Assembly (NCBI GenBank): GCA_003522725.1 | Contig: DPIG01000078.1 | Coordinates: 18,746-82,745 of the forward strand | Direction of reading: 5' to 3' | DNA length: 64,000 nt | Origin: Candidatus Omnitrophota bacterium | GTDB taxonomy: Bacteria > Omnitrophota > Gorgyraeia > Zapsychrales > Zapsychraceae | In this document: positions 1-64,000 of the stretch, in pieces | How positions within the stretch are numbered: the stretch's first letter is position 1 | How the letters are laid out: each line of letters begins with the position of its first letter | Made by a program: the position numbers and the translations under genes | The notes under the pieces: generated by a model | Told to the model about the DNA's origin: nothing | Databases searched by the model: none | What the model saw: the letters and a program-made list of their open reading frames with translations, nothing else

Positions 1-306
1 ACCGTGCATCAGATGTTTGGCGCGGATGATCTTGCCGCCGTAAGCATAGCCGATGGCCTGGTGGCCGAGACACACGCCCAGGATGGGAATTTTCCCCGTG
101 AAATGCCGGATGAGGTCAATGCAGATGCCGGCGTCTTCCGGGCGTCCCGGGCCGGGCGAAATGACGATCTTCTCCGGCTTCATGTCCTTGATCTGGTCGA
201 GCGTCAGCGCGTCATTACGGCAGACTTTCAGATCGGCCCCCAGCTCGCCGAAATACTGGACGAGGTTGTAGGTGAAGGAATCGTAGTTGTCGAGCATCAG
301 GATCAT
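1..306 (-). CDS. Glutamine amidotransferase component II of anthranilate/aminodeoxychorismate synthase (TrpG/PabA family). N-terminal 102 codons only; the gene runs off the window start.
   Basis: Minus-strand translation from the ATG at 304-306 reads [102 protein letters not shown]. This is the classic class-I GATase N-terminus and the catalytic Cys region GVCLGHQ. Not in the ORF track because it hits the window edge. Confidence 0.8.
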
Positions 307-319
307 AAATTTGTCCACA

Positions 320-396
320 AAGTTAGTGGTCGGTGCTCAGTGGTCAGTGTTCAGATTATTTTTCTGACCACTGAGCACTGATCTCTGACCACTGCT
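320..396 (-). promoter_or_regulatory. Long imperfect hairpin in the murA-trpG intergenic region (no U-tract)
   Basis: GTGCTCAGTGGTCAG (334-348) pairs perfectly with CTGACCACTGAGCAC (365-379) around a 16-nt loop. A second shorter stem extends it (AGTGGTC 325-331 / GACCACT 387-393). Each arm carries the direct repeat CAGTGGTCAG. It lies about 25 nt upstream of the trpG ATG. Confidence 0.4.
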
Positions 397-1659
397 TCAT
401 TCCTTTTCCCTGCTTATTCTCGCTCCCAACGCGAGCAGTTTTTCATCGAGGTCCTCGTACCCGCGCTCCAGATGGTACATGCGGTGGATCTCGGTGCGGC
501 CTTTGGCCGCCAATCCGGCGATGACCAGCCCGGCGGACGCGCGCAAGTCCGAGGCCATGACCGGCGCGCCGTACAGCACTTTGACCCCCTGTACGATCGC
601 GCTGGTCCCTTCCCTTTGAATATCGGCACCCATACGGTTTAACTCGGCGACGTGGATGAACCGGTCCGGATACACCCGCTCGGTAATGACGCTCACCCCC
701 GGCGTGACCGCCATGAGAGCCATGAACTGCGCCTGCAGATCCGTCGGGAACCCCGGGTATGGATGGGTCGTGATCCCCACCGGCGTCAATGTTTTTTTTG
801 CTTTCACCCTGATCGCGTTTTTTTCCTGGATAATATCGACCCCGGCTTGTTTGAGCTTGTCGATCAGGGCCCACAAATGCGCGTAATCCGCGCCTTTGAC
901 GCGGACGTTGCCGCGCGTGGCCGCGGCGAGCAAAATGTACGTCCCGGCTTCGATGCGGTCGGGGATTACGTCAAAGGAAACGCCTTTTAATTTTTTGACG
1001 CCCATGACGATCAGACGGTAGCTCCCGGTCCCTTCGATCTTCGCGCCCATGGCTTTCAGGAAATGGCAAAGGTTCTCGATCTCCGGCTCGCAGGCGGCGG
1101 ATTCGATGATCGTCGTCCCCTGGGCCAGGGTCGCGGCCATGAGGACGTTGGCGGTCGCCAGGACCGATGAGCCAAAAATTCCTCCGAGATAAACAGAAGT
1201 CCCTTTCAGACGTTTTGCCTGACTGACCACGTACCCGTTCTCAATCTCGAATTTCGCCCCCAGTGCGCCCAGGCCTTTTAAATGGAGATCCACGGGACGC
1301 ACGCCGATGATACAACCTCCGGGTAAAGACACGTTCGCCTTGCCAAGCTTGGCCAGCAGCGGCCCCAGAACGCAGAACGACCCGCGCATCGTGGAGACTA
1401 ATTTATAATCCGCGATGTGATGCAGGGGGCCTTTGGACTCAACGACGACCGTACTGCCGGTCATCTCCACCTTTTTGCCCAGCGACCGTAAAAGTTTGAT
1501 CATCGTCATGACGTCGCGCAATTTGGGCACGCGGCGGATGGTGCACGGCGCGTCGGTCAAAAGTGTCGCTGCCATGATCGGCAAAACCGCGTTCTTGGAG
1601 CCCGAGATCTCGACTTCGCCTTCCAGGGGTTTGCCCCCTTCGATCACCAGCTTTTCCAT
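397..1659 (-). CDS. murA: UDP-N-acetylglucosamine 1-carboxyvinyltransferase
   Basis: Full-length MurA-like translation (MEKLVIEGG...GSKNAVLPIMAA...). Start taken at the internal Met because the ORF N-extension overlaps prmC. Confidence 0.9.
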   Translation of the reverse strand: MEKLVIEGGKPLEGEVEISGSKNAVLPIMAATLLTDAPCTIRRVPKLRDVMTMIKLLRSLGKKVEMTGSTVVVESKGPLHHIADYKLVSTMRGSFCVLGPLLAKLGKANVSLPGGCIIGVRPVDLHLKGLGALGAKFEIENGYVVSQAKRLKGTSVYLGGIFGSSVLATANVLMAATLAQGTTIIESAACEPEIENLCHFLKAMGAKIEGTGSYRLIVMGVKKLKGVSFDVIPDRIEAGTYILLAAATRGNVRVKGADYAHLWALIDKLKQAGVDIIQEKNAIRVKAKKTLTPVGITTHPYPGFPTDLQAQFMALMAVTPGVSVITERVYPDRFIHVAELNRMGADIQREGTSAIVQGVKVLYGAPVMASDLRASAGLVIAGLAAKGRTEIHRMYHLERGYEDLDEKLLALGARISREKE

Positions 1660-2485
1660 GTGTGTGTGTCCTTTTGTTCGCAAACCGACAGGGTCGTTTG
1701 CGAACAAACGACCCTGTCGGTTTGGGTATGGTCCGGATAAAAACGAATGTTCCGGTAAAACGGGTTCTTTTCCAGCAACGCTTCAACGGGCGCGGCCTGG
1801 CCGTCACCGATCTCAAAAAACAAGTAACCCTCCGGCTTTAAATATTGGTGGACGCGGCGGATGATGGTTTCGTAGAAGCGCAATCCGTCCGCTCCGCCGT
1901 CCAGGGCCAGGCGCGGCTCCTGTTGCACGTCCCTGGGCAGATGGTCCAGTGCCGACGTCTTAATATACGGCGGATTCGAGACAATACAATCAAAATTTTT
2001 CATCCACGCGCGGTTGGCCACGAGGCTCTCGCGCATATCTTCGCGTAAAAACCGGATCTTTTCCGTCACACCGTTTGCCGCGGCGTTACACCTGGCAACG
2101 CTAATGGCCTCTTCAGAGATATCCAGCGCCGTAACATGACATGGGTCGATCGCCTTCGCCAGGGCGATAGCGATATTGCCTGAACCCGTTCCGAGGTCGA
2201 GCACGCGGCAAGGTTTCGATAATTTACTTGATTTAAGCTTTTGAAGGATCGTATCGACCAGGATTTCGGTTTCAGGACGGGGGATCAGGACGCAAGGGTT
2301 GACGGCAAGGGCACTGCCTAAAAAGTCGCATTCGCCCAAAACATATTGGAGCGGTTCGCCATTCTGATAACGCGCGCGCATTGAATCGTACTCTTTTTGC
2401 TCATCCGGGGTGAGCGGCCGCGGGTCCGCGTAGAGATCGACGCGCCGGCATTTGCGGACCGCGGTCAGCAATAGTTCGTCCGCGT

Positions 2486-2489
<4 letters not shown>
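1644..2489 (-). CDS. prmC: Release factor glutamine N5-methyltransferase
   Basis: NPPY motif (IVSNPPYI), SAM-MTase motifs ([15 protein letters not shown]), immediately downstream of prfA. Confidence 0.9.
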
Positions 2490-3547
<1,058 letters not shown>

Positions 3548-3550
3548 GAG

Positions 3551-3754
3551 TTATTTGTTTTTCTTGTAACGTTTGGCGAAACGTTCGATACGTCCGGCGG
3601 TGTCCACGAATTTCTTGTCCCCTGTAAAGAACGGATGACATTGGGAACAGATCTCGACACGGATGTTTTTTCGGGTCGAGCGCGTGTGGATGACGTTCCC
3701 GCAGGCGCAGGTGATTGTTGTTTCTTCGTATGACGGGTGTAGCTCGGCTTTCAT
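3551..3754 (-). CDS. rpmE: 50S ribosomal protein L31
   Basis: MKAELHPSY...CACGN...[10 protein letters not shown], typical zinc-ribbon L31, 67 aa. Confidence 0.9.
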
Positions 3755-3777
3755 GGTACTTGAACTCCTTTCGTCAA

Positions 3778-5208
3778 TTATAGTTTACTCAGATTCTCCA
3801 AAAAGTCCTTGTTGGATTTGAATTTACTGATCCGGGCGATGAGGAGCTCCATCGCTTCGGCGGCGTTGAGGTCGTGAATGGCCTTGCGCAACAGCCAAAC
3901 CCTCTGCAGGTCGTCCGAGGGGATGAGCCTTTCTTCATGGCGCGTGTTGGAGCGCCGGATGTCGATGGCCGGGTAGATGCGCCGCTGGAAGAGGTTGCGG
4001 TCCAGCTGTAATTCCATGTTACCCGTTCCCTTGAACTCTTCAAAAATAACTTCGTCCATGCGGCTTCCGGTGTCGACCAGGGCCGTGGCGATGACGGTCA
4101 AGCTGCCGCCTTCTTCGACCGCGCGGGCCGCGCCGAAAAAGCGTTTGGGTTTATGGAGCGCGTTGGAATCCACACCGCCGGAAAGGATCTTCCCGCTGTG
4201 GGGAACGACTGTGTTGTACGCCCGGGCCAGACGCGTGATGCTGTCCAAAAGAATGACGACATCGCGCTTGTGTTCCACAAGACGTTTCGCCTTTTCCAGG
4301 ACCATTTCGGCGATCTGGACGTGGCGTTCGGGCGGTTCGTCGAAAGTCGACGCGACGACTTCGCCGCGCACGCTGCGCTGCATGTCGGTGACCTCTTCGG
4401 GACGCTCGTCGATCAAAAGGACCATCAGGACAACGTCCGGATGATTGTGCATGATCGAATTGGCGATCTTTTGCAATAAAACCGTTTTACCGCTGTAGGG
4501 CGGCGCGACGATGAGCGCGCGCTGCCCCTTGCCGATGGGCGTGATCAAATCCATCAACCGCATGGAGATCTCATCAGATTTCGTCTCCAGGACCATACGG
4601 TCCTGCGGGTAGATCGGCGTGAGGTTGTCGAAAAAGATCTTCTCCTTGCACTTTTCCGGGTTTTCATAGTTGACGGCCTCGACTTTCAGAAGCGCGAAAT
4701 ATTTTTCGCCTTCTTTGGGCGGACGGATATGCCCGCTGACCGTGTCGCCCGTCTTGAGGTCGAACCGGCGGATCTGCGACGGGGAAATGTAGATATCGTC
4801 CGGGCAAGGAAGATAGTTGTAGTTAACACTGCGCAGGAAACCAAAACCTTCCTGCAGGATCTCGAGGGTCCCTTCCCCGAACATCAACCCGGCCTTCTCC
4901 GCCTTTCCTTGCAGGATCTTGAAAATGAGGTCCTGCTTGCGGATGCCGCTGATGCCGTTGATGCCCATGTCCCGGGCGTATTTGGACAGCTCGGCCACGC
5001 TCATGTTCTTGAGCTTGGTGATGTCCAGCTGGTCTTCCTGGCCCTGTGAGGGTTGGACGTTATTTTGCGCGGCGTGGGTGACGGGGCTGATGGGCTCCGA
5101 AACTTCCCTTTTCGCGCTTGTTCTTTCCTTCGCGGACACGGGTCTTTCCCGTTCCACGCCAGATTCCGATTCGGTTACTTTTTTGCTCTTTGTGTCAGTT
5201 TTTGCCAT
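3778..5208 (-). CDS. rho: Transcription termination factor Rho, with a charged N-terminal extension of about 60 aa
   Basis: RNA-binding OB domain, Walker A (PPYSGKT), Q/R loops, 476 aa. The N-terminus is K/E/S-rich low complexity before the conserved [11 protein letters not shown]. Confidence 0.9.
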
Positions 5209-5771
5209 ATTGCCTTTACCTGTTTATGTGTTTGTTGTTTGGTTGTACTGTTATCTATGATAATATCCGCGCGGCGGATTTTGTCACGTAACGGCATCTG
5301 CGCTTTGATGCGGCGCAGCGCCTCCGTGCGTGTTATTTTTAAAGACCTGCGGGAACGTTCGATCTGACTGCGCCTTGAGGCGGCGACCACGATGGTCGTG
5401 TCCACGTAACGGTTGAACCCGGCCTCGAACAACAACGGGACTTCGATAACCGCGATTTCTCCGCCCCGGTATTTTTTTAACTCTTCGTTAACGCCTGATC
5501 GTACCGTTGGATGGACGATTCTTTCCAGACGTTTTAATTTGCGCTTGTCGTTAAAAACAACGGCTGCCAGTTTTTTGCGGTCGATACCGCTTTCGCCGGC
5601 GATCTGCGTCCCGAAAGCACGGATGACCGGCGCGTAACAGCATCCGCCGCGGCGGAGTTCCCTGTGGACGATCCTGTCCGCGTCAATGACCTTCGCGCCC
5701 AGCCGCGCGAACATCGCAGTCACGGTTGACTTTCCGGTTGCCAAACCCCCTGTCAAGCCGACAACAAGCAT
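5175..5771 (-). CDS. coaE: Dephospho-CoA kinase
   Basis: [18 protein letters not shown]-loop at the N-terminus. Start placed at ATG 5769-5771; the ORF track's longer N-extension overlaps glgA. Confidence 0.8.
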
Positions 5772-7162
5772 TGGTATACCTTGATGTATTCCCCGGCCGC
5801 GTGCTCCCACGAAAAATCCGCGGCCAACGCGTTTTGCCGCAAAGTGTAGAATTTCTCCTGGTCGCCGTAGATATCGATCGCCTGGCGCAGCGCCTGAAAA
5901 AAATCTTTTTTCGTGAAACGGTTGAACAAGATCCCGTCGCCTTTGGAAAGCGCGGCGTTGAAGGATTCGACCGTGTCCGCCAGCCCGCCGGTCTTAAAGG
6001 CGATCGGGACCGTGCCGTAGGCCATGCTGATCATCTGGCTCAAACCGCAGGGTTCGAAGCGCGAAGGCATCAAAAAGAAGTCCGCGCCCGCGTAAACCTG
6101 GTGCGCCAGAGAATCGTTAAATTCGAAATTGGCCCATATCTTCTTCGGGTATTTGTCCGTGTACGCCTTGATCTGTTTTTCGTACTGCCGCTCACCGGTC
6201 CCGAGCATGACGACCTGGACATCCAGGGCTAAAAACTGTTCCATCACCTCCAGGATCAGGTCCACGCCTTTTTGGTGGACCAGGCGGCTCACGAACGCGA
6301 ACAGCGGCGCGTCGTCGCGCTGCGGCAGTTTCAGCAGCTGCTGCAGTTTTGCCTTGTTGGCCGTTTTCCCGTGCATCAGCTCGTCTTTCGCGTATGTTCG
6401 CGCGATCTTTTGATCGGTCGCCGGGTTCCAGACATCGTGACTTATGCCGTTGATGATCCCCTCGACCGGCTCCCGCCGCGACTTCAACACACCCTCAAGC
6501 CCGCACCCGAACTCTTTGGTCAGGATTTCCTTCGCGTATTGTTGGCTGACCGTGGTCACCTTGTCGCTCGCGACGATCCCGCCTTTAAGGAAGTTGATCT
6601 GGCCGAAATATTCCAGATAATGCGCTGAATTGTACGTTGCCGGCAAGTTCAATTTCGGATAACGCTCCCGCGGGAACACGCCCTGGTGCGCCATGTTATG
6701 GATCGTCAAAATGGTCCTGGCCGATGCCAAAGAACTGTTTTTGTACTGATCTTTCAAATAGATCGGGATCAGCGCCGTGTGCCAGTCGTGGCAATGGATG
6801 ATGTCCGTTTTTTTCCGGAGTTGTTCAAGAGTCTTTAAGACCCTTGAACAAAAATACTGAAACCGTTCCAGATTGTCCGGATAATCGTCGCCGTTGTCCC
6901 CGTAGATACCGTCGCGTTTCCCGTAATAGTCGTGCTCGATGAAATAAACGTCCAGGTTCGGCGAAAGAACCGCGCGGGAAAGGTGCTTGTCCACCGGCGT
7001 GATGCCGAATTTTTTCGCGTCGATAAATTTATAACGCGGTAAAAGGATCGTGACTGAAACGTCCCTTTTGGCCAATGCCAGCGGCAATGAACCGCACACA
7101 TCGCCAAGTCCGCCCGTTTGAGCGAAGGGGACCGCCTCCACGGCGCAAAAAGTTATATGCAT
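5753..7162 (-). CDS. glgA: Glycogen/starch synthase (GT5, ADP-glucose type)
   Basis: N-terminal KTGGLGDV motif (AQTGGLGDVCGSLP), 469 aa. Confidence 0.85.
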   Translation of the reverse strand: MHITFCAVEAVPFAQTGGLGDVCGSLPLALAKRDVSVTILLPRYKFIDAKKFGITPVDKHLSRAVLSPNLDVYFIEHDYYGKRDGIYGDNGDDYPDNLERFQYFCSRVLKTLEQLRKKTDIIHCHDWHTALIPIYLKDQYKNSSLASARTILTIHNMAHQGVFPRERYPKLNLPATYNSAHYLEYFGQINFLKGGIVASDKVTTVSQQYAKEILTKEFGCGLEGVLKSRREPVEGIINGISHDVWNPATDQKIARTYAKDELMHGKTANKAKLQQLLKLPQRDDAPLFAFVSRLVHQKGVDLILEVMEQFLALDVQVVMLGTGERQYEKQIKAYTDKYPKKIWANFEFNDSLAHQVYAGADFFLMPSRFEPCGLSQMISMAYGTVPIAFKTGGLADTVESFNAALSKGDGILFNRFTKKDFFQALRQAIDIYGDQEKFYTLRQNALAADFSWEHAAGEYIKVYQCLLSA

Positions 7163-7163
7163 C

Positions 7164-9698
7164 TCATGCTTCTTTCGTCTCCAGCCAGTTCGCGCCCGTC
7201 TTGACGCTCACCTTGATGGGCACGGATAATTCCATTTGTGTTGCTTCCGGCGACACAAATGGGTGTTCCATCCGCCCGCGTAATAACTCAACGACCTCTT
7301 CTTTTTCTTCGCCAGGCACGTCCAGGACCAGTTCGTCATGAACGGTGATCAAGATCTGTGATGCCAGCTTGCGCTTTTTGATCTCGCGGTGGATATCGAT
7401 CATCGCCAATTTCATCAGGTCCGCCGCGGAACCCTGCACCGGCGTGTTGATCGCCTGGCGCCGGGCGAATTGTTTCATGGATTCGTTGGGGCTGTTGATC
7501 TCCGGAATATAGCGCCGGCGGTTCAGCAATGTCGTCACGAACCCCTTCTCTTCGCACTGGCGGATAGCGTTATCCATAAAATCCTTCACCTTCGGGTAAC
7601 GCGAGAAATATTTGTCAATGAACTCTTGAGCATCGCTTTGAGAGATGCCCAAGTCCTTGGCCAGGCCGAACGCGCTCATCCCGTAAATGATGCCGAAATT
7701 GACGCGCTTGGCGTTGTCGCGCATCTGCGGCGTCACGTCTTTTTCCGCGACATCAAAGATCAATGACGCGGTGTACGCGTGAATGTCCTGGTTCTCCTGG
7801 AAGGCCTTCACCAGTCCGGGGTCGCGCGTGATGTGCGCCAGGATGCGTAATTCAATTTGTGAATAATCCGCGGCCACGATCACGTGACCGGCCTTCAAAG
7901 GAATAAACGCCTTGCGGATCTCGCGGCCCAGCTCGGTGCGGATCGGGATATTTTGTAAATTCGGCTGACTCGAACTCAACCGCCCCGTTTCCGTTCCGGT
8001 CTGATGGAACAGCGCGTGGACGCGCCCCGTTTTCGGGTTGACCAGCGCGGGTAAGGCGTCGATATAGGTCGATTTGAGTTTCGCCAGCTGACGGTATTCT
8101 AAAATAAGCGCCGGGACCTCGTGCTTTGGCGCGAGGACGGTCAAAACCCCTTCGTCGGTCGAAAAACCCGTTTTGGTTTTCTTGACCGTGGGTAGTTTCA
8201 AATCTTCAAAGAGCACCCGGCTTAATTGCTTCGGGGAGTTGAGATTGAATTCTTTGCCGGAGAGCCGGTAAATCTGTTGCGTCAAATTCCCGATCTTGCG
8301 TTCACATTCTTTGGAAAGCCCGTGCAGCAACGCGATGTCCAGCTTCACCCCGCAGATTTCCATGTCCGCCAGAACGAACGCCAACGGAATTTCGATTTCG
8401 CTGAGTAGCTTTTTCAGGGATTTCTCCTTCACCTCTTTGCTCAAGACCGGGTACATCTCCCACAACAGGGCCGCGCGGCGCGCGGGCGGCTGTTCCATAA
8501 AATTCAATTGAGCTTGCGGATTGCCGGCCAGATACCCGGCCAGAAAGACGTCGAAAACTTTTCCTTCCAGCGCCACGTCTTGCGCTTTGAGCAGTTTGAC
8601 GGTTTCTTTCAAGTCGTACGTGACTTTTTCGATTCCCTTGTCCTCGAAGACCTCTTTCCAATCCGCCATCTGATCGAGGGTGACCGCGCAATGTTCCGTT
8701 GGGCCGCTCGAAAGGATCAATTGCCGCGCCGCGCCCTCAGCCAAAACGGCGAAACGTCCGGCCGTTTTGATTTTCCTAACCCACTCCCCGATCTTTTCTT
8801 TATCCGCCAACGGTTGAACATCGGGGTGTGCTTCTTCGGTTTGACCGGCCGCGGCGAGTTCTTTGGCGAACCGGTGGAATTCCAGTTCCTGGAACATCTC
8901 GAGCAGGCGGTTTTGTTGGGGTTCTCTGACCTTCAAGCATTCCAGTCGCAGATCAAGCGGTACTCCGGTTTCCAGGACAGCCAGCTCCTTGCTTAAAACA
9001 GCTTGTTCCCTGTTTTGTTCCAACTTTTCACGTACCTTTGCCGATTTGATCTTGTCCAGATGCCGGAAGATGTCCTCGAGACTGCCAAAATCATTGATCA
9101 GTTGCCTCGCGGTCACTTCGCCGATGCCTTTGACCCCGGGAATGTTATCCGCATTGTCCCCGGCCAACGCGATGAAATCCGTCATCCGGCGCGGGTCGAA
9201 CCCCAAATGTTCTTTGAGCGTCTGGTATTCCCAGATAGCGTCTTTGCGCGCGCTAAAAAAAGACATGCGCTCGCCGGCCAACTGATACATGTCCTTGTCA
9301 TCGCTGACAATGACGACTTCGATATCTTTGTCCTTCGCGGCGCGCGCGATCGTGGCGATGATGTCATCCGCCTCGAACCCGGGCGATTCAAAGAGCGCCA
9401 GGTTATACGCGGTCACCACGTCCTTGATCACGGGCATCTGGTCGATCAGGTCCCGCGGCATGACCGGCCGCTGGACCTTGTAGGCGTTAAATTTTTCCTG
9501 GCGGTGCGTCTTGCCCGGGGAATCGAAACAAACGGCCATGTATTGCGGCTGATACTCCCGCAGGATTTTGCGCAGGGTGTTCACGAAACCATAAACCGCG
9601 TTTGTCTGCCGGCCCTTGCTCGTCGACAGGTCCTTGATGGCGAAGAATGAGCGGTAACACAGCGCGTGGGCATCGATCAAAAATAGCTTTGCCGCCAT
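7164..9698 (-). CDS. polA: DNA polymerase I
   Basis: 5'-3' exonuclease N-terminus (LIDAHALCYRSFFA), polymerase motifs (RRAAKAINFGLIYGMSAFGL, HDELVLD), 844 aa. Confidence 0.9.
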   Translation of the reverse strand: MAAKLFLIDAHALCYRSFFAIKDLSTSKGRQTNAVYGFVNTLRKILREYQPQYMAVCFDSPGKTHRQEKFNAYKVQRPVMPRDLIDQMPVIKDVVTAYNLALFESPGFEADDIIATIARAAKDKDIEVVIVSDDKDMYQLAGERMSFFSARKDAIWEYQTLKEHLGFDPRRMTDFIALAGDNADNIPGVKGIGEVTARQLINDFGSLEDIFRHLDKIKSAKVREKLEQNREQAVLSKELAVLETGVPLDLRLECLKVREPQQNRLLEMFQELEFHRFAKELAAAGQTEEAHPDVQPLADKEKIGEWVRKIKTAGRFAVLAEGAARQLILSSGPTEHCAVTLDQMADWKEVFEDKGIEKVTYDLKETVKLLKAQDVALEGKVFDVFLAGYLAGNPQAQLNFMEQPPARRAALLWEMYPVLSKEVKEKSLKKLLSEIEIPLAFVLADMEICGVKLDIALLHGLSKECERKIGNLTQQIYRLSGKEFNLNSPKQLSRVLFEDLKLPTVKKTKTGFSTDEGVLTVLAPKHEVPALILEYRQLAKLKSTYIDALPALVNPKTGRVHALFHQTGTETGRLSSSQPNLQNIPIRTELGREIRKAFIPLKAGHVIVAADYSQIELRILAHITRDPGLVKAFQENQDIHAYTASLIFDVAEKDVTPQMRDNAKRVNFGIIYGMSAFGLAKDLGISQSDAQEFIDKYFSRYPKVKDFMDNAIRQCEEKGFVTTLLNRRRYIPEINSPNESMKQFARRQAINTPVQGSAADLMKLAMIDIHREIKKRKLASQILITVHDELVLDVPGEEKEEVVELLRGRMEHPFVSPEATQMELSVPIKVSVKTGANWLETKEA

Positions 9699-9881
9699 CG
9701 TTTTTTTAAAAGATTTTGTTGTATCTGGAAGTCACAACTGGTTTGTTTGCCGTAGTGCAGAACAACTGCCGTACCGAACGCTCAACCCCGGGTTACATGC
9801 AACCTTTCACGCGATGCTCATCAACTATTTTAAACGCACTTCCCGGAAGCAACAGGATGAAAGGTAAAAAGAGGGTACCCA

Positions 9882-10256
9882 AATTTTACGACCGTAAAAT
9901 TTGCCCCGAAGGGGTTGCACGTTCAAATCCCTGCGGATTTGAACGTGCTTGCAAGGTAATCCCGGATTTTTGACCTTTATTTCTTGGGGGTTAAAAATTT
10001 GGGTTACCTCGGCAAGCGCGATTAAATCTTTTCTAGATTTAATCGGCCGACCCCCTCTGCTTTAGGCAGGGGCGGATTTTTCTATCGAAAAATCCGGGAT
10101 AAGAAGAACTATTTTCTCGGCGAACCACTACCTTAAAACAACATGCTAAGCATAATATATAAATAAAGCTTTGGCAAGGAAAAGTTTAGGAGTTTTATTC
10201 GCCCTTGGAAAGGGTTCCGGCGAATAACCCCCAGCGCTTTGATTTACGAAGTAAAT
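9882..10256 (-). other. Palindrome-dense noncoding region between polA and the upstream oxidoreductase gene. Candidate structured sRNA or regulatory region.
   Basis: At least 7 perfect or near-perfect hairpins. Five of the perfect ones: GATTTAC-GAA-GTAAATC (10236-10252), TTATTCGCC...GGCGAATAA (10196-10227), GGATTTTTC-tatc-GAAAAATCC (10073-10094), CGATTAAATCT-tttct-AGATTTAATCG (10020-10046), CACGTTCAAATCC-ctgc-GGATTTGAACGTG (9919-9948). A possible -35/-10 (TTGCCA...TATATT) sits near 10150-10185 on the minus strand. Confidence 0.35.
9893..9950 (-). terminator. Candidate intrinsic terminator on the minus strand
   Basis: On the minus strand a 13-bp stem is followed by CCCC-TTC-GGGG and then CAAATTTTA. 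It would end a minus-strand transcript that starts in the 10.0-10.27 kb region. Confidence 0.35.
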
Positions 10257-10270
10257 CAGCAGGGGGTGCG

Positions 10271-11230
10271 CTAACTAGCATTACTGTCGGCCATTTTGGG
10301 AGTCTTAAGCGCCGCGGCGACGGTTGCTCCCTGCTCTTCAAGCACGGTCACCAGCAGGAACCCCGCGTTTTCCTGCCCCGGGGCCGCGCCCGCCTCCTGG
10401 CGAGGCACGCAGGCGGCGTCCAGCGCGAAAACGCCTTCGATCCCGGTCTGGAACTGTTCGTTGACGCGGATCTTGCCGTCGGTGGTGACCGCCGGATCGG
10501 TCAAGACCCTGAAATCGACCGGCGCGTCCGGGAAGATAATGATCTGCGCCGCCAATACCTTGCCCGATTTAAGCCGGATGGCCTTCACGTCCCCTTCACC
10601 CAATATTTCGGCGATCGGATTCGCGGCAACCACACGCAGTTTGTTTTCCTGTCTGGCCCCGGTCAGCTGGCCGGTCGTATCCGCGTTCAGCAAGTCCTGC
10701 GCGATTTGGTCGCTGGTGACCACCCAGATGACCTCCTTGTCCCTTTTCAGAAATGCCGAAGCGATCGATACCCCGCGTGGGGAATCCGACTGGACCACCA
10801 CCGCGTCGATCAATGGCAGAAAGTCGAGGATCTGGTCGAGCTCGGTCAATTGCTGGAGCGTGTAAACACCGTTTTTATTCACACCTTTGATCTCGGGCAG
10901 TTTGTACCCGGGCGCGTCGGTGATAATCAGGACGTCGCCTTCGAAGGCCTGCTTGTCATCGGTCGTGACCTTGCATTTTTTGAGGTTGATGCGCGCGATT
11001 TTCTTGCCCGTCACGACATTGACGCGGTTTTTCTCGTAGTAGTCGTTGGGTTTGTAAAATATCTTTTTGTAATCGACCTCTTTGGCCAAAACGGGCGCGA
11101 ACAAGCCGCGGTCATAGGGATATTCGCCGTCGGTCAAAATGGTCGTCTCGCAGTCGGGCGCGAAGCGCCGGATCTCCTCGATGGCCCTGACCCCCGCGAT
11201 GGAACTGCCCAGAACAAGTATCTTTTTCAT
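10271..11230 (-). CDS. FAD-dependent pyridine nucleotide-disulfide oxidoreductase family protein with a degenerate second dinucleotide-binding motif
   Basis: Start at ATG 11228-11230 with RBS GGAGG. The N-terminus MKKILVLGSSIAGVRAIEEIRRF is a GxGxxG-type FAD fold. The expected second Rossmann motif is replaced by VVVQSDSPRG. 320 aa. The 403-aa ORF-track extension would overlap folD. Confidence 0.6.
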   Translation of the reverse strand: MKKILVLGSSIAGVRAIEEIRRFAPDCETTILTDGEYPYDRGLFAPVLAKEVDYKKIFYKPNDYYEKNRVNVVTGKKIARINLKKCKVTTDDKQAFEGDVLIITDAPGYKLPEIKGVNKNGVYTLQQLTELDQILDFLPLIDAVVVQSDSPRGVSIASAFLKRDKEVIWVVTSDQIAQDLLNADTTGQLTGARQENKLRVVAANPIAEILGEGDVKAIRLKSGKVLAAQIIIFPDAPVDFRVLTDPAVTTDGKIRVNEQFQTGIEGVFALDAACVPRQEAGAAPGQENAGFLLVTVLEEQGATVAAALKTPKMADSNAS

Positions 11231-11231
11231 A

Positions 11232-12107
11232 TTACCTCTTCGCCTCCTGCTGGACCTTGAACGCTTCAATACCGTTACGCATGAGCATGACGACGGTGAC
11301 CGGGCCCACCCCGCCGGGCACCGGCGTGATAAATGACGCCCTCCGGCCCGCTTTTTCAAATTCGATGTCGCCTGTGATTCCGGAGCCCACTTTATTGATC
11401 CCCACGTCAATGACAATGGCGCCTTCCTTGATCCAGTCCCCTTTGATGAGCCCCGCTTTCCCCACCGCGACGACCAGGACATCCGCGCTCCCCACGTGCT
11501 CGACGAGCCGTCCGGCCTGGCTGGTGGCCAGATGACACACGGTGACCGTGGCGTCCTGCGCGAGCAACAGCAAACTCAAAGGTTTGCCGACGATCTCGCT
11601 GTGGCCGACCACGACCGCTTCTTTCCCGCGCAGTTTGACGCCCGTGGAGCGGATAAGTTCCATGACCGCGGCAGGGGTGCAGGGGATGATGCGCGTTTGG
11701 CCCAGCATCATCTTGCCGATATTGGTGACGTTGATGCCTTCGAGGTCCTTGGACGGGGCCACATAGTTGGCCACGGCGCGGTAATCGATCTGGTCGGGCA
11801 CGGGTTTGTGGATCATGATGCCGTGCACGCCGGAATCGCTATCGAGTTCCTTGATGACGCTGATCAGTTTGGCCTGGGTCGTGTCCCCCGAAAGGATCTT
11901 CAGTTCATATTTGATGCCGATATATTCGGCCGTCTTTTTCTGGGAATTGGCGTAGGCGCAGGAACCTGGGTCGGAGCCCACCATCACGTTGACCAGGTGC
12001 GGCACGCCGCCAAAGGTTTCTTTGAGCCGCGCCACTTCCTTTTTGAGCTCGTCCTTGAGCTTTTTGGCCAGGGCCGTACCGTCAAGGATGTGCGCGGTGG
12101 CGTTCAT
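11232..12107 (-). CDS. folD: Bifunctional methylene-THF dehydrogenase / methenyl-THF cyclohydrolase
   Basis: ILDGTALAKK..., motifs (VGSDPGSCAYANSQKK, PCTPAAVMELI, VVVGHSEIVGKP), 291 aa. Confidence 0.92.
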   Translation of the reverse strand: MNATAHILDGTALAKKLKDELKKEVARLKETFGGVPHLVNVMVGSDPGSCAYANSQKKTAEYIGIKYELKILSGDTTQAKLISVIKELDSDSGVHGIMIHKPVPDQIDYRAVANYVAPSKDLEGINVTNIGKMMLGQTRIIPCTPAAVMELIRSTGVKLRGKEAVVVGHSEIVGKPLSLLLLAQDATVTVCHLATSQAGRLVEHVGSADVLVVAVGKAGLIKGDWIKEGAIVIDVGINKVGSGITGDIEFEKAGRRASFITPVPGGVGPVTVVMLMRNGIEAFKVQQEAKR

Positions 12108-12589
12108 TGGTTGATCTCCACGTTGAGCTTCGCCGAATTAAACGCGGCGAGCAAAAGTTCCAGCGCGACCTTCACGTCCGAAACAAGATATTTGTTGCCG
12201 TAGCGAACTAACGTCGGCGCCAATTGCACGGCTTTGTAACATAGTTTGCATGCTTCCAGAGGGACTTCCCTTGCCTTGCGCCGGGCCGCGTTACGCTTCG
12301 CGGGCGCGGCCTTGCGCGTTTTGACAACGTTCAAATACGCCCGCGCGTCCAGGTCAACGAGCGCCAAAAAACGTTTGCGCAATCGCTCGCTCGTCTTGAG
12401 ACTTGCCTTTATCTTTTGTTCATTGGCACGCGATGAGGTCTTACCGAGCGAATAATTCGCGACCATGGACAGAAGCGCCGCCCCAAGCGCCGCCGTCACC
12501 GCCGCCGCCGACCCACCCCCCGGCGCGGGGACCTTGAGCGAGAGCACGCGCGTGTATTCACTTAAACTGTAATTTCGAAAGGGTTTCAT
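12104..12589 (-). CDS. Cyclodeaminase/cyclohydrolase family protein (FTCD C-terminal-like; FchA-type methenyl-THF cyclohydrolase)
   Basis: GGGSAAAVTAALGAALLSMVANYS motif typical of the formiminotransferase-cyclodeaminase C-domain. Overlaps folD by 4 nt (ATGA). Confidence 0.7.
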   Translation of the reverse strand: MKPFRNYSLSEYTRVLSLKVPAPGGGSAAAVTAALGAALLSMVANYSLGKTSSRANEQKIKASLKTSERLRKRFLALVDLDARAYLNVVKTRKAAPAKRNAARRKAREVPLEACKLCYKAVQLAPTLVRYGNKYLVSDVKVALELLLAAFNSAKLNVEINQ

Positions 12590-12597
12590 GGCTGTAA

Positions 12598-12674
12598 GGT
12601 TATCCGATTGTCCGGAAATCCGTGACTGGGTAATCCGGATACCCGGGTATCCGGTTCCTCGGATCCCCGGAACC
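12598..12674. repeat. Array A of degenerate 8-10 bp direct repeats (NNATCCGG type)
   Basis: GGTTATCCG ATTGTCCGG AAATCCG...GTAATCCGG ATACCCGG GTATCCGG TTCCTCGG ATCCCCGG, ending in the inverted GGTTCC...GGAACC. It lies between fchA and the Abi gene. Confidence 0.6.
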
Positions 12675-12716
12675 TGTCAATTTTCACATGCGCTCATCAT
12701 ATCCTAAACACGACGG

Positions 12717-13487
12717 TTATTCAACTTCAAAGGCGTTTTTATCGTGTATCTTTTTCTTCCGAGATTCCCATGTTTGAAAAAGGAATGTAGCCATCGTCCC
12801 GGAAAGATTAACTGCAAGTTCCGCATGCCGTGGTGCTGGCCGGCTCCCTGATACCCCTTTGCCATGCGCATCACTATGTCGGTTTCGTAAAGCGCCTAAT
12901 CCTTCAACGACACTCTGGCAACCACCCAATATCTGTTTAAAAATTTGCTCTGTATGTTGGCTCGGTGAAAGATTAAGCTGTCTGACGGTCAAAGTGTAAA
13001 GTTTGGGGAGGTCGACATCATTGCTATATGTTATGCCTGACTCATCAAGTATATGCTTGCATGCAGATTCAAGCAGCGTGCGAGCTGTTGTAATCGCACC
13101 CTCAGGGTCAGCAGCTCTGCGTTCTAATGCTTTTTGCCAAATTTCTTGAATGTAGGTTGAATCCAAAGTCTGCACAGTTGCGGAAATTGAAGCGTCGCTT
13201 GGCGTGCGTGAATCGGTTTCTAGTGTAGTCAGGAGCGGATCAAACTCTTGCTGTAAGTACCCTCTTCGTTGAGCATAGGTTGCGAATTTCGGCTGAATGA
13301 AACTCCAGAATTCAGAAAGGTTGCGACATGTGTGGACAAAACGAGGTAGTAGCTTTGCAATACGCGGAGATGTAATAAGTTCACGACGTAAATTTTTGTA
13401 TTCCAAGTCGTCACCGTTACCACCGGTCGCATGTGAAACTAGCATTATCTTCAGTGATTCAACTTGATTAATTTTTTCTTCATTCAT
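12717..13487 (-). CDS. Abortive-infection-like protein with a C-terminal HEPN (Abi_C-type) domain
   Basis: The C-terminus (TLLESACKHILDE...LPKLY...LGALRNRHSDAHGKG...RHAELAVNLSGTMATFL) fits the Abi_C/HEPN pattern, with an Rx4H motif (RHSDAH). The gene is visibly AT-rich compared with its neighbours. 256 aa. Confidence 0.65.
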   Translation of the reverse strand: MNEEKINQVESLKIMLVSHATGGNGDDLEYKNLRRELITSPRIAKLLPRFVHTCRNLSEFWSFIQPKFATYAQRRGYLQQEFDPLLTTLETDSRTPSDASISATVQTLDSTYIQEIWQKALERRAADPEGAITTARTLLESACKHILDESGITYSNDVDLPKLYTLTVRQLNLSPSQHTEQIFKQILGGCQSVVEGLGALRNRHSDAHGKGVSGSRPAPRHAELAVNLSGTMATFLFQTWESRKKKIHDKNAFEVE

Positions 13488-13490
13488 GTC

Positions 13491-13597
13491 GTATTATTCC
13501 GCGTTATTTCGGGCGTCTTTGTATTATTCCGGGGACGCGTACTCTCTCTGCGTTATTCCGGCGTTATTCCGCAGGTTATTCCGAGGTTATTCCGGGG
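13491..13597. repeat. Array B: seven copies of the (G)TTATTCCG(G) repeat, the last four in tandem with an 11-12 bp period
   Basis: TATTATTCCGCG GTTATTTCGGG...TATTATTCCGGGG...CGTTATTCCGGCG TTATTCCGCAG GTTATTCCGAG GTTATTCCGGGG. It lies immediately 5' of the Abi gene start. Confidence 0.7.
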
Positions 13598-13710
13598 CCA
13601 CATGACGTAACCTTAATTATTGCCGATTGTGTGTCTTTGCAGACGCTTTAGCTAAGTTCCTGGCTTTGCGTTAATTATAAAACAAATCTTTCACTTCGTG
13701 TTGAGTATTT

Positions 13711-13745
13711 CGGCCCCGCTGTAAGTGGCCCCCGGGCCGCTTTTT
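13711..13745 (+). terminator. Possible plus-strand intrinsic terminator with no plus-strand gene upstream
   Basis: CGGCCC...GGGCCG stem (6 bp, GC-rich, alternative pairings possible) followed by CTTTTTG. The minus-strand complement has no U-tract. Confidence 0.3.
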
Positions 13746-13806
13746 GAATTCGTGATTTTAACATAATTTGAATTCTCGCCGTTCGGCAAGAATTGACTTT
13801 ACAGCT

Positions 13807-14028
13807 TTAACGATAGCTGGCGTGTGTGCCGATATCGTAATAAATCACCTCGTGGGCGTTGATGAAACGAAACAGCACACGGTACTCCCGATTAATGGAA
13901 TACGCCCAATAGTCTTTCAGCGGTCCCTTAAGCTTGTGCGTTCGCAGGGGCGGTGTAAAAGCGTTGTCCCGGAATAACTGGTCTTTCTTGATGGCCAGGT
14001 CTTGAATATGTGTTGGGAGTTTCTGCAC
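13807..14028 (-). CDS. RelE/HigB/YafQ-like mRNA-interferase toxin, N-terminally short, no cognate antitoxin evident
   Basis: LKGPLKDYWAYSINREYRVLFRFINAHEVIYYDIGTHASY matches the conserved C-terminal half of HigB/YafQ-type toxins. The only start is a GTG and the frame closes 6 codons upstream. No HTH antitoxin ORF in the 300 bp downstream. Confidence 0.5.
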   Translation of the reverse strand: MQKLPTHIQDLAIKKDQLFRDNAFTPPLRTHKLKGPLKDYWAYSINREYRVLFRFINAHEVIYYDIGTHASYR

Positions 14029-14075
14029 AATTTGAACTCCCGATAGTCAGCGGAAATCTGGATTTCTAAGGTCTT

Positions 14076-14327
14076 CTAATAGACATCTTTACGATGGCCG
14101 ACGTGCAGAATGACCACCTTTTTATCCCGGTCATGGATATCGTAAATAACGCGGTAACGCCCGACACGGATCCTCCAGCCGGGACGGGCGATCAGCTTCT
14201 TGCTGCCGTGAGGGCGCGGGCTGGAAGAAAGTTTTTCGATATGCTGGCATACACGCTGATAATCAACGGCAGGCAGTCCGGCGAGCTCTTTTTGCGCGCG
14301 GCGAAGGATAAAAACGCTGTAGTTCAT
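14076..14327 (-). CDS. relE: Type II toxin, RelE/ParE family
   Basis: IRVGRYRVIYDIHDRDKKVVILHVGHRKDVY C-terminal signature. 83 aa. Overlaps the upstream antitoxin by ATGA. Confidence 0.8.
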   Translation of the reverse strand: MNYSVFILRRAQKELAGLPAVDYQRVCQHIEKLSSSPRPHGSKKLIARPGWRIRVGRYRVIYDIHDRDKKVVILHVGHRKDVY

Positions 14328-14527
14328 TTGCGGGAGCGTTCAATTTCTTTTCTGGCTTGGGCGAACGGGATGGATTCCTCGCCGGACGCCTTGGCCGCGT
14401 CATAAGCTCGGATGGACTCGAGCTCTTCAGCCTGCCTGATGAGTCGGCGATATTCCCTGTTGGTCAGGACGACCCCCACCTGGCGGCCATGGGAATCAAC
14501 AACATGATTCTCTTTTATTTTAATCAT
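14324..14527 (-). CDS. Type II antitoxin, Phd/YefM-like
   Basis: MIKIKENHVVDSHGRQVGVVLTNREYRRLIRQAEELESIRAYDAAK... Start placed at ATG 14525-14527, preceded by AAGGAG. The ORF-track TTG start at 14554 is less likely. Confidence 0.7.
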   Translation of the reverse strand: MIKIKENHVVDSHGRQVGVVLTNREYRRLIRQAEELESIRAYDAAKASGEESIPFAQARKEIERSRK

Positions 14528-14636
14528 GGGCACTCCTTTTTTCAAAAGTTTCAAAGGTCATCCCTTTGGTGAATGACTCGACTTTTTCAATGGCATCGAC
14601 AATATCGGCGACATAATCCCGGTATTGACGGATCAT
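14520..14636 (-). pseudogene. Remnant (38 codons) of a HepT/HEPN toxin gene, truncated where the Phd start codon begins
   Basis: Minus-strand translation MIRQYRDYVADIVDAIEKVESFTKGMTFETFEKRSAHD* matches the conserved N-terminus of HepT (DUF86) toxins. Its ATG overlaps the MNT stop (ATGA), the typical MNT-HepT coupling. The frame is cut by a TAA that overlaps the Phd ATG. Confidence 0.6.
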
Positions 14637-14926
14637 ACGTAAACAACCTCACGCATGATGTATTTACCGATAGTAGGCTTTAACGAACCTTTCATGACGA
14701 GATCAACGCGTTTTTTCAATATGGCGCTAAGGCGGTTTTCCGTCCGGACATAATCGAAAAGGCCGGGGGTCTGGCTGAATTCAACGAGGATGTCGACGTC
14801 ACTGTTCTTTTTTTGCTTTCCACGCACGTAGGAACCAAAGACACCCAGCATCTTGACCTTGAATTGTCGCTTCAGGGCGGATTTGTTCTGTTTTAAAACT
14901 TGTTTGATTTTATCCAGTTCGCTCAT
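14633..14926 (-). CDS. Minimal nucleotidyltransferase (MNT) antitoxin of a HepT/MNT pair
   Basis: GVFGSYVRGKQKKNSDVDILVEF is the GS...DxD pol-beta-type NTase motif. About 97 aa. Alternative TTG start at 14932. Confidence 0.75.
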   Translation of the reverse strand: MSELDKIKQVLKQNKSALKRQFKVKMLGVFGSYVRGKQKKNSDVDILVEFSQTPGLFDYVRTENRLSAILKKRVDLVMKGSLKPTIGKYIMREVVYV

Positions 14927-14992
14927 AGTCAAAGTATATCATAATTATCTGCCTGCCGATGAAAGCATTTTTACGTTTTTCGGGCTGTTTTT

Positions 14993-15014
14993 GGTTATTC
15001 CGTGGTTATTCCGG
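14993..15014. repeat. Array C: two tandem copies of GGTTATTCCG(G)
   Basis: GGTTATTCCGT GGTTATTCCGGG, immediately 5' of the MNT gene and adjoining the 15013-15054 inverted repeat. Confidence 0.6.
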
Positions 15015-15054
15015 GACACAATACTTAACTCACAGCAATTAAGTATCGTGTCCC
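15013..15054. repeat. 16-bp near-perfect inverted repeat spanning the symporter stop codon
   Basis: GGGACACAATACTTAA-(10 nt)-TTAAGTATCGTGTCCC, one mismatch. No U-tract on either strand. A related half-site lies at 22793-22815. Confidence 0.6.
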
Positions 15055-16295
15055 TCTTGCGGGAGCCATTTCGGCCCGTTCATGACGCGCGCGACGAGCA
15101 TGCCGCTGACGTTATCGCCCACCACGTTGACCATGGTCGCCGGCGGGTCAACGAGCGTGCCCACCATGGTGATAATGGGCATGGCCTCGATGGGAAAACC
15201 AAAGAGCGTGATGATCAAAAGCTCCCCCAGCATACCGCCGGAAGGGATGCCGCTGATGACCGTGCCGCATAAAAGGGCCACGGCCACAACCGAGACCAGC
15301 GTTTCAACGCCGGAAAAGGGCATGCCGAAGATCCCGAACAATAACGCCATCTTCACGACCGCGGCCAGGCTCGAGCCGTCGCTGTGCACCGAGGCGCCGA
15401 TATTGACCACGACCTCCCGCACGTCTTCGGGGATGCCGATTCTTTTCGCGGCCTCAAGGTTGACCGGCAAGGTCGCCAGCCCGCTCCCCGTCCCCCACGC
15501 GGTCACCGCGGCCGGAAGGATATTGGACCAAAGGAGCCGGATGCCCCGGACCCCTCCCGCCAGCCACGCGTAGAAAGAAAATCCGATAAAAAAATACGCC
15601 AGCGCCAGGGGATAATAGAGCGCGATCACACGGACATACGACCCTAAAAGCTGCGGGCCGAAGACGCCGACCAGATACGCGAAGTACGCGCCCAGGCCGA
15701 CGGGCGCGTAGAGCATGACGTAGCCGATGGCCCTGGTCATCACGTCGTTGCCCGCCGCGAGAAATTGCGCGAAGGGTTTCCCCCTCGCCCCAACGGCCGA
15801 GGCCGCCAGCCCGATCAGGAACGCGAACAGGATCAGGGCGAACATGTTCTGTTTGGAGAATAATTCCGTAAAGTCCGTGACCGTGAGGGTGCGCACGATC
15901 TGCTCGCCGATATCGACCTTTTCGGCCTGGACGGGCTGGTTGAAAGCGATCCGGATGCCTTCCGCGGGCGGATAGAACTTGACACCGACGATCATCACGG
16001 CCGCGGCAATGATCCCGGTCACCACAAATATCAGGACCATCCACCCCATGATCTTGCCCAGGCGTTTGACGTCCGTCATTTGGGCCACGGTCGAGGAAAT
16101 GGCGAAGAAGACCAGCGGTACGACGATCGTGAACAACAGATTAAGGAAGATGTCCCCCAGAGGCTTGAGGACGGCGGCGTTCGATTTCATCAGCGCGCCG
16201 ACCAACGAGCCGACGGCGATGGATGCGATAAGAAGAATCGAGAAACGATAGGATTTCAGAAAGGTTGGTTTATTATTCATACGTATGGCCGCCAT
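15039..16295 (-). CDS. Dicarboxylate/amino acid:cation symporter (DAACS/GltP-SstT family)
   Basis: Polytopic protein of 418 aa with the family hallmarks (GASVHSDGSSL..., GIPSGGMLG..., re-entrant loop motifs). Alternative start at Met6. Confidence 0.8.
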   Translation of the reverse strand: MAAIRMNNKPTFLKSYRFSILLIASIAVGSLVGALMKSNAAVLKPLGDIFLNLLFTIVVPLVFFAISSTVAQMTDVKRLGKIMGWMVLIFVVTGIIAAAVMIVGVKFYPPAEGIRIAFNQPVQAEKVDIGEQIVRTLTVTDFTELFSKQNMFALILFAFLIGLAASAVGARGKPFAQFLAAGNDVMTRAIGYVMLYAPVGLGAYFAYLVGVFGPQLLGSYVRVIALYYPLALAYFFIGFSFYAWLAGGVRGIRLLWSNILPAAVTAWGTGSGLATLPVNLEAAKRIGIPEDVREVVVNIGASVHSDGSSLAAVVKMALLFGIFGMPFSGVETLVSVVAVALLCGTVISGIPSGGMLGELLIITLFGFPIEAMPIITMVGTLVDPPATMVNVVGDNVSGMLVARVMNGPKWLPQEGHDT

Positions 16296-16304
16296 TGGAT
16301 AATA

Positions 16305-17237
16305 TCAGGATTTTGCATAGACCGGCAACAAAAATGACGAAAAGTAATCTATCCCCGGGGTCCGGGCCTTTATTTCCAGTTCCCAATACTTCGCCGGTCG
16401 GCAGCTCAGACAGGAATTGTACCGGGACTCCTGGGGAAGCGAAAAAGCCAGGGGCCACTGGGCCGCTTGCTGCTCAAAAGCCGTCAGGTTACTTAAGGTC
16501 AACGTGTCCGCGTAAAGCTGGTAGGAAACGACCACGGACTTTCTGTTCTTGCCGCTGCCGCGCGTCTCATATTTTTCTTCAATATGACGCAAGGTCACCG
16601 TCATCTCTTTTAATCCCGCGACCGGCTTGTTCGTGCGCAAGATGACCTTTAGGTCTTCCCCCAGGAAAAACGGACAATGCTGGAATTCGAGCGAGCTCAC
16701 CCCATATTTCAAAAGGGCCAAGACGAGGTATATCCAATACGCCCAGGCGGTCACAATGATGACATCGAAGAAGCCGATAAATAATTGAAAAATTCCGTCG
16801 GGATGTTTGACAAAGAACATCCAGTTAAACGGCGCGATGAATACCATAAAGCCCAAATTGGCATAAAGGCCGGCTTTGACTTTTTGCCATGAGTCCGCCT
16901 TGATCCCTTGCGGGTCCCAGGGATAATCAGCGCGCCATTTTTCCGCGGGGTATTGCTGGTTTAAAAGCGCGGTTTTTCTTTTTTCACTTAAGCTAAGCAA
17001 GCCATGTATCAGCGTCAAGAGGCCTGCCAGCGCGAAGAGCCCACCGAAGCCGGCGGCCACCTCACGCGCGGCATGGAAACTTGAATCTTTGACCGGGATC
17101 ACGTCCAAAGAAATGAGGATTATAAATGTTCCCACGCCGATAAACGGCAGGCTGAAAAAGACCGCCGGCCAGCCCTCAACGGTCGTGCGGCTGATGGTGG
17201 AATGTCCCCGGAGCTCTTTGCGTTGAAGGTCGGTCAT
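16305..17237 (-). CDS. Hypothetical integral membrane protein (about 4 TM segments plus a soluble C-terminal domain)
   Basis: Clean 310-aa ORF with hydrophobic segments. No family recognised by eye. Confidence 0.5.
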   Translation of the reverse strand: MTDLQRKELRGHSTISRTTVEGWPAVFFSLPFIGVGTFIILISLDVIPVKDSSFHAAREVAAGFGGLFALAGLLTLIHGLLSLSEKRKTALLNQQYPAEKWRADYPWDPQGIKADSWQKVKAGLYANLGFMVFIAPFNWMFFVKHPDGIFQLFIGFFDVIIVTAWAYWIYLVLALLKYGVSSLEFQHCPFFLGEDLKVILRTNKPVAGLKEMTVTLRHIEEKYETRGSGKNRKSVVVSYQLYADTLTLSNLTAFEQQAAQWPLAFSLPQESRYNSCLSCRPAKYWELEIKARTPGIDYFSSFLLPVYAKS

Positions 17238-17258
17238 GATTTATTTATCGTACCCTCT

Positions 17259-19154
17259 TTATGGCCGTGCGGCAACGAGGAAATTCGCGCTGCCCGGGGG
17301 TTTCACGTAAGAAAGCGTGCTTTTGCCTAACGCGACTCCGCCTAATTTCTGGATCGCCGCGATATGCGCCGGATAGATTTTGTCATGGACAAAATAGTTG
17401 AAAAATCCTTCCGGCGTGGAAACGACCAGGAAATGATACCCCAGCCCCGCCAGCCGGGACAACTCGCCCGCGCGGTAGTGCGCGATGTCCCAGCGGTTGA
17501 AGAAATAATACGCCGGCGTGAAATAGAATTCTTTGAATCGCCGGGTCAGTTCCTCCTTGATTTGTTCCGGCGTGAACCCGGAAAGGTCCTGGGGGCCCAG
17601 CGTGGCCATGCCCCAGAGCCCGATGACCTCGGGCAGATGACGGTCGATCGCTTGCGGAAAATGCCGCCGGTGCATGAGATCCCCGGGAACAAGCGGGTCC
17701 AGAGGCGCGTAAGCCACCTCGGGGTTGGCGATGCCCAACAGGTCCAGAAGGTCATGTTCGGCAAAATACATCACGGTCGCCATCTCGGGGCTCGCGATGA
17801 CGGCGTGCGCGGGGAGCGTCAGGCGCAGATAACGTCCGAAAAATCCCAGGTCGTCGATCCGGCCCCAACGGTTGCGGGAAATGCGCAGGTCGTTGTAAAG
17901 CGTCTGAAACGCGTTGGGCGCCGGCCAGATGTACGGTGAAACGATGAGCGCCAGAGCGATTGCCGTCCGCGCGCCCTGATGGCGCACGAACGGCGTGACG
18001 GCTTTATAAATAAACGCCCACGCGCAGATCGTAAACAGCAGTGTAAACGGCATCAGATAACGGTTCCAGGGAAACGGAAACCAGTCTCCCCCGCCGGTAA
18101 AATAAAGCGAACAAAAAACAGCCGTCACGCCCAGAGGCAGGAAGATTTTCGAAGGCAGCAGTTTTTTATAAAAACAAAACCCGATCGGAATGACGCTCAA
18201 TAAGGCAAAGATGTGCGATTGAAAATACTGCAATAAAAACTGCAGCTGGCCCAACCCTGCCCGTAAATAAGCAGGGTCCCCCGCCGTATTCTTGAAAATG
18301 ACCGGCGCGGGGACAGGGTGCCCAAAGAAAAATTTGCGCGCCAGGGTCAGAAACGCGAACGGCGTCACCAGAAAAAGCCCTGTTCCCAAAGCTTTTTTCA
18401 GGGAGGGCCGTTCGAGGTAAAGGCAAAGCCACATCAGAAAGGTGAACACGATCCCTTCGATCCGCACCAGCGGCAGGAAGGCGAGAATGACCAGCCCGGC
18501 CCCGCGTTTTTCCGGCGGCGCGAAAGTCAGGAAATAAACGCTCAAAAGGACCAGGCCCGTGAATAATGTTGCCATAAACCCCGACCCGCCGACGAAGATG
18601 ACGCAAGGGAAAACGCCCAGGGCCAGCGTAAAGGCCAGGCATGCCGGTTCATCAACGACAAGCGCCCGCAGGATGAGCCATCCGGCGGCAATGACAAGTA
18701 CGTTTCCCAAAAGGGAAAAACAGACGGCGGTCTCGACTAAAGGAAAAGAAAGTTTGCCCAAAACCCCGGTCAGAAAAAACGGCAGAAAGTCGACCGTCCC
18801 TTCGGCCATATTCGCGGCGTTATAGCTGTAATGTCCCGCGTGGGTGAGGACGTAGGAATGCCGCAGGTTGATGAAGAATTCATCCCAGCCTTCGCTGACC
18901 TTCAAGCTTAAAAGGACCGACAGAAACGCGATGAGCCCCAAGGACAGGTTTTGCCAGAACAACGGCCGCATCCGCCGGCGAAAAAATGCCAATCCGGCAA
19001 GCGCAAAGATCATGCCGGCCGCGGCCGGAAGAACGGGACGGGTCTGGATCAAGGACAGCATCCCGCCGAAGAATTCATTGACCGGAGGGGTGACGGGGAG
19101 AAAATCGTTGACGCGGAAAATTTCAAGATCAAGGATCTGCGGTGTGTCGCCCAT
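17259..19154 (-). CDS. Large polytopic membrane protein, putative GT-C-fold glycosyltransferase (ArnT/PMT/YfhO-like)
   Basis: 631 aa, about 12 predicted TM helices in the N-terminal two-thirds, then a soluble C-terminal domain. Sits in a cluster with a DPM1-like GT2 gene. Assignment is by architecture, not a recognised motif. Confidence 0.45.
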   Translation of the reverse strand: MGDTPQILDLEIFRVNDFLPVTPPVNEFFGGMLSLIQTRPVLPAAAGMIFALAGLAFFRRRMRPLFWQNLSLGLIAFLSVLLSLKVSEGWDEFFINLRHSYVLTHAGHYSYNAANMAEGTVDFLPFFLTGVLGKLSFPLVETAVCFSLLGNVLVIAAGWLILRALVVDEPACLAFTLALGVFPCVIFVGGSGFMATLFTGLVLLSVYFLTFAPPEKRGAGLVILAFLPLVRIEGIVFTFLMWLCLYLERPSLKKALGTGLFLVTPFAFLTLARKFFFGHPVPAPVIFKNTAGDPAYLRAGLGQLQFLLQYFQSHIFALLSVIPIGFCFYKKLLPSKIFLPLGVTAVFCSLYFTGGGDWFPFPWNRYLMPFTLLFTICAWAFIYKAVTPFVRHQGARTAIALALIVSPYIWPAPNAFQTLYNDLRISRNRWGRIDDLGFFGRYLRLTLPAHAVIASPEMATVMYFAEHDLLDLLGIANPEVAYAPLDPLVPGDLMHRRHFPQAIDRHLPEVIGLWGMATLGPQDLSGFTPEQIKEELTRRFKEFYFTPAYYFFNRWDIAHYRAGELSRLAGLGYHFLVVSTPEGFFNYFVHDKIYPAHIAAIQKLGGVALGKSTLSYVKPPGSANFLVAARP

Positions 19155-19886
19155 TTAGATCTTGATGTTCAATTTTTCGAATTCCCTGATCCTGGCGAAG
19201 GAATAAAAAGAATAATACCGGTCGTTCTCGACCAGGAAAGCCTTGAGACGGCAGCCCTTAAGGACAAGTTCATTATAGACGGGGGCGATGTAGTAGATCC
19301 CGTTGACGTGGGCTTGCTTTTCGATGGTTTTCTCGGCGGCCTCGATGAAGTCGCGCCCCCGTTTGAAGTAGTAGAGCCCGGCGATGGCATGACGGCTGAT
19401 GGGGTTTTTTTCGGCGGTCTGCAGGATCGTCCGGTCGGCGTCGAGCTTCGCGTAGGACCATTGCGGATGCACGGAATCAAAACAGACCACCCCGCCGTCG
19501 ACGTCCTGGTCGAGGAAATATTTCAAAAGGACGTTGTAGTCGATATCCAGATACTGGTCGGCGTTGGAGATGATCAAAGGCGAATCGTTGTTGATGTGAT
19601 CGATCGCGAGAAGACAGGAACAGGCCGCGCCTTTGGTCTCGGTCTGCTGGCGGATGATCACGGTGTCCCTGCCGGTCAGGAGCTTGAGGGTCTTGTCGAG
19701 ATGGAATTTGACGCATTCGTCCTCCCTGGCAACGAAAACGAAACGTTTCGTTTCCTGGATGCGGTTTAACGCGGTCAGCGGGTATTCGATCATGGTCCGG
19801 TCATTGATCTCAAAAAGCGGTTTGGGAAAGAACTGGTCTTCGAAGATCCTGGATTTTCCGGCGATGGGAATAAGGATATTGATCAC
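19155..19886 (-). CDS. Sugar-phosphate nucleotidyltransferase-like protein (NTP_transferase/GT-A fold), paralog 1
   Basis: MINILIPIAGKSRIF...PKPLFEINDRTMIEYPL N-terminal nucleotide-binding motif. GTG start. 243 aa. Paralogous to 21899-22654. Confidence 0.6.
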   Translation of the reverse strand: MINILIPIAGKSRIFEDQFFPKPLFEINDRTMIEYPLTALNRIQETKRFVFVAREDECVKFHLDKTLKLLTGRDTVIIRQQTETKGAACSCLLAIDHINNDSPLIISNADQYLDIDYNVLLKYFLDQDVDGGVVCFDSVHPQWSYAKLDADRTILQTAEKNPISRHAIAGLYYFKRGRDFIEAAEKTIEKQAHVNGIYYIAPVYNELVLKGCRLKAFLVENDRYYSFYSFARIREFEKLNIKI

Positions 19887-20521
19887 GCGCCTGCCCCCGC
19901 GTCGATCTCTGTGACGCGCTCGATAATGTTGTCGTAATACACGTCTTTGGGGTCTTTCACCTCCAGGAGATGCGCGCCGCTTTCCCGCGCGGCCTTGATG
20001 CCCTGCGGGTTATCTTCAACGATCAGGCACTCGGCGGGCGAAAGTCCGAAGCGCGAGATGGCCTTTTGGTACATCTGCGGGTGCGGCTTGTGGTGTTCCA
20101 CGTCTTCGTTGGAAAGGAAAAATTCCAGATGCGGCATGAGGTCCGCTTTGCGCAGCATCAGGTCAATGGTGTCCCGCACGGAATTGGAGCACACGGCCAG
20201 CCTGTACCCTTCTTTTTTCAGCCGCGAAAGCGCGTACTGGTGGATGAACTGCGGCTTGCATTTGAGCGTGATCTCCTCAAGCGTGTATTGCTGCTTGAGG
20301 CGGCAGATAAAATCGTGCAATTCGTGCGGCAGGCTTTTTTCGATGGACAGCATCTCGAGTTTTTTGCGGGTCGGAAAGCCGTCGTAGGTCGTCACATGTT
20401 CCAGGCGGCTCAGGCTCATGCCGAAATAGTCCAAAGCCCGGTTGAGGGCCGCGTAATGCCATTCCTTGGCGTCGATGAGGACCCCGTCCATGTCAAAAAT
20501 GACCGCCTTTATCTTCCCCAT
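19883..20521 (-). CDS. HAD-superfamily hydrolase, subfamily IA (phosphatase / beta-phosphoglucomutase-like)
   Basis: VIFDMDGVLID motif I, then S/T motif II, K motif III and a VEDNPQGIKAARESG motif IV region. 212 aa. Confidence 0.8.
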   Translation of the reverse strand: MGKIKAVIFDMDGVLIDAKEWHYAALNRALDYFGMSLSRLEHVTTYDGFPTRKKLEMLSIEKSLPHELHDFICRLKQQYTLEEITLKCKPQFIHQYALSRLKKEGYRLAVCSNSVRDTIDLMLRKADLMPHLEFFLSNEDVEHHKPHPQMYQKAISRFGLSPAECLIVEDNPQGIKAARESGAHLLEVKDPKDVYYDNIIERVTEIDAGAGA

Positions 20522-20522
20522 T

Positions 20523-21161
20523 TTACTCCTCGGTGTTGAAAAAATCGTCCGCCTTGGCCGGAAAGTCGGTGCACAAGAACAACTGCTGTTGATGGCGGCG
20601 CAACGCGGGGTTTTTTAACAATCGCCAGAGACGCTCATGTCCGCGTCCGTGCAGTTCCGGTGAAACCACACAAACATCTTTGCCCGATTTCAAATGTTCT
20701 TCGATGGTACGCGCTGTGAACCAGTCGGTTTTAAATGAGTCCAGCCAAACTCCCGCGGCGTGTTCCCACAAAACCGGCCGTGGTTCAAATTCGCTTTGCC
20801 GGGTGAAAAACGGGATTTTACGGTCGCGATAAACAACCAGTTCCGGGATATTGGCATCAAAGACAAAATAATGACGCACCCGGTAACGACGCGCCAGACT
20901 CTGGATCAGACCTTGCAGGCCGTCGGCCTTGACGTTGATGGCCAGCGTTTGGTCTTTGATGTTCCGGGCAAAAAGTTCAAAGACCTTTTCGGCGCCGGGA
21001 TTTCGCCTGGATGCCGGATCATGCGCGATGACCAGCTTTCCTCCGGAATCGCGTACGTCCGTTTCAACACCAAACCCCATTTTAGCGGCCCGGCGAATGG
21101 CCGGAAAGCTATTTCTTTCTTTTTTCGACCGCCAATTCCCGCGGTGCGCCAGGATGTGCAT
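20523..21161 (-). CDS. Glycerophosphodiester phosphodiesterase (GP-PDE) family protein
   Basis: ILAHRGN...GFGVETDVR...LVIAHD, the H-R...E-D catalytic signature of GDPD. 212 aa. Confidence 0.7.
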   Translation of the reverse strand: MHILAHRGNWRSKKERNSFPAIRRAAKMGFGVETDVRDSGGKLVIAHDPASRRNPGAEKVFELFARNIKDQTLAINVKADGLQGLIQSLARRYRVRHYFVFDANIPELVVYRDRKIPFFTRQSEFEPRPVLWEHAAGVWLDSFKTDWFTARTIEEHLKSGKDVCVVSPELHGRGHERLWRLLKNPALRRHQQQLFLCTDFPAKADDFFNTEE

Positions 21162-21170
21162 ATAAAAATC

Positions 21171-21884
21171 CTACGGGTAAAGCCGTTTGAGCTGGAACAT
21201 CTGCTCCAGCGTGGTGCGATAGACGTTCACGCGTTTGCGCGACCAGCTGGACACGCCCTGACGCCGGGCGTGAAAAGCCACGGGCACCTCATGCACGGGC
21301 CAGCGGTTCTTGCGCGCCGTCAAAAGCAATTGCGCGTCGAACACGAACGTTTTCATTTTAGTACCCGGCAAGAAATTTAAAAGATCTTTGTGGAACATTT
21401 TCGGCAGGCCGTTGACGTCTTTGACGCGCACTCCCAGAAGGATATTGGCCAGGACAGTATAAATGACGCTGACGACACGCGTGTTCCATCCGTCTTCACG
21501 GACCGTGCGCCGGCCTTTGACCATGACCCTGTTTTGGCGTTGCGCACAAGCGGCGCGGTATCGCTCCCAGACTTTTAAAAGATCACCGGCGCTGACCTGC
21601 AGATCGCCGGGGATGTACGCGACGATGTCCGTCCGGCAGTGTTTGAGCCCTTCATAAACGCCGCCGCCGTAATTGAGATTTTCGGGAAGATGGATACCCC
21701 TTATCCAGGAGTTTTGTTGCGCGAGATCATCGACGACCGCCCCCGTCCGGTCCGTTGAGCCGTTGTTGACCAGGATGACCTGGGACAAACCGTTCTGGAG
21801 AAGACCGCTCGCGACCAAGTCGCGGACCAACAACGGGACATTCTTCTCTTCGTTCCACAAAGGGACAACCAGGCTGAAATCCAT
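21171..21884 (-). CDS. GT2 glycosyltransferase, DPM1/ArnC-like polyprenyl-phosphate sugar synthase catalytic domain
   Basis: MDFSLVVPLWNEEKNVP...ILVNNGSTDRT...YIPGDLQ (DxD-like). 237 aa, no C-terminal TM anchor. Confidence 0.7.
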   Translation of the reverse strand: MDFSLVVPLWNEEKNVPLLVRDLVASGLLQNGLSQVILVNNGSTDRTGAVVDDLAQQNSWIRGIHLPENLNYGGGVYEGLKHCRTDIVAYIPGDLQVSAGDLLKVWERYRAACAQRQNRVMVKGRRTVREDGWNTRVVSVIYTVLANILLGVRVKDVNGLPKMFHKDLLNFLPGTKMKTFVFDAQLLLTARKNRWPVHEVPVAFHARRQGVSSWSRKRVNVYRTTLEQMFQLKRLYP

Positions 21885-21898
21885 TTTTTTCGATCCCT

Positions 21899-22654
21899 TC
21901 AGAAAGATACGGCCTTGCGCGCGACCGGCAGGCCGAGAAAACGCTCCAGGTCCTGCGGCGTCCCCAGCCCGTACATGCCTTCGGTGTCGCTGCCGATATT
22001 GACGTAGCCGATCCTTTTGTCTTCCTGGAGCAGTTCATTAAACGCCGGCGCGACATAAAATTCGTTGTTGACCCGCAGGTTCTTGCGGATCATGCCCTCG
22101 GCGCCGCGGACAAAATCCTTTCCGCGGCGATAATTGTAAACACCCACGGTGGCTTCGTCGGACACGGCTTGTTTCTCAACCACTTCGGTGATTTCTCCGC
22201 GTTCATCAAGCCGGACGAACGACCACTTGGGGTCGGTGGCGGTCATCGTGAGGATCGCCCCGTCCCAGGACGACGCGTCAAACGTCTGTAAATAATCTTC
22301 AATGGAAAAATCGACCCACTGGTCGGAATTGGCGAGCATCAGCGGCTGGTCGGTGCCGATGAGATCTTTGGCCAGAAGGACCGTGCATGCAGCGCCTTGC
22401 GTGATCGACTCCACGGTCACGATGCGGCAGCCGGGGGCCAGTTTTTTCAATTTTTGGTCGATGCGATAATTTTCGAGATGCTCTTTAAGGCATAAAAAAA
22501 TGAACCTGTGCGGGCGTTTGGGACGGAGATTATGGACCACCAGTTCGATCATGGCCTTGCCGTGGACCTCGATGAGGGGTTTGGGCAGGGTATAACCCGC
22601 TTCCTGAAAGCGGCTGCCGCGCCCGGCCATGGGGATAACGATATTAAGGGTCAT
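21899..22654 (-). CDS. Sugar-phosphate nucleotidyltransferase-like protein, paralog 2
   Basis: MTLNIVIPMAGRGSRFQEAGYTLPKPLIEVHGKAMIELV aligns with the paralog-1 N-terminus. Start uncertain (candidates at 22654, 22663, 22666). The ORF track extends to 22690. Confidence 0.6.
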   Translation of the reverse strand: MTLNIVIPMAGRGSRFQEAGYTLPKPLIEVHGKAMIELVVHNLRPKRPHRFIFLCLKEHLENYRIDQKLKKLAPGCRIVTVESITQGAACTVLLAKDLIGTDQPLMLANSDQWVDFSIEDYLQTFDASSWDGAILTMTATDPKWSFVRLDERGEITEVVEKQAVSDEATVGVYNYRRGKDFVRGAEGMIRKNLRVNNEFYVAPAFNELLQEDKRIGYVNIGSDTEGMYGLGTPQDLERFLGLPVARKAVSF

Positions 22655-22726
22655 GTGCGCCATCATAACCCAAACCCCGCGCCATTTCAATCAAACCGGC
22701 AACAATTTATGGCTGGTTCAAAATAT

Positions 22727-22750
22727 CAATTCGGTCAACGTTGACCGAAT
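22727..22750. promoter_or_regulatory. Perfect 24-bp palindrome between the GH5 gene stop and the nucleotidyltransferase start
   Basis: AATTCGGTCAAC|GTTGACCGAATT. On the minus strand it is followed by GATATTTTGAA. It could be an operator site or a terminator stem. Confidence 0.5.
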
Positions 22751-22792
22751 TCAGACAGACCCGGACATGAGCTTGGGGCGATCCCGGAAGGT

Positions 22793-22815
22793 CCCGGGAA
22801 TAAGTACTGTGTCCC
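22793..22815. repeat. Half-site related to the 15013-15054 inverted repeat, fused to an inverted TTATTCC(C)GG unit
   Basis: CCCGGGAATAAGTACTGTGTCCC. The TAAGTAcTGTGTCCC part matches TAAGTATcGTGTCCC (15040-15054) at 13 of 15 positions. CCCGGGAATAA is the reverse complement of TTATTCCCGGG. Confidence 0.5.
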
Positions 22816-22818
22816 ACT

Positions 22819-25800
22819 TTATTGCAGGATCCTGGTATAGTTCGCTTCATGGTCTTTGACCCATATGCCGTTGACCTTGGACCAGATGGACGCGTAAAGC
22901 GGTGTGCCATCCAGCGGGACGGTCACGGTGACGGAAGTATTTGATCCCGCATTGATATTGCCGACGTTTTTCGTGTTGGGAGCGGTCCCCAGCCACAGAT
23001 AATACTGCGCTGCCGCCGGATTCGTCGTCCAGATGAACGTTACGTTCGCCGTATCGATCTGGCTCCCCGGCGCAGGTGAAATGATCCGGGCCCGTTGGTC
23101 GGCGCGGGTATAGCTCACTTCATGATCTTTGACCCATATGCCGTTGACCCTGGACCAGATGGACGCGTAAAGCGGTGTGCCATCCAAGGGGACGTTTACA
23201 ATTACCGAAGTATTCATTCCGGCATTGATGTTACCGACGTTGTTGATGCTTGGAGCAGTACCCAACCACAAATAATACTGTGTTGCCGCGGGATTTGCCG
23301 TCCAGGCAAACATCACGCTAGTGGTCGTGATCTGACTGCCGGGTACGGGCGAAGTGATCAGGGCTTTTTTGTTACTGCGCGTATAACTTGCTTCATGGTC
23401 TTTGACCCATATGCCGTTGACCCTGGACCAGATGGACGCGTAAAGCGGTGTGCCATCCAGCGGGACGGTCACGGTGACGGAAGTATTTGATCCCGCATTG
23501 ATATTGCCGACGTTTTTCGTGTTGGGAGCGGTCCCCAGCCACAGATAATACTGCGCTGCCGCCGGATTCGTCGTCCAGATGAATGTTACGTTCGCCGTAT
23601 CGATCTGGCTCCCCGGCGCGGGCGACATGATCCGGGCCCGTTGGTCGGCGCGGGTATAGCTCACTTCATGGTCTTTGGCCCATTTCCCTTTGACTTTGGA
23701 CCAGATGGACGCGTAAAGCGGTGTGCCATCCAGCGGGACGGTCACGGTGACGGAAGTATTTGATCCCGCGTTGATATTGCCGACGTTTTTTGTGTTGGGA
23801 GCGGTCCCCAGCCACAGGTAATATTGCGTCGCGTCGGGATTCATTGTCCAGCGGAAGGTCACGTTCGCCGTATCGATCTGACTGCCCGGCGTGGGCGACA
23901 TGATCCGGGCCGGCCCTTTAACCGAAAGATATCCCTCGAGGATCCCCGTTAAGGAAATATTAGGTGAATGATGGGCCGCGGTATCGTATTTGCCGAATTT
24001 TTGTTCCAGCTGGACTTGGGAATCCGTGCTGACGTCGGGCGGCGCGTCATTGTAGACGTCATGCATAAACAAACCCCACTCGGTGGGGTATTGCGTCTGG
24101 TGCGCCTTGTACGTCCACATCGCCCAGTGCCAGTTTTTATTGCGGAATGTCGCCAAAAAATAGTCCCAGTTGGCCCGCTGATTGAAGCCGTTGAATTCGC
24201 CGATGAAGACCGGCACGTTGAAGATTTCCTGCGCGGAATTGTTCACCTTGCCGTCGAGGTACGCGCGGTGTCCGGGGACGTCTTTAATGCCGATGATATT
24301 TCCAAAACTGTCGAATTCGAACCCGTAATAATGGAATTCGTAGACGACATTTTGCCAGCCGTAAACGTTGGGGTGCGGAAGGGTGTCCCAGTCGAATTCG
24401 CTGGGGACGCTTTCCATGACAATGATGTGCCTGGGGTCAACCGCGCGGATCGCCTGATAGAGCGCGTTATAAAATGGCCAAAGGCCGGCGGGCCCGGTGA
24501 AGGTCGGGTCGTGGTCCAAGGCGCCAAAAGGTTCATTCAAAAGATCATAACCCATGACATTGGTCAAAAAAGCGTAACGTGACGCGACCGCCGTCCAGAA
24601 TTCGATGGTCTTGGCGCGGTGCGCGGCGCCGTCAGGGCCGTTCTCGAAAAGTTTGTTGTAGTTCGCGCGGCCGGAATGCGCCTCGTCGCTTTGCGCCCCC
24701 GGCGCGCCGTGAAGGTCCAACAGGACGTAGATCCCGCGGTTGGCGCATTGCTCGATGATCCAATCCAGTTTGGTGAAGTTTGTGAACGCGCCGGTTGAAT
24801 CTTGCAGGGCTTCATAATAAATCGGCAGGCGGACCAGATTGACGCCCATACGCATCAAGTGGTCCAGATCGATCGTTTGGATATACGCGTCCTGATACGC
24901 GTTAAGAAGATTTGCCGACCCGAACCTGCGGACCAATTCCGCGCGGATGCTGAAGTCGTCATCATCGTTTGGGTTCGCGGCGGTGTACCCGCCTCCGATC
25001 CCGGTAAATTCCGGCTCGATCAATAACAGGTTCCCCAGATTGACGCCCCCCAGGAGGATCGGATCACCAAGGCCATCCATTTCCAGGATAGCCATGCCGT
25101 CCGTCTTGAGATACCCGCCTTCGAGGGAAGTGACCGGCAATGCCGGGCTCCAACCGGTCGAATCGAAGATGTCCGTTAATCCGGTCCTTAAATGCGCGCG
25201 GATGCGGTACCATGAGCCTTCTTCATAATAACTCGCGGCTGGCAGCAAAGCGTGCGGGCCGCGGTATATTTCCGTCCAGGGCCCGTTACGGGACGGGCCT
25301 TTCTGGATCTCATACTGGTCGGCGAACTCGAGCGGTTCCCACTGCAATCCGGCAAAGGCGAACCTTGGATGGCGAAGCAAGACCGGAGGACGGAGCGAAT
25401 AAACAACCTCGCTCCATCGCGAAATATAGGGGATCGGGTCAGTGGAGGTGACGTCCTCTTTCCAGCGGACCCGCAGCCACCGTGGGGACAAAGGTTTGAT
25501 AAAAGAAGAAAGGCCCGTCCCCTCGTAAATGGTCGTCCATGGTCCCTGCGGTCCCGCGACGCTTTCCTGCAATTCGTACGCGCCCGCGCCGGCAATCGCG
25601 TCCCACGCCGCGGCCACTCCCTGGGCCGATTCTGAAACAACGACGGTCGGCGGTGTTTTAATGGCCCTGATATCATCGATGTAGTAAACTCCGGGCCAGA
25701 AAAACTGGAACTGGATCTTGTTGATGCCGCTGAGGTCCAGGCCGGCGGGTAATCCGCTAAAGGGAACGGCCAGTTGTGTCCATTGCCCGCGCACCGCCCG

Positions 25801-26688
25801 TTTGGTCGTCCAGACAACGACCGGGTCCACAAAATGGTCGCCGTTATCGAAAAATTGCACGCCGACATTGCTGTCCAGCCCGTTTGCCGCGAGCGCGTAA
25901 ACCCAGAAGGTCAGCCGGTCGTTTTGCGCGGGGTTAAGATCCACGTTCCAGGGCGTCTGCTGGTCGGGCGGGACGAATTTATTTTCCTGCGACTGGATGC
26001 CGGTGCCTGCCCAGTTGGCGGTGGTGGTCAATTTCCAGGATTGTGTCCCTTCATAGACAACGTTTCGTTCCAGAGCGACCGTCCCGTCCCACGCCCAGCC
26101 GCAATCGCCGGGCGAAACGCAGCGTTCGAAGGCCTGATAAATCCGGTCATCCAGAACAACGTTGAGATCGTCCAGATAATACGTCCCTGGCCAATAGTTG
26201 ATGAATTCGATCTTGTTGATATGCGTGAGGTCGAAGTTCGCCGGCAGCTGACTGAACAAAACGGTCAACCGGGTCCACTGCGCGAAACGCGCGGTTTGTG
26301 CGGTCCAGACCTCAAAGCCGTTATTGAAATAATTAGTTGTGTCGAAGAATTTCACGCCGACGTTATTGTTGTTGCCTTGCGACGGCAGGGCGTAAACCCA
26401 GAACGTGAGGCGGTCGTTGCGTTGCGGCTGGAAATCCATGTCCCAGCGCTGGGTCTGCGACTGGATCCTTGTTCCTCCCCAAAAATCGGGCGCCTGGACC
26501 TTCCAGGAGCGTGCGCCGGAATGGACCTGCGCGCTGGAAGGGGTGACAACGGCGGCGTTAAATCCCCAGCCATATTCATCGGACCCGTTGGCGGGTTCGA
26601 AATCCTGGTAAATGGCGCCGGCCATGGCCGCGGTCGCGGTCAATAAAAGGACAACGCTCGCCGACAAGATATTCAATGACCGTTTCAT
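22819..26688 (-). CDS. Secreted multidomain glycoside hydrolase family 5 protein with N-terminal beta-sandwich repeats, Fn3-like modules and five C-terminal 91-aa repeats
   Basis: Signal peptide MKRSLNILSASVVLLLTATAAMA. Two ~170-aa N-terminal repeats (NDRLTFWVYAL...NVGV.FFD...YWPG.YY.DD). GH5 catalytic region with NEP acid/base (GYDLLNEP) and GEFN nucleophile (FIGEFNGF). Five tandem repeats (SP.PGSQI.T..V.F.WT.NP.A.QYYLWLGTAP...NVGNINAG.NTSV.V.VPLDGTPLYASIWS.V.G.W.KDHE.SYTR). 1289 aa. Confidence 0.8.
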   Translation of the reverse strand: MKRSLNILSASVVLLLTATAAMAGAIYQDFEPANGSDEYGWGFNAAVVTPSSAQVHSGARSWKVQAPDFWGGTRIQSQTQRWDMDFQPQRNDRLTFWVYALPSQGNNNNVGVKFFDTTNYFNNGFEVWTAQTARFAQWTRLTVLFSQLPANFDLTHINKIEFINYWPGTYYLDDLNVVLDDRIYQAFERCVSPGDCGWAWDGTVALERNVVYEGTQSWKLTTTANWAGTGIQSQENKFVPPDQQTPWNVDLNPAQNDRLTFWVYALAANGLDSNVGVQFFDNGDHFVDPVVVWTTKRAVRGQWTQLAVPFSGLPAGLDLSGINKIQFQFFWPGVYYIDDIRAIKTPPTVVVSESAQGVAAAWDAIAGAGAYELQESVAGPQGPWTTIYEGTGLSSFIKPLSPRWLRVRWKEDVTSTDPIPYISRWSEVVYSLRPPVLLRHPRFAFAGLQWEPLEFADQYEIQKGPSRNGPWTEIYRGPHALLPAASYYEEGSWYRIRAHLRTGLTDIFDSTGWSPALPVTSLEGGYLKTDGMAILEMDGLGDPILLGGVNLGNLLLIEPEFTGIGGGYTAANPNDDDDFSIRAELVRRFGSANLLNAYQDAYIQTIDLDHLMRMGVNLVRLPIYYEALQDSTGAFTNFTKLDWIIEQCANRGIYVLLDLHGAPGAQSDEAHSGRANYNKLFENGPDGAAHRAKTIEFWTAVASRYAFLTNVMGYDLLNEPFGALDHDPTFTGPAGLWPFYNALYQAIRAVDPRHIIVMESVPSEFDWDTLPHPNVYGWQNVVYEFHYYGFEFDSFGNIIGIKDVPGHRAYLDGKVNNSAQEIFNVPVFIGEFNGFNQRANWDYFLATFRNKNWHWAMWTYKAHQTQYPTEWGLFMHDVYNDAPPDVSTDSQVQLEQKFGKYDTAAHHSPNISLTGILEGYLSVKGPARIMSPTPGSQIDTANVTFRWTMNPDATQYYLWLGTAPNTKNVGNINAGSNTSVTVTVPLDGTPLYASIWSKVKGKWAKDHEVSYTRADQRARIMSPAPGSQIDTANVTFIWTTNPAAAQYYLWLGTAPNTKNVGNINAGSNTSVTVTVPLDGTPLYASIWSRVNGIWVKDHEASYTRSNKKALITSPVPGSQITTTSVMFAWTANPAATQYYLWLGTAPSINNVGNINAGMNTSVIVNVPLDGTPLYASIWSRVNGIWVKDHEVSYTRADQRARIISPAPGSQIDTANVTFIWTTNPAAAQYYLWLGTAPNTKNVGNINAGSNTSVTVTVPLDGTPLYASIWSKVNGIWVKDHEANYTRILQ
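22822..24186. repeat. Five tandem 273-bp DNA repeats inside the GH5 gene; copies 1, 2 and 3 are nearly identical
   Basis: GACCCATATGCCGTTGACC... recurs at 22858, 23131 and 23404 (period 273). Long runs of nucleotide identity are visible between 22850-23090, 23120-23360 and 23400-23640. Copies 4 and 5 are diverged. Confidence 0.8.
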
Positions 26689-26706
26689 GGTTTTCCCTGG
26701 ATCAAA

Positions 26707-27075
26707 TTATTCAATCTCAAACGCGTTTCTGATGAGTTCGACCGTAAAGCCGCCGGCGTCATCGGGGATCACGGCCACCGCGTCAAAACGCGCTTCGACG
26801 TCTTCGGTGTCTTGTCGCGCCAGATAACCCCGCGCCGCGCGGATGATCTTCTTTTGTTTGACCGGAGAAATCGACTCAAAAGGATGCCCGTGCCAGTCTT
26901 GGGTACGGGTGCGTACTTCAATGAAACACAGCGTTTTACCATCCTGGGCGATGATATCGATCTCGCCGAAGGCGTTGCGATAGTTGCGCGCAATGACACG
27001 GTAGCCTTCTTTTTTCAGCCGCGCCACCGCTTGTTCTTCCCCGAGCTTTCCAAGATCAAGGCGTTCTTGCGTCAT
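26707..27075 (-). CDS. yraN: YraN-family endonuclease (UPF0102)
   Basis: Start at ATG 27073-27075 (MTQERLDLGKLGEEQAVARLKKEGYRVIARNYR...GEIDIIA). 123 aa. Overlaps the rnhB stop. Confidence 0.7.
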   Translation of the reverse strand: MTQERLDLGKLGEEQAVARLKKEGYRVIARNYRNAFGEIDIIAQDGKTLCFIEVRTRTQDWHGHPFESISPVKQKKIIRAARGYLARQDTEDVEARFDAVAVIPDDAGGFTVELIRNAFEIE

Positions 27076-27698
27076 AGCTGGCACTGAAAACTCCGGCGCT
27101 GGATCAACGACGGGCCCAGGCGCCGGATCGCTTCTTTGTGTCCTTCGGTCGCGTAGCCTTTGTGCCGGTTGAACCCATATCCCGGGTAAACCCGGTGGTA
27201 AATGTTCAAGATCCGGTCTCGGACCACTTTCGCGACGACCGAAGCGCACATAATCGAAAGAACGCGTTCATCGCCTTTGATGATCGTTTTGTAATGGTAC
27301 GGCAGGTCAGAGCGGAAGCAGTTGCCATCGATAAGAAGGCATACGGTCTTCGCAAAATTCTTTTGGCTGGTCATCACCGGAGAAAGCCACGCGATGAGAT
27401 TGACAACGGCGTTATGCATCGCGAAAAATGTGGCCTGGAGGATATTGTTTTGGTCGATGACGTTTTCACTGATGATCCCGACGCCGACGTAGGAGCGCTT
27501 GTAAATTTCATGAAAAGCTTCTTCGCGCTGGGCGTGGGAGAGCTTTTTGGAATCCCGGACGGGAACGGAAAAGTCAGCTCGACGCAAGGCAACGGCGGCC
27601 GCGACCACCGGGCCGGCCAGCGGGCCCCGGCCCGCCTCATCGACACCGATGACGAGGTTAAAACCAGCTCTTCTGGTCTTATCCTCAATGGCTAGCAT
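27072..27698 (-). CDS. rnhB: Ribonuclease HII
   Basis: VIGVDEAGRGPLAGPVVAAAV active-site region. 208 aa. Confidence 0.9.
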   Translation of the reverse strand: MLAIEDKTRRAGFNLVIGVDEAGRGPLAGPVVAAAVALRRADFSVPVRDSKKLSHAQREEAFHEIYKRSYVGVGIISENVIDQNNILQATFFAMHNAVVNLIAWLSPVMTSQKNFAKTVCLLIDGNCFRSDLPYHYKTIIKGDERVLSIMCASVVAKVVRDRILNIYHRVYPGYGFNRHKGYATEGHKEAIRRLGPSLIQRRSFQCQL

Positions 27699-27704
27699 AT
27701 TTTA

Positions 27705-27768
27705 ATACGTATTTCGTATCTCGTCGCTCGTATTTCGCAAAAACGAAATACGAGATACGAGATACAAA
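27705..27768. repeat. REP-like palindromic element, copy A (CGTATCTCG/CGAGATACG units), between rplS and rnhB
   Basis: CGTATTTCGTATCTCGTCGCTCGTATTTCG-caaaaa-CGAAATACGAGATACGAGATAC gives an imperfect hairpin of about 22 bp. It shares the core GTATCTCGTCGCTCGTAT with copy B. Confidence 0.65.
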
Positions 27769-27770
27769 AA

Positions 27771-28145
27771 TTACTGTTGGATTGAGACTTGTTCCTTCTT
27801 GACGCGGGCGGCTTTGCCGGTGCGTCCGCGCAAGTAATAAAGCTTGGAGCGTTCGGCCACACCTTTGTTGACGACCTGCAAACTGTCGATAACCGGCGAA
27901 TGGATCGGGAATACCCTTTCAACACCTTCTCCGAAGGTAACCTTGCGCACGGTGAAGGTGCTTTTTAATCCCCGGCCGGTTTTGCTGATGACGGTACCCT
28001 CAAAAGGATGCAAACGGACCTTGTCGGCCTCGCGCACCTTGATTTTCATTTTGACCGTGTCGCCGACCTTGAAATCCGGCAGCTGCGCGCGTAGCGACCC
28101 GCTGTCGATGTCTTGTATGATTTTTTCCGCGTGTGTTGCTAGCAT
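27771..28145 (-). CDS. rplS: 50S ribosomal protein L19
   Basis: Typical L19 sequence. RBS AGGAGG. 124 aa. Confidence 0.92.
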   Translation of the reverse strand: MLATHAEKIIQDIDSGSLRAQLPDFKVGDTVKMKIKVREADKVRLHPFEGTVISKTGRGLKSTFTVRKVTFGEGVERVFPIHSPVIDSLQVVNKGVAERSKLYYLRGRTGKAARVKKEQVSIQQ

Positions 28146-28181
28146 AATAACCTCCTAAAATAATAGTAGAGAGTAAGTTAC

Positions 28182-30066
<1,885 letters not shown>

Positions 30067-31104
30067 TTAAACAATAATCATCGCGTCACCGTAACTATAA
30101 AACCGATACTTTTCCCGGATCGCCCGCGCGTAGGCCTTCTTCATCAGTTTTGTCCCGCCGAAGGCGTAGACGAGCATCAACAACGTGCTGCGCGGCAAAT
30201 GAAAGTTCGTTATCATAACATCAACGGAGCGGAACGTATATCCGGGATAAATAAAAATATCTGTTTCTCCGGCCAGCCGGGAAGGATCCTCCACCGATGT
30301 TTCCAGGACCCGGCAGGACGTTGTGCCCACGGCAACGATTTTACGGCCCTCCGTTTTTGCCTGTTGAATGGAGACAAAGCTTTTTTTTGTGAGTGAATAT
30401 TCTTCGGTGTGCATCTTGTGCCGCGTGATGTCTTGCGCTTCCACCATGCGGAACGTCGCCAGATTGACATGCAGCGTGACGGTTTCGATCCCGTGTCCTT
30501 TCTCGCGTAACGCGTTCAATAACGCCGGTGTAAAGTGCAACCCCGCCGTGGGTGAAGCCACGGAACCTGGTTTGCGGGCGTACACGGTCTGGTAGTATTT
30601 GTGGTCCAGCGGTTCATCGGCGCGCTTGATGTACGGCGGCAGCGGCATGTGGCCGTGCCTTTGCAATTGTGCCGGAATATTCTTACGGTTGAACCTCACG
30701 ATCCGTTTCCCGATATCAGTGATCTCGGCGGTCAGGCTGCCGCCGTTGAACTGTATCTTTTCATTGAGTTCGAGCCGGTTGAGCGGCCGGATCAATGCTT
30801 CATAAGAACATCCGTCCCCTTCGGGAAGTTTCTTCAAAAGAAAGACCTCGACCTTGCCCGGTGTTTTCTCGCGGCGGCCCAGGAGCCGCGCGGGGATGAC
30901 TTTGCTGTCATTGAGCACAATACAGGAACCGGGCGGTAAATATTTTTCTACCTTGGCAAATACGTCGTGGGAAATCGCCTGGTTCTGGCGGTCAATGACC
31001 ATCAGCCGCGCCTGATCACGCTGACGCAACGGATATTGGGCGATCAATTCCTGCGGCAGATCAAAATCGAATTCGCAGAGCCGTAATGTATTCTCGGGAT
31101 CCAT
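30067..31104 (-). CDS. queA: S-adenosylmethionine:tRNA ribosyltransferase-isomerase
   Basis: MDPENTLRLCEFDFDLPQELIAQYP... typical QueA N-terminus. 345 aa. Confidence 0.9.
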   Translation of the reverse strand: MDPENTLRLCEFDFDLPQELIAQYPLRQRDQARLMVIDRQNQAISHDVFAKVEKYLPPGSCIVLNDSKVIPARLLGRREKTPGKVEVFLLKKLPEGDGCSYEALIRPLNRLELNEKIQFNGGSLTAEITDIGKRIVRFNRKNIPAQLQRHGHMPLPPYIKRADEPLDHKYYQTVYARKPGSVASPTAGLHFTPALLNALREKGHGIETVTLHVNLATFRMVEAQDITRHKMHTEEYSLTKKSFVSIQQAKTEGRKIVAVGTTSCRVLETSVEDPSRLAGETDIFIYPGYTFRSVDVMITNFHLPRSTLLMLVYAFGGTKLMKKAYARAIREKYRFYSYGDAMIIV

Positions 31105-31109
31105 GTCTG

Positions 31110-32333
31110 TCAGGGAAGGTCAACGGGCGGCTGTTCGCGGTAATCGGTGATTTGCGCGCCGGGATAATAAAAGGCAAGAATCTCGTCGTATTTATGCCGA
31201 TCCTCGGCCATCTGGTGCGCGCCCCACTGGCACATCCCCACTCCGTGCCCCCAGCCCTTGCCGACCAAGTCAAAGTAGTAACCCTTCATGATAATTTCGT
31301 ACTTGTTACTTTTGATAATATTCGGGCCGATGATCGCGCGGAATTTGATGCCGGGGATCGTTGTCGTCTTGCCGTCACGGGCCGTGAGGACCAGATTATT
31401 GATCCGGCCGCTCTGGTTACGGCTCACCACATGGATATCGTGGATCGGGCCAAGGGTATATCCGTTGGCGTTAAGCTTGTCCTGGATATCTTTGGAACGG
31501 AAATTCTTCTTCCAGTTCGCGTGCGGCGCGAGCGCGCAGAATGGACACGGCGCGCCGGAGAGCGGCGGCAGGTTCTCTCCCCAGATATTCCTGGCGCTTT
31601 CCGTGTGGCCGCCGCAGGAAGCGTGAAAATACGCCGGCAGGATTTTATGATCATAGACAAGGATTTCCCCCAAACTACGCTTGACCGCGATATTGGTGCG
31701 GAAGCGTTCGGAATTTTTGCCGCCGTAGACCTGGGAGTAAATGTCGCCGGTCACATCGTATTCGTTATTTTTATTTTTTTTCATCTGATAAAGCGCGTAG
31801 GTACGGGCGGCCACGGCCTGGGCCTTCATCGCCTCCATCGGCCAGCGGTGCGAAACTTCGTGGTACAAAACGCCGCGGATGTATTGTTCGAGCTCGATGG
31901 TGTTGACGACCAGAAATTTCTTATTGGGTTTCTGGATGATGTCCAGCGCCCCGCGGTAACGTTGCGCTCTATCCGCCTGATATAGTGTGATGTCCCTGGT
32001 GGACGTCACGCGGATTTTGCGTAAAGGATATTCCTCGTTGTTGATCTTGATGCCGCCTGGATGCGTGGAAAGACGGGACTCCCGCAGACTCCTTCCCTCT
32101 TCGAGGACCGCGCCGGATCGAAGGTCGAGGATCTTGTACTTGCCCCGTATGGAAAAGTTCAGTTCATGGATGTCGTTTGAAATGGCCACACGGACATACT
32201 TTTCTTTGGACGGTCCGGCCGCGCGGGCATACGCGCAATTTCCCGCCAGCAGACCGACCGCGATGAGCACGCGGATCATCGCTGTCGCCATAAGAAAAGA
32301 CCGCAACTTAGCAGGGCGCTTAATAACAGGCAT
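31110..32333 (-). CDS. SpoIID/LytB-domain protein (amidase enhancer-like); start uncertain (32333 or 32291)
   Basis: Signal peptide, then the SpoIID/LytB core (YHASCGGHTESARNIWG). Confidence 0.75.
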   Translation of the reverse strand: MPVIKRPAKLRSFLMATAMIRVLIAVGLLAGNCAYARAAGPSKEKYVRVAISNDIHELNFSIRGKYKILDLRSGAVLEEGRSLRESRLSTHPGGIKINNEEYPLRKIRVTSTRDITLYQADRAQRYRGALDIIQKPNKKFLVVNTIELEQYIRGVLYHEVSHRWPMEAMKAQAVAARTYALYQMKKNKNNEYDVTGDIYSQVYGGKNSERFRTNIAVKRSLGEILVYDHKILPAYFHASCGGHTESARNIWGENLPPLSGAPCPFCALAPHANWKKNFRSKDIQDKLNANGYTLGPIHDIHVVSRNQSGRINNLVLTARDGKTTTIPGIKFRAIIGPNIIKSNKYEIIMKGYYFDLVGKGWGHGVGMCQWGAHQMAEDRHKYDEILAFYYPGAQITDYREQPPVDLP

Positions 32334-32497
32334 GTGGTCAGCGGAAAATAAAAGGAAAAGTTCTCTTTTTTGATGACAATATCCCCGGGCAGGCGGCCCA
32401 GCCAGGGGATTTTTCCGGCAAAGGATAAAATGCCGCCTATGAGGATAAAGACAATACCGAGGATGATGAACGTTTTGGCTAGTCCCATGGTGATCAA
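32276..32497 (-). CDS. DUF2905-family small membrane protein
   Basis: 73 aa, two TM segments flanking PGDIVIKKENFSFYFP, the family signature. Confidence 0.65.
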   Translation of the reverse strand: MITMGLAKTFIILGIVFILIGGILSFAGKIPWLGRLPGDIVIKKENFSFYFPLTTCLLLSALLSCGLFLWRQR

Positions 32498-33525
32498 TAA
32501 AGCTTTGGCTGGGTTTCTTTGGCGGCCGGAAGGACCTTCAAATGCTCGCCTGCCGTTTGCGTGAGCTCGCGGCCGCGGGGCGTGCGTTTTAAAAAGCCGA
32601 TCTTCAACAGATAGGGCTCGATCACATCGACGATCGTGTCCATTTCCTCGTTGAGGGTGGCGGCCAGCGTTTCGATGCCGACGGGTCCTCCCTTGTAATG
32701 CTGCGCGATCACCTTCAGGAGCTTGCGGTCTTTGTCATCGAGGCCGATCTCATCGATGGCCATGGCGCGCAACGCCTCATCCGCGACGCCGGCGGTAATA
32801 TTCCCGGTTTTTGTTTTGACCTGCGCGTAATCGCGCACGCGGCGCAGCAGCCGGTTGGCGATGCGCGGCGTTCCCCGCGCGCGGCGCGCGATCTCCAGCG
32901 CGGCCTGCGCCTCGAGCCGCACATTAAGTTTTTGGGCGGAGTTGGCCACGATCCGGCTTAATTCCTGGGCGCTGTAAAAATCCAGGTGATGAAATATCCC
33001 GAAACGCTCGCGTAACGGCGCGGCCAAAAGGCCGCTGCGGGTCGTCGCGCCAATAAGTGTAAATGGTTTGAGGTTGAAATTGATCGTCCTGGCGTACGGA
33101 CCCTTGTCCACGACAAAGTCGATCTTGAAACTTTCCATGGCCGGGTACAAGAATTCTTCGACGACCTTCGAGAGGCGGTGGATCTCGTCGATAAAAAGGA
33201 TGTCGCCTTCTCCGAGATTTGTGAGGATCCCGATCAGGTCCCCGGCGCGTTCGATGGCCGGGCCGGAGGTGATGGTGATGCGCGCGCCCATCTCATGGGC
33301 GACGATATTCGCCAAGGTCGTTTTTCCCAAACCCGGCGGCCCCGAGAACAAGATATGTTCGAGGCATTCCTCCCGCCCTTTGGCCGCTTGCAGCGACACC
33401 TGAAGGTTGGCCATCAGTTCAGTTTGCCCCACAAATTCGCTTAACTGCGCGGGGCGCAGGGACAAACTGTAGACCCGGTCCTCTTCAGTTTCCTGATTGA
33501 ACAGGATCGCTTTGCGCTCTTCCAT
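32494..33525 (-). CDS. ruvB: Holliday junction ATP-dependent DNA helicase RuvB
   Basis: LRP..L.EFVGQ, GPPGLGKTT Walker A, sensor motifs. Start at the internal Met (MEERKAIL); the ORF track extends to 33609. Confidence 0.9.
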   Translation of the reverse strand: MEERKAILFNQETEEDRVYSLSLRPAQLSEFVGQTELMANLQVSLQAAKGREECLEHILFSGPPGLGKTTLANIVAHEMGARITITSGPAIERAGDLIGILTNLGEGDILFIDEIHRLSKVVEEFLYPAMESFKIDFVVDKGPYARTINFNLKPFTLIGATTRSGLLAAPLRERFGIFHHLDFYSAQELSRIVANSAQKLNVRLEAQAALEIARRARGTPRIANRLLRRVRDYAQVKTKTGNITAGVADEALRAMAIDEIGLDDKDRKLLKVIAQHYKGGPVGIETLAATLNEEMDTIVDVIEPYLLKIGFLKRTPRGRELTQTAGEHLKVLPAAKETQPKLY

Positions 33526-34276
33526 CGTCCGTGTCCTCACCCATGGGGATAATTTGTTTCTGGTTACGCATGACCTCGATTTCGCCAAAGACACCTTTCT
33601 GGACGGCAATGAGCTCTTTTAAACGGATCAGCTCCAGGACGGCCAAAAACGTCACGATGATCTCGATCTTCGTGCGAGCGCGCTCAAAAAGGTCTTGCAG
33701 CCGGATCGGGGACTCCTTGAGCAAAAGATGCAAGATGTCATGCAATTTTTTTTCGACCGTAAATTCTTCCGTGATGATCTCGTGGATCACTTCTTCCGGG
33801 GCTTTCTTGAGCGCTTCGGACAGGGCGCTGATCAGATCGAAAAGACTGGCCTCATAATAAATTTCCCTGGATTCTTCACGCAGCTGCTGGAGCGCGCCGG
33901 GATCGATGTTACGGCCGAAAAAGTCCTGTTGCAGGGTCTCTTTTTTCTTAAGGGCTTCGGCGATCTCCTTGAATTTTTTATATTCCAGCAAGCGGCGGGC
34001 CAGTTCATCGCGCGGGTCGAGTTCTTCTTCAGGCTGCTCATTGGGGTCCGGCGGCAGAAGCATCCTTGACTTGATCTGCATCAGAGTCGCGGCCATCACG
34101 AGAAAATCGCCGACGACATCCAGATCGAGCATTTTCATCATACTAATGTACTGCATGTATTGTTCGGTGATCTGGCTGATGGGGATGTCGTGGATGTCGA
34201 TATCGTCTTTTTTAATAAGATACAACAACAGATCCAGCGGCCCTTCAAATATTTCCAGCTTCAGTTTGTATCCCAT
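33485..34276 (-). CDS. scpA: Segregation and condensation protein A
   Basis: LEIFEGPLDLLLYLIKK...MAATLMQIKSRMLLP typical ScpA. 263 aa. No scpB adjacent. Confidence 0.85.
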   Translation of the reverse strand: MGYKLKLEIFEGPLDLLLYLIKKDDIDIHDIPISQITEQYMQYISMMKMLDLDVVGDFLVMAATLMQIKSRMLLPPDPNEQPEEELDPRDELARRLLEYKKFKEIAEALKKKETLQQDFFGRNIDPGALQQLREESREIYYEASLFDLISALSEALKKAPEEVIHEIITEEFTVEKKLHDILHLLLKESPIRLQDLFERARTKIEIIVTFLAVLELIRLKELIAVQKGVFGEIEVMRNQKQIIPMGEDTDDGRAQSDPVQSGN

Positions 34277-34318
34277 AATCTGTTTCCGTTAATCGTTGTT
34301 CGATTTATTTTTTTTCGC

Positions 34319-35302
34319 CTATCGGCCGAACACGATCTCTTTGACCTGGCCCATGGTTTCCCGGGCGATTTTTTGGGCGCGTTTCTGCCCGTGGTCCAGA
34401 ACCTCACGGACACGCTCTTTGCATTTGGCCAGGTCGTTGCGTTTCTCCTGAAAGTCCGCCAACCGGTCAACGATCGCTTCCCCCAGGATCGTTTTACATT
34501 CCGTACATCCTTTTTGCGCGTGGGTGCACCACTGGTGCACATCGTCGGCCCGCTGCGGAGAAAAAACCTTGTAATAACTATAAACATTGCATTTGTCAGG
34601 GTGACCGGGATCGGACAATTTAATGCGTTTAGGGTCCGTGAACATCGTTTTGACTTTCCTGACAATTTCCTGCGGGCTGTCGGAGAGGTTAACCGTATTT
34701 TTATAGCTTTTACTCATCTTGCGGCCGTCTAACCCTAAAAGACGCGGTGTTTCCGTCAAAATCGCCTCGCAATCGGCAAAAAAATCCGTTTTGTAAATAT
34801 GGTTGAACCGCCGGGCCATTTCTCTCGTCAGTTCAATGTGCGGCAACTGGTCTTCCCCGATGGGAACCGCGCCGGCTTTGTACAGAAGGATGTCGGCGGC
34901 CTGTAAAACAGGATACCCGAGAAAGGCGTATGTCTGCAGATCGCGTGTTTTGATCTCGCGCAGTTGTTCTTTGTACGTCGGGTTTCGCTCCAGCCACCCC
35001 AGCGGGGTTATGCAGGCGAGGATCATCTGCAACTCCAGATGTTCCGGAACATGCGATTGGACAAAGATGATCGATTTTTCAGGATCAATGCCGCAGGCCA
35101 TCCAGTCCAGGGCCATATCCATGATGTTTTCCGCGATCTCTGTGCTTTGCTCATATTCGCTCATGAGCGCGTGCCAGTCGACGATCGAAAAAATGCAGGC
35201 GTGTTTTTCTTGCAGTTCCAGCCAATTGTCGAGGGCGCCGACGAGATGTCCCAAATGAAGTTTACCCGTCGGGCGCATGGCGCTAAAAACGGTTTTTTTC
35301 AT
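34319..35302 (-). CDS. trpS: Tryptophan--tRNA ligase
   Basis: HIGH-like (KLHLGHLVGAL) and KMSKS motifs. 327 aa. Confidence 0.92.
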   Translation of the reverse strand: MKKTVFSAMRPTGKLHLGHLVGALDNWLELQEKHACIFSIVDWHALMSEYEQSTEIAENIMDMALDWMACGIDPEKSIIFVQSHVPEHLELQMILACITPLGWLERNPTYKEQLREIKTRDLQTYAFLGYPVLQAADILLYKAGAVPIGEDQLPHIELTREMARRFNHIYKTDFFADCEAILTETPRLLGLDGRKMSKSYKNTVNLSDSPQEIVRKVKTMFTDPKRIKLSDPGHPDKCNVYSYYKVFSPQRADDVHQWCTHAQKGCTECKTILGEAIVDRLADFQEKRNDLAKCKERVREVLDHGQKRAQKIARETMGQVKEIVFGR

Positions 35303-37674
35303 ATCTTTTGCGCGATTTTCTCGATCTCGTAGGCCTCGATGATGTCGCCGGCCTCAAACCCGGCAAATCCCGCGAAACTGATGCCGCATTCGGTGCCTTC
35401 GGTGACTTCTTTCACGTCATCCTTGAAACGCTTAAGGCCGGACACCGTGCCGGTGTATACCGGCTCTCCGTTACGCACGATATCAACGTGGTCCTTGCGG
35501 GTGACGCGGCCTTTGGTGACATAACATCCGGCCACGGTCCCCTGCTTGGATAATTTGAAGACCTCGCGGATCTCCACGCGCCCCAGAAATTTCTTGCGGA
35601 GCTTCGCGTCCAAAAGGCCTTCCAGTGCTTTTCGGATGTCATTGACGGCGTCATAGATGATCCGGTATTGCCGCACATCGACGGGGTCTTTTTCCAGTTC
35701 TTTCCTGGCGCGGACGTCGATATCCACGTGAAAAGCGATGATGATCGCCTTGGAGGCGACCGCCAAAATGACATCAGAGGAGTTCACGTCACCGACACCG
35801 GCATGGATAAGTTTGATCTTTACTTTATCGCTGGGGATCTTTGCCAGTGAATCTTTCAACGCCTCCAAAGACCCCTGCACGTCGGCTTTTATAATGACAT
35901 TAAGTTCCTTGATGTGACCTTCCTGCACCTGGGCGTAAAGATCTTCCAGGGTGACGCGGGAAGTCATTTGCAGGCGTCTGTTCTTTAGCTGTTCCTGGCG
36001 TTTGGCCGCGATGTCTTTGGCCTGGCGTTCATCCTCAAAAACGTAAAATAATTCTCCCGCTTCGGGGACATCGGACGGACCTAAAACCTCAACGGGCATG
36101 GATGGTCCGGCCTCCTTGATCGGGCGTCCGCGATCATCCATCATCGCGCGCACGCGGCCATAAAAAGGACCGACGACAATGTTGTCGCCTTCACGTAATG
36201 TCCCGCTTTGGACGATGAGCGTTGTGACCGAACCTTTGCCAGGGCTCATGTGGGCGTCAACGATGATCCCCGACGCTTTTTTGTCCGCGTTGGCTTTTAA
36301 TTCCAGCAGTTCGGCTTCCAGCAGGATCAATTCGAGCAAATTATCTACGCCTTCTCCGGTCATGGCGGAAACGCCCACGACAACCGTTTTTCCACCCCAA
36401 TCTTCCGCGGCAAGGTTATGCTCGGACAATTGCTTTTTGACACGGTCCGGATCCGCGTTCTTGCGGTCGATTTTATTCAAAGCGACAACAATGGGAACAT
36501 TCGCCGCGCGCGCATGATCGATGGCTTCCTCGGTCTGGGGCATGATCCCCTCATCCGCCGCAACGACCAGGACAACGATATCCGTAATATGCGCGCCGCG
36601 CGCGCGCATCGCCGTAAAGGCTTCATGGCCGGGTGTGTCCAGAAATGTGATCCGTCCTTTGGGAAGCTGGACCGAATAGGCCCCGATATGCTGGGTGATC
36701 CCGCCATGCTCGGTGTCGGTGACCTTTGATTTGCGGATACGGTCAAGTAACGAAGTTTTCCCATGGTCGACGTGCCCCATGAACGTGATGACCGGGGCGC
36801 GGGGTTTTAAAAGCTTGGGGTCCTCATCTTCTTTTTGATGGGTTTCGATGAGCTGTTCTTCCTGCGTCTTGATTTTGATGACATTATATCCGAATTCGCG
36901 GGCAAGCTTACTGACTACCGCCGCATCCATGCTCTGGTTGATATGCGCCAGAATCCCCATTTGCATCAACGATTTGAGGATGGCACTGGGTTTTTGCTGG
37001 ACTTTTGTGCTGAAATCCTTAACGCTGATGGGGACGCCGATTTCCAGATCAACGAGACGCTTTGTTTCAGCGGGCGCGGCTTCAGTAACCGTAGCGGCTC
37101 CCTGCTGCGTGCCGACCCCCGCGGGGGCTTCATAAACTGTTCCGGGAGTTGCCGGTTCATGAGTTGTCGGAAAACCTCTTTGTTCGAAACCACCCGTTTT
37201 TCGTTTCTTCCGGACTAAAGGCTTGAGCGCGACCATCGGCTCCCGGCTGATGGTAATTTTGGGCTTGATAAACGGCCGTTTTGCGGCGGGAGTTTCAGTG
37301 ACCGGCGATTTGGGGGGGGATGGCGCCTCCGCTTTTTTTTCAACAGGTTTTGGGACTTGAGGGACAATAACCTCTTTTACTTCTTTCTTAATTTCTCTTT
37401 TAGCTTCTTTCCCGGCCTCTTTTGCGGCCTTGGGCTTGGCTTCCGCCTCTTTCCTGGCTGGTTTAACGGCTTTCGCGGACTCTTTTGCCGCCGGTTTTCC
37501 CTCGGCCCTGACGGATGCTTTCTTTATTTTCCCCAGTTCGCTGCGGACCACAGAAGCAACGGCAACGCTTAGTTCCTGATCGCCATCCCTGGCCTTGAGC
37601 CTGAAAGATTTTAAAGTCGCCAGGACTTTATCACTTGTCGTATTCAGTTCTTTGGCTAATTCCGATACCTTCAT
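35299..37674 (-). CDS. infB: Translation initiation factor IF-2
   Basis: K/A/E-rich N-terminus, then the G domain ([24 protein letters not shown]). 791 aa. Confidence 0.92.
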
Positions 37675-37680
37675 AAATGT

Positions 37681-38910
37681 CTATTCCTTTTCTTCATTTG
37701 TGGAACCCAGAAGTGACTTGGCGTCCTTGATGATTTTTTGGGCTTTGACTTCGCCGAGGCCTTTGACCTTTGTTAACGCTTGGACGTCCGCCGCGGCAAT
37801 TTTTTCCAATGAATCAAACCCGGCGCTTTTAAGTTGCGTCACGGTTTTTCCCCCGACCCCGGTCAGGGCGGCCAGGTCACGATTTTGGGACTGATCTGCC
37901 GCCGCGTCCCCTTTTTCCTCTTTTTCGTTTACGGATTCTTCCGCGCCGGCTTGTTCCTGCAATTGTTTCCATTGATCAAACGAAAAGAGGTCCAGTTCCC
38001 AGCTGACCAGCTGGCTTGCCAGACGGACGTTTTGTCCATGCTTGCCGATGGCCAGCGACAACTGATCGTCCGCGACGATAATATTTGCCTTCTTCCCATC
38101 ATAATTCAACTGGATCTGCGATATCTCCGCGGGGGAGAGGGCCGCCTGGATATATTCCTTGATGTCCGGGGAATAGCGGACGATATCGATCTTCTCGCCT
38201 TGCAATTCGGAGACGATGTTCTTGACGCGTGAACCGCGCATCCCGACACACGCGCCGACGCAATCGACCTTTTCGTCCTTGGAGTAAACGGCGATCTTGG
38301 TGCGTTCCCCCACGTCACGGGCGATCGATTTGATCTCGACGATCCCCTCGTAGATCTCCGGGACTTCCAGCTGAAAAAGTTTCCGGACGAAATTCGGACT
38401 GGCCCGGGACAGAAGGATCTGGGGACCTTTGCTGTCTCGCTTGACGTCCAGCACATAGGCCCGGATGCGGTCCCCCTGGCGGAATTCTTCTTTAGGCGAT
38501 TGTTCTTTTTTAGGGATGTACGCTTCGGTTTTGCCCAAGTCGACGATGATATTCCCCCGCTCAAAGCGGTAGATGCCTCCGGCGATGATCTCACCGATAC
38601 GCACCTGGTATTCGTTAAAGACGACATCTTTTTCGGCTTCGCGGATCTTCTGGATGACGACCTGTTTCGCGGTTTGTGCGGCGATGCGGCCAAATTCGCT
38701 GGAACGAATTTCCTGGCTTCCCGCGTAAGCGGTGATCCGTCCGGTTTTCGTATCCAGCACGGCACGGACCTCCTCATTTTTGTCGACCGTCCACAACTTT
38801 TTCGCGGCCGTGGCAACGGCGGATTCAACAGCCTCGATCAAGATTTTCTTGTCGATGCCTTTATCCCGTTCCAGTTGCTCGAGTATCGTCAATAATTCAG
38901 TGCTTTCCAT
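37681..38910 (-). CDS. nusA: Transcription termination/antitermination factor NusA
   Basis: S1 and KH domains, C-terminal HhH repeats. 409 aa. Between rimP and infB. Confidence 0.9.
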   Translation of the reverse strand: MESTELLTILEQLERDKGIDKKILIEAVESAVATAAKKLWTVDKNEEVRAVLDTKTGRITAYAGSQEIRSSEFGRIAAQTAKQVVIQKIREAEKDVVFNEYQVRIGEIIAGGIYRFERGNIIVDLGKTEAYIPKKEQSPKEEFRQGDRIRAYVLDVKRDSKGPQILLSRASPNFVRKLFQLEVPEIYEGIVEIKSIARDVGERTKIAVYSKDEKVDCVGACVGMRGSRVKNIVSELQGEKIDIVRYSPDIKEYIQAALSPAEISQIQLNYDGKKANIIVADDQLSLAIGKHGQNVRLASQLVSWELDLFSFDQWKQLQEQAGAEESVNEKEEKGDAAADQSQNRDLAALTGVGGKTVTQLKSAGFDSLEKIAAADVQALTKVKGLGEVKAQKIIKDAKSLLGSTNEEKE

Positions 38911-38928
38911 TCCGATTCCCTTCTTTAG

Positions 38929-39384
38929 TTATATTTCCTGAACTGCTTTTTGGATGTTATCAATGGCTAATTCCATCAATCCTTGGGGTGTGTCCACCAC
39001 CACCCGGTTATCCTTCACAGCTTCGATAGTGCCGGAGTATTCCAACCGCTCCTTGACCGGCGCGCGCAGATGGACCCGGATCGACTGCCCCATCTTTCGT
39101 GAGAAATCTTTTGTGGTGCGTAACGGCCGGTCCAGCCCCGGAGAGGACACTTCCACTTGAAAATCTTCTCCCAGGATCTGTGCTTCGTCACATTGCCTGA
39201 AAATTTCACGATTGATGGCCGAACATTCGCCGATCGTGATCCCGCCGGCGTCTTTATCCACCAGGACTTCAACAACCTGTGTTCTCCCCCGGCGCTTGAG
39301 GGTCAATTCGACGAGGTCAACTCCGGCGCGGGCAATGGAAGGCATTATAAGCTCATGGAGTTGCCGTGTCAATTCTTCAGACAT
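38929..39384 (-). CDS. rimP: Ribosome maturation factor RimP
   Basis: 151 aa, typical RimP. First gene of the rimP-nusA-infB operon. Confidence 0.85.
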   Translation of the reverse strand: MSEELTRQLHELIMPSIARAGVDLVELTLKRRGRTQVVEVLVDKDAGGITIGECSAINREIFRQCDEAQILGEDFQVEVSSPGLDRPLRTTKDFSRKMGQSIRVHLRAPVKERLEYSGTIEAVKDNRVVVDTPQGLMELAIDNIQKAVQEI

Positions 39385-40652
39385 GAGGTTCCTTCAAGGA
39401 TTTCAGATAATTTCCGGGGCAGCGTGTTTTTATCCACAAGCAGCGCCTCGTTTGTCCGGCGGTCCTTGATCTCGACTTTACCATCAGCCAGATTACGCTT
39501 GCCGATAATTATCCGTAAGGGGATGCCGATCAGATCCGCGTCGTTAAATTTGACACCCGCGGTTTCCGGCCTGTCATCCAGGAGAATATCATGCCCTGTC
39601 GCCGTCAAATCCTTGTAATAACGGTCCGCCAGATCCATGATTTCCGCCGCTTCAGTTCCCGCCGGAAGCGGCACAATTTCCACGTCAAAAGGAGCCACTT
39701 CGCGCGGCCACTGAATTCCCCGTTCATCATGGTGTTTTTCGATGATCGCGGCGATCACGCGGCTGACGCCGATACCGTAACAGCCCATGATCATCGGTTT
39801 TTGCTTGCCGTCGTCATCCAGGAATTGCGCGTGTTGCGCCTGGCTGTATTTCGTTCCTAATTGAAAAATATGTCCAAGTTCGATCGCGACTTCACCCTTG
39901 AGAACGCCCTCGCGGCACTTGGGACACTTTGCGCCTTCAACGCGCTCCCCGGAAACCGAAAAATAACTCTGGCATGAAGGACAACGCAAGACCGTGTCCT
40001 CGCCGATCGGCGCGGTCACCAGAAATTCATGGGACATGTCTCCGCCCATGGCCCCGGAATCCGCTTCGATAATGACCGCGTCGAGTCCGCAGCGGCGGAA
40101 GATATTTCGATAAGCCTGATACATTAATTGGTAGTTTTTTTTGAGACCTTCAAGGTCGCGGTCAAAACTGTACGCGTCTTTCATGATAAATTCGCAGGCC
40201 CGTACGATGCCAAAACGCGTACGTATCTCATCCCGAAATTTCGTCTGGATCTGATAAAGGGTCACGGGCAGTTGCCGGTAGGATTGAACGTAATTCTTGA
40301 CCAAGTCCGTGATGACTTCCTCGTGCGTTGGCCCAAGGCACATGGCCCGTCCGCGGTTGTCAGTAAATTTGATCATGACGTCTTTGAGGACTTCGTCGCG
40401 GCCGGTTTGCTTCCATAATTCAATGGGTTGCAGGACGGGTAAAAATAATTCCGTGGCGCCCGCGCCGTTCATTTCCTCACGAATGACATGTTCGATCCGG
40501 CGCAGGACCTTTAACCCCAAAGGCAGGTAGGAATAAACTCCCGAGGTGAGCATGTGCACGAACCCGCCGCGCAAAAGGAATTGATGGCTCATCGCCTCCA
40601 CCCCGATCGGCGTTTCCTTTAATGTTGGAATAAAATATCTGGACCACCGCAT
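39369..40652 (-). CDS. proS: Proline--tRNA ligase (short form, no INS editing domain)
   Basis: Class II aaRS motifs. Start at ATG 40650-40652 (MRWSRYFIPTLKE), 1 nt after the stop of the upstream ATPase gene. About 427 aa. Confidence 0.85.
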   Translation of the reverse strand: MRWSRYFIPTLKETPIGVEAMSHQFLLRGGFVHMLTSGVYSYLPLGLKVLRRIEHVIREEMNGAGATELFLPVLQPIELWKQTGRDEVLKDVMIKFTDNRGRAMCLGPTHEEVITDLVKNYVQSYRQLPVTLYQIQTKFRDEIRTRFGIVRACEFIMKDAYSFDRDLEGLKKNYQLMYQAYRNIFRRCGLDAVIIEADSGAMGGDMSHEFLVTAPIGEDTVLRCPSCQSYFSVSGERVEGAKCPKCREGVLKGEVAIELGHIFQLGTKYSQAQHAQFLDDDGKQKPMIMGCYGIGVSRVIAAIIEKHHDERGIQWPREVAPFDVEIVPLPAGTEAAEIMDLADRYYKDLTATGHDILLDDRPETAGVKFNDADLIGIPLRIIIGKRNLADGKVEIKDRRTNEALLVDKNTLPRKLSEILEGTSCLKN

Positions 40653-40653
40653 A

Positions 40654-41946
40654 TTAAACGTCCTTAAAGGCCGGCAACGATTCATCGAAGAACCCCGGCG
40701 GCAATGTGACCAGTCTTTTCTTGAATTTTTCGTAAAATGACGGCCGGCGACGGTCCATGACCCACTCGCCGATGACCTCGCCTTTTTCCGTCACGCCTTT
40801 TTGATCAAAACGTAATACATCGTGTAATATCGGCCGCTGGTTTTTTTCATCATAAATCAAGTCCGTCACAGAGGTCACGCGGCGGCGCCCATCCAGAAAA
40901 AGCTCAACGTGGACGACGACGTCGATGGCGCGCGCCACTTGTTTCTGGATCTGATCGGTGCTCAAGCGGACCCCGGCCATGAGCATCATCATGACCATCC
41001 GGTTAAAGCAATCCTCCGGCGTTTCGGCGTGCACGATGGCCAGCGACCCGCTGTGGCCACTGCTGATCGACTGGATCAGATCGAGCATTTCCTCCCCGCG
41101 CACCTCGCCGATGATGATCCGGTCCGGACGCATGCGCAGTGAATTGACGAACAGCTCCCGCATGGTAATTTCTCCGCGGCCTTCGATGTTGACGGGTTTG
41201 GAAACCAGTGTGACGACATGGTCCTGGAGCAGGCGCAACTCCGGGGTATCTTCGATGGTGACGATCCGCTCCTCCGAGGGGATGTGCCGGGAAAACACGT
41301 TGAGCATGGTCGTTTTACCGGACCCGGTCGCCCCGCAGAAAATCACGTTGAACTTCGCCTTCATGGCGGCGATCAACAACGTCGCGATATTTTTGTCGAT
41401 CATCTTGAGGTTCAAAAGGTCGTCCACCGTCCCGATGGCATCGTTAAACTTGCGCACCGTCATGACCGGCCCGATCAGTGAACAAGGCGGCAAGATAACG
41501 TTGACGCGGGAGCCGTCCTTGAGCATAAAGTCAACATAAGGGGACGATTCATCGACCCGTTTATTGGAACCCGAGGCGGCAAGAATTTTCTGGATGGTGT
41601 GCACCAGCTGCGCGTTGTTGTCGAATTTGATATCGGACAATGAAATGCGGCCGTTGCGCTGAAGGTAGATCTGTTTCGGCCCGTTGATCATGATTTCCGA
41701 TATCGATTTATCCTCCATTAACGGCCGCAACGGCCCCATGCTGATGAGCGCGCTGACCAGATCACGGATGACGGCCGCGCGCAATTCCTTATCGAGATTC
41801 AGATCTTTCTCCTGACACATCCGGACGATAGCGTCATCAACAAATTTGCGCAGCTGGTCCTCCGTCATTGAATCTTTGACCTTAAGGAAATCCGTTTCCT
41901 TGATCAGGTAATGATTGACCGCGTCGCGTATTTCATTGTTGCCCAT
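40654..41946 (-). CDS. CpaF/TadA/VirB11-family secretion ATPase (T2SSE fold), orphan
   Basis: Walker A FCGATGSGKTTMLN, Walker B/Asp box DRIIIGEVRGEE, His box GHSGSLAIVHAE. 430 aa. Translationally coupled between rseP and proS. Confidence 0.8.
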   Translation of the reverse strand: MGNNEIRDAVNHYLIKETDFLKVKDSMTEDQLRKFVDDAIVRMCQEKDLNLDKELRAAVIRDLVSALISMGPLRPLMEDKSISEIMINGPKQIYLQRNGRISLSDIKFDNNAQLVHTIQKILAASGSNKRVDESSPYVDFMLKDGSRVNVILPPCSLIGPVMTVRKFNDAIGTVDDLLNLKMIDKNIATLLIAAMKAKFNVIFCGATGSGKTTMLNVFSRHIPSEERIVTIEDTPELRLLQDHVVTLVSKPVNIEGRGEITMRELFVNSLRMRPDRIIIGEVRGEEMLDLIQSISSGHSGSLAIVHAETPEDCFNRMVMMMLMAGVRLSTDQIQKQVARAIDVVVHVELFLDGRRRVTSVTDLIYDEKNQRPILHDVLRFDQKGVTEKGEVIGEWVMDRRRPSFYEKFKKRLVTLPPGFFDESLPAFKDV

Positions 41947-41961
41947 CGTTGATCTCCCTTC

Positions 41962-43062
41962 TTACGGAAGCCATTGTTTGATCTTGTCGATAAACCCAAA
42001 CCGGGAAAAATCACTGTAAAGCACGAACAGCGCGAGGAATATGATCAGGCCGACCCCCGCCCTGGCGATGTACTCATCGGTGCGGGCCGATAGCGCGCGG
42101 CCCCGAAGCTTCTCGATGCCGAGTAAAAAAAGATGCCCGCCATCAAGCGGTATGACCGGCAACAGATTGAAAATCGCCAGGCTCGCGCTGATGACCCCCA
42201 TGATGAACAAAACGTGCGACATGCCCATTTCCGCGGCCTTTTGTAGAATATAAAAGATACCGATGGGTCCTGTTACGTTTTCTTTGACCGACATTGATCC
42301 TGTCAGCATAGCGAATATCGCCTTATAGGTCATGCCTGTTATTTTGCCCAGCTCTTGTCCTGCCTTCAAGAGCGCGACGGCGGGATTATATTTTAGAGTG
42401 ATGATATCTTCGGCCGGCCGGATGCCGACAAGCCGTGCCTTCCGGTATTTTCCAAAGACGGATTTACTCATCTCCGCGCGCGGGGTGATCGTTTTATCTA
42501 TGCGCCGTCCATCGCGCACGATCTGTAGCTGGATATGATCGCCGGTCGAGGTGGTGATCGCCTGCTGCAAACTGCTCCAGCTTTCCGTTGTCTGACCGTT
42601 GACCTGAAGTATTTGGTCGCCGACCGCAAGTCCCGCGATTTGCGCCGGATATCCTTCGAGAACGGTGCCGATTTTATTGCTTAAATCGGGATATCCGGCC
42701 ATAAACACAACAAACAGACATACGTACGCGAAGATAAAATTAACGACGGGGCCGTTAAAGACGACAAGCGCCCGGTGCCCGGCAGATTTTGAATAAAACT
42801 CATCCGGCCGGCCGCTGCATTGCGCGCGTTCATCTCCGGCCATTTTGACATATCCCCCCAGGGGGATGATGTTGATCATATAGCGCGTCCCGTTATGTAT
42901 CCGCGAATAGATCGTTGGTCCGAAGCCCAGCGCGAAACGTTCCACCGCGATCCCCAGACGTTTCGCGGTTATAAAATGCCCCCATTCGTGTACGACGATT
43001 AAAATGCTCAACGTCACAACAAATAAAATGGTACTGTTTAAATTCGTCCAGATGGTTTCCAT
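41962..43062 (-). CDS. rseP: RIP metalloprotease RseP (site-2 protease)
   Basis: HEWGHFITAKR (HExxH), PDZ domain, LDG motif. 366 aa. Confidence 0.9.
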   Translation of the reverse strand: METIWTNLNSTILFVVTLSILIVVHEWGHFITAKRLGIAVERFALGFGPTIYSRIHNGTRYMINIIPLGGYVKMAGDERAQCSGRPDEFYSKSAGHRALVVFNGPVVNFIFAYVCLFVVFMAGYPDLSNKIGTVLEGYPAQIAGLAVGDQILQVNGQTTESWSSLQQAITTSTGDHIQLQIVRDGRRIDKTITPRAEMSKSVFGKYRKARLVGIRPAEDIITLKYNPAVALLKAGQELGKITGMTYKAIFAMLTGSMSVKENVTGPIGIFYILQKAAEMGMSHVLFIMGVISASLAIFNLLPVIPLDGGHLFLLGIEKLRGRALSARTDEYIARAGVGLIIFLALFVLYSDFSRFGFIDKIKQWLP

Positions 43063-43068
43063 ATGTTC

Positions 43069-44226
43069 CTATCGTTTTTTGATCAATCGGTCCGCTTCCT
43101 GCCGGGCCCATTGATCCGCGTCCAGAATCTGTGAAAAAGATGGTGTCGCGGCAATTTTATGTTTTTGGACAACGCTCTCCACAACTTTATGGATCCCGGT
43201 AAATTTCAGCCGATGGTTTAAAAAAGCCTCAACGGCCATTTCATCAGCCGCGTTTAACACGGCCGGTAATGTCCCTCCCTGCCGTCCGACTTCAATGGCC
43301 AAAGCCAGAGACGGAAATTTTTTGTAATCGGGTTTGCGGAACGTCAATTGTCGCAATTGCGCGAAATCGATTCCCCTTAGCCCGCTCTTCCAGCGTTGCG
43401 GGTACGTCAGCGCGTACTGGATCGGCAACCGCATGTCCGTAATGCCGAGTTGCGCCACGATCGACCCGTCGGTAAATTCGGCCATCGAATGGATGATCGC
43501 CTCCGGGTGGATAACAACCTCGATATTCCCGACATCAAGCCCGAATAAATGCTTCGCCTCGAGCACTTCAAACCCTTTATTCATCAAACTTGCCGAATCG
43601 ACCGTTATGCGTTTTCCCATCTTCCATCGTGGGTGCTTGAGGATTTGCGTGACCGACAAATCATCAAAACGCGATGCCGCGACGTTCAAAAGCGCGCCGC
43701 CGGAAGCCGTCAGATAGATCTTTTTCAGATGCTCCCGGCCCTGCCCGGCCAGGCACTGAAAAATGGCGCTTTGTTCACTGTCGATGGGCACGATGGTCGC
43801 CTTGTGCCGCCGGGCCTCGCGCATCAAAATGTCTCCGGCCGAGACGAGGGCTTCTTTGTTGGCCGGCGCGACCGTTTTCCCCGTGCGCACCGCCGTCAGA
43901 AACGGCTTCAACGCGGCGCTGCCGTGCATGGCCACCACGATAACGTCAACGGATTTTAGCTGGATAATTTTATCAACATCCGCATTAACGTTTAAGATCC
44001 TGGTGGATTGCGTGTTAATATGCCGCCGCAGATAATCGACACCCCGCCCGTTGACGGCCACATGCGATGGCCTGAACTTGCGTATTTGCTGCTCCAGGAG
44101 CCGGTAATTATTATAAGCCGTCAATCCAACGACGTTAAACCGGTCCGCAAAACGATCAATAACCTTCAAGGTATTGATGCCAATGGACCCGGTCGAACCA
44201 AGGATGACAATGTTCCTGCGCGTCAT
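43069..44226 (-). CDS. dxr: 1-deoxy-D-xylulose 5-phosphate reductoisomerase
   Basis: ILGSTGSIG NADPH-binding N-terminus. 385 aa. Confidence 0.92.
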   Translation of the reverse strand: MTRRNIVILGSTGSIGINTLKVIDRFADRFNVVGLTAYNNYRLLEQQIRKFRPSHVAVNGRGVDYLRRHINTQSTRILNVNADVDKIIQLKSVDVIVVAMHGSAALKPFLTAVRTGKTVAPANKEALVSAGDILMREARRHKATIVPIDSEQSAIFQCLAGQGREHLKKIYLTASGGALLNVAASRFDDLSVTQILKHPRWKMGKRITVDSASLMNKGFEVLEAKHLFGLDVGNIEVVIHPEAIIHSMAEFTDGSIVAQLGITDMRLPIQYALTYPQRWKSGLRGIDFAQLRQLTFRKPDYKKFPSLALAIEVGRQGGTLPAVLNAADEMAVEAFLNHRLKFTGIHKVVESVVQKHKIAATPSFSQILDADQWARQEADRLIKKR

Positions 44227-44230
44227 GTTG

Positions 44231-45052
44231 CTAGGGTTGCAGAACCACCGAACTTATGTAAAAATAAAATACCGGCGCTGAAAATAAAATGCTGTCAATC
44301 GCGTCAAGCACGCCGCCCAGCCCGGGAAAGAAGTTCCCGGAATCCTTCACGTTGCAATCCCGTTTGATAAGCGACTCGGACAGGTCTCCCAGCTGTCCCA
44401 TCCCTCCGAAAAACGCGCCCATCAGGGCGATATGCCCGGGGGAAAAACCAAATTGAGCCGGTATCAAAGCGCTGCCCAGCGTGGCCGCCAGCGTACCGAA
44501 CGCGAAACTCCCCAGACTTCCTTCGATGGTTTTGTTCGGACTGATGCGCGGCAGAAGCGGATGCTTCCCGAATTTACTGCCGACCAATAACGCCCCCATA
44601 TCTCCGCATTTGGTCACCAGCAAAATGAACCCCAGCAATTTAACGCCATCCGTCCCGGGCAGAAAATACCGGATCCGGATCAAAAAGCTGAATAACCAGG
44701 ACACATACAAAATCCCGAAAAGCGTCGTAGAGATCCCGATGATCGCGTTCGTGTTGTCGTTGCGGAGAAATTGCATGAGGAAAATCGAAAGCAAGAGGAC
44801 GACAATGAACAACAATTCCCATTTCCCGGTCGGCTCAAAGCGCGTAAAAATCGAGAGCGGGATCAAAATACCGATGATGATGCCGGTATAACTGTATATC
44901 GGGATGCCTTTTTTCTTGACCAGATAGAAAAACTCGTACAACCCCGCGAGTGTCAACCCCAGCAAAACCGTGATAAATATCCATTGGTTGATGACCGCGA
45001 AGATTGTGACCAGGATCATGGCCGTCGAGCTTATAAAACGTTCTTTGGTCAT
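44231..45052 (-). CDS. cdsA: Phosphatidate cytidylyltransferase
   Basis: C-terminal signature (RISPNKTIEGSLG...GDLSESLIKRD...DSG.FFPG.GG.LD). Start at ATG 45050-45052. The ORF-track extension overlaps uppS. Confidence 0.85.
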   Translation of the reverse strand: MTKERFISSTAMILVTIFAVINQWIFITVLLGLTLAGLYEFFYLVKKKGIPIYSYTGIIIGILIPLSIFTRFEPTGKWELLFIVVLLLSIFLMQFLRNDNTNAIIGISTTLFGILYVSWLFSFLIRIRYFLPGTDGVKLLGFILLVTKCGDMGALLVGSKFGKHPLLPRISPNKTIEGSLGSFAFGTLAATLGSALIPAQFGFSPGHIALMGAFFGGMGQLGDLSESLIKRDCNVKDSGNFFPGLGGVLDAIDSILFSAPVFYFYISSVVLQP

Positions 45053-45056
45053 AGCA

Positions 45057-45788
45057 TTATCGCTGCAACTCCGATTTGGCCAGATCGCCGTAGCGGCGTT
45101 CCCGCTGCCGATAATCCGCGATGGCTTTTTCGAATTCCTCTTCCGTGAAATCCGGCCAGAATTTATCCGTAAAATACAGTTCCGAATAGGAAAGTTGCCA
45201 CAAAAGAAAATTGCTGATTCTCCGCTCCCCGGAGGTCCGGATAAGAAGGTCCGGATCCGGGAGGTCTTTAGTATACAAAAACCGCGCCATAGTTTTTTCA
45301 TCGATATCGGCAACGCTCAAGGATTTCTTTTCAACGGCGGACGCGATCCCCTTGACCGCGTCAATGATTTCCTGCCGGGAGCCATAATTAAAGGCTAAAT
45401 TCACGATCAGCTCCGTATTATTCCTTGTTTCGTTGATCGCCGTTTGAAAGATTTTCAAGACCGTGCGGGGAACGTTTTCCTCCCGTCCGATCACCTGGAA
45501 CTTTATGTTATTTTCCTTCAGATTCTTTATTTTTTGCTGCAAGACGTTTGTCAACATATTCATCAACATCGATATCTCGGATTCCGGCCGGCGCCAGTTC
45601 TCGGTTGAAAATGTAAACAGAGTCAACACTTGGACCCCGGCCTTCCTGGCTACGGCAACAATTTCCTCAACTCGTTTGATTCCCTCCGCGTGTCCTTGCG
45701 TCCGCGTGAGATGATGCTGTTTCGCCCAGCGGCCGTTGCCATCCATAATGATGGCCACATGCCGCGGGATATTGTCTGTTTGTGTCAT
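45057..45788 (-). CDS. uppS: Undecaprenyl-diphosphate synthase (cis-isoprenyl transferase)
   Basis: HVAIIMDGNGRWAK motif. Start at ATG 45786-45788. A longer form to 45839 is possible but would put a terminator-like hairpin inside the coding sequence. Confidence 0.85.
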   Translation of the reverse strand: MTQTDNIPRHVAIIMDGNGRWAKQHHLTRTQGHAEGIKRVEEIVAVARKAGVQVLTLFTFSTENWRRPESEISMLMNMLTNVLQQKIKNLKENNIKFQVIGREENVPRTVLKIFQTAINETRNNTELIVNLAFNYGSRQEIIDAVKGIASAVEKKSLSVADIDEKTMARFLYTKDLPDPDLLIRTSGERRISNFLLWQLSYSELYFTDKFWPDFTEEEFEKAIADYRQRERRYGDLAKSELQR

Positions 45789-45810
45789 GGAGTATCCTGC
45801 ACAGTCGGAT

Positions 45811-45839
45811 AAAAAAAACGGGGGCTTCTTATCCCCCAT
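45811..45839 (-). terminator. Intrinsic terminator (minus strand) downstream of the 45894-46280 gene
   Basis: On the minus strand: GGGGG-ATAAGAAG-CCCCC followed by GTTTTTTTT. Confidence 0.6.
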
Positions 45840-45893
45840 CACGGTCCGTCACAAAATTCAGAAAAAACGCATAGTTACAGCATGGTGTTGGCT

Positions 45894-46280
45894 CTATGTC
45901 GCGCCGGCATCAGTTTCCAGCCCGGATTTGGAATTGCTTTGACCCAACGGGACCTGCTCCAGCTTTTGAATGCGCTGTTGCAAAGACTTTTCAAGGGTTG
46001 CCGCCTCTTCCGCGCGATCTTGCAATTGCGCATTCAAGGATTTTGTTTGTTCCAGTAATTTTTCCGTGCTTTTGACCTTCGCCTGCGCCCGCGCAAGCTC
46101 ATTTTCTAGATTGCGGATTTGGGAGGATGCCTTTTCCAGCCCTTCTTCCGCCGTCAAGCGCGTATAACGCTCATTTTCCAGAATCCTTCTGGTCTGAAGA
46201 ACATTCTGATTAAAATGGATGGCCACGCCGAAACAAAATGCCACCAGAACAACCGCCAAGACAATGGCAATGATTTTCAT
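45894..46280 (-). CDS. Membrane-anchored coiled-coil protein (FtsB/DivIC-like architecture), hypothetical
   Basis: Start at ATG 46278-46280 (MKIIAIVLAVVLVAFCF). One TM segment, then about 100 aa of heptad-rich sequence. Confidence 0.5.
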   Translation of the reverse strand: MKIIAIVLAVVLVAFCFGVAIHFNQNVLQTRRILENERYTRLTAEEGLEKASSQIRNLENELARAQAKVKSTEKLLEQTKSLNAQLQDRAEEAATLEKSLQQRIQKLEQVPLGQSNSKSGLETDAGAT

Positions 46281-46296
46281 ACGCAACGTCTCCCGA

Positions 46297-46908
46297 TCAA
46301 CGTCCTTCCGCAGTTCTGTTCGGTAAAATGACGATTTCCACACGGCGGTTTTTTTGCCGTCCTTCCGGCGTCGAGTTATCGTCAACCGGCCGGAATTCTC
46401 CGTATCCCGTGGCGGCCAAACGCCCGGGTGAAATGTTATTGGTTTGGGTCAAATAGTGCAAAACGCCAAGCGCCCGCGCGCTGGACAATTCCCAATTTGA
46501 TTTCCAGCCGGAACGTTGAATCTGGACATCATCCGTATGTCCTTCAATGCCAATCGACAAATCTTTAACCGTCGTATTGAGGACGTCTGCTATTTTATCC
46601 AATTTTTCAAAAGAACTTTGCCGTAATTGGGCTTTCCCCGAATCAAACAAAACCTCCGCCACAAAAGTGATGACCAGTCCGCGGTCCATCATCTTCACGC
46701 TGACTTCCTGATCGCTGATCTCCTTGCTCAAACGTGCTTCCAACTCCGCTTTGGCTTTTTCGAGGCTATTGAGCCGCCCTTTGAGTTTGGCGATTTCCTC
46801 AACATCCGAACGTCTGCCTTTTTGAAATACAATCGTGCAACCGCTTGGAACGAGGGCAAAGGCAAGTACGACTAATAATGTGGAAAACTTCCGAAAAATC
46901 GGGCGCAT
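46297..46908 (-). CDS. OmpA-family peptidoglycan-binding lipoprotein
   Basis: Lipoprotein signal (LVVLAFALVPSGC), coiled-coil linker, OmpA-like domain (GHTDDVQIQ...NWELSSARALGV...NRRVEIVI). Start at ATG 46906-46908 with RBS AAGGAGG. Confidence 0.75.
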   Translation of the reverse strand: MRPIFRKFSTLLVVLAFALVPSGCTIVFQKGRRSDVEEIAKLKGRLNSLEKAKAELEARLSKEISDQEVSVKMMDRGLVITFVAEVLFDSGKAQLRQSSFEKLDKIADVLNTTVKDLSIGIEGHTDDVQIQRSGWKSNWELSSARALGVLHYLTQTNNISPGRLAATGYGEFRPVDDNSTPEGRQKNRRVEIVILPNRTAEGR

Positions 46909-47003
46909 CAACTCCTCCTTGATTGACGTATCCCACCTTAACATAGGGACAATTTAAAGTCAAGCTCTTTATGACAACTTAAGCTCCTGCAACAAGATAC
47001 AGT

Positions 47004-48275
47004 CTAGCGGATAATAATTTCCGAGCGTTTTGTTCCTATGGAGATGTATTTGACGCCAACTTTCAAAAGCTTTTCCAGGCGTTCGATGTATTTACGTGCA
47101 TTGGCAGGTAATTGAGCATAACTCCGTGCCGCGCTGACGTCAGATCGCCACCCCCTTAACTCCTCATAGATGGGCTGGACATTGCTCAAGACTTCAAAAT
47201 CCATGGGGAATTCCTTATAAATTTTCCCTTTATATTTGTATCCGGTACATATCCGGATTTTATTCAGATCGCCCAGGACATCCAGCTTCATGATAGCCAA
47301 TTCATCCACGTTATTGATGACCACTGAATAGCGCACCAGCACACTGTCAAACCAGCCGCAACGGCGGGGCCGGCCGGTCGTTGAGCCGAATTCGTTTCCC
47401 TTGGTCCGTATTTCGTCTTTGAGGCTGGAGGAGAATTCCGTCGGGAACGGCCCTTCCCCAACGCGCGTGGTATAGGCCTTGACACAGGCAATGGTCCTGT
47501 CAACGCGTGTGGGCGCCACGCCGCTTCCCGTGCACAGACCGCCGACTATGGAATTTGAGGACGTGACAAACGGGTAGGTCCCAAAATCAATATCCAGGAA
47601 GGTTCCCTGGGCGCCTTCAAAAAGGACGGATTTTTTGTGATCTATTTCCCGGTTCAGATAAAGCGCGGTATCGCAAACATAGGGGGCAAGTTCTTTTCCA
47701 TACGCCAGATATTCACCATAAATACTTTTTAAAGCGAATCCTTTGACATTAAAAACTTTTTGGAAGATTTCGTTCTTTTCCCGGAGATTGTCTTCCAGTT
47801 TTGACTGGAGAACGCGCGGGTTCAAAAGATCGACCATCCGGATACCGCAACGGCTGACTTTATCCGCGTAGCAAGGTCCGATGCCCCGCCCCGTGGTCCC
47901 GATCTTGTTTTTCCGTTTAGACTCCCGCAGACCGTCTAATATGCGGTGATATGGCATCACGACATGGGCGTGGCCGGAGATCTTCAAGCGCGCTGCCCCC
48001 ACCTTGATCCCGCGGCGCGACAGGTCGTTAATTTCCTTCAAGAGCGCCTTGGGATCGATCACGACACCGTTGCCGATCACGCATACCTTGCCTTTATGTA
48101 GAATGGCGGATGGTAACAAGTGAAAAACATATTCCTCTTTGCCGACCACGACCGTATGCCCGGCGTTATTTCCACCCTGATATCGGACGGTAATATCGCT
48201 GTGCTCGGAAAGGATATCGATTAATTTCCCCTTCCCCTCATCTCCCCATTGTGAACCGACCACGACAATGTTCAT
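47004..48275 (-). CDS. purA: Adenylosuccinate synthetase
   Basis: MNIVVVGSQWGDEGKGK N-terminus. 423 aa. Confidence 0.92.
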   Translation of the reverse strand: MNIVVVGSQWGDEGKGKLIDILSEHSDITVRYQGGNNAGHTVVVGKEEYVFHLLPSAILHKGKVCVIGNGVVIDPKALLKEINDLSRRGIKVGAARLKISGHAHVVMPYHRILDGLRESKRKNKIGTTGRGIGPCYADKVSRCGIRMVDLLNPRVLQSKLEDNLREKNEIFQKVFNVKGFALKSIYGEYLAYGKELAPYVCDTALYLNREIDHKKSVLFEGAQGTFLDIDFGTYPFVTSSNSIVGGLCTGSGVAPTRVDRTIACVKAYTTRVGEGPFPTEFSSSLKDEIRTKGNEFGSTTGRPRRCGWFDSVLVRYSVVINNVDELAIMKLDVLGDLNKIRICTGYKYKGKIYKEFPMDFEVLSNVQPIYEELRGWRSDVSAARSYAQLPANARKYIERLEKLLKVGVKYISIGTKRSEIIIR

Positions 48276-48284
48276 AGGATGCCC

Positions 48285-48992
48285 TTACGTTACGATGAAT
48301 AAATAAATCAGCCCGAGCCCGACGGCGATAAAGACCGCTGAAAAACAGATGCGCGCCCATGAAATGACGCGGAGAAAACCGCTGCGCGCCTTTACCGAAC
48401 TTTTAATATAAAAAATTATTCCCCACGCCACCAGCAGCGGAAACGCAGATGCCAGGCCGTACAAGACAAAAAATAAAGCGGCCAGCAAAACATTAGCGCT
48501 GGTGTATAAAAAATAATAAAAAATATAAATATTCTGGTCTTTGGGCCACAACGAAGCGACCGTTACGGCGGCCAAACCCAGTATAAACGCGCAAAAAATG
48601 ATGCCGGCGTTTTCTTCAACAGCCTTTACATCTTCCGCCAGGAATTGCGGCATCCATGGCGACGACGCCTGCGTTTTGCCCTGCAGCCAATGCCGAAACA
48701 ACAAATACCCGGCAACCAGCAAAGTCACGGCCACGGCCAGCGGGAGAAAAGAACTGACGCGGTCGACCGCCGGATGCTCAAGCCCGAACGCAGCCTCGCT
48801 CCACACCAGAAAAAATGTCAGCACAACGACCGCGCCCACCGTGAACCCGCCGGTGAGGGCGATGCGTCGCGCCGTGGTCCCGACGCGCGCCCAAAAGATT
48901 AAAAGACAAAGAACCATCGACAGCACATAAGGATTGAAACTGTCGGTGATGCCAAGAACAACCGCCGCGGCCACGTAATCCAGCAAGGTCAT
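48285..48992 (-). CDS. Hypothetical polytopic membrane protein
   Basis: 235 aa, about 6 hydrophobic helices. No family recognised. Confidence 0.45.
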   Translation of the reverse strand: MTLLDYVAAAVVLGITDSFNPYVLSMVLCLLIFWARVGTTARRIALTGGFTVGAVVVLTFFLVWSEAAFGLEHPAVDRVSSFLPLAVAVTLLVAGYLLFRHWLQGKTQASSPWMPQFLAEDVKAVEENAGIIFCAFILGLAAVTVASLWPKDQNIYIFYYFLYTSANVLLAALFFVLYGLASAFPLLVAWGIIFYIKSSVKARSGFLRVISWARICFSAVFIAVGLGLIYLFIVT

Positions 48993-49000
48993 ATCGGCCT

Positions 49001-50587
49001 TCAGACTTTCAGCAGTTTCACGTGCAAGACGTCTTTGGTGCTGCGCAACCGTTCAATCGTCTCTTCCGGCACGTTGCTGTCCACGTTAACGGCGCTGATC
49101 GCCAGTCCGCCCGGAGCTTCGCGGCCCAATGTAATCCCCGCGATATTGATCTTCGCCTCGGCGAGCAATGTTCCGATCGCGCCGACCAGCCCCGGCTTGT
49201 CATTGTTCTGGATGAACAGGATATATCCATCAGGAACGGCTTCCATGTAAACACTGTTGATTTTGACGATACGTGGTTTCTGGTTGGCCGACAATGTCCC
49301 CTGGATCGAGAATGGCTCTTTATCCGTCTTGACCTCAACGCGGATGGCATTGACGAATTCTTCTTCTTTGGTCGAAACAACTTCCTGGACGTTGATCGCC
49401 CGCTCCTTGGCGATTTCGAGGGCATTGATGAAATTGACGGTTTCGCCCAATATTGGCGTCAACAGACCGTTGACCAGCGATAAGGTGACCGGAGCCACTT
49501 TGTATTTACTCATGATCCCGCTGTAGGTGATCTTCACGGCGCTGACGCGCCCGTCGATCAGTTGTCCGGCAAATTTTCCCATCCGGTACGCGAGGTTGAT
49601 ATACGGCTCCAAAGTTTTGTACGCCTCCGCGTCGACCGTCGGGAAGTTGGCCGCGTTCATGATGCCCCTGCCCAAGAGGGCGTTACGGATCGTTTCAGCG
49701 ATCTCGATGGCCACGTTGATCTGTGCCTCGGAAGTCGAAGCGCCCAAATGCGGCGTCATGACGCAATTATCGAGTTTTAACAACGGAGAATTCGCGGAAA
49801 GCGGTTCTTCATCAAAAACATCCAGCGCGGCACCGGCGATCCTTTTCTCCGCCAACGCATCGGCGAGCGCGGTTTCATCCACGATCCCGCCGCGGGCGCA
49901 GTTGATCAAACGAGCCGTTTTTTTCATTGATTGGAATTCCGCCGCTCCGATCAAATTTTTTGTTTCCGCGCTTTTGGGAATATGAATGGTAATATAATCG
50001 GATCCCTTGACCAACGCTTTAAGGTCGACCATCTGCACGCCAAGCGTGGCACCGACTTCCAGCGAGATGTAGGGATCGAAGACAATGACAGACATGCTGA
50101 AGGCTTTGGCGTAACGCGCCACCGTCGAACCGATCCGGCCGAAGCCGATGATCCCCAGCGTTTTTCCATGAAGTTCAACGCCGCTGAACTTCGAACGTTC
50201 CCACTTGCCGGCCTTGACCGACGCGCAGGCTTGCGGGATGTTGCGTGACAACGCCAGGATCATGCTCATGGTGTGTTCCGCCGTCGAAGTGGTGTTTCCC
50301 GCCGGGGTGTTGATCGCCACAATTCCTTTTTGGGTCGCGGCCTTCAGGTCCACGTTATCCAACCCGACCCCCGCGCGGCCGATGAACTTCAAGCGCGCGG
50401 CCGCCTGGATGATATCCGCCGTGACTTTCGTACCGCTGCGCACGATCAAGGCGTCATAGTCCTTGATGATCGCTTTTAATTGTTCCGGCTTAAGGTCGAT
50501 CTTGTAATCGACCTGGAATTCCTTAACGGCCTTCAATATCTCCAGCCCTTCATCGGCGAGCTGGTCGCTGACAAGTATTCTGCTCAT
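49001..50587 (-). CDS. serA: D-3-phosphoglycerate dehydrogenase (with C-terminal ACT domain)
   Basis: NAD-binding GxGxxG (GIIGFGRIGS), catalytic R/E/H, about 528 aa. Start at MSRILVSD. Confidence 0.9.
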   Translation of the reverse strand: MSRILVSDQLADEGLEILKAVKEFQVDYKIDLKPEQLKAIIKDYDALIVRSGTKVTADIIQAAARLKFIGRAGVGLDNVDLKAATQKGIVAINTPAGNTTSTAEHTMSMILALSRNIPQACASVKAGKWERSKFSGVELHGKTLGIIGFGRIGSTVARYAKAFSMSVIVFDPYISLEVGATLGVQMVDLKALVKGSDYITIHIPKSAETKNLIGAAEFQSMKKTARLINCARGGIVDETALADALAEKRIAGAALDVFDEEPLSANSPLLKLDNCVMTPHLGASTSEAQINVAIEIAETIRNALLGRGIMNAANFPTVDAEAYKTLEPYINLAYRMGKFAGQLIDGRVSAVKITYSGIMSKYKVAPVTLSLVNGLLTPILGETVNFINALEIAKERAINVQEVVSTKEEEFVNAIRVEVKTDKEPFSIQGTLSANQKPRIVKINSVYMEAVPDGYILFIQNNDKPGLVGAIGTLLAEAKINIAGITLGREAPGGLAISAVNVDSNVPEETIERLRSTKDVLHVKLLKV

Positions 50588-50605
50588 TACGGCTCCTGTC
50601 ATTTT

Positions 50606-50680
50606 CCTCATTTCCCGTTTCAGGGGAAATGAGGAGGCTCGCCCGCCTCACCAAAATCTGTGATTTGGGTGGGCGGGGCG
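50606..50680 (-). promoter_or_regulatory. Two GC-rich hairpins in the 5' leader of serA
   Basis: CCTCATTTCCC-gtttca-GGGAAATGAGG (perfect 11 bp) and an imperfect GCCCGCCTCACC...GGTGGGCGGGGC stem. No U-tract. The first ends 11 nt before the serA RBS. Confidence 0.4.
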
Positions 50681-50699
50681 GCCTGTCTGATATTTCGCG

Positions 50700-51839
50700 T
50701 CAGGTGATAAACACTTTCTGCGCGGCGGCAATGCCGACGCCGGGTGTGAACTTATGTCCCAGTTTTAATAAAACTTTCTCCAGGCAAGCGATCCCGGTAA
50801 GGATATCGTATTCATCAACACAACCCATATGAGCGATGCGGATGATTTTACCCTTTAACGTATCCTGCCCGCCGGCCACAGAAATCCCGTAGGTGTCGCG
50901 CATGATCTTGACCACTTTATTGCCGTCGACTTCCGCCGGGAGCTTGACCGCGGTCAGGACATTTGACAAACATGATTCATCCGGAAAAATCGACAATCCG
51001 AGCGCCTTGGCCGCTTCCCGCGTGCCGCTGGCCAGCCGCGCGTAACAGGCGAACAAGTTCTGCAGCCCTTCCTGCTTGATACGCCGCAGGCTTTCGTTGA
51101 GCGCGATGACAATCCCGATGGCCGGCGTGAAAGGCGTGTCCACATCCGCCATGGCCTCTTTGGATTTACGCAGATCAAAATAATAACGCGGACTTTTGGA
51201 AGTTTCAACCAGTTTAAACGCCTTGGCGCTCACCGAAATGAACGCCAGTCCCGGCGGCAGCATAAATCCTTTATGGGACGCCGAGACAACCACATCGACC
51301 CCCCAGTTATCCATTTGCAGATCAATGACCCCGAGCCCGCTGACCGCATCGACCACCAATACCGCGTTAGTATCGCGGACGACACGGGCAACCGCTTCGA
51401 CGTCCGTTGTAACACCGGTCGATGTTTCACTCTGTGTGATGAAAACCGCTTTGATGTCCTTGTGCGTGTCGAGTATCTTTTTGATCCGCGCCGGATCGAC
51501 CGCCTTGCCCCAAGTGACCTTGATCACATCCGGCTCAACGCCGTAACTGCGGCAAAGCTCGCTCCAGCGTTCGCCGAATTTTCCGCCCTCCACCGTGATG
51601 GCTTTATCGCCCGGCGAGAGCAGATTGCACACCGCCGCTTCCATCGCGCCCGTGCCGGAAGAGGTGAGCAGATAAATATCATTTTTCGTTTGAAAAACGT
51701 GCTTTAACCCTTCAACAGCTTCTTTTAAATTTTCTTGAAACTGCGGCGTGCGGTGATGGATGATCGGACGCCCCAACGCCGCGCAGATTTCCGGCGGGAT
51801 CTGGGTCGGTCCGGGGGTGAGCAATAGATTGCGTTTCAT
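50700..51839 (-). CDS. Class V aminotransferase (serine-pyruvate / phosphoserine aminotransferase-like)
   Basis: MKRNLLLTPGPTQIPPE..., PLP-lysine region (SASHKGFMLPPG). Adjacent to serA. About 379 aa. Confidence 0.8.
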   Translation of the reverse strand: MKRNLLLTPGPTQIPPEICAALGRPIIHHRTPQFQENLKEAVEGLKHVFQTKNDIYLLTSSGTGAMEAAVCNLLSPGDKAITVEGGKFGERWSELCRSYGVEPDVIKVTWGKAVDPARIKKILDTHKDIKAVFITQSETSTGVTTDVEAVARVVRDTNAVLVVDAVSGLGVIDLQMDNWGVDVVVSASHKGFMLPPGLAFISVSAKAFKLVETSKSPRYYFDLRKSKEAMADVDTPFTPAIGIVIALNESLRRIKQEGLQNLFACYARLASGTREAAKALGLSIFPDESCLSNVLTAVKLPAEVDGNKVVKIMRDTYGISVAGGQDTLKGKIIRIAHMGCVDEYDILTGIACLEKVLLKLGHKFTPGVGIAAAQKVFIT

Positions 51840-51877
51840 CGTCAGCCGCCTTTCTATCAAAAATTTAAAGTTAATAA

Positions 51878-52492
51878 CTAGCTTTTTTTTGTTGTCCGGA
51901 AGCTGGTAATGACGTCATCGACCAGCCCATATTCCCTGGCTTCCTCCGCGCTCATGTAAAAATCCCGATCGGAATCCCTCTGGATCCGATCGAGCGGTTG
52001 TCCCGTATGGTCTGCCAATATTTTGCTCAAAGTCTCTTTCATCCGCAGGATTTCCTTGGCTTGAATGGAAATGTCGCTGGCCGTCCCCTGGGTTCCACCC
52101 CAAGGCTGATGGATCATGATCCGCGAATACGGCAGGGCAAAACGCTTGCCTTTGGCGCCGGCGGACAGTAAAAGCGAACCCATGCTCGCGGCTTGCCCAA
52201 GGCAAAAGGTGGAGACATCGGGTTTCACAAACTGCATCGTGTCATAAATCGCCAGACCGGCGGTCACCGATCCGCCGGGTGAATTGATGTACACGCTGAT
52301 GTCTTTGGTGGCGTCTTCGCTTTGCAAGAAAAGCAATTGCGCGATGATCAAATTGGCGACGGTATCATCGATGGCGGTGCCGATGAAAACAATTCTTTCT
52401 TTGAGCAACCGCGAATAAATGTCGTAGGCGCGTTCACCCTGCGACGTTTTTTCAACGACCATTGGTACGAGTATCTGCGATTTTTGATCCAT
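51878..52492 (-). CDS. clpP: ATP-dependent Clp protease proteolytic subunit
   Basis: Start at ATG 52490-52492 with RBS GGAGGAGG. Ser-His-Asp triad context ([13 protein letters not shown]). The ORF-track N-extension overlaps tig. Confidence 0.9.
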
Positions 52493-52493
52493 T

Positions 52494-53387
52494 TTACTTA
52501 ACCTCCTCCCATTCTGCTTCTTTAAGTAAAAATTCCATGACTTTGACGGCCAGGTTTTCTTCTTCCTTGACCGGGATATTCTCGAGTTCAGCAATTTTTT
52601 CAAGGACCAGATATATGCGGATGTCCTTTTCGACAGACTCCTCGAGCTGCGGACGGACCTCCTCTTCTTTTTTCGTGATCTCCTCGGGGGACAATCCTTG
52701 CTTCGCAAGCCGCTGACGGATATCTTCCAGCCGTCGCGCGAGCTGTTTTTTGACCAATGAAGCCGGCGTCGTCAATTTTGCTTTCTTGAGAAGATGTTCC
52801 GCGACCTGGTTTTCGATGTCCATCCGGTTGTGCCGGTCTTTATCGATCTCCATCTGACGGGTGAGCGACTTGGAGAATTCCTCCAGGCTGGGGAAGCCCA
52901 ACCCATGAGCGAAAGCGTCATCGATGACGACCTCTTTCCCTTCCCCCTGGCCTTTCCTGAAAAATTCCAAAGTCTTGTTGAGCTCTTCCGGCGTGACGGT
53001 AGAACTTTTGCGCGCGATCTTGATCTTTTTATAGTCACCGACCCTGACCTCCGGCTTAACGTCCAGTTTGGCGGTAAAAGTCACTTTCCCTTCGTTAAGA
53101 TTAATATCCAGAATTTCCGGCAGGTCGATCGGCCTGATTTTTTCTTTTTCAAGTCCTTCCTGATACACTTCCGGGATCAGTTCCTTGATGACTTCTTCCC
53201 TGGCGAGTTTGTTGTGCCGGGATTCCAGGATATGCCGGGGGACTTTTCCCTGACGGAACCCTTTGACCTTCACGACTTTTCCGAGTTCTCCGTAGATTTT
53301 ATCAAATTTTTGCGACACGCGCTCCCGGGGAACTTCGAATTTCAATTCCAGCCGGATCGCGTCCAGTTTTTTAACGGCCAATTTCAT
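52494..53387 (-). CDS. tig: Trigger factor lacking the central PPIase (FKBP) domain
   Basis: N-domain with the GFRQGKVP ribosome-binding signature, then directly the C-terminal arm domain. 297 aa against about 430 typical. Confidence 0.75.
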
Positions 53388-53417
53388 GAATTTTCCGCCT
53401 CCTCCATAAGTTGTCGG

Positions 53418-54146
53418 TTACATCCTGAATTTCTCGCCCAAATAAATTTTCTTCGCTTCCGGGTCGTTGATCAAATCCTGCGCCGTCCCCGAAATGAGGA
53501 TTTTCCCGTCGGCGATGAGATACGCCCTGTCGGTAATGGACAGCGTCTCGCGCACGTTATGGTCCGTTAAAAGGATCCCCAGCCCGCGCTGTTTCAGATT
53601 TTTGATGATCTCCTGCGCTTCGGCCACCACGATCGGATCGATGCCGGAAAAAGGTTCATCCAGAAGAAGAAACGACGGGTTTGTCACCAGGGCGCGTGTG
53701 ATTTCCAGCCGGCGGCGTTCGCCGCCGGACAACGTGTAAGCTTTATTTTTCGCCAGATGCGCGATATTTAACTCCTCCAGCAAAGACTGTAACCGTTTCT
53801 TGCGCTCCCGCGGGCTAAGCGGCAAAGTTTCCAGGATCGCCAGGATGTTCTCGGCAACGGTCAACTTCCGGAAGATCGACGGTTCCTGCGCCAGGTACCC
53901 CATCCCCAGCTTGCACCGCTCATGGATGGACTTATAAGTGATATTTTCGTTATCAAAAAATATTTCGCCCGCGTTCGGTTTAATAATACCGACGGCCATA
54001 TAAAAGGTGGTCGTCTTGCCGGCGCCGTTGGGGCCCAGCAGTCCGACAATTTCCGAACGGCCGACGGAAATGCTCAAACCGTCCACGACCTGGCGTTGAC
54101 CATATTTTTTCACCAGATTTCTAGTTTCCAAGAGCTGTAATGGCAT
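53418..54146 (-). CDS. lptB: LPS export ABC transporter ATP-binding protein
   Basis: Walker A GPNGAGKTT, LSGGERRR signature. 242 aa. Directly downstream of the lptA-like gene. Confidence 0.85.
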   Translation of the reverse strand: MPLQLLETRNLVKKYGQRQVVDGLSISVGRSEIVGLLGPNGAGKTTTFYMAVGIIKPNAGEIFFDNENITYKSIHERCKLGMGYLAQEPSIFRKLTVAENILAILETLPLSPRERKKRLQSLLEELNIAHLAKNKAYTLSGGERRRLEITRALVTNPSFLLLDEPFSGIDPIVVAEAQEIIKNLKQRGLGILLTDHNVRETLSITDRAYLIADGKILISGTAQDLINDPEAKKIYLGEKFRM

Positions 54147-54948
54147 TTTCTCCTTCGGTCACCAGGATAAGTTTCGGCCGGCCGGAAAGCGTCAGTTTGC
54201 GCTCCAGGCCGTTATAAACGGCTTTGTCGGCGAAGGACTGGTTCGCCCCTCGGATGATCACCACGTGTCCGGAACAAATCATCTCTTTGATCTGTTTTTT
54301 TGTTTCATCGAAAAATATTTCCATGCGGTCGGCCTTCAAGGTCTGGTCCGCCTGTACGGCGACGACATTATCTTCAAAGACCGCGTACGATTTGGTCTGG
54401 TCGATCACCATAGGGCCGTCCGAGGTGATAGTGATCTGTGAGGTCACCTCGGGATCGGGCTGCGTATCCATCGTGACGGTCACATCCTTGTCGATCTGCG
54501 CCGTCTTCATCCCCGGATGCGCCTCCATCCCCGTGCCGGTCATCGTCATGTCTTTATCGGTGATCAAAACATCGTCTTTCGTTTTGACCAAATCTTCGTT
54601 GCGGTTCCAGTCCAGGGAATCCGTTGTCATCCGGGTGCCCCGCTCGCTGGTGATGACGACATCTTTTTCCAAATGGATGATGCCGCTGGCCTGGTCAATG
54701 GTCCCGGTTTCGGCCGTCAGGTTGACTTTTTCATCGCCATAGGATTCGCCGGCAACGTTGGAAATTTTGATTTTATCGCCGAGGATGTCGGCGTTGTCTC
54801 CGTTGACGGTCCAGGATTTTTCCCCATCCGGGGTATATCCCTGCAAGTTGAACCCTTCGAATTGCTGGCCGGGTTCCCCGGCCCATACAACGCCGGCTCC
54901 TCCTAAGAGAAAAATTTGCACCAGGAGCAATAAACAATTTTTATTCAT
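54121..54948 (-). CDS. LptC/LptA (OstA-like) periplasmic LPS-transport protein
   Basis: Signal peptide, then OstA-like beta-jellyroll repeats. 275 aa. Between kdsC and lptB. Confidence 0.7.
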   Translation of the reverse strand: MNKNCLLLLVQIFLLGGAGVVWAGEPGQQFEGFNLQGYTPDGEKSWTVNGDNADILGDKIKISNVAGESYGDEKVNLTAETGTIDQASGIIHLEKDVVITSERGTRMTTDSLDWNRNEDLVKTKDDVLITDKDMTMTGTGMEAHPGMKTAQIDKDVTVTMDTQPDPEVTSQITITSDGPMVIDQTKSYAVFEDNVVAVQADQTLKADRMEIFFDETKKQIKEMICSGHVVIIRGANQSFADKAVYNGLERKLTLSGRPKLILVTEGENAITALGN

Positions 54949-54960
54949 GCGGTAATTATC

Positions 54961-55485
54961 CTATCCGGTGCGCGCGAGAATATTTTTCCATTTTCCCTGC
55001 GCTTTCAAAATCAATTCGACCACTTCACGCACCGCGCCGTCACCGCCGCGGCAGGCCGTGATGTAATGGGCCGCCTTTTTAACCTCCGCCACCGCGTTGG
55101 ACACGGCAACGGCCAGGCCGACCCGTTTTAATACCGCCAGGTCGGGCAGATCGTCCGCCACAAAACAAACTTTTTCATCCATAAGGCCGAACTCACGGAT
55201 CAAACGCGCGTAAACATCGGACTTAGGATACGCATCCTGGCAGATTTTGTCAATTTTTAAGTCTTCGGCGCGGGCCGCTACCGCGGGTGAGGAACGTGCC
55301 GAAAGGATCGCGGTTTTGATCCCCGCCTGCCGCAAAAGCACAAGACCAAAGCCGTCCTGCACGTCAAAAAACTTGAGTTCCTTTCCCTGGGCGTCCACGA
55401 CGATCTTGCCGTCGGTCAGGACGCCGTCGACATCCATAACGAGGAGCTTTATTTTTTTTAATCTCGCGTTAAGGGCGCTGTTCAT
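54961..55485 (-). CDS. kdsC: 3-deoxy-D-manno-octulosonate 8-phosphate phosphatase (HAD, YrbI family)
   Basis: LLVMDVDGVLTDG motif I. 174 aa. In the kds cluster. Confidence 0.85.
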   Translation of the reverse strand: MNSALNARLKKIKLLVMDVDGVLTDGKIVVDAQGKELKFFDVQDGFGLVLLRQAGIKTAILSARSSPAVAARAEDLKIDKICQDAYPKSDVYARLIREFGLMDEKVCFVADDLPDLAVLKRVGLAVAVSNAVAEVKKAAHYITACRGGDGAVREVVELILKAQGKWKNILARTG

Positions 55486-56441
55486 ACCAATCCGGCCCTT
55501 AAAAGGTCCTGGACGTCCAGCAGGCCGACGATCCGGCGCTGGTTATCCAAAACGGGCAATTCGTCAATTTTCTTTTCTTTCATGATATTGAGCGCTTCCG
55601 CCGCCAGCTTGTCTTTTAAGATCGTTACGGGGTTACGCGTCATGACCTCCGACACCCGCCGGTCCAAGACATCGGGGCCGGACTCCAGATGCCGGCGCAG
55701 ATCACCGTCAGTAAAGATCCCTGTAAATTTTCCGTGCCGGTTCACAACGCACGCCGACCCGCAGCGGGCCCGGGTAATGGCAAACAGGACCTGTTTGACT
55801 TTTCTGTTCTCGCGGACTTTAGGGTAATGCGCGTCTTTACGCATAATGTCTTCGACTCTTAACAAAAGTTTGCGGCCGAGCATTCCGCCGGGATGATAAA
55901 ACGCGAAATCCTCCTTGCGGAACCCTTTACGCACGATCAGGCAGGCCGCCAAGGCGTCCCCCATCACGAGCGTTGCCGTCGTGGAGGCCATCGGCGCCAA
56001 CCCCAGCGGACATCCTTCCTGCTTGACGGAAACATCCAGCAGGACGTCCGCGTGTTTTGCCAGCGTCGAATGCCGGTTGCCCGTCATAGCGATGGTCCGG
56101 GAACCGATCTTTTTGATGAGCGGCAGCAGCTGTTTTATCTCTTCGGTTTCACCGCTGTTGGAGACGATGACCACAACGTCATTACAGGTGACCTGCCCGA
56201 GGTCGCCGTGGATCGCTTCCGCGCTGTGCATCCACAGGCTCGGCGTTCCCGTCGAAGACAAGGTGGCGGCGATCTTGCGCCCGATGATCCCCGTCTTGCC
56301 CATGCCGGTGACGATGACACGGCCTTTGCATTTGGCGATCAGATCAACGGCTTTTAGAAAACCTTGATCGATCCGCTCCCCCAGATTCGCCACAGCCCGG
56401 GCTTCGATCGCGATGACCTCTTTGGCTTTCTGGATCGTCAT
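55482..56441 (-). CDS. kdsD: Arabinose-5-phosphate isomerase (SIS plus tandem CBS domains)
   Basis: SIS domain (VIVTGMGKTGIIGRK), C-terminal CBS pair. 319 aa. Confidence 0.85.
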   Translation of the reverse strand: MTIQKAKEVIAIEARAVANLGERIDQGFLKAVDLIAKCKGRVIVTGMGKTGIIGRKIAATLSSTGTPSLWMHSAEAIHGDLGQVTCNDVVVIVSNSGETEEIKQLLPLIKKIGSRTIAMTGNRHSTLAKHADVLLDVSVKQEGCPLGLAPMASTTATLVMGDALAACLIVRKGFRKEDFAFYHPGGMLGRKLLLRVEDIMRKDAHYPKVRENRKVKQVLFAITRARCGSACVVNRHGKFTGIFTDGDLRRHLESGPDVLDRRVSEVMTRNPVTILKDKLAAEALNIMKEKKIDELPVLDNQRRIVGLLDVQDLLRAGLV

Positions 56442-56442
56442 T

Positions 56443-57285
56443 TTATCCTTTGGCGGTTCGTTTGATGATCTTGTCGATCGCCTGTAAATCGATCAGCAGT
56501 TTCTCAAGCGCCGACAACGGCAGCATGTTTGGCCCGTCGGAAAGGGCCTTCTTCGGGTTGGGATGTATCTCCATAAAAACCGCGTCGCACCCCGCCGCCA
56601 CGGCGCAGCGCGCCAGAAGCGGGATATACTCACTGTTGCCGCCGGAGGCCGTGCCCAGCCCTCCCGGCTGCTGCACGCTGTGCGTGGCGTCAAAGACGAC
56701 AGGGTAACCGGTTTCCCGCATGATGCTCAACGACCGGAAATCACTGACCAGCGTGTTGTACCCGAAGCTTGTCCCCCTCTCGGTCAACAGGATATCCCGG
56801 TTGCCCGTACTCTCCACTTTCTTGACGACCTGGGCCATGTCCCACGGCGCCAGGAATTGTCCCTTTTTAATGTTCACCGGTTTGCCGGTTTTCCCGGCTT
56901 CCAGCAGAAGGTCCGTCTGCCGGCACAAAAAAGCGGGGATCTGCAAAACGTCAAGGACTCCGGCGGCCTGTTCGATCTCCTGGGGGTTGTGCACGTCGCT
57001 TAAAACGGGGATCTTGAATTCCCGCCGGACTTCGGCCAGAATGTCCAGCCCTTCGGCCCAGCCGGGGCCGCGGAACGATTTGACCGACGTGCGGTTGGCC
57101 TTGTCGTAACTGGCCTTGAAAATAAGCGGCGCCTTGACCTTGGCCGTGATCTCTTTTAACGCCCGGGCGATGCGCAGCGTCATTTTCCGACTTTCGATGA
57201 CGCACGGCCCGGCAATCAAGACGAACGGTCTTCCGCCGCCTATTGCCACAGATCCGACACGTACGGTTTTATTTTTTTTTATCAT
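56443..57285 (-). CDS. kdsA: 3-deoxy-8-phosphooctulonate synthase
   Basis: DAHS-like TIM barrel. 280 aa. Between kdsD and kdsB. Confidence 0.88.
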
Positions 57286-57295
57286 GGTCTTTAGT

Positions 57296-58024
57296 CTACC
57301 GAAGTATTTTTGTCACGCGGGCCAAGTCTTCCGGAGTATCCACGCCGATTGTTTCAATATCCGTCAGGACCGTTTTAATTTTGACACCCGCCTCCAGCGC
57401 CCTTAATTGTTCCAATTGTTCCGCCTGCTCCAGCCGCGACTTCGGCATGTCTTTGAATTTTAGCAAAAAATTCCTTCGGTACGCGTAAATGCCCAGATGT
57501 TTGTAATATTTGATCTTGCCGATCCCTACCTTGTCCCGGTCGTAAGGAATGACCGACCGCGAAAAATACAAGGCGTTGCCGGCGGCGTCGATGACCGCCT
57601 TGACGACGTTGAGATTTTCCAGTTCTTCTTTCGTCCGGACAAGCTTGATCGCCGTCGCCATCACAGAACCGGGGTCTCTAGTCAAGACCGTCACCAGATC
57701 ATCGATGATGCTGTGCTCGACAAGCGGTTCATCCCCCTGGATATTGACAATGATTTCAGCCGTAACATTGGCCGCGGCTTCCGCGGTCCTGTCCGTGCCG
57801 CAGGCGTGATCTTTCGCCGTCAAAATGGCTTTGGCCCCGAATTTTTCAGCCGCCTTGACGACGCGCTGATCGTCGCAGGCGATGATAACCTCCTTAAGCA
57901 ACCGGCTCTGCCGGGCGCGCCGCCAGACATGCTCGATCATCGGCTTGCCGTTGATCCGCGCCAAAACCTTGCCTTCAAACCGCGTTGAGCCCCAGCGGGC
58001 CGGGATAACGCCGATCGCCTGCAT
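57296..58024 (-). CDS. kdsB: 3-deoxy-manno-octulosonate cytidylyltransferase (CMP-Kdo synthetase)
   Basis: [22 protein letters not shown]-terminus. 242 aa. Confidence 0.9.
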
Positions 58025-58026
58025 GA

Positions 58027-59052
58027 TCAGTGGCTCCTGACTGCCTCTAAAAGTTCCTCTTTTGTCACCGCGACGGAGCCCAGCTTGCCCACCACGATCC
58101 CCGCGGCCAGATTAGCCAGGTCCGCGGCCTCTTTTTTCTGCGCGCCGGCGCTCAACCCTAACGTAAACGCGGCGATGACCGTATCTCCGGCGCCGGAAAC
58201 ATCATAAACTTCTTTCGCCTTCGTTTTAATGACCACCGGGGCTTTTTGTCTCTCGAATAACCGCATCCCGTGCTCGCCTAACGTGATCAGGAGGCAATCC
58301 AGGTTTAAATAACGCGCCAGTTCTTTCCCCGCCGAATCAATATGCACGTTGTCACACAAACGGTCAAAATGGATCGCCAGTTTTTCCGGCATGGTCGAGG
58401 TAATCTTGATGTTGCGGATGGCGTTTTCGGTTTCTTTGAGATTCGGCGTGATCGCCGTGACATTGCGGTAATAACTGAAATGTTCGACCTTGGGGTCGAT
58501 GGTGATGATCTTTTTTTTCGTCAAAGCCAGGTCGCGCACGAAATTCACCAGTTGCGGCGTGATCAACCCCTTGCCGTAATCGGAAAGGATGACCGCGTCG
58601 CAAGATTCCAGCGTCTGCCGGACAAAGTTCATGATCTTTTCAAAGACGGGTTTGTTGGGGGTATCTTCCATTTTCTCGCGGTCGATCCGCACCACCTGTT
58701 GATGTTGCGCGATAACCCTGGTCTTGCAGATGGTCGGCAGCGTCTTGTCGATAACGATCCCCCGGGTATCAATCCCCTTGGAGCGAAGTTCCCGCAAGAG
58801 GATTTTACCTTCCGGGTCATTACCAACCCGTCCGACCAGCACAGCCCGGGCGGCCAAGCCGCATAAATTATGCGCCACATTCGCGGCCCCGCCGGGGGTA
58901 TAGAAGGACTTCTCCTGCACGACAACCGGGACCGGCGCTTCAGGGGATAACCGGGAGACATGGCCCTGGATATACTGGTCCAGGATGATGTCCCCGATCA
59001 CCATGATCTTCTTGCGGTGGAATTTCGAAATGATGGATTGAAGCTGTGTCAT
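58027..59052 (-). CDS. D-glycero-beta-D-manno-heptose-7-phosphate kinase (RfaE/HldE domain I only; pfkB family)
   Basis: IMVIGDIILDQY...PGGAANVA, C-terminal GAGDT anion hole. About 341 aa. No fused adenylyltransferase domain. Confidence 0.75.
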   Translation of the reverse strand: MTQLQSIISKFHRKKIMVIGDIILDQYIQGHVSRLSPEAPVPVVVQEKSFYTPGGAANVAHNLCGLAARAVLVGRVGNDPEGKILLRELRSKGIDTRGIVIDKTLPTICKTRVIAQHQQVVRIDREKMEDTPNKPVFEKIMNFVRQTLESCDAVILSDYGKGLITPQLVNFVRDLALTKKKIITIDPKVEHFSYYRNVTAITPNLKETENAIRNIKITSTMPEKLAIHFDRLCDNVHIDSAGKELARYLNLDCLLITLGEHGMRLFERQKAPVVIKTKAKEVYDVSGAGDTVIAAFTLGLSAGAQKKEAADLANLAAGIVVGKLGSVAVTKEELLEAVRSH

Positions 59053-59098
59053 AATGAGGACGCCTTTTATCCCGCGCACAAAAAAGAAACGAAGAATT

Positions 59099-60154
59099 CT
59101 AACACAGTTTAAACAGGGCGTCAACAGCTTCCAAAACAGCCTGCGTTGGAACAGGTTCCGAATTTTCAGACCCGTCTTGAGAACGGGATCCCGAAGGCGG
59201 GACGCTCACAACTTTGCTTTTTTTCCCAAGCGGTTGCCAGCGTTGCGGATTGATTCCAGGGTGGTTGCGGGTAAAGATGGAAACGCAAGGTGTTTTAACG
59301 CCCGCGGCGATATGGACCGGGCCGGAATCATTGGAAACCAGCAGGTTACATCGCTTCAACAGTCCCGCCAACTGCCCCACGGTCGTCTTCCCGGCCAGAT
59401 CCAGGACAGGTATTTTTACGAGTGCGATAATCTGCTTGGCAACGACACTTGTTTGCGCCGTACCGACAAGGATGATCCTCGCCTGGTAACGTTTGACCAG
59501 CTGTTCAATAAGTTCGGCGAACTGCTCCATGGGCCACCGCTTGGCCGGGTCGCTGGCCCCCGGATGAACCGCGATCAAGCGCTCCTCGGCGCGGATATGA
59601 TACTCCCGGCAAAACTGTTCGAGCCAGCCCCAGGCATCCGCGGAAATGGGAACATAGATATCTTCGGCCAGGTCCACCGTCGACTTATCAAGTGTTTTAT
59701 TCCCTGAAATACCCAGATGCCGCAGCACATCCAGACAATATTGCGCCTCATGTTTCCGCCCCCAATGGCGTTGATCGGGGATTGGATCGGTCAGCAAAAA
59801 GCCGAATTTTTCGTCCCTGTACCCGGCCCGCCGCGGGATTCCCGCCGCCCGGCAAAGACAATTGGTGCGCTTCTTTGTGTGATATACAATCGCGAGGTCG
59901 TATTTCTTTCGCCGCAACGACAAAGCGAGCCGCCAGAAACCTGTAATCCCCCGGTGGACGCCGCGGCGGTCGTCGACGATGATCTCATCGAGATCGGGAT
60001 TTCCCGCGACAAGCTCTTTCGTGAGCGGCGCGATCAGGACCGAAATACGCGCTGAAGGGTACGTCTGACGCAGGACCTTGATGGAGGGCGTCGTTAGAAT
60101 CACGTCGCCAATCCGGTCGGTGCGCACGATAAGAATATTGCGAAAATCGGTCAT
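59099..60154 (-). CDS. GT9 ADP-heptose:LPS heptosyltransferase (RfaF/WaaC-like)
   Basis: ILIVRTDRIGDVILTTP N-terminal GT9 signature. 351 aa. Confidence 0.8.
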   Translation of the reverse strand: MTDFRNILIVRTDRIGDVILTTPSIKVLRQTYPSARISVLIAPLTKELVAGNPDLDEIIVDDRRGVHRGITGFWRLALSLRRKKYDLAIVYHTKKRTNCLCRAAGIPRRAGYRDEKFGFLLTDPIPDQRHWGRKHEAQYCLDVLRHLGISGNKTLDKSTVDLAEDIYVPISADAWGWLEQFCREYHIRAEERLIAVHPGASDPAKRWPMEQFAELIEQLVKRYQARIILVGTAQTSVVAKQIIALVKIPVLDLAGKTTVGQLAGLLKRCNLLVSNDSGPVHIAAGVKTPCVSIFTRNHPGINPQRWQPLGKKSKVVSVPPSGSRSQDGSENSEPVPTQAVLEAVDALFKLC

Positions 60155-61152
60155 GGGATGTTAAACACGACATGCCCCTGGAGTACCTGAAACGCGTTGA
60201 GAACTTCCTGGGCCGTGATCGCGGCCATGCAATGATGCCGGGCGGAATTTTTAGGATTTTGACACGCCGGACAATCCTTGTTCTTTTGTAAATAATGCCC
60301 TTGCATGCCCCAGGGGCCGTATTTATGGACATCGCTGGGGCCGAATAACGCGAGGACCGGCACATCGAGATAACTGGCTAAATGCATCGGCGCGCTGTCG
60401 TTGACCAGGGCTAAAACCGCCTTTTCAACGACCGCAGCCAACTGGACAAGGGTTGTCCGGCCGCATAAATTCAGCGCATCCGTCCTCAGGACTTTCACCA
60501 TACCTTCGGCATCCTGATGGTCGGCGGCATCACCGGCAAGGACAACTTTTAACTGGTAACGCTTTATCATCTGGTGACAAACTTCGATAAACCCCGGGGA
60601 TGTCCAGCGCTTGGCTTCATTCGCCGCGCCAGGTGCCGCGACGATATACGCATAATCCGCTCCCCACGCCGCGCGTAACAGGCCGCGGACGCGCGCTTCA
60701 TCCTCCGCGGGGACGGCGAGCGCGTAACGTTTCCACGATTCGACGTCATACGGATAAACACAGCGCAAGCGCTGAAGATGCTTATATTTCATGTGCACGC
60801 CGCCGTTTTTATCCGCCTTTACCGTTGACGGCGTACGATAGCGGGGAAAGATCAGAAATGGGATAGCGGTGTTGCGCAAATCGACCACCAGATCAAAATG
60901 TTCCGCGGCCAGACCCGCGACCCAGGGGATTGTTTTCCCCAAAGACTGGCTCTTGTCAAAAACATGGACACAAGAGATGAGCGGGTTCCCCTTAAATAAC
61001 GTCCGGGCCTTGGGCCCGACCACCACGGAAAATTTCGCCCGCGGGAAATCCTTAAGCAGAATATCCATCACCGGCAGTGTCAAAATAACATCGCCGATGT
61101 TGCTTAGAGAGATGACCAGGATCTTATTGATTTTGGATCTGTCGAATCGCAT
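60151..61152 (-). CDS. GT9 heptosyltransferase family protein
   Basis: Start at ATG 61150-61152 (MRFDRSKINKILVISLSNIGDVILTLP). The ORF-track extension overlaps the upstream GT9 gene. Confidence 0.75.
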   Translation of the reverse strand: MRFDRSKINKILVISLSNIGDVILTLPVMDILLKDFPRAKFSVVVGPKARTLFKGNPLISCVHVFDKSQSLGKTIPWVAGLAAEHFDLVVDLRNTAIPFLIFPRYRTPSTVKADKNGGVHMKYKHLQRLRCVYPYDVESWKRYALAVPAEDEARVRGLLRAAWGADYAYIVAAPGAANEAKRWTSPGFIEVCHQMIKRYQLKVVLAGDAADHQDAEGMVKVLRTDALNLCGRTTLVQLAAVVEKAVLALVNDSAPMHLASYLDVPVLALFGPSDVHKYGPWGMQGHYLQKNKDCPACQNPKNSARHHCMAAITAQEVLNAFQVLQGHVVFNIP

Positions 61153-62143
61153 GGATGACTTTGTCCACACTAACCGCCTGCATACAGGTATTATCGGGAC
61201 ATTCCAGGTAGTAACATGGTCCGCGGTTGCACCCCACATCGTGCTGCAAAATGACCGAACGGCCGCCCCCGCGCGGCCCTGTGATCTCGGGACGCGTCGG
61301 ACCGAAAATTCCAACGACACGGCTTCCCACGCTGCTGGCGATGTGCAGCGGCCCCGAATCCGCCGACACAACACAATCGGCGCGTTTCATAAGCGCCGGC
61401 AGTTTTTTTAAGCCGATCTTTCCAGCCAGCACAACGGGCTTGCGGGTTAACTGCGAAATAATTGTCTCGGCCAGCGGGATGTCCTGACTGGAACCGGAAA
61501 TGACGACTTTGCGCTGGCCCTCCGTCATCAATTGCTCAATAAGCAACGTGAAATGCCGCGCCGGCCAGCGCTTCAGGTCCCAGTTCCCTCCGGGATGGAT
61601 GACGACCAGGGAATCTTTTTCGCCGACGCCATAACTGCGCAGTGTATCGCGCATTTCCCTTTCTGCTGGAGCATCGACCATCAATGAGCTGGCGCGCCCG
61701 GCAACGGTCACTCCGAAAGACTCCACGACATTAAGATAATAATCGCAGCGATGGACCTTCCGCTCATCCGGGGACTTGATCCTGCAGGTCAAAAACGTCC
61801 CGCGGCCCTTGGTGTCATACCCTATCCGCCGCGGGATCCCCGCGAGAAAGACAAATAACGCGCGGGTCAACGAGCGGTGCAATAAAAAGGCGGCATCAAA
61901 TTTCTTTTGCGAGAGCTCGTGGATCAACCGCAATTTGGCGAAAGGACTCCGGTGGGACCCCTCTTCGTCATACACGATGATCTCATCGATCCCGGGGACC
62001 GATTCCAGCACATCCCGGACCCGCGGCACAGCCAGACAACTGATCTTCGACTCCGGATACGCCGTCTTGAGCGCCTTAAAAATCGGCGAAGAAAAAACGA
62101 CATCGCCCAGCCAGTTCACGTTCACGACGAGGATTCTTTTCAT
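61124..62143 (-). CDS. GT9 heptosyltransferase family protein
   Basis: MKRILVVNVNWLGDVVFSSP. 339 aa. Confidence 0.8.
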   Translation of the reverse strand: MKRILVVNVNWLGDVVFSSPIFKALKTAYPESKISCLAVPRVRDVLESVPGIDEIIVYDEEGSHRSPFAKLRLIHELSQKKFDAAFLLHRSLTRALFVFLAGIPRRIGYDTKGRGTFLTCRIKSPDERKVHRCDYYLNVVESFGVTVAGRASSLMVDAPAEREMRDTLRSYGVGEKDSLVVIHPGGNWDLKRWPARHFTLLIEQLMTEGQRKVVISGSSQDIPLAETIISQLTRKPVVLAGKIGLKKLPALMKRADCVVSADSGPLHIASSVGSRVVGIFGPTRPEITGPRGGGRSVILQHDVGCNRGPCYYLECPDNTCMQAVSVDKVIHAIRQIQNQ

Positions 62144-63246
62144 GACCGCGTTTCGCGATTTATGCTTTTATAAAAAGTGAGCGTCTTCTCCACCATCGTG
62201 TCGGCGGAGCAATTCCCGCGGACAAATTCCCTGCCGGCCCTCGCGATCCGCGCCAGACAGTTTTTATCGTGTAACGCCGCTATGATCGTTTGCGCCAGCG
62301 CTCCCGGATTCTCCGGCTGGACAAGGAACCCTGTTTTGCCGTCTTCGATCAAGCCGGGGATCCCGCCGACCCTTGACGCGACAACCGGCACGCCGGCGGC
62401 CTGGGCCTCCATAATCGAAAGCCCCAATCCCTCTTCCCGCGAAGGTAAAATAAAGATGTCGAACATCGGCAAGATCCCGGCCGGTTTATGGGCGACAGGA
62501 TAAAAAAGGATGTTTTGCTCAAGACCGGAAATTCTCACCAAACTCTTGAGCCTGGATTCCATCTTCCCTTCGCCGGCAATGACCAATTTCACGTCAGGCA
62601 TTCGCGCGTGAACGGTCCGCATGGCTTCGATGAGGATATCATGGCCTTTCACATCCGCCAAACGGGCGATGATGCCGACAACGGGGCCGCTCCCCAGGTT
62701 GTACTTGCGGCGCATCTGCCGCTTGAGGTCCTCGGCGGCCGGCGCGTACACGCGAAGGTCAATACCGCTGGGGACAAGCGCGATGCGATCATCCGGCACA
62801 TTAAAGTCGTCGCGTAAATGCTTTTGGACGGCCGCGCTGATGGCGATGACCGCGTTACCCCAGCACGGGAAAATCCTCCGGGATAAACGTATTTTATAGA
62901 AACCATGACATGTGCTGACATGAGGACGTCCGGTCATCCGCGACAAACATGCGCCCATCACATGGGTTATCCGGGTTTGGGTATGGATGATATCGATCGC
63001 GTGTTGTTGAACGTAACGTTTTAACGACGGCAAGACAACGTAAATCCGTGGATCAAGTTCTGATTTCGTGCGGATATTCAGGTTTAAAAGCCGGACATCC
63101 AATGCGGAAAAATCGGCGGCCAGGTCTCCCCCGCCTGAAGCGATGTGCACGCCCACGCCGCGTTCAATCATCCCTTTGCTAAGAGTCAGGAGATAACTGG
63201 TAATTCCACCCGTATTAAGATGCGTCGTCAGGAAAAGGACATTCAT
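62140..63246 (-). CDS. GT4 glycosyltransferase (RfaG/WaaG-like)
   Basis: GT-B fold with the C-terminal EGLGLSIMEAQAAGVPVVAS motif. 368 aa. Confidence 0.8.
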   Translation of the reverse strand: MNVLFLTTHLNTGGITSYLLTLSKGMIERGVGVHIASGGGDLAADFSALDVRLLNLNIRTKSELDPRIYVVLPSLKRYVQQHAIDIIHTQTRITHVMGACLSRMTGRPHVSTCHGFYKIRLSRRIFPCWGNAVIAISAAVQKHLRDDFNVPDDRIALVPSGIDLRVYAPAAEDLKRQMRRKYNLGSGPVVGIIARLADVKGHDILIEAMRTVHARMPDVKLVIAGEGKMESRLKSLVRISGLEQNILFYPVAHKPAGILPMFDIFILPSREEGLGLSIMEAQAAGVPVVASRVGGIPGLIEDGKTGFLVQPENPGALAQTIIAALHDKNCLARIARAGREFVRGNCSADTMVEKTLTFYKSINRETRS

Positions 63247-64000
63247 TGTTTTGCATCCATCAACAACTCAATTTTGCCGGCGACTTCCTCGGGACTTATG
63301 TCGCGCATGCACGCGTGCGTCATGATCAGACAGCGCGGACTGTAACAGGGCGCGCAGGCGGGTTTCTTTTCCAGGATAATCATGTTCCTGGCCGGCGGCT
63401 GGTGCCTCCGGGAATCCGTTGGGCCAAAGAAAGCGACCAGCGGCGTGCGCGTGGCCGCGGCAATATGCAACGGCGCCGAGTCCGGCGTGACGTAGACCTT
63501 GCAACGCTCAATGAGCGCGGCCAGCTGCGAAACATCGGTGCGTCCCGCGAAAACAGCGGGTTTGGACTTTGTCCGCGCCAGAAGCTGCTCAACAAGCGGT
63601 TTGTCTTTCTCCATCCCGGTGATCAATACGCGGATACTTTTACCGGCGAGCAGGTCGCATAAACGCGCGATGTGTTCAACGGGCCAGTTTTTTGTCTGCC
63701 ATTTTTGCGAGGCGGCGATGTTGATGCCGACGATCCGGGTGACGTTCCCCAGCCATTCCGCGTCAAGCAGCTCCTGGACGTATTTTCTGTCCTTGTCCGA
63801 GGGCCAAAGCTCCAGAGATAACTCCCGAGGAGGAGTTATCCCCATGGCCTGCAGCAGCTGGAATTGATGGTCGACCGCCGGGATATCGTTGCGGTATCCC
63901 CTTAACGGGTTCGTCAAAAGTTTGCTCCATTTCCCGTTATCGTAACCGTAACTTTCCCGCGGAAAACTCAAAAACGCCAGCAGATGGCTTTTACGGCTGT
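63243..64000 (-). CDS. GT9 heptosyltransferase family protein, C-terminal part; the gene continues beyond the window end
   Basis: C-terminal GT9 region (VTPDSAPLHIAAATRTPLVAFFGPTD). The reading frame stays open upstream of the TTG at 63969-63971 through to position 64000. Confidence 0.7.
   Translation of the reverse strand, partial: SRKSHLLAFLSFPRESYGYDNGKWSKLLTNPLRGYRNDIPAVDHQFQLLQAMGITPPRELSLELWPSDKDRKYVQELLDAEWLGNVTRIVGINIAASQKWQTKNWPVEHIARLCDLLAGKSIRVLITGMEKDKPLVEQLLARTKSKPAVFAGRTDVSQLAALIERCKVYVTPDSAPLHIAAATRTPLVAFFGPTDSRRHQPPARNMIILEKKPACAPCYSPRCLIMTHACMRDISPEEVAGKIELLMDAKQ

Follow-up and report, generated by a model that had tools for sequence, protein, structure and literature searches.

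A stand-alone abortive infection family protein with an Abi_C (HEPN) domain in Candidatus Omnitrophota

Stand-alone Abi_C proteins, which belong to the HEPN class, have previously been shown to act in bacterial defence, as exemplified by SadR (PMC13590631) and Taranis (bioRxiv 10.1101/2024.07.02.601686). SadR, encoded by a single chromosomal gene of Staphylococcus aureus (Kondo et al., Nat Commun 2026), is a 266 aa protein with Abi_C as its only recognised domain and the motif RNEYGDAH; it degrades ssRNA, migrates at ∼66 kDa on native PAGE and protects against phages and plasmids, and each of the substitutions R225A, N226A and H232A abolishes both RNase activity and defence (PMC13590631). Its escape mutation maps to a single-strand-annealing protein (SSAP) (PMC13590631), as do those that overcome AbiJ (Abi-859) of Lactococcus lactis (PMC13064643), also a single-gene abortive infection system. 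Taranis, a single-gene Abi_C cassette from the chromosomal integron of Vibrio cholerae with demonstrated anti-phage activity, has an N-terminus distantly related to AbiJ_NTD5 (bioRxiv 10.1101/2024.07.02.601686), a domain of ∼100 aa, mainly helical and at times preceded by a DnaG-type Zn ribbon (PMC3710099). SadR required Mg2+ in vitro (PMC13590631). This need is atypical for metal-independent HEPN RNases.

PrrC, an anticodon nuclease and HEPN RNase of type Ic restriction-modification (R-M) loci, combines specificity for tRNA-Lys with activation by Stp and binding to the R-M complex. The layout of the EcoprrI locus, where prrC lies between hsdS and hsdR, has been described, and linkage of HEPN and R-M genes has been proposed to constitute a multi-pronged defence (PMC3710099). 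Other HEPN toxins, including AbiV and AbiF, have RNA antitoxins (PMC13064643).

Here we analyse an Abi_C gene in a 64,000-nucleotide stretch of Candidatus Omnitrophota DNA (the whole of which is referred to as the window). The gene is an intact copy of a very widespread, previously annotated abortive infection gene in an unusual host, and it probably encodes an autonomous, single-protein abortive infection RNase of the Abi_C (AbiJ/SadR/Taranis) kind. It is an ordinary defence gene, and the locus shows no sign of a new kind of system.

Domain architecture and catalytic signature

The gene and the predicted elements of its product are as follows:

12717..13487, minus strand: complete Abi_C-family ORF of 256 aa; ATG start, stop codon at 12717-12719
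13167..13487, minus strand: N-terminal domain, residues 1-107, a compact all-helical bundle; proposed sensor/regulatory module
12753..13166, minus strand: HEPN (Abi_C) RNase domain, residues 108-245; predicted RNase
13056..13070, minus strand: second HEPN signature, E140-S-A-C-K144 (Ex3[KR])
12864..12887, minus strand: motif R201-N202-R-H-S-D206-A-H208 (RNx3DAH), read from the sequence; HEPN Rx4-6H class

Gene callers place the start at M15, yielding a protein of 242 aa (P0001), but the family alignment favours the ATG of the 256 aa ORF, since V9-E10-S11-L12-K13 are invariant across the close clade. The reading frame is intact, all family-invariant residues are retained, and structure prediction confidently assigns a HEPN fold, an alpha-helical up-down bundle, to the second of the two domains. 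Searches of the whole protein against NCBIfam, and of its sequence against solved structures, returned no match.

A preliminary description of this DNA had assigned the C-terminal half to Abi_C/HEPN, and both profile search and predicted structure uphold that assignment: Pfam Abi_C (PF14355) matches residues 161-237 over positions 1-82 of 83 of the profile (E = 7.1e-24; 84.2 bits, cutoff 24), above the gathering threshold, and PGAP labels homologues ‘abortive infection family protein’. The conserved C-terminal helix singled out in the same description, LAVNLSGTMATF, occupies residues 224-235, within the last helix. The PADLOC AbiJ profile (PDLC02347) also matches, with positions 135-276 of 281 aligned to residues 98-239 (E = 3.6e-23), but the match takes in just one half of the model: ∼130 N-terminal profile residues have no counterpart here, and the N-terminal 107 aa of the protein are unmatched, such that a full-length match to AbiJ sensu stricto was not obtained. 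The earlier label ‘AbiJ/Swt1-like’ needs correction: the AbiJ profile recognises the C-terminal half alone, and the reference classification (PMC3710099) assigns AbiJ and Swt1 to different clades of HEPN proteins.

The string RNRHSDAH, previously read as an Rx4H motif, is present at residues 201-208. However, an alignment of 61 diverse sequences that share 39-80% identity with the query shows invariant D206 and H208 and at least 90% conservation of R201 and N202, whereas R203, the source of the apparent Rx4H, is not conserved; the true spacing, with R201 followed by N202 in R-N-x3-D-A-H, is Rx6H. N202 provides the polar residue required after the motif arginine in the RNase-active branch of HEPN proteins, and RNxxxDAH occurs in 235 of the 281 proteins collected, 270 of which are family members. 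E140 and K144 are likewise invariant in the 61 sequences, as is T133, and Ex3[KR] is the second conserved HEPN element (PMC3710099). The catalytic signature is complete by sequence comparison, with Ex3K and RNx3DAH both present.

The likeness to SadR, drawn from its published description, comprises a single gene of similar length (266 vs. 256 aa), a C-terminal Abi_C/HEPN domain, no recognisable N-terminal Pfam domain, and the R-N-x3-D-A-H architecture (RNEYGDAH vs. RNRHSDAH), in which SadR R225, N226 and H232 are the equivalents of R201, N202 and H208; RNEYGDAH itself was found in no protein collected. SadR is also the source of the mechanism proposed below (ssRNA cleavage, a probable dimer, and phage and plasmid defence without a partner gene), and its biochemistry (PMC13590631) suggests, by analogy, that the Omnitrophota protein is an endoribonuclease with a dimeric composite active site. 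The Pfam match, the conserved RNx3DAH and Ex3K elements and the SadR/Taranis precedent all support the original prediction of an RNase acting in abortive infection.

Residues 1-107, for which a helical bundle is confidently predicted, are less readily classified. As first reported, this part has no recognisable family: no Pfam family was found on the first ∼107 residues of the query (E ≤ 1), or consistently on 50 diverse family N-domains. The Pfam models, understood to include AbiJ_NTD3, AbiJ_NTD4 and AbiJ_NTD5, matched none of these 50 domains (E ≤ 1), a point of difference, as far as these models go, from AbiJ and from Taranis, a stand-alone Abi_C protein likened to the family by its published description. 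Some family members, among them P0135, carry a DnaG-type Zn ribbon ahead of the same N-domain, in agreement with the published description of NTD5. No specific structural relative of the predicted domain was found. It includes the conserved residues G22, Y30, R34, P48, W61, Y71 and R74 and is conserved in thousands of full-length homologues; as far as these comparisons go, the N-domain is uncharacterised yet not novel to this locus, having no name and thousands of carriers.

Family distribution and linkage to type I restriction-modification genes

The search yielded 5,030 homologues, the best 120 of which are 70-81% identical over their full length, except P0001, the window's own protein (100%). 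The full-length family amounts to 3,912 clusters at 50% identity, and phrog_23253 matches residues 8-244 of the query (E = 1e-72); these comparisons establish a very large family in which both halves of the protein are conserved together. Members are found on 201 plasmids, including a Pseudomonas conjugative plasmid on which the gene adjoins a type III R-M system, and on a satellite-like island of Escherichia coli present in 41 of 5,426 genomes.

Across 54 genome loci, at which 101 upstream ORFs were scanned, surroundings were heterogeneous; HsdS (8) and Uma2 (4) were the most frequent neighbours, no neighbour family was universal, and no MNT partner accompanied Abi_C proteins across the family. 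Judged by these neighbourhoods, no partner gene is conserved family-wide. The closest clade, 65-81% identical in protein sequence and distributed over Verrucomicrobiota, Beta- and Gammaproteobacteria and Chlorobi, is more uniform. At loci retrieved by a search seeded with an alignment of 13 close sequences, hsd genes or their remnants are present in 11 of the 13 genomic cases at least 65% identical to the query, and in 8 of these the hsdS match ends no more than 15 nt from the Abi_C start; coupling is tight, with a 3-nt spacer or a 4-nt overlap. All three long metagenome contigs have the order hsdM-hsdS-(TIR)-abiC-variable cargo-hsdR. Different loci have different genes between abiC and hsdR (SMODS plus S_4TM, AbiEi-like, DUF6088 plus Schlafen, or, in L019, none), but abiC stays beside hsdS. 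Among full-length members below 60% identity, in contrast, any hsd match was found at only 6 of 44 loci.

This coupling to hsdS exceeds what would be expected of random cargo and suggests that the gene may depend on the R-M system. It distinguishes the clade, which resides in type I R-M operons among Gram-negative phyla, from SadR, which lies beside rlmH/SCCmec in Bacillota, and from Taranis, whose vehicle is an integron cassette. The position between hsdS and hsdR is that of prrC in EcoprrI; PrrC, however, belongs to a distinct HEPN clade and has an N-terminal ABC-ATPase regulatory domain, whereas here no ATPase domain was found and a 107-aa helical bundle takes its place. The hsdMSR operon context, moreover, is found in the closest clade but not for the window copy.

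The preliminary description had the gene sitting alone. This is so in the present genome, where no hsdM, hsdS or hsdR lies anywhere in the window and neither tblastn nor blastn detected an hsdS remnant upstream of the gene; the solitary state is nevertheless secondary. Intact orphans that have lost hsdM and hsdS include, besides the window copy, L111, L012 and L114, the first two of which each bear an hsdM'-'hsdS deletion scar. On this comparative evidence, type I R-M operons are the clade's usual home and the stand-alone gene is an orphan.

The Omnitrophota locus and its repeat arrays

The surroundings of the gene include the following features:

13494..13594, minus strand: CGGAATAA[CT] direct repeats, six exact and one degenerate, ending 7 nt before the ATG
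12598..12675, minus strand: degenerate 8-nt array, CCGGATAC-like, between the gene and FTCD_C
12682..12741, minus strand: relic of a yraN-like (UPF0102) 3' end and of the old yraN/FTCD_C spacer, from local alignment to L069
14633-14932: nearest MNT gene, 1.1 kb from the Abi_C gene, with its own 38-aa HepT stub (weak match, E 0.066)
26710-27084: intact yraN

The ORF has a GC content of 44.4% (54.0% for the whole window) and a GC3 of 36.6% (79.1% in the flanking folD); the AT-richness noted at the outset is thus real, and the GC3 contrast with folD is counted as evidence of horizontal transfer. Homology to relatives is ORF-precise, starting at the ATG and stopping at codon 245, near which family members usually end. 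The window copy continues for a further 11 aa, the final 7-8 codons of which (KNAFEVE*) are provided by the yraN relic; in L069, the reference for the relic alignment, yraN and FTCD_C are adjacent. A tblastn match of yraN residues 119-125 to 12720-12740 (E 5.6) carries weight only in combination with the DNA alignment. The yraN-to-FTCD_C interval is different in every close relative. Composition and comparative context together establish, at the level of sequence, that the gene was horizontally acquired and now lies alone in a hypervariable island of the Omnitrophota chromosome. An integron cassette or attC origin of the ORF-precise insertion was also considered; inspection by eye gave only a chance-level GTTRRRY match, and no integrase is present.

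Phd-ParE and a 5'-truncated HigB-like ORF separate the MNT gene from the Abi_C gene. Unlike in MNT-HepT (type VII) systems, no cognate MNT is adjacent in the same operon, the nearest having its own HepT stub, and Abi_C proteins possess an additional N-domain that HepT lacks. Because the neighbouring toxin-antitoxin modules are truncated (the HepT stub and the HigB-like ORF), the island is partly a graveyard.

That repeat arrays bracket the gene was seen correctly. TTATTCCG occurs six times in 13494-13594 and nine times in the window, as against 3.3±1.8 copies expected, a count reached in none of 100 shuffles; TRF reports a period of 11 with 4.1 copies at 13550-13595. The array downstream of the gene (12598..12675) is, on the basis of alignment, part of the FTCD_C upstream region and not of the defence gene: in L072, where the cargo is different, a homologous degenerate array precedes FTCD_C. 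The close relatives L069-L074 lack the CGGAATAA array at the corresponding hotspot. A host-lineage regulatory element was rejected as an explanation of the repeats, with CGGAATAA missing in L069-L074 and the downstream array, itself degenerate, common only to L072. The arrays are a local genome feature for which the comparisons showed no link with the gene family, and do not form part of the defence system.

Mode of action and alternative explanations

In the reading that we favour, that of an autonomous Abi_C RNase, relatives and HEPN biology suggest that the HEPN domains would dimerise, two RNx3DAH motifs forming one active site. In the uninfected cell the protein would be kept inactive, with the N-terminal bundle serving as a sensor or autoinhibitory module, until an infection-associated cue freed the RNase; candidate triggers are recombination or replication intermediates, or the SSAP itself, because the mutations that escape AbiJ and SadR lie in phage single-strand-annealing proteins. 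The freed enzyme would cut single-stranded RNA of both cell and phage, which would halt translation, abort the infection and probably block plasmid establishment as well. The heterogeneous neighbourhoods, the recurrence of intact orphans and the copies on plasmids and on the satellite-like island speak for single-gene autonomy; the Mg2+ need of SadR, the tight hsdS coupling of the closest clade, the truncated modules nearby and the lack of a predicted promoter count against this reading. Ancestral copies presumably came third in type I R-M operons (hsdM-hsdS-abiC) and were expressed with them; the window copy, its R-M context lost, would need a promoter of its own.

The hsd linkage of the closest clade invites a PrrC-like alternative that we consider rather unlikely, in which the N-domain binds the HsdM2S methylase core, or the entire R-M complex, and so restrains the HEPN RNase; once an Ocr- or Stp-like anti-restriction protein of a phage had disabled the complex, the RNase would be set free as a further layer of defence, and the window copy would either rely on type I R-M genes at another site in the genome or be misregulated. 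The frequency and closeness of the hsdS junctions, the order shared by the three long contigs, the fixed place of abiC amid varying cargo, the spread of the arrangement over several phyla at 65-81% identity and the EcoprrI-like layout (PMC3710099) all speak for such a guard. However, if the R-M complex were the only brake, orphans should be lethal or decay, and the repeated occurrence of intact ones therefore argues against it, as do the scarcity of hsd neighbours below 60% identity, the window's lack of hsd genes and the missing ABC-ATPase regulatory domain of PrrC. For the clade as a whole, it is similarly doubtful that these proteins are compact, ATPase-less analogues of PrrC, whose small N-domain would monitor type I R-M integrity and fire on anti-restriction, with orphans rewired to another cue or to a distant R-M system.

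The orphan might instead be a silent or decaying passenger, an ORF-precise fragment caught in a recombination hotspot, promoterless, fused to a relic, unexpressed or non-functional, and persisting only through recent arrival. The ORF-precise homology, the lost hsdS context, the C-terminus running into the yraN relic, the truncated modules nearby and the interval that differs in every close relative all fit this account, as does the failure to predict a sigma-70-like promoter upstream of the gene, although the scan is not calibrated for Omnitrophota. We nonetheless judge it improbable: selection should remove an uncontrolled HEPN toxin, and a dead one should gather lesions, neither of which is seen, the frame and the family-invariant residues being intact and the same protein, at 100% identity, recurring on 8 metagenome contigs that come from several groundwater datasets (5 places examined). 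Very improbable, finally, is a type III-like toxin-antitoxin pair, in which RNA from the CGGAATAA array would neutralise the HEPN toxin as in ToxI/ToxN, AbiF and AbiV, the last two being HEPN toxins with RNA antitoxins (PMC13064643). Seven direct repeats do lie on the same strand immediately upstream of the gene, but the array reaches to within 7 nt of the ATG with no terminator before the ORF, its predicted RNA fold does not surpass that of shuffled sequences (z = 0.36), and Rfam gave no match in the window at the gathering threshold and, in E-value mode over 12450-15150, one chance-level match elsewhere. Its units of 11-12 nt are far shorter than the ∼36 nt of ToxI, no comparable array lies upstream of any of 54 other family members, the same motif precedes the unrelated MNT gene, and the genome has many arrays of short units. 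An antitoxin or other structured RNA in the upstream repeats was accordingly rejected, and the lack of conservation leaves the type III reading largely refuted.

The autonomous RNase that we favour adds an example from the Omnitrophota, a candidate phylum of groundwater, to the single-gene Abi_C/HEPN defence family, the activity of which has been demonstrated only recently (SadR, Taranis). The most useful by-product of the analysis is the hsdM-hsdS-abiC block, which is well conserved across several phyla among the nearest relatives and has repeatedly lost its R-M genes while the RNase gene was left intact. These losses pose a concrete question, that of autonomous abortive infection versus a guard of the R-M system; if the guard reading were true, the block would represent a widespread, cross-phylum ‘R-M guard’ module, with a sensor domain that has no described relatives.

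Coding sequence and domain architecture

The ORF at 12717-13487 (minus strand) is present exactly as the preliminary description gave it, an intact gene of 256 aa with an ATG start. Metagenome gene callers begin the protein at M15, producing a 242-aa version (P0001) that is 100% identical to the window ORF; because residues 9-13 (VESLK) do not vary within the close clade of the family alignment, and homologues start at the same methionine as the 256-aa ORF, the longer reading is to be preferred. The ORF is AT-rich, as had been noted (44.4% GC vs. 54.0% for the window), and its GC3 is 36.6%, compared with 79.1% for the flanking folD gene; this composition points strongly to horizontal acquisition. 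Rho and PolA encoded in the window belong to protein clusters named Candidatus Omnitrophota bacterium, in keeping with the host. The window locus was found again on several groundwater metagenome contigs.

Assignment of the C-terminal half to the HEPN/Abi_C group is borne out by Pfam Abi_C, which spans residues 161-237 (E=7.1e-24; 84 bits, cutoff 24), and by the catalytic residues conserved there. PADLOC's model for AbiJ aligns with residues 98-239, by its positions 135-276 of 281 only. HepT toxins, LsoA, Csm6 and AbiV appear lower in the match list for this half. In an alignment of 61 sequences (39-80% identity to the query), R34, P48, T133, E140, K144, D206 and H208 are invariant and R201 and N202 are conserved at ≥90%, defining a catalytic signature, E140-x3-K144 plus R201-N202-x3-D206-A-H208, which corresponds to the Ex3[KR] and Rx4-6H elements of RNase-active HEPN domains (PMC3710099). 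The HEPN motif had been recognized, but its ‘Rx4H’ was counted from the non-conserved R203, whereas the conserved spacing is Rx6H. RNxxxDAH occurs in 235 of 281 proteins examined, 270 of which are family members.

The N-terminus, said to match nothing recognizable, indeed has no consistent counterpart: 50 diverse N-domains matched no Pfam family consistently at E≤1, and thus no AbiJ_NTD model, NCBIfam has no model for the window protein, and no solved structure is detectable for it by sequence, family profile included. The domain is therefore, as far as profiles can tell, undescribed, yet not peculiar to the window locus. The profile phrog_23253 spans residues 8-244, and almost all of the best 150 of 3,912 representatives (50% clustering level) align over their full length, with the N-domain less conserved than the HEPN half (mean identity 38% vs. 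56%). The HEPN half is also found downstream of different N-termini: in some of the matches among representatives and plasmids, similarity begins only at about residue 85-95. The same N-domain as in the window protein is preceded by a DnaG-type CHC2 zinc ribbon in some members (P0135) and by an Hsp70-like fragment in P0149. The zinc ribbon arrangement fits the published account of AbiJ-NTD5 (PMC3710099), to which the N-domain may be equivalent.

The hypervariable interval surrounding the gene

The interval between yraN and FTCD_C-folD (window 12590-27084) is, on comparative grounds, a hypervariable hotspot in related Omnitrophota-like genomes, ranging from 0 kb in L069 through 2.8 kb in L071 (where it holds other TA-like genes) and 3.7 kb in L072 to the window's 14 kb. 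No integrase was found among the called genes of its 16.3-23.4 kb part.

Features of the interval in the window
12598-12675: degenerate 8-nt array in front of FTCD_C
12682-12741: second, relic yraN 3′ end with its spacer
13494-13594: CGGAATAA[CT] array, seven units in gene orientation, 107 to 7 nt upstream of the ATG
13807-14028: HigB/YafQ-like ORF, 5′-truncated relative to the 90-aa L071 version, without the N-terminus and upstream antitoxin found in L071
14076-14554: Phd-like/ParE pair, intact
14520-14636: 38-aa ORF after MNT, weak likeness to the HepT N-terminus (E 0.066)
14633-14932: MNT gene
14995-15013: two further CGGAATAA[CT] units, upstream of the MNT gene
26710-27084: intact yraN, 14 kb from the relic

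The last 11 residues of the window protein are an extension, in which the final 7-8 codons (KNAFEVE and stop) together with the next ~35 nt are a relic of a yraN-like 3′ end and its spacer to FTCD_C, genes that are adjacent in L069. This second copy resembles an att-type duplication. The neighbours of the window gene (13807-14932) are a stack of TA modules, some truncated: a scrapyard.

Other elements of the interval were also observed. A ~94-nt element (13661-13754) has 87-88% identical copies in the same hotspot of L072, L107, L073, L074, L071 and L070; read on the plus strand, it contains a strong terminator-like hairpin (13723-13742 plus a T-run) without a preceding plus-strand gene. A second hairpin (13771-13794) directly follows the HigB-like stop codon, has a counterpart in L071 (~2925-2950), and retains its pairing through compensatory changes (TTGCCG..CGGCGA in the window vs. 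TTGCGGC..GCCGCAA in L071); its probable role is that of a conserved terminator or site of recombination. Within a 1,289-aa ORF on the minus strand (22819-26688), positions 22834-23911 form a tandem repeat (273 nt, 3.9 copies, 81% matches) that probably encodes repeated protein domains.

The repeat arrays said to bracket the gene are real, but are no property of the gene family, as no comparable upstream array was found among 54 other members. The window's arrays are absent from the host-lineage hotspot in L069-L074, the FTCD_C-proximal array alone having a (degenerate) counterpart, in L072; no Rfam family matches the array region, which folds no better than shuffled sequence. The arrays are therefore regarded here as local and unexplained, and on the same grounds (family conservation, Rfam, folding) the idea that the upstream array is a type III antitoxin was rejected. 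On the mRNA strand all three arrays (13494-13594, 14995-15013 and 12598-12675) are rich in GGA (CGGAATAAC, CCGGATAC), and each closely precedes a transcription unit (abiC, MNT and FTCD_C, respectively); L072 carries a different array, GGRATTAG, at the equivalent place. Such arrays might serve as a platform of the CsrA or SD-mimic type; the window yielded no CsrA-like motif. Several other short-unit arrays are present in the window, some as inverted pairs, and intergenic hairpins at 325-394, 27708-27765 and 29994-30062 consist of inverted arrays of 7-nt units (AGTGGTC/CTGACCA; CGTATCT/GAGATACG), a habit that seems to extend throughout this Omnitrophota genome.

Type I restriction-modification linkage and orphan copies

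Gene context was examined at 57 loci from species-representative genomes and on several metagenome contigs, using HsdM, HsdS and HsdR queries and Pfam searches of the two ORFs on either side of the gene. No partner family was universal among these loci, which supports a single-gene system. In the clade of ≥65% identity, type I R-M genes or their remnants occur at 11 of 13 genome loci, and at eight of these 11 the hsdS match ends ≤15 nt from the Abi_C start. All three long metagenome contigs share the order hsdM-hsdS-(TIR)-abiC-variable cargo-hsdR, the cargo being SMODS+S_4TM, an AbiEi-like pair, or DUF6088+Schlafen; at L019, abiC is followed directly by hsdR. Any hsd match was found at only 6 of 44 more distant loci, and a Pseudomonas plasmid copy adjoins a type III R-M system. 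‘Solo’ AbiJ-family proteins in R-M operons were already remarked upon in 2013 (PMC3710099).

The window copy is an orphan: HsdM, HsdS and HsdR queries detected no hsd gene within the 64-kb window, and DNA homology with twelve relatives spans the ATG to codon 245, with no homology in the flanks. Orphaning arose independently elsewhere, at L111 (P0003, the closest relative, 81%), L012 and L114, where the Abi_C gene is intact. L114 has a split hsdM, and in the other two loci a mini-ORF lies 3 nt upstream of abiC:

L111 6821-6997 and L012 9764-9997: HsdM N-terminus (MHWxAPSEKD...LEKRLW) fused to HsdS C-terminus (NLRRTRDLLLPRLLSG)

These fusions are deletion scars, left where hsdM-hsdS was lost by excision and abiC retained. 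At L111, a Fic-domain gene comes next.

Family and predicted function

The family is large: an exhaustive HMMER scan counted 3,912 clusters (50% identity) at E≤1e-3, a number that falls to 519 when E≤1e-30 is required, and a 90%-cluster search returned 5,030 homologous proteins, the best 120 of which, P0001 aside, are 70-81% identical over their full length and come from unrelated phyla. PGAP names the homologues ‘abortive infection family protein’. They are carried by 201 plasmids and, among 5,426 complete E. coli genomes, by 41. The one E. coli genome examined (L110; NZ_AP022222.1 3526394-3545194) has a 253-aa member, ~50% identical to the query, as the sole accessory gene with which a satellite-like island ends. 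That island holds genes for an integrase, a primase, SSB, a capsid protein, a small terminase, a TIR protein and an Icd-like product, and it interrupts the major capsid gene of a prophage.

Experimental support exists for three Abi_C proteins that act alone: AbiJ of Lactococcus, whose escape mutants map to a phage single-strand-annealing protein (PMC13064643); Taranis, from a Vibrio cholerae integron (bioRxiv 10.1101/2024.07.02.601686); and SadR of S. aureus, the best characterized. SadR (266 aa, motif RNEYGDAH) migrates as an apparent dimer. Its substrates are ssRNA and total RNA, with DNA and dsRNA left intact, and from one chromosomal copy it protects against phages and plasmids. RNase activity and defence are both lost in the R225A, N226A and H232A mutants, and one escape mutation was located in an SSAP (PMC13590631).

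The window gene is best explained as an autonomous AbiJ/SadR-type abortive-infection RNase, a reading we consider fairly probable; the original prediction of an abortive-infection HEPN RNase is essentially right. The present analysis establishes the predicted fold, the motifs, the breadth of the family, the intactness of the gene and its want of a partner, from which dimerization, RNase activity, trigger and outcome are inferred with the help of the characterized relatives. The HEPN domain would dimerize to form a composite RNx3DAH site, with the N-terminal bundle acting as sensor or brake; an infection cue, plausibly connected (as for AbiJ and SadR) with recombination proteins or intermediates of the phage, would activate the protein, which would cleave ssRNA and arrest the infection.

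The main rival, a PrrC-like guard of type I R-M, is supported by how closely hsdS and abiC are coupled among the nearest relatives, but intact orphans recur and the ATPase regulatory domain is absent, and we consider this rival unlikely. Since no promoter is evident for the window gene, a silent passenger must also be weighed, although we think this quite improbable. The window gene is an ordinary member of a large family that is already annotated and has by now gained experimental anchors; what carries interest beyond it is the possible guarding of the R-M system by the hsdS-linked clade.

Follow-up and report, generated by a model that had tools for sequence, protein, structure and literature searches.

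A probable fusion scar joining a hepT remnant to a phd-relE pair in a toxin–antitoxin cassette array of groundwater Candidatus Omnitrophota

The stretch of DNA analysed here, which we call the window, covers 64 kb of a Candidatus Omnitrophota chromosome from groundwater. Every relevant gene of the locus lies on the minus strand, where the order is a promoter piece, MNT, a hepT remnant (hepT′), phd, relE, the remains of a second toxin gene (tox2′), a repeat element and an Abi_C gene. The features are as follows.

14927–14980, minus strand: putative cassette promoter piece upstream of MNT, with the extended −10 sequence TGATATACT, in which TATACT occupies 14933–14938.
14633–14926, minus strand: mntA-like MNT nucleotidyltransferase antitoxin, 97 aa from its ATG, intact as judged by Pfam, motif and pN/pS.
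14520–14636, minus strand: hepT′ remnant ORF of 38 codons, reading MIRQYRDYVADIVDAIEKVESFTKGMTFETFEKRSAHD, whose ATG overlaps the MNT stop codon as ATGA.
14538–14636, minus strand: hepT-derived part of this ORF, codons 1–33, with 88–91% amino acid identity to residues 1–33 of intact HepT.
14538–14549, minus strand: 12-nt junction patch, ACTTTTGAAAAA, which fits both parents (codons 30–33 of hepT, and the part of the native phd leader immediately downstream of its −10 box).
14324–14527, minus strand: phd-like antitoxin, 67 aa, full length, with its own Shine–Dalgarno sequence AAAGGAG at 14532–14538; the native −10 box is missing.
14076–14327, minus strand: toxin of the relE/parE family, 83 aa, intact, whose ATG overlaps the phd stop codon (ATGA).
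13807–14075, minus strand: tox2′, a second toxin gene of RelE/StbE/YafQ-like type reduced to a pseudogene, abutting the relE stop codon.
13641–13795, minus strand: repeat element, half of a hairpin, at the close of the cassette block; it includes GAATTCAAAAAGCGGCC at 13735–13751.
12717–13487, minus strand: Abi_C gene, next after the repeat element in the minus-strand reading order.

The ORFs of the unit overlap one another by ATGA (MNT/hepT′, at 14633–14636), ATGATTAA (hepT′/phd) and ATGA (phd/relE). The first of these overlaps, which an earlier note on this DNA had described, was confirmed, and it places mntA before hepT in the same way as in the relatives. The span given in that note, 14324–14932, misses relE (14076–14327). 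The island containing the locus is limited on one side by a gene for a 310-aa membrane protein, accompanied here by an SDF symporter gene, and on the other side by FTCD_C-folD. An Rfam search of positions 12500–15200 returned nothing beyond one chance-level match (E = 0.4). Viral contigs contained neither the hepT′/phd junction nor relatives of MNT and thus gave no sign of a phage vehicle.

MNT matched the Pfam families NTP_transf_2 (E = 2.4e-16) and Polbeta (E = 5.6e-14), and it scored 51 bits (E = 1.1e-13) against the NCBIfam MntA equivalog, below the cut-off of 60 bits. HepT proteins are defined by an RX4HXY motif and MNT proteins by GSX10DXD, and they form the Class I PF01934/PF01909 pairs (Yao et al. 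2020, PMC7641770). The PF01909-type motif of type VII antitoxins is present in the window MNT as GS-YVRGKQKKNS-DVD. The pN/pS ratios of MNT, calculated against 9 alleles and relatives, were 0.06–0.16. MNT is intact, as had been proposed, and it is now an orphan antitoxin on which purifying selection still acts.

The extended −10 sequence TGATATACT stops 6 nt short of the MNT ATG, and this motif occurs only once in the window. The same piece lies upstream of MNT in L010, L012 and L013 (compared loci are designated by L and a number), and another, with 93% identity, lies upstream of the antitoxin2–tox2 pair in L064. We take 14927–14980 to be a putative promoter on the strength of these sequence features. 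The position of the −10 box so near the MNT ATG suggests that the predicted MNT mRNA is leaderless.

The 38-codon frame behind MNT had been read in the earlier note as the N-terminus of a truncated HepT. When compared alone with the Pfam HepT-like profile, the fragment gave a weak match (E = 0.066; residues 13–33 against profile positions 2–22). NCBIfam returned no match for the fragment, for Phd or for RelE, and a word-index search with the 38-aa ORF retrieved the ORF itself and one 87% variant, with no full-length HepT. The HepT identity was instead established through the genomic neighbours of MNT homologues. A protein scan with MNT, in which each species was represented by one genome, yielded six close relatives (76–93% at the amino acid level), all of them from MAGs assigned to Candidatus Omnitrophota or bearing the label Planctomycetales. 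Four of the loci, L012, L014, L015 and L017, encode an intact HepT of 112–114 aa behind an MNT that is 76–92% identical to that of the window, and the two genes again overlap by ATGA; the intact MNT–HepT pair that the note had proposed to look for in related genomes is therefore present. The L012 HepT matched the Pfam HepT-like profile with an E-value of 1.4e-30, and residues 1–33 of the L012 and L014 HepTs were 88–91% identical to the window ORF (tblastn E about 1e-15). The profile comparison proposed in the note is thus weak for the fragment and clear for the intact HepTs of the relatives, and the identity over residues 1–33 shows that the frame is a genuine 5′ remnant of hepT.

The intact HepTs of these four loci have the RX4HXY motif as RNKLIHEY. 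Its position falls past the truncation point; hepT′ is without it, and the window MNT has no adjacent HEPN toxin of the RX4HXY type (PF01934). Since it lacks both the catalytic motif and the AMPylation site, the HepT of the window is dead, in agreement with the earlier note. The missing 3′ portion of hepT, which the note had suggested might lie elsewhere, was not found: tblastn searches with three intact HepTs detected residues 34–114 nowhere in the whole 64 kb (best E = 0.33).

In the DNA alignment, hepT sequence gives way to phd sequence beyond codon 33, about 11 nt before the phd ATG is reached. The break had been described as coinciding with the start of the Phd/RelE pair, which is supported, and as falling exactly at a TAA that overlaps the phd ATG, which is not: the TAA is at 14520–14522 and the phd ATG at 14525–14527, and the two ORFs overlap by 8 nt in the text ATGATTAA. 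The homology to hepT ends at ACTTTTGAAAAA and is followed by AGGAGTGCCCATGATT, the phd leader and start; codons 34–38 (RSAHD) and the TAA are the phd Shine–Dalgarno leader and start read in another frame. For comparison, the sequence is GAAACTTTTGAAAAGGAC at codons 29–35 of the L012 hepT, TATACTTTTATTGAAAGGGG and TATACTTTTGTTGAGAGGAA in the native phd leaders of L032 and L036, respectively, and GAAACTTTTGAAAAAAGGAGTG at the junction of the window. The 12-nt patch would fit a microhomology-mediated join, a match that we noticed post hoc.

The Phd–RelE pair is the sole complete module of the locus. The match of Phd to the Pfam family PhdYeFM (E = 6.5e-4) fell short of the cut-off. Most of its 232 homologues are 66–69 aa long at 100% coverage, and the window phd is therefore considered to be full length; many of these homologues have PF18506 or PF02604 matches on record and are paired with ParE_toxin genes. 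RelE, whose homologues are 83–84 aa long, matched the Pfam family ParE_toxin at 1.8e-9 (38.5 bits; cut-off, 23), as expected of the RelE/ParE fold, and phd lies directly upstream of it as a small, ATGA-coupled antitoxin. The pN/pS ratios were 0.10–0.18 for phd and 0.09–0.21 for relE. In L036, L034 and L063, the homology to the window sets in a few nt ahead of the phd ATG and breaks off at the relE stop codon, and the flanks are unrelated, indicating that phd-relE is a mobile unit. A search of metagenome contigs with RelE returned only relatives of at most 53% identity, and no precursor locus.

In the native cassettes of L032, L036 and L034, a TATACT box lies about 25 nt before the phd ATG. At the sequence level, the window phd is left with no promoter or operator of its own, the stretch with the native −10 box being replaced by the hepT′ coding sequence. 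It retains a Shine–Dalgarno GGAG about 5 nt upstream of its ATG. A consensus promoter scan found no usable site upstream of phd; a weak promoter-like site at 14517–14545 has its −10 box downstream of the phd ATG. Because the native −10 box is gone and the only nearby promoter match is misplaced, phd-relE is probably transcribed from the putative leaderless promoter of MNT, as the last two of four ORFs in a single unit. Autoregulation of phd-relE via its own operator has probably been lost.

What follows relE is tox2′, not hepT. Its start codon is AAG in the window and ATG in L032, where the relE stop is followed directly by the tox2 start (TAG ATG ACC TTA GAA...). tox2′ has one frameshift near 14030, its homology lying in two frames, and no antitoxin of its own. 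It matched NCBIfam TIGR02385 (E = 4.4e-6) and, after repair of the frame, profiles of the YafQ/HigB-like type. An intact orthologue in L064 encodes 90 aa, is accompanied by a 69-aa antitoxin, and is 77% identical in amino acids and 88% identical in nucleotides over the 3′ 219 nt. Copies of the repeat element behind tox2′ follow TA-like cassettes in L012 (twice), L013, L032, L060, L062 and L064, and one copy precedes MNT in L010. The element had no Rfam match, and we saw no R″/R′ core sites in it by eye; an integron gene-cassette array, with attC sites between the cassettes and an IntI integrase, was considered and is not claimed. The same hairpin-plus-promoter repeat bounds many unrelated small modules of the island.

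Two loci, L032 and L033, are syntenic with the window and have the 310-aa gene, phd-relE, the first 58 nt of tox2, the repeat element and FTCD_C-folD. In L032, the phd-relE-tox2′ block is 90% identical in nucleotides to that of the window, as compared with only 72–77% for the flanking genes; SDF, MNT and hepT are absent, and phd has its native TATACT −10 box and leader. As the relE/tox2 junction is common to the window and L032, it should be older than the hepT′/phd junction, which makes the window state the derived one. A loss of SDF-MNT-hepT from L032 is equally conceivable, and the polarity at the level of the island rests on few relatives. The closest relative by flanking genes, JACRHP010000009.1 (loci L058 and L013), has a 310-aa gene and an SDF gene that are 88% and 91% identical in nucleotides to those of the window, and its SDF stop codon lies 105 nt before MNT. 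The SDF–MNT adjacency is shared with the window, from which we conclude that MNT-hepT was resident in the window lineage.

The content of the island, from the 310-aa gene to FTCD_C-folD, was different in every relative examined. L060 has two ORF6N genes and a 139-aa ORF; L062 has an RHH–ParE pair and two ORF6N genes; L064 has the intact 69-aa antitoxin and 90-aa toxin (the tox2′ orthologue) together with DUF6998; and L058 has about 7 kb of other genes before SDF-MNT. This interval is a cassette hotspot in groundwater Omnitrophota. The earlier note had called an intact MNT beside a dead HEPN toxin with a nested TA pair an unusual event; it is not very unusual, hepT having been lost independently beside a 97-aa MNT at two of six further close MNT loci examined. 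In L013, only four codons of hepT are left, and the −10 box (CAG|ATATACT) of a DUF4160/DUF2442 cassette follows them directly; in L016, hepT has been reduced to a 34-aa ORF by an internal deletion that kept the frame.

We also compared MNT alleles that stand in front of the fused block. The MNT alleles of L001, L009 and L010, all three on short contigs, differ from the window MNT by a pS of 0.35–0.51 and are 85–91% identical in nucleotides among themselves and to those of L012 and L013. The hepT′-phd-relE sequences behind them showed 0 differences over 475–750 nt, apart from L001, where hepT′ carries five changes towards its 5′ end and a sixth at the junction. Counted from the hepT′ ATG, this set has its last mismatches at −8, −30 and +36/+98. 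That an identical block follows two divergent MNT alleles at the very least, and probably four, shows that recombination has taken place.

Taken together, these results make a fusion scar the likely reading of the locus, within an array of TA cassettes in decay: hepT′ would have been joined to the phd leader by deletion or recombination. The homologies, breakpoints, missing hepT 3′ part, synteny and selection ratios that we observed would be accounted for by the following history, in which we have reconstructed the mechanism of deletion, the sequence of events and the co-transcription. An ancestor of the window lineage would have had an SDF-MNT-HepT module, and a phd-relE block, already fused to tox2, would have been adjacent to MNT-HepT or been imported. 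A single illegitimate recombination or deletion may then have joined hepT codon 33 to the phd leader inside ACTTTTGAAAAA. Lost in this event would have been the intergenic element, the phd promoter and the stretch of hepT from codon 34 to about codon 114, which holds the RX4HXY RNase/AMPylation motif. The outcome would be one unit of four ORFs, MNT-hepT′-phd-relE. In the import variant, homologous recombination would have occurred at the side of tox2 and the repeat element, and an illegitimate join at the other side. No direct precursor, that is, MNT with an intact HepT followed by phd-relE, was found, and a simple deletion is thus indistinguishable from import of a block with one illegitimate end.

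The earlier note had envisaged a module within a module. On such a reading, a mobile phd-relE unit would have entered an intact hepT at codon 33, and the 3′ part of hepT would have disappeared afterwards. The sharp ends of phd-relE in L036, L034 and L063 speak for such a course, but it would require two events where one suffices, and the inserted DNA would have to start exactly within its own leader. Moreover, the window contains no remnant of the hepT 3′ part, and the abutment of relE on tox2 recurs in L032, where the phd-relE-tox2′ block stands at the same site with its own promoter and with neither MNT nor hepT. We accordingly find a nested insertion highly improbable, and the description of the locus as inserted or nested is not supported. 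An artificial origin of the hepT′/phd junction was considered as well, since the sequence comes from a metagenome and MNT–HepT paralogues exist in such genomes. The exact 38-aa product was, however, encoded on 23 contigs from independent groundwater assemblies, representing several projects and assemblers and reaching 146 kb in length, with the same gene order throughout, and one junction-bearing contig was 100% identical to the window across 7 kb. The probability of an assembly chimera is therefore close to nil, and we rejected it.

Two further proposals concern what may have become of the fused allele. The 38-codon ORF might be kept for a function, either as a translational-coupling bridge from MNT to phd or as a small peptide that binds MNT. 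All of the overlaps (ATGA and ATGATTAA) are intact, and the divergent L001 allele, with its 6 nt changes, still has 38 codons and no premature stop. Against this, phd has a good Shine–Dalgarno site of its own, the hepT′/phd junction appears recent, and five of the six L001 changes are non-synonymous (pN/pS 1.24, from few sites), among them Y5C and K33N at positions that are invariant among the four intact HepTs. The L001 changes would fit relaxed constraint, and we think a retained function very unlikely. As an addition to the fusion reading, the fused hepT′-phd-relE-tox2′ allele might have spread horizontally into other MNT–HepT loci by homologous recombination, with the conserved MNT 3′ end and the hepT 5′ remnant as the left arm and the repeat element or tox2 as the right arm, and would thereby replace intact HepT toxins. 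The MNTs of L001, L009 and L010 are as distant from each other as from those of L012 and L013, the sequence upstream of MNT is different in L010, and the right-hand repeat element also follows the intact hepT of L012. The same pattern would nevertheless result if MNT at one locus were overwritten by gene conversion from paralogous MNT–HepT modules, and L012 and L014 are two MNT–HepT paralogues within one MAG. In addition, the right-hand crossover was not seen, and the L009 and L010 contigs are shorter than 1 kb, the junction in them being separated from the last mismatch by 107–129 identical nt. A strain-chimeric assembly of these two is unlikely, and L001 is not an assembly chimera, as no more than 63 nt separate its mismatches from the junction. 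On balance, horizontal spread of the allele seems possible but unlikely. Decidedly doubtful is the more far-reaching proposal that hepT′ and the MNT 3′ end serve as a homology arm with which the dead-hepT/phd-relE allele invades MNT–HepT loci across lineages that are about 10% divergent. If this were true, a type II module would be displacing a type VII toxin, as a form of TA competition by homologous recombination, and the orphan MNT would render the loss of HepT harmless.

Understood as a probable fusion scar, the locus can be compared with known systems. It resembles the type VII HepT/MntA systems in that mntA comes first, overlaps hepT by ATGA and encodes the GSX10DXD motif, and in that the orthologous loci of relatives encode HepT with RNKLIHEY; it differs from them in that just 33 N-terminal HepT codons are kept, leaving an orphan antitoxin and a pseudogene. 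The features shared with type II Phd/YefM–RelE/ParE systems are a small antitoxin before an 83-aa toxin of the ParE_toxin family, the ATGA overlap, purifying selection and a mobile two-gene unit found in many contexts. Unlike the L032, L036 and L034 cassettes, the window pair is without the −10 box and the upstream region.

With regard to TA decay on chromosomes, 2253 occurrences of orphan antitoxins have been counted in Klebsiella, and the anti-addiction idea has been discussed in that context (Horesh et al. 2020, PMC7192599). The window is similar in that the toxin is inactivated, the antitoxin ORF persists and toxin losses recur in related loci, and different in that hepT has been precisely fused to the following cassette, giving a hybrid type VII/type II operon in an uncultured member of the Omnitrophota. 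Homology-facilitated illegitimate recombination and microhomology-mediated deletion are known from the transformation literature. The window has in common with them one junction in a 12-nt patch and ordinary homology (tox2 and the repeat element) on the other side. In contrast to those cases, it comes without an observed pair of donor and recipient, and its mechanism would be deduced from the scar alone.

Orphan antitoxins and decaying TA loci are already well known, and the locus is a case of ordinary TA decay and cassette shuffling. Under the fusion reading, it would be a breakpoint-resolved natural case of the erosion of a TA array, in which the toxin goes first and the antitoxin stays under selection, adjacent cassettes fuse at short common sequences near the −10 box of the next cassette, and a type II pair is placed under the putative promoter of a type VII antitoxin. 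Such a case leaves the understanding of TA systems unchanged; its worth lies in the documentation and in the lead that it provides for studying, at the level of populations, how cassettes are exchanged within an uncultured phylum.

Between the conserved gene for the 310-aa membrane protein and FTCD_C-folD lies a hypervariable island (12717-16295 in the window), its content differing in every relative compared (the related-genome loci L032, L058, L060, L062 and L064). TA-like pairs, ORF6N, DUF6998 and Abi_C make up most of its genes. Of all the loci seen, only those of the window lineage carry the Abi_C gene (12717-13487). In L032, the syntenic relative that lacks MNT and hepT, the orthologue of the 310-aa gene (1792-2757) is split into ORFs of 224 and 60 aa, probably by a frameshift or as a pseudogene. 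Of the 36 differences between the window and L003, a strain variant that is 99.1% identical, 34 lie in the final 600 nt of the comparison (window 11000-11600). These clustered differences fall in the folD / Pyr_redox_2 region and look like a separate recombination tract.

Within related genomes, hepT has been destroyed independently beside an intact MNT at two further loci, L013 (3291-3350) and L016 (1258-1362). Only four hepT codons are left in L013, where they run into the -10 box belonging to a DUF4160/DUF2442 cassette. In L016 the middle of hepT has been deleted in frame, and what remains encodes 16 residues from the N-terminus and 18 from the C-terminus. The junctions in the window and in L013 each lie in or beside the TATACT box of the next cassette.

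Upstream of MNT, an extended -10 box, TGATATACT (window 14924-14941), ends 6 nt from the ATG, and the MNT start has no Shine-Dalgarno site. Taken together, these two sequence features suggest that MNT in this clade is translated from a leaderless mRNA. The same box is found just before position 3001 in L013 and in L012 and L014, two of the loci with intact MNT-HepT.

The stop codon of relE directly adjoins the beginning of tox2', a toxin pseudogene with one frameshift near 14030, whose start codon is AAG in the window versus ATG in L032. The tox2 sequences are as follows.

Copies of tox2
Window 13807-14075, (-) strand: tox2', pseudogene of a RelE/StbE/YafQ-like toxin
L064 7128-7612: intact antitoxin2-tox2 pair (69-aa antitoxin, 90-aa toxin), in the same island as tox2' of the window
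L032 3250-3307: tox2 remnant, shortened further than in the window

The truncation in L032 occurred by recombination with the repeat element that closes the cassette block, at GAGTTCAAATTGT.

Two kinds of repeat accompany these cassettes.

Repeats
Window 13493-13595 and 14992-15013: 11-nt-period repeat, CGGAATAAC(NN)
Window 13641-13795 and 14927-14980: two-part repeat, one half at each end of the TA block
L012 about 2860-3000, 3800-3954 and 4760-4930: two-part repeat
L013 2924-2944 and 3907-3964: two-part repeat
L064 6965-7127: two-part repeat
L062 9728-9777 and 10442-10491: two-part repeat

The CGGAATAAC(NN) motif gave 9 hits against 1.5 expected, confined within the 64 kb window to the two places listed: just upstream of the Abi_C ATG (four tandem and two degenerate units) and in the stretch that separates the MNT promoter from the terminator hairpin of SDF (two units). 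A 22/23-nt direct repeat (14993-15015 / 13574-13596) brackets the whole TA block. In L004, a strain variant, 62 nt of this array are missing, and L064 carries a similar stretch downstream of tox2 (7639-7773). The 11-nt-period repeat could act as an array of operators, or mark a site of insertion or recombination.

In several Omnitrophota genomes the two-part repeat forms the boundary of small cassettes that are unrelated to one another, namely MNT-HepT, the antitoxin2-tox2 pair, a DUF5674 pair, DUF4160/DUF2442 and ORF6N. Its hairpin half contains ...GAATTCAAATTGTGCGGAAACGCACGAATTCAAAAAGCGGCC..., its promoter half reads AAAAACGTAAAAATGCTTTCATCGGCAGG.AGATA.TT.TGATATACTTT, and it matched no family in Rfam. 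The two-part repeat may combine a terminator with a promoter and, in addition, supply homology for cassette exchange.
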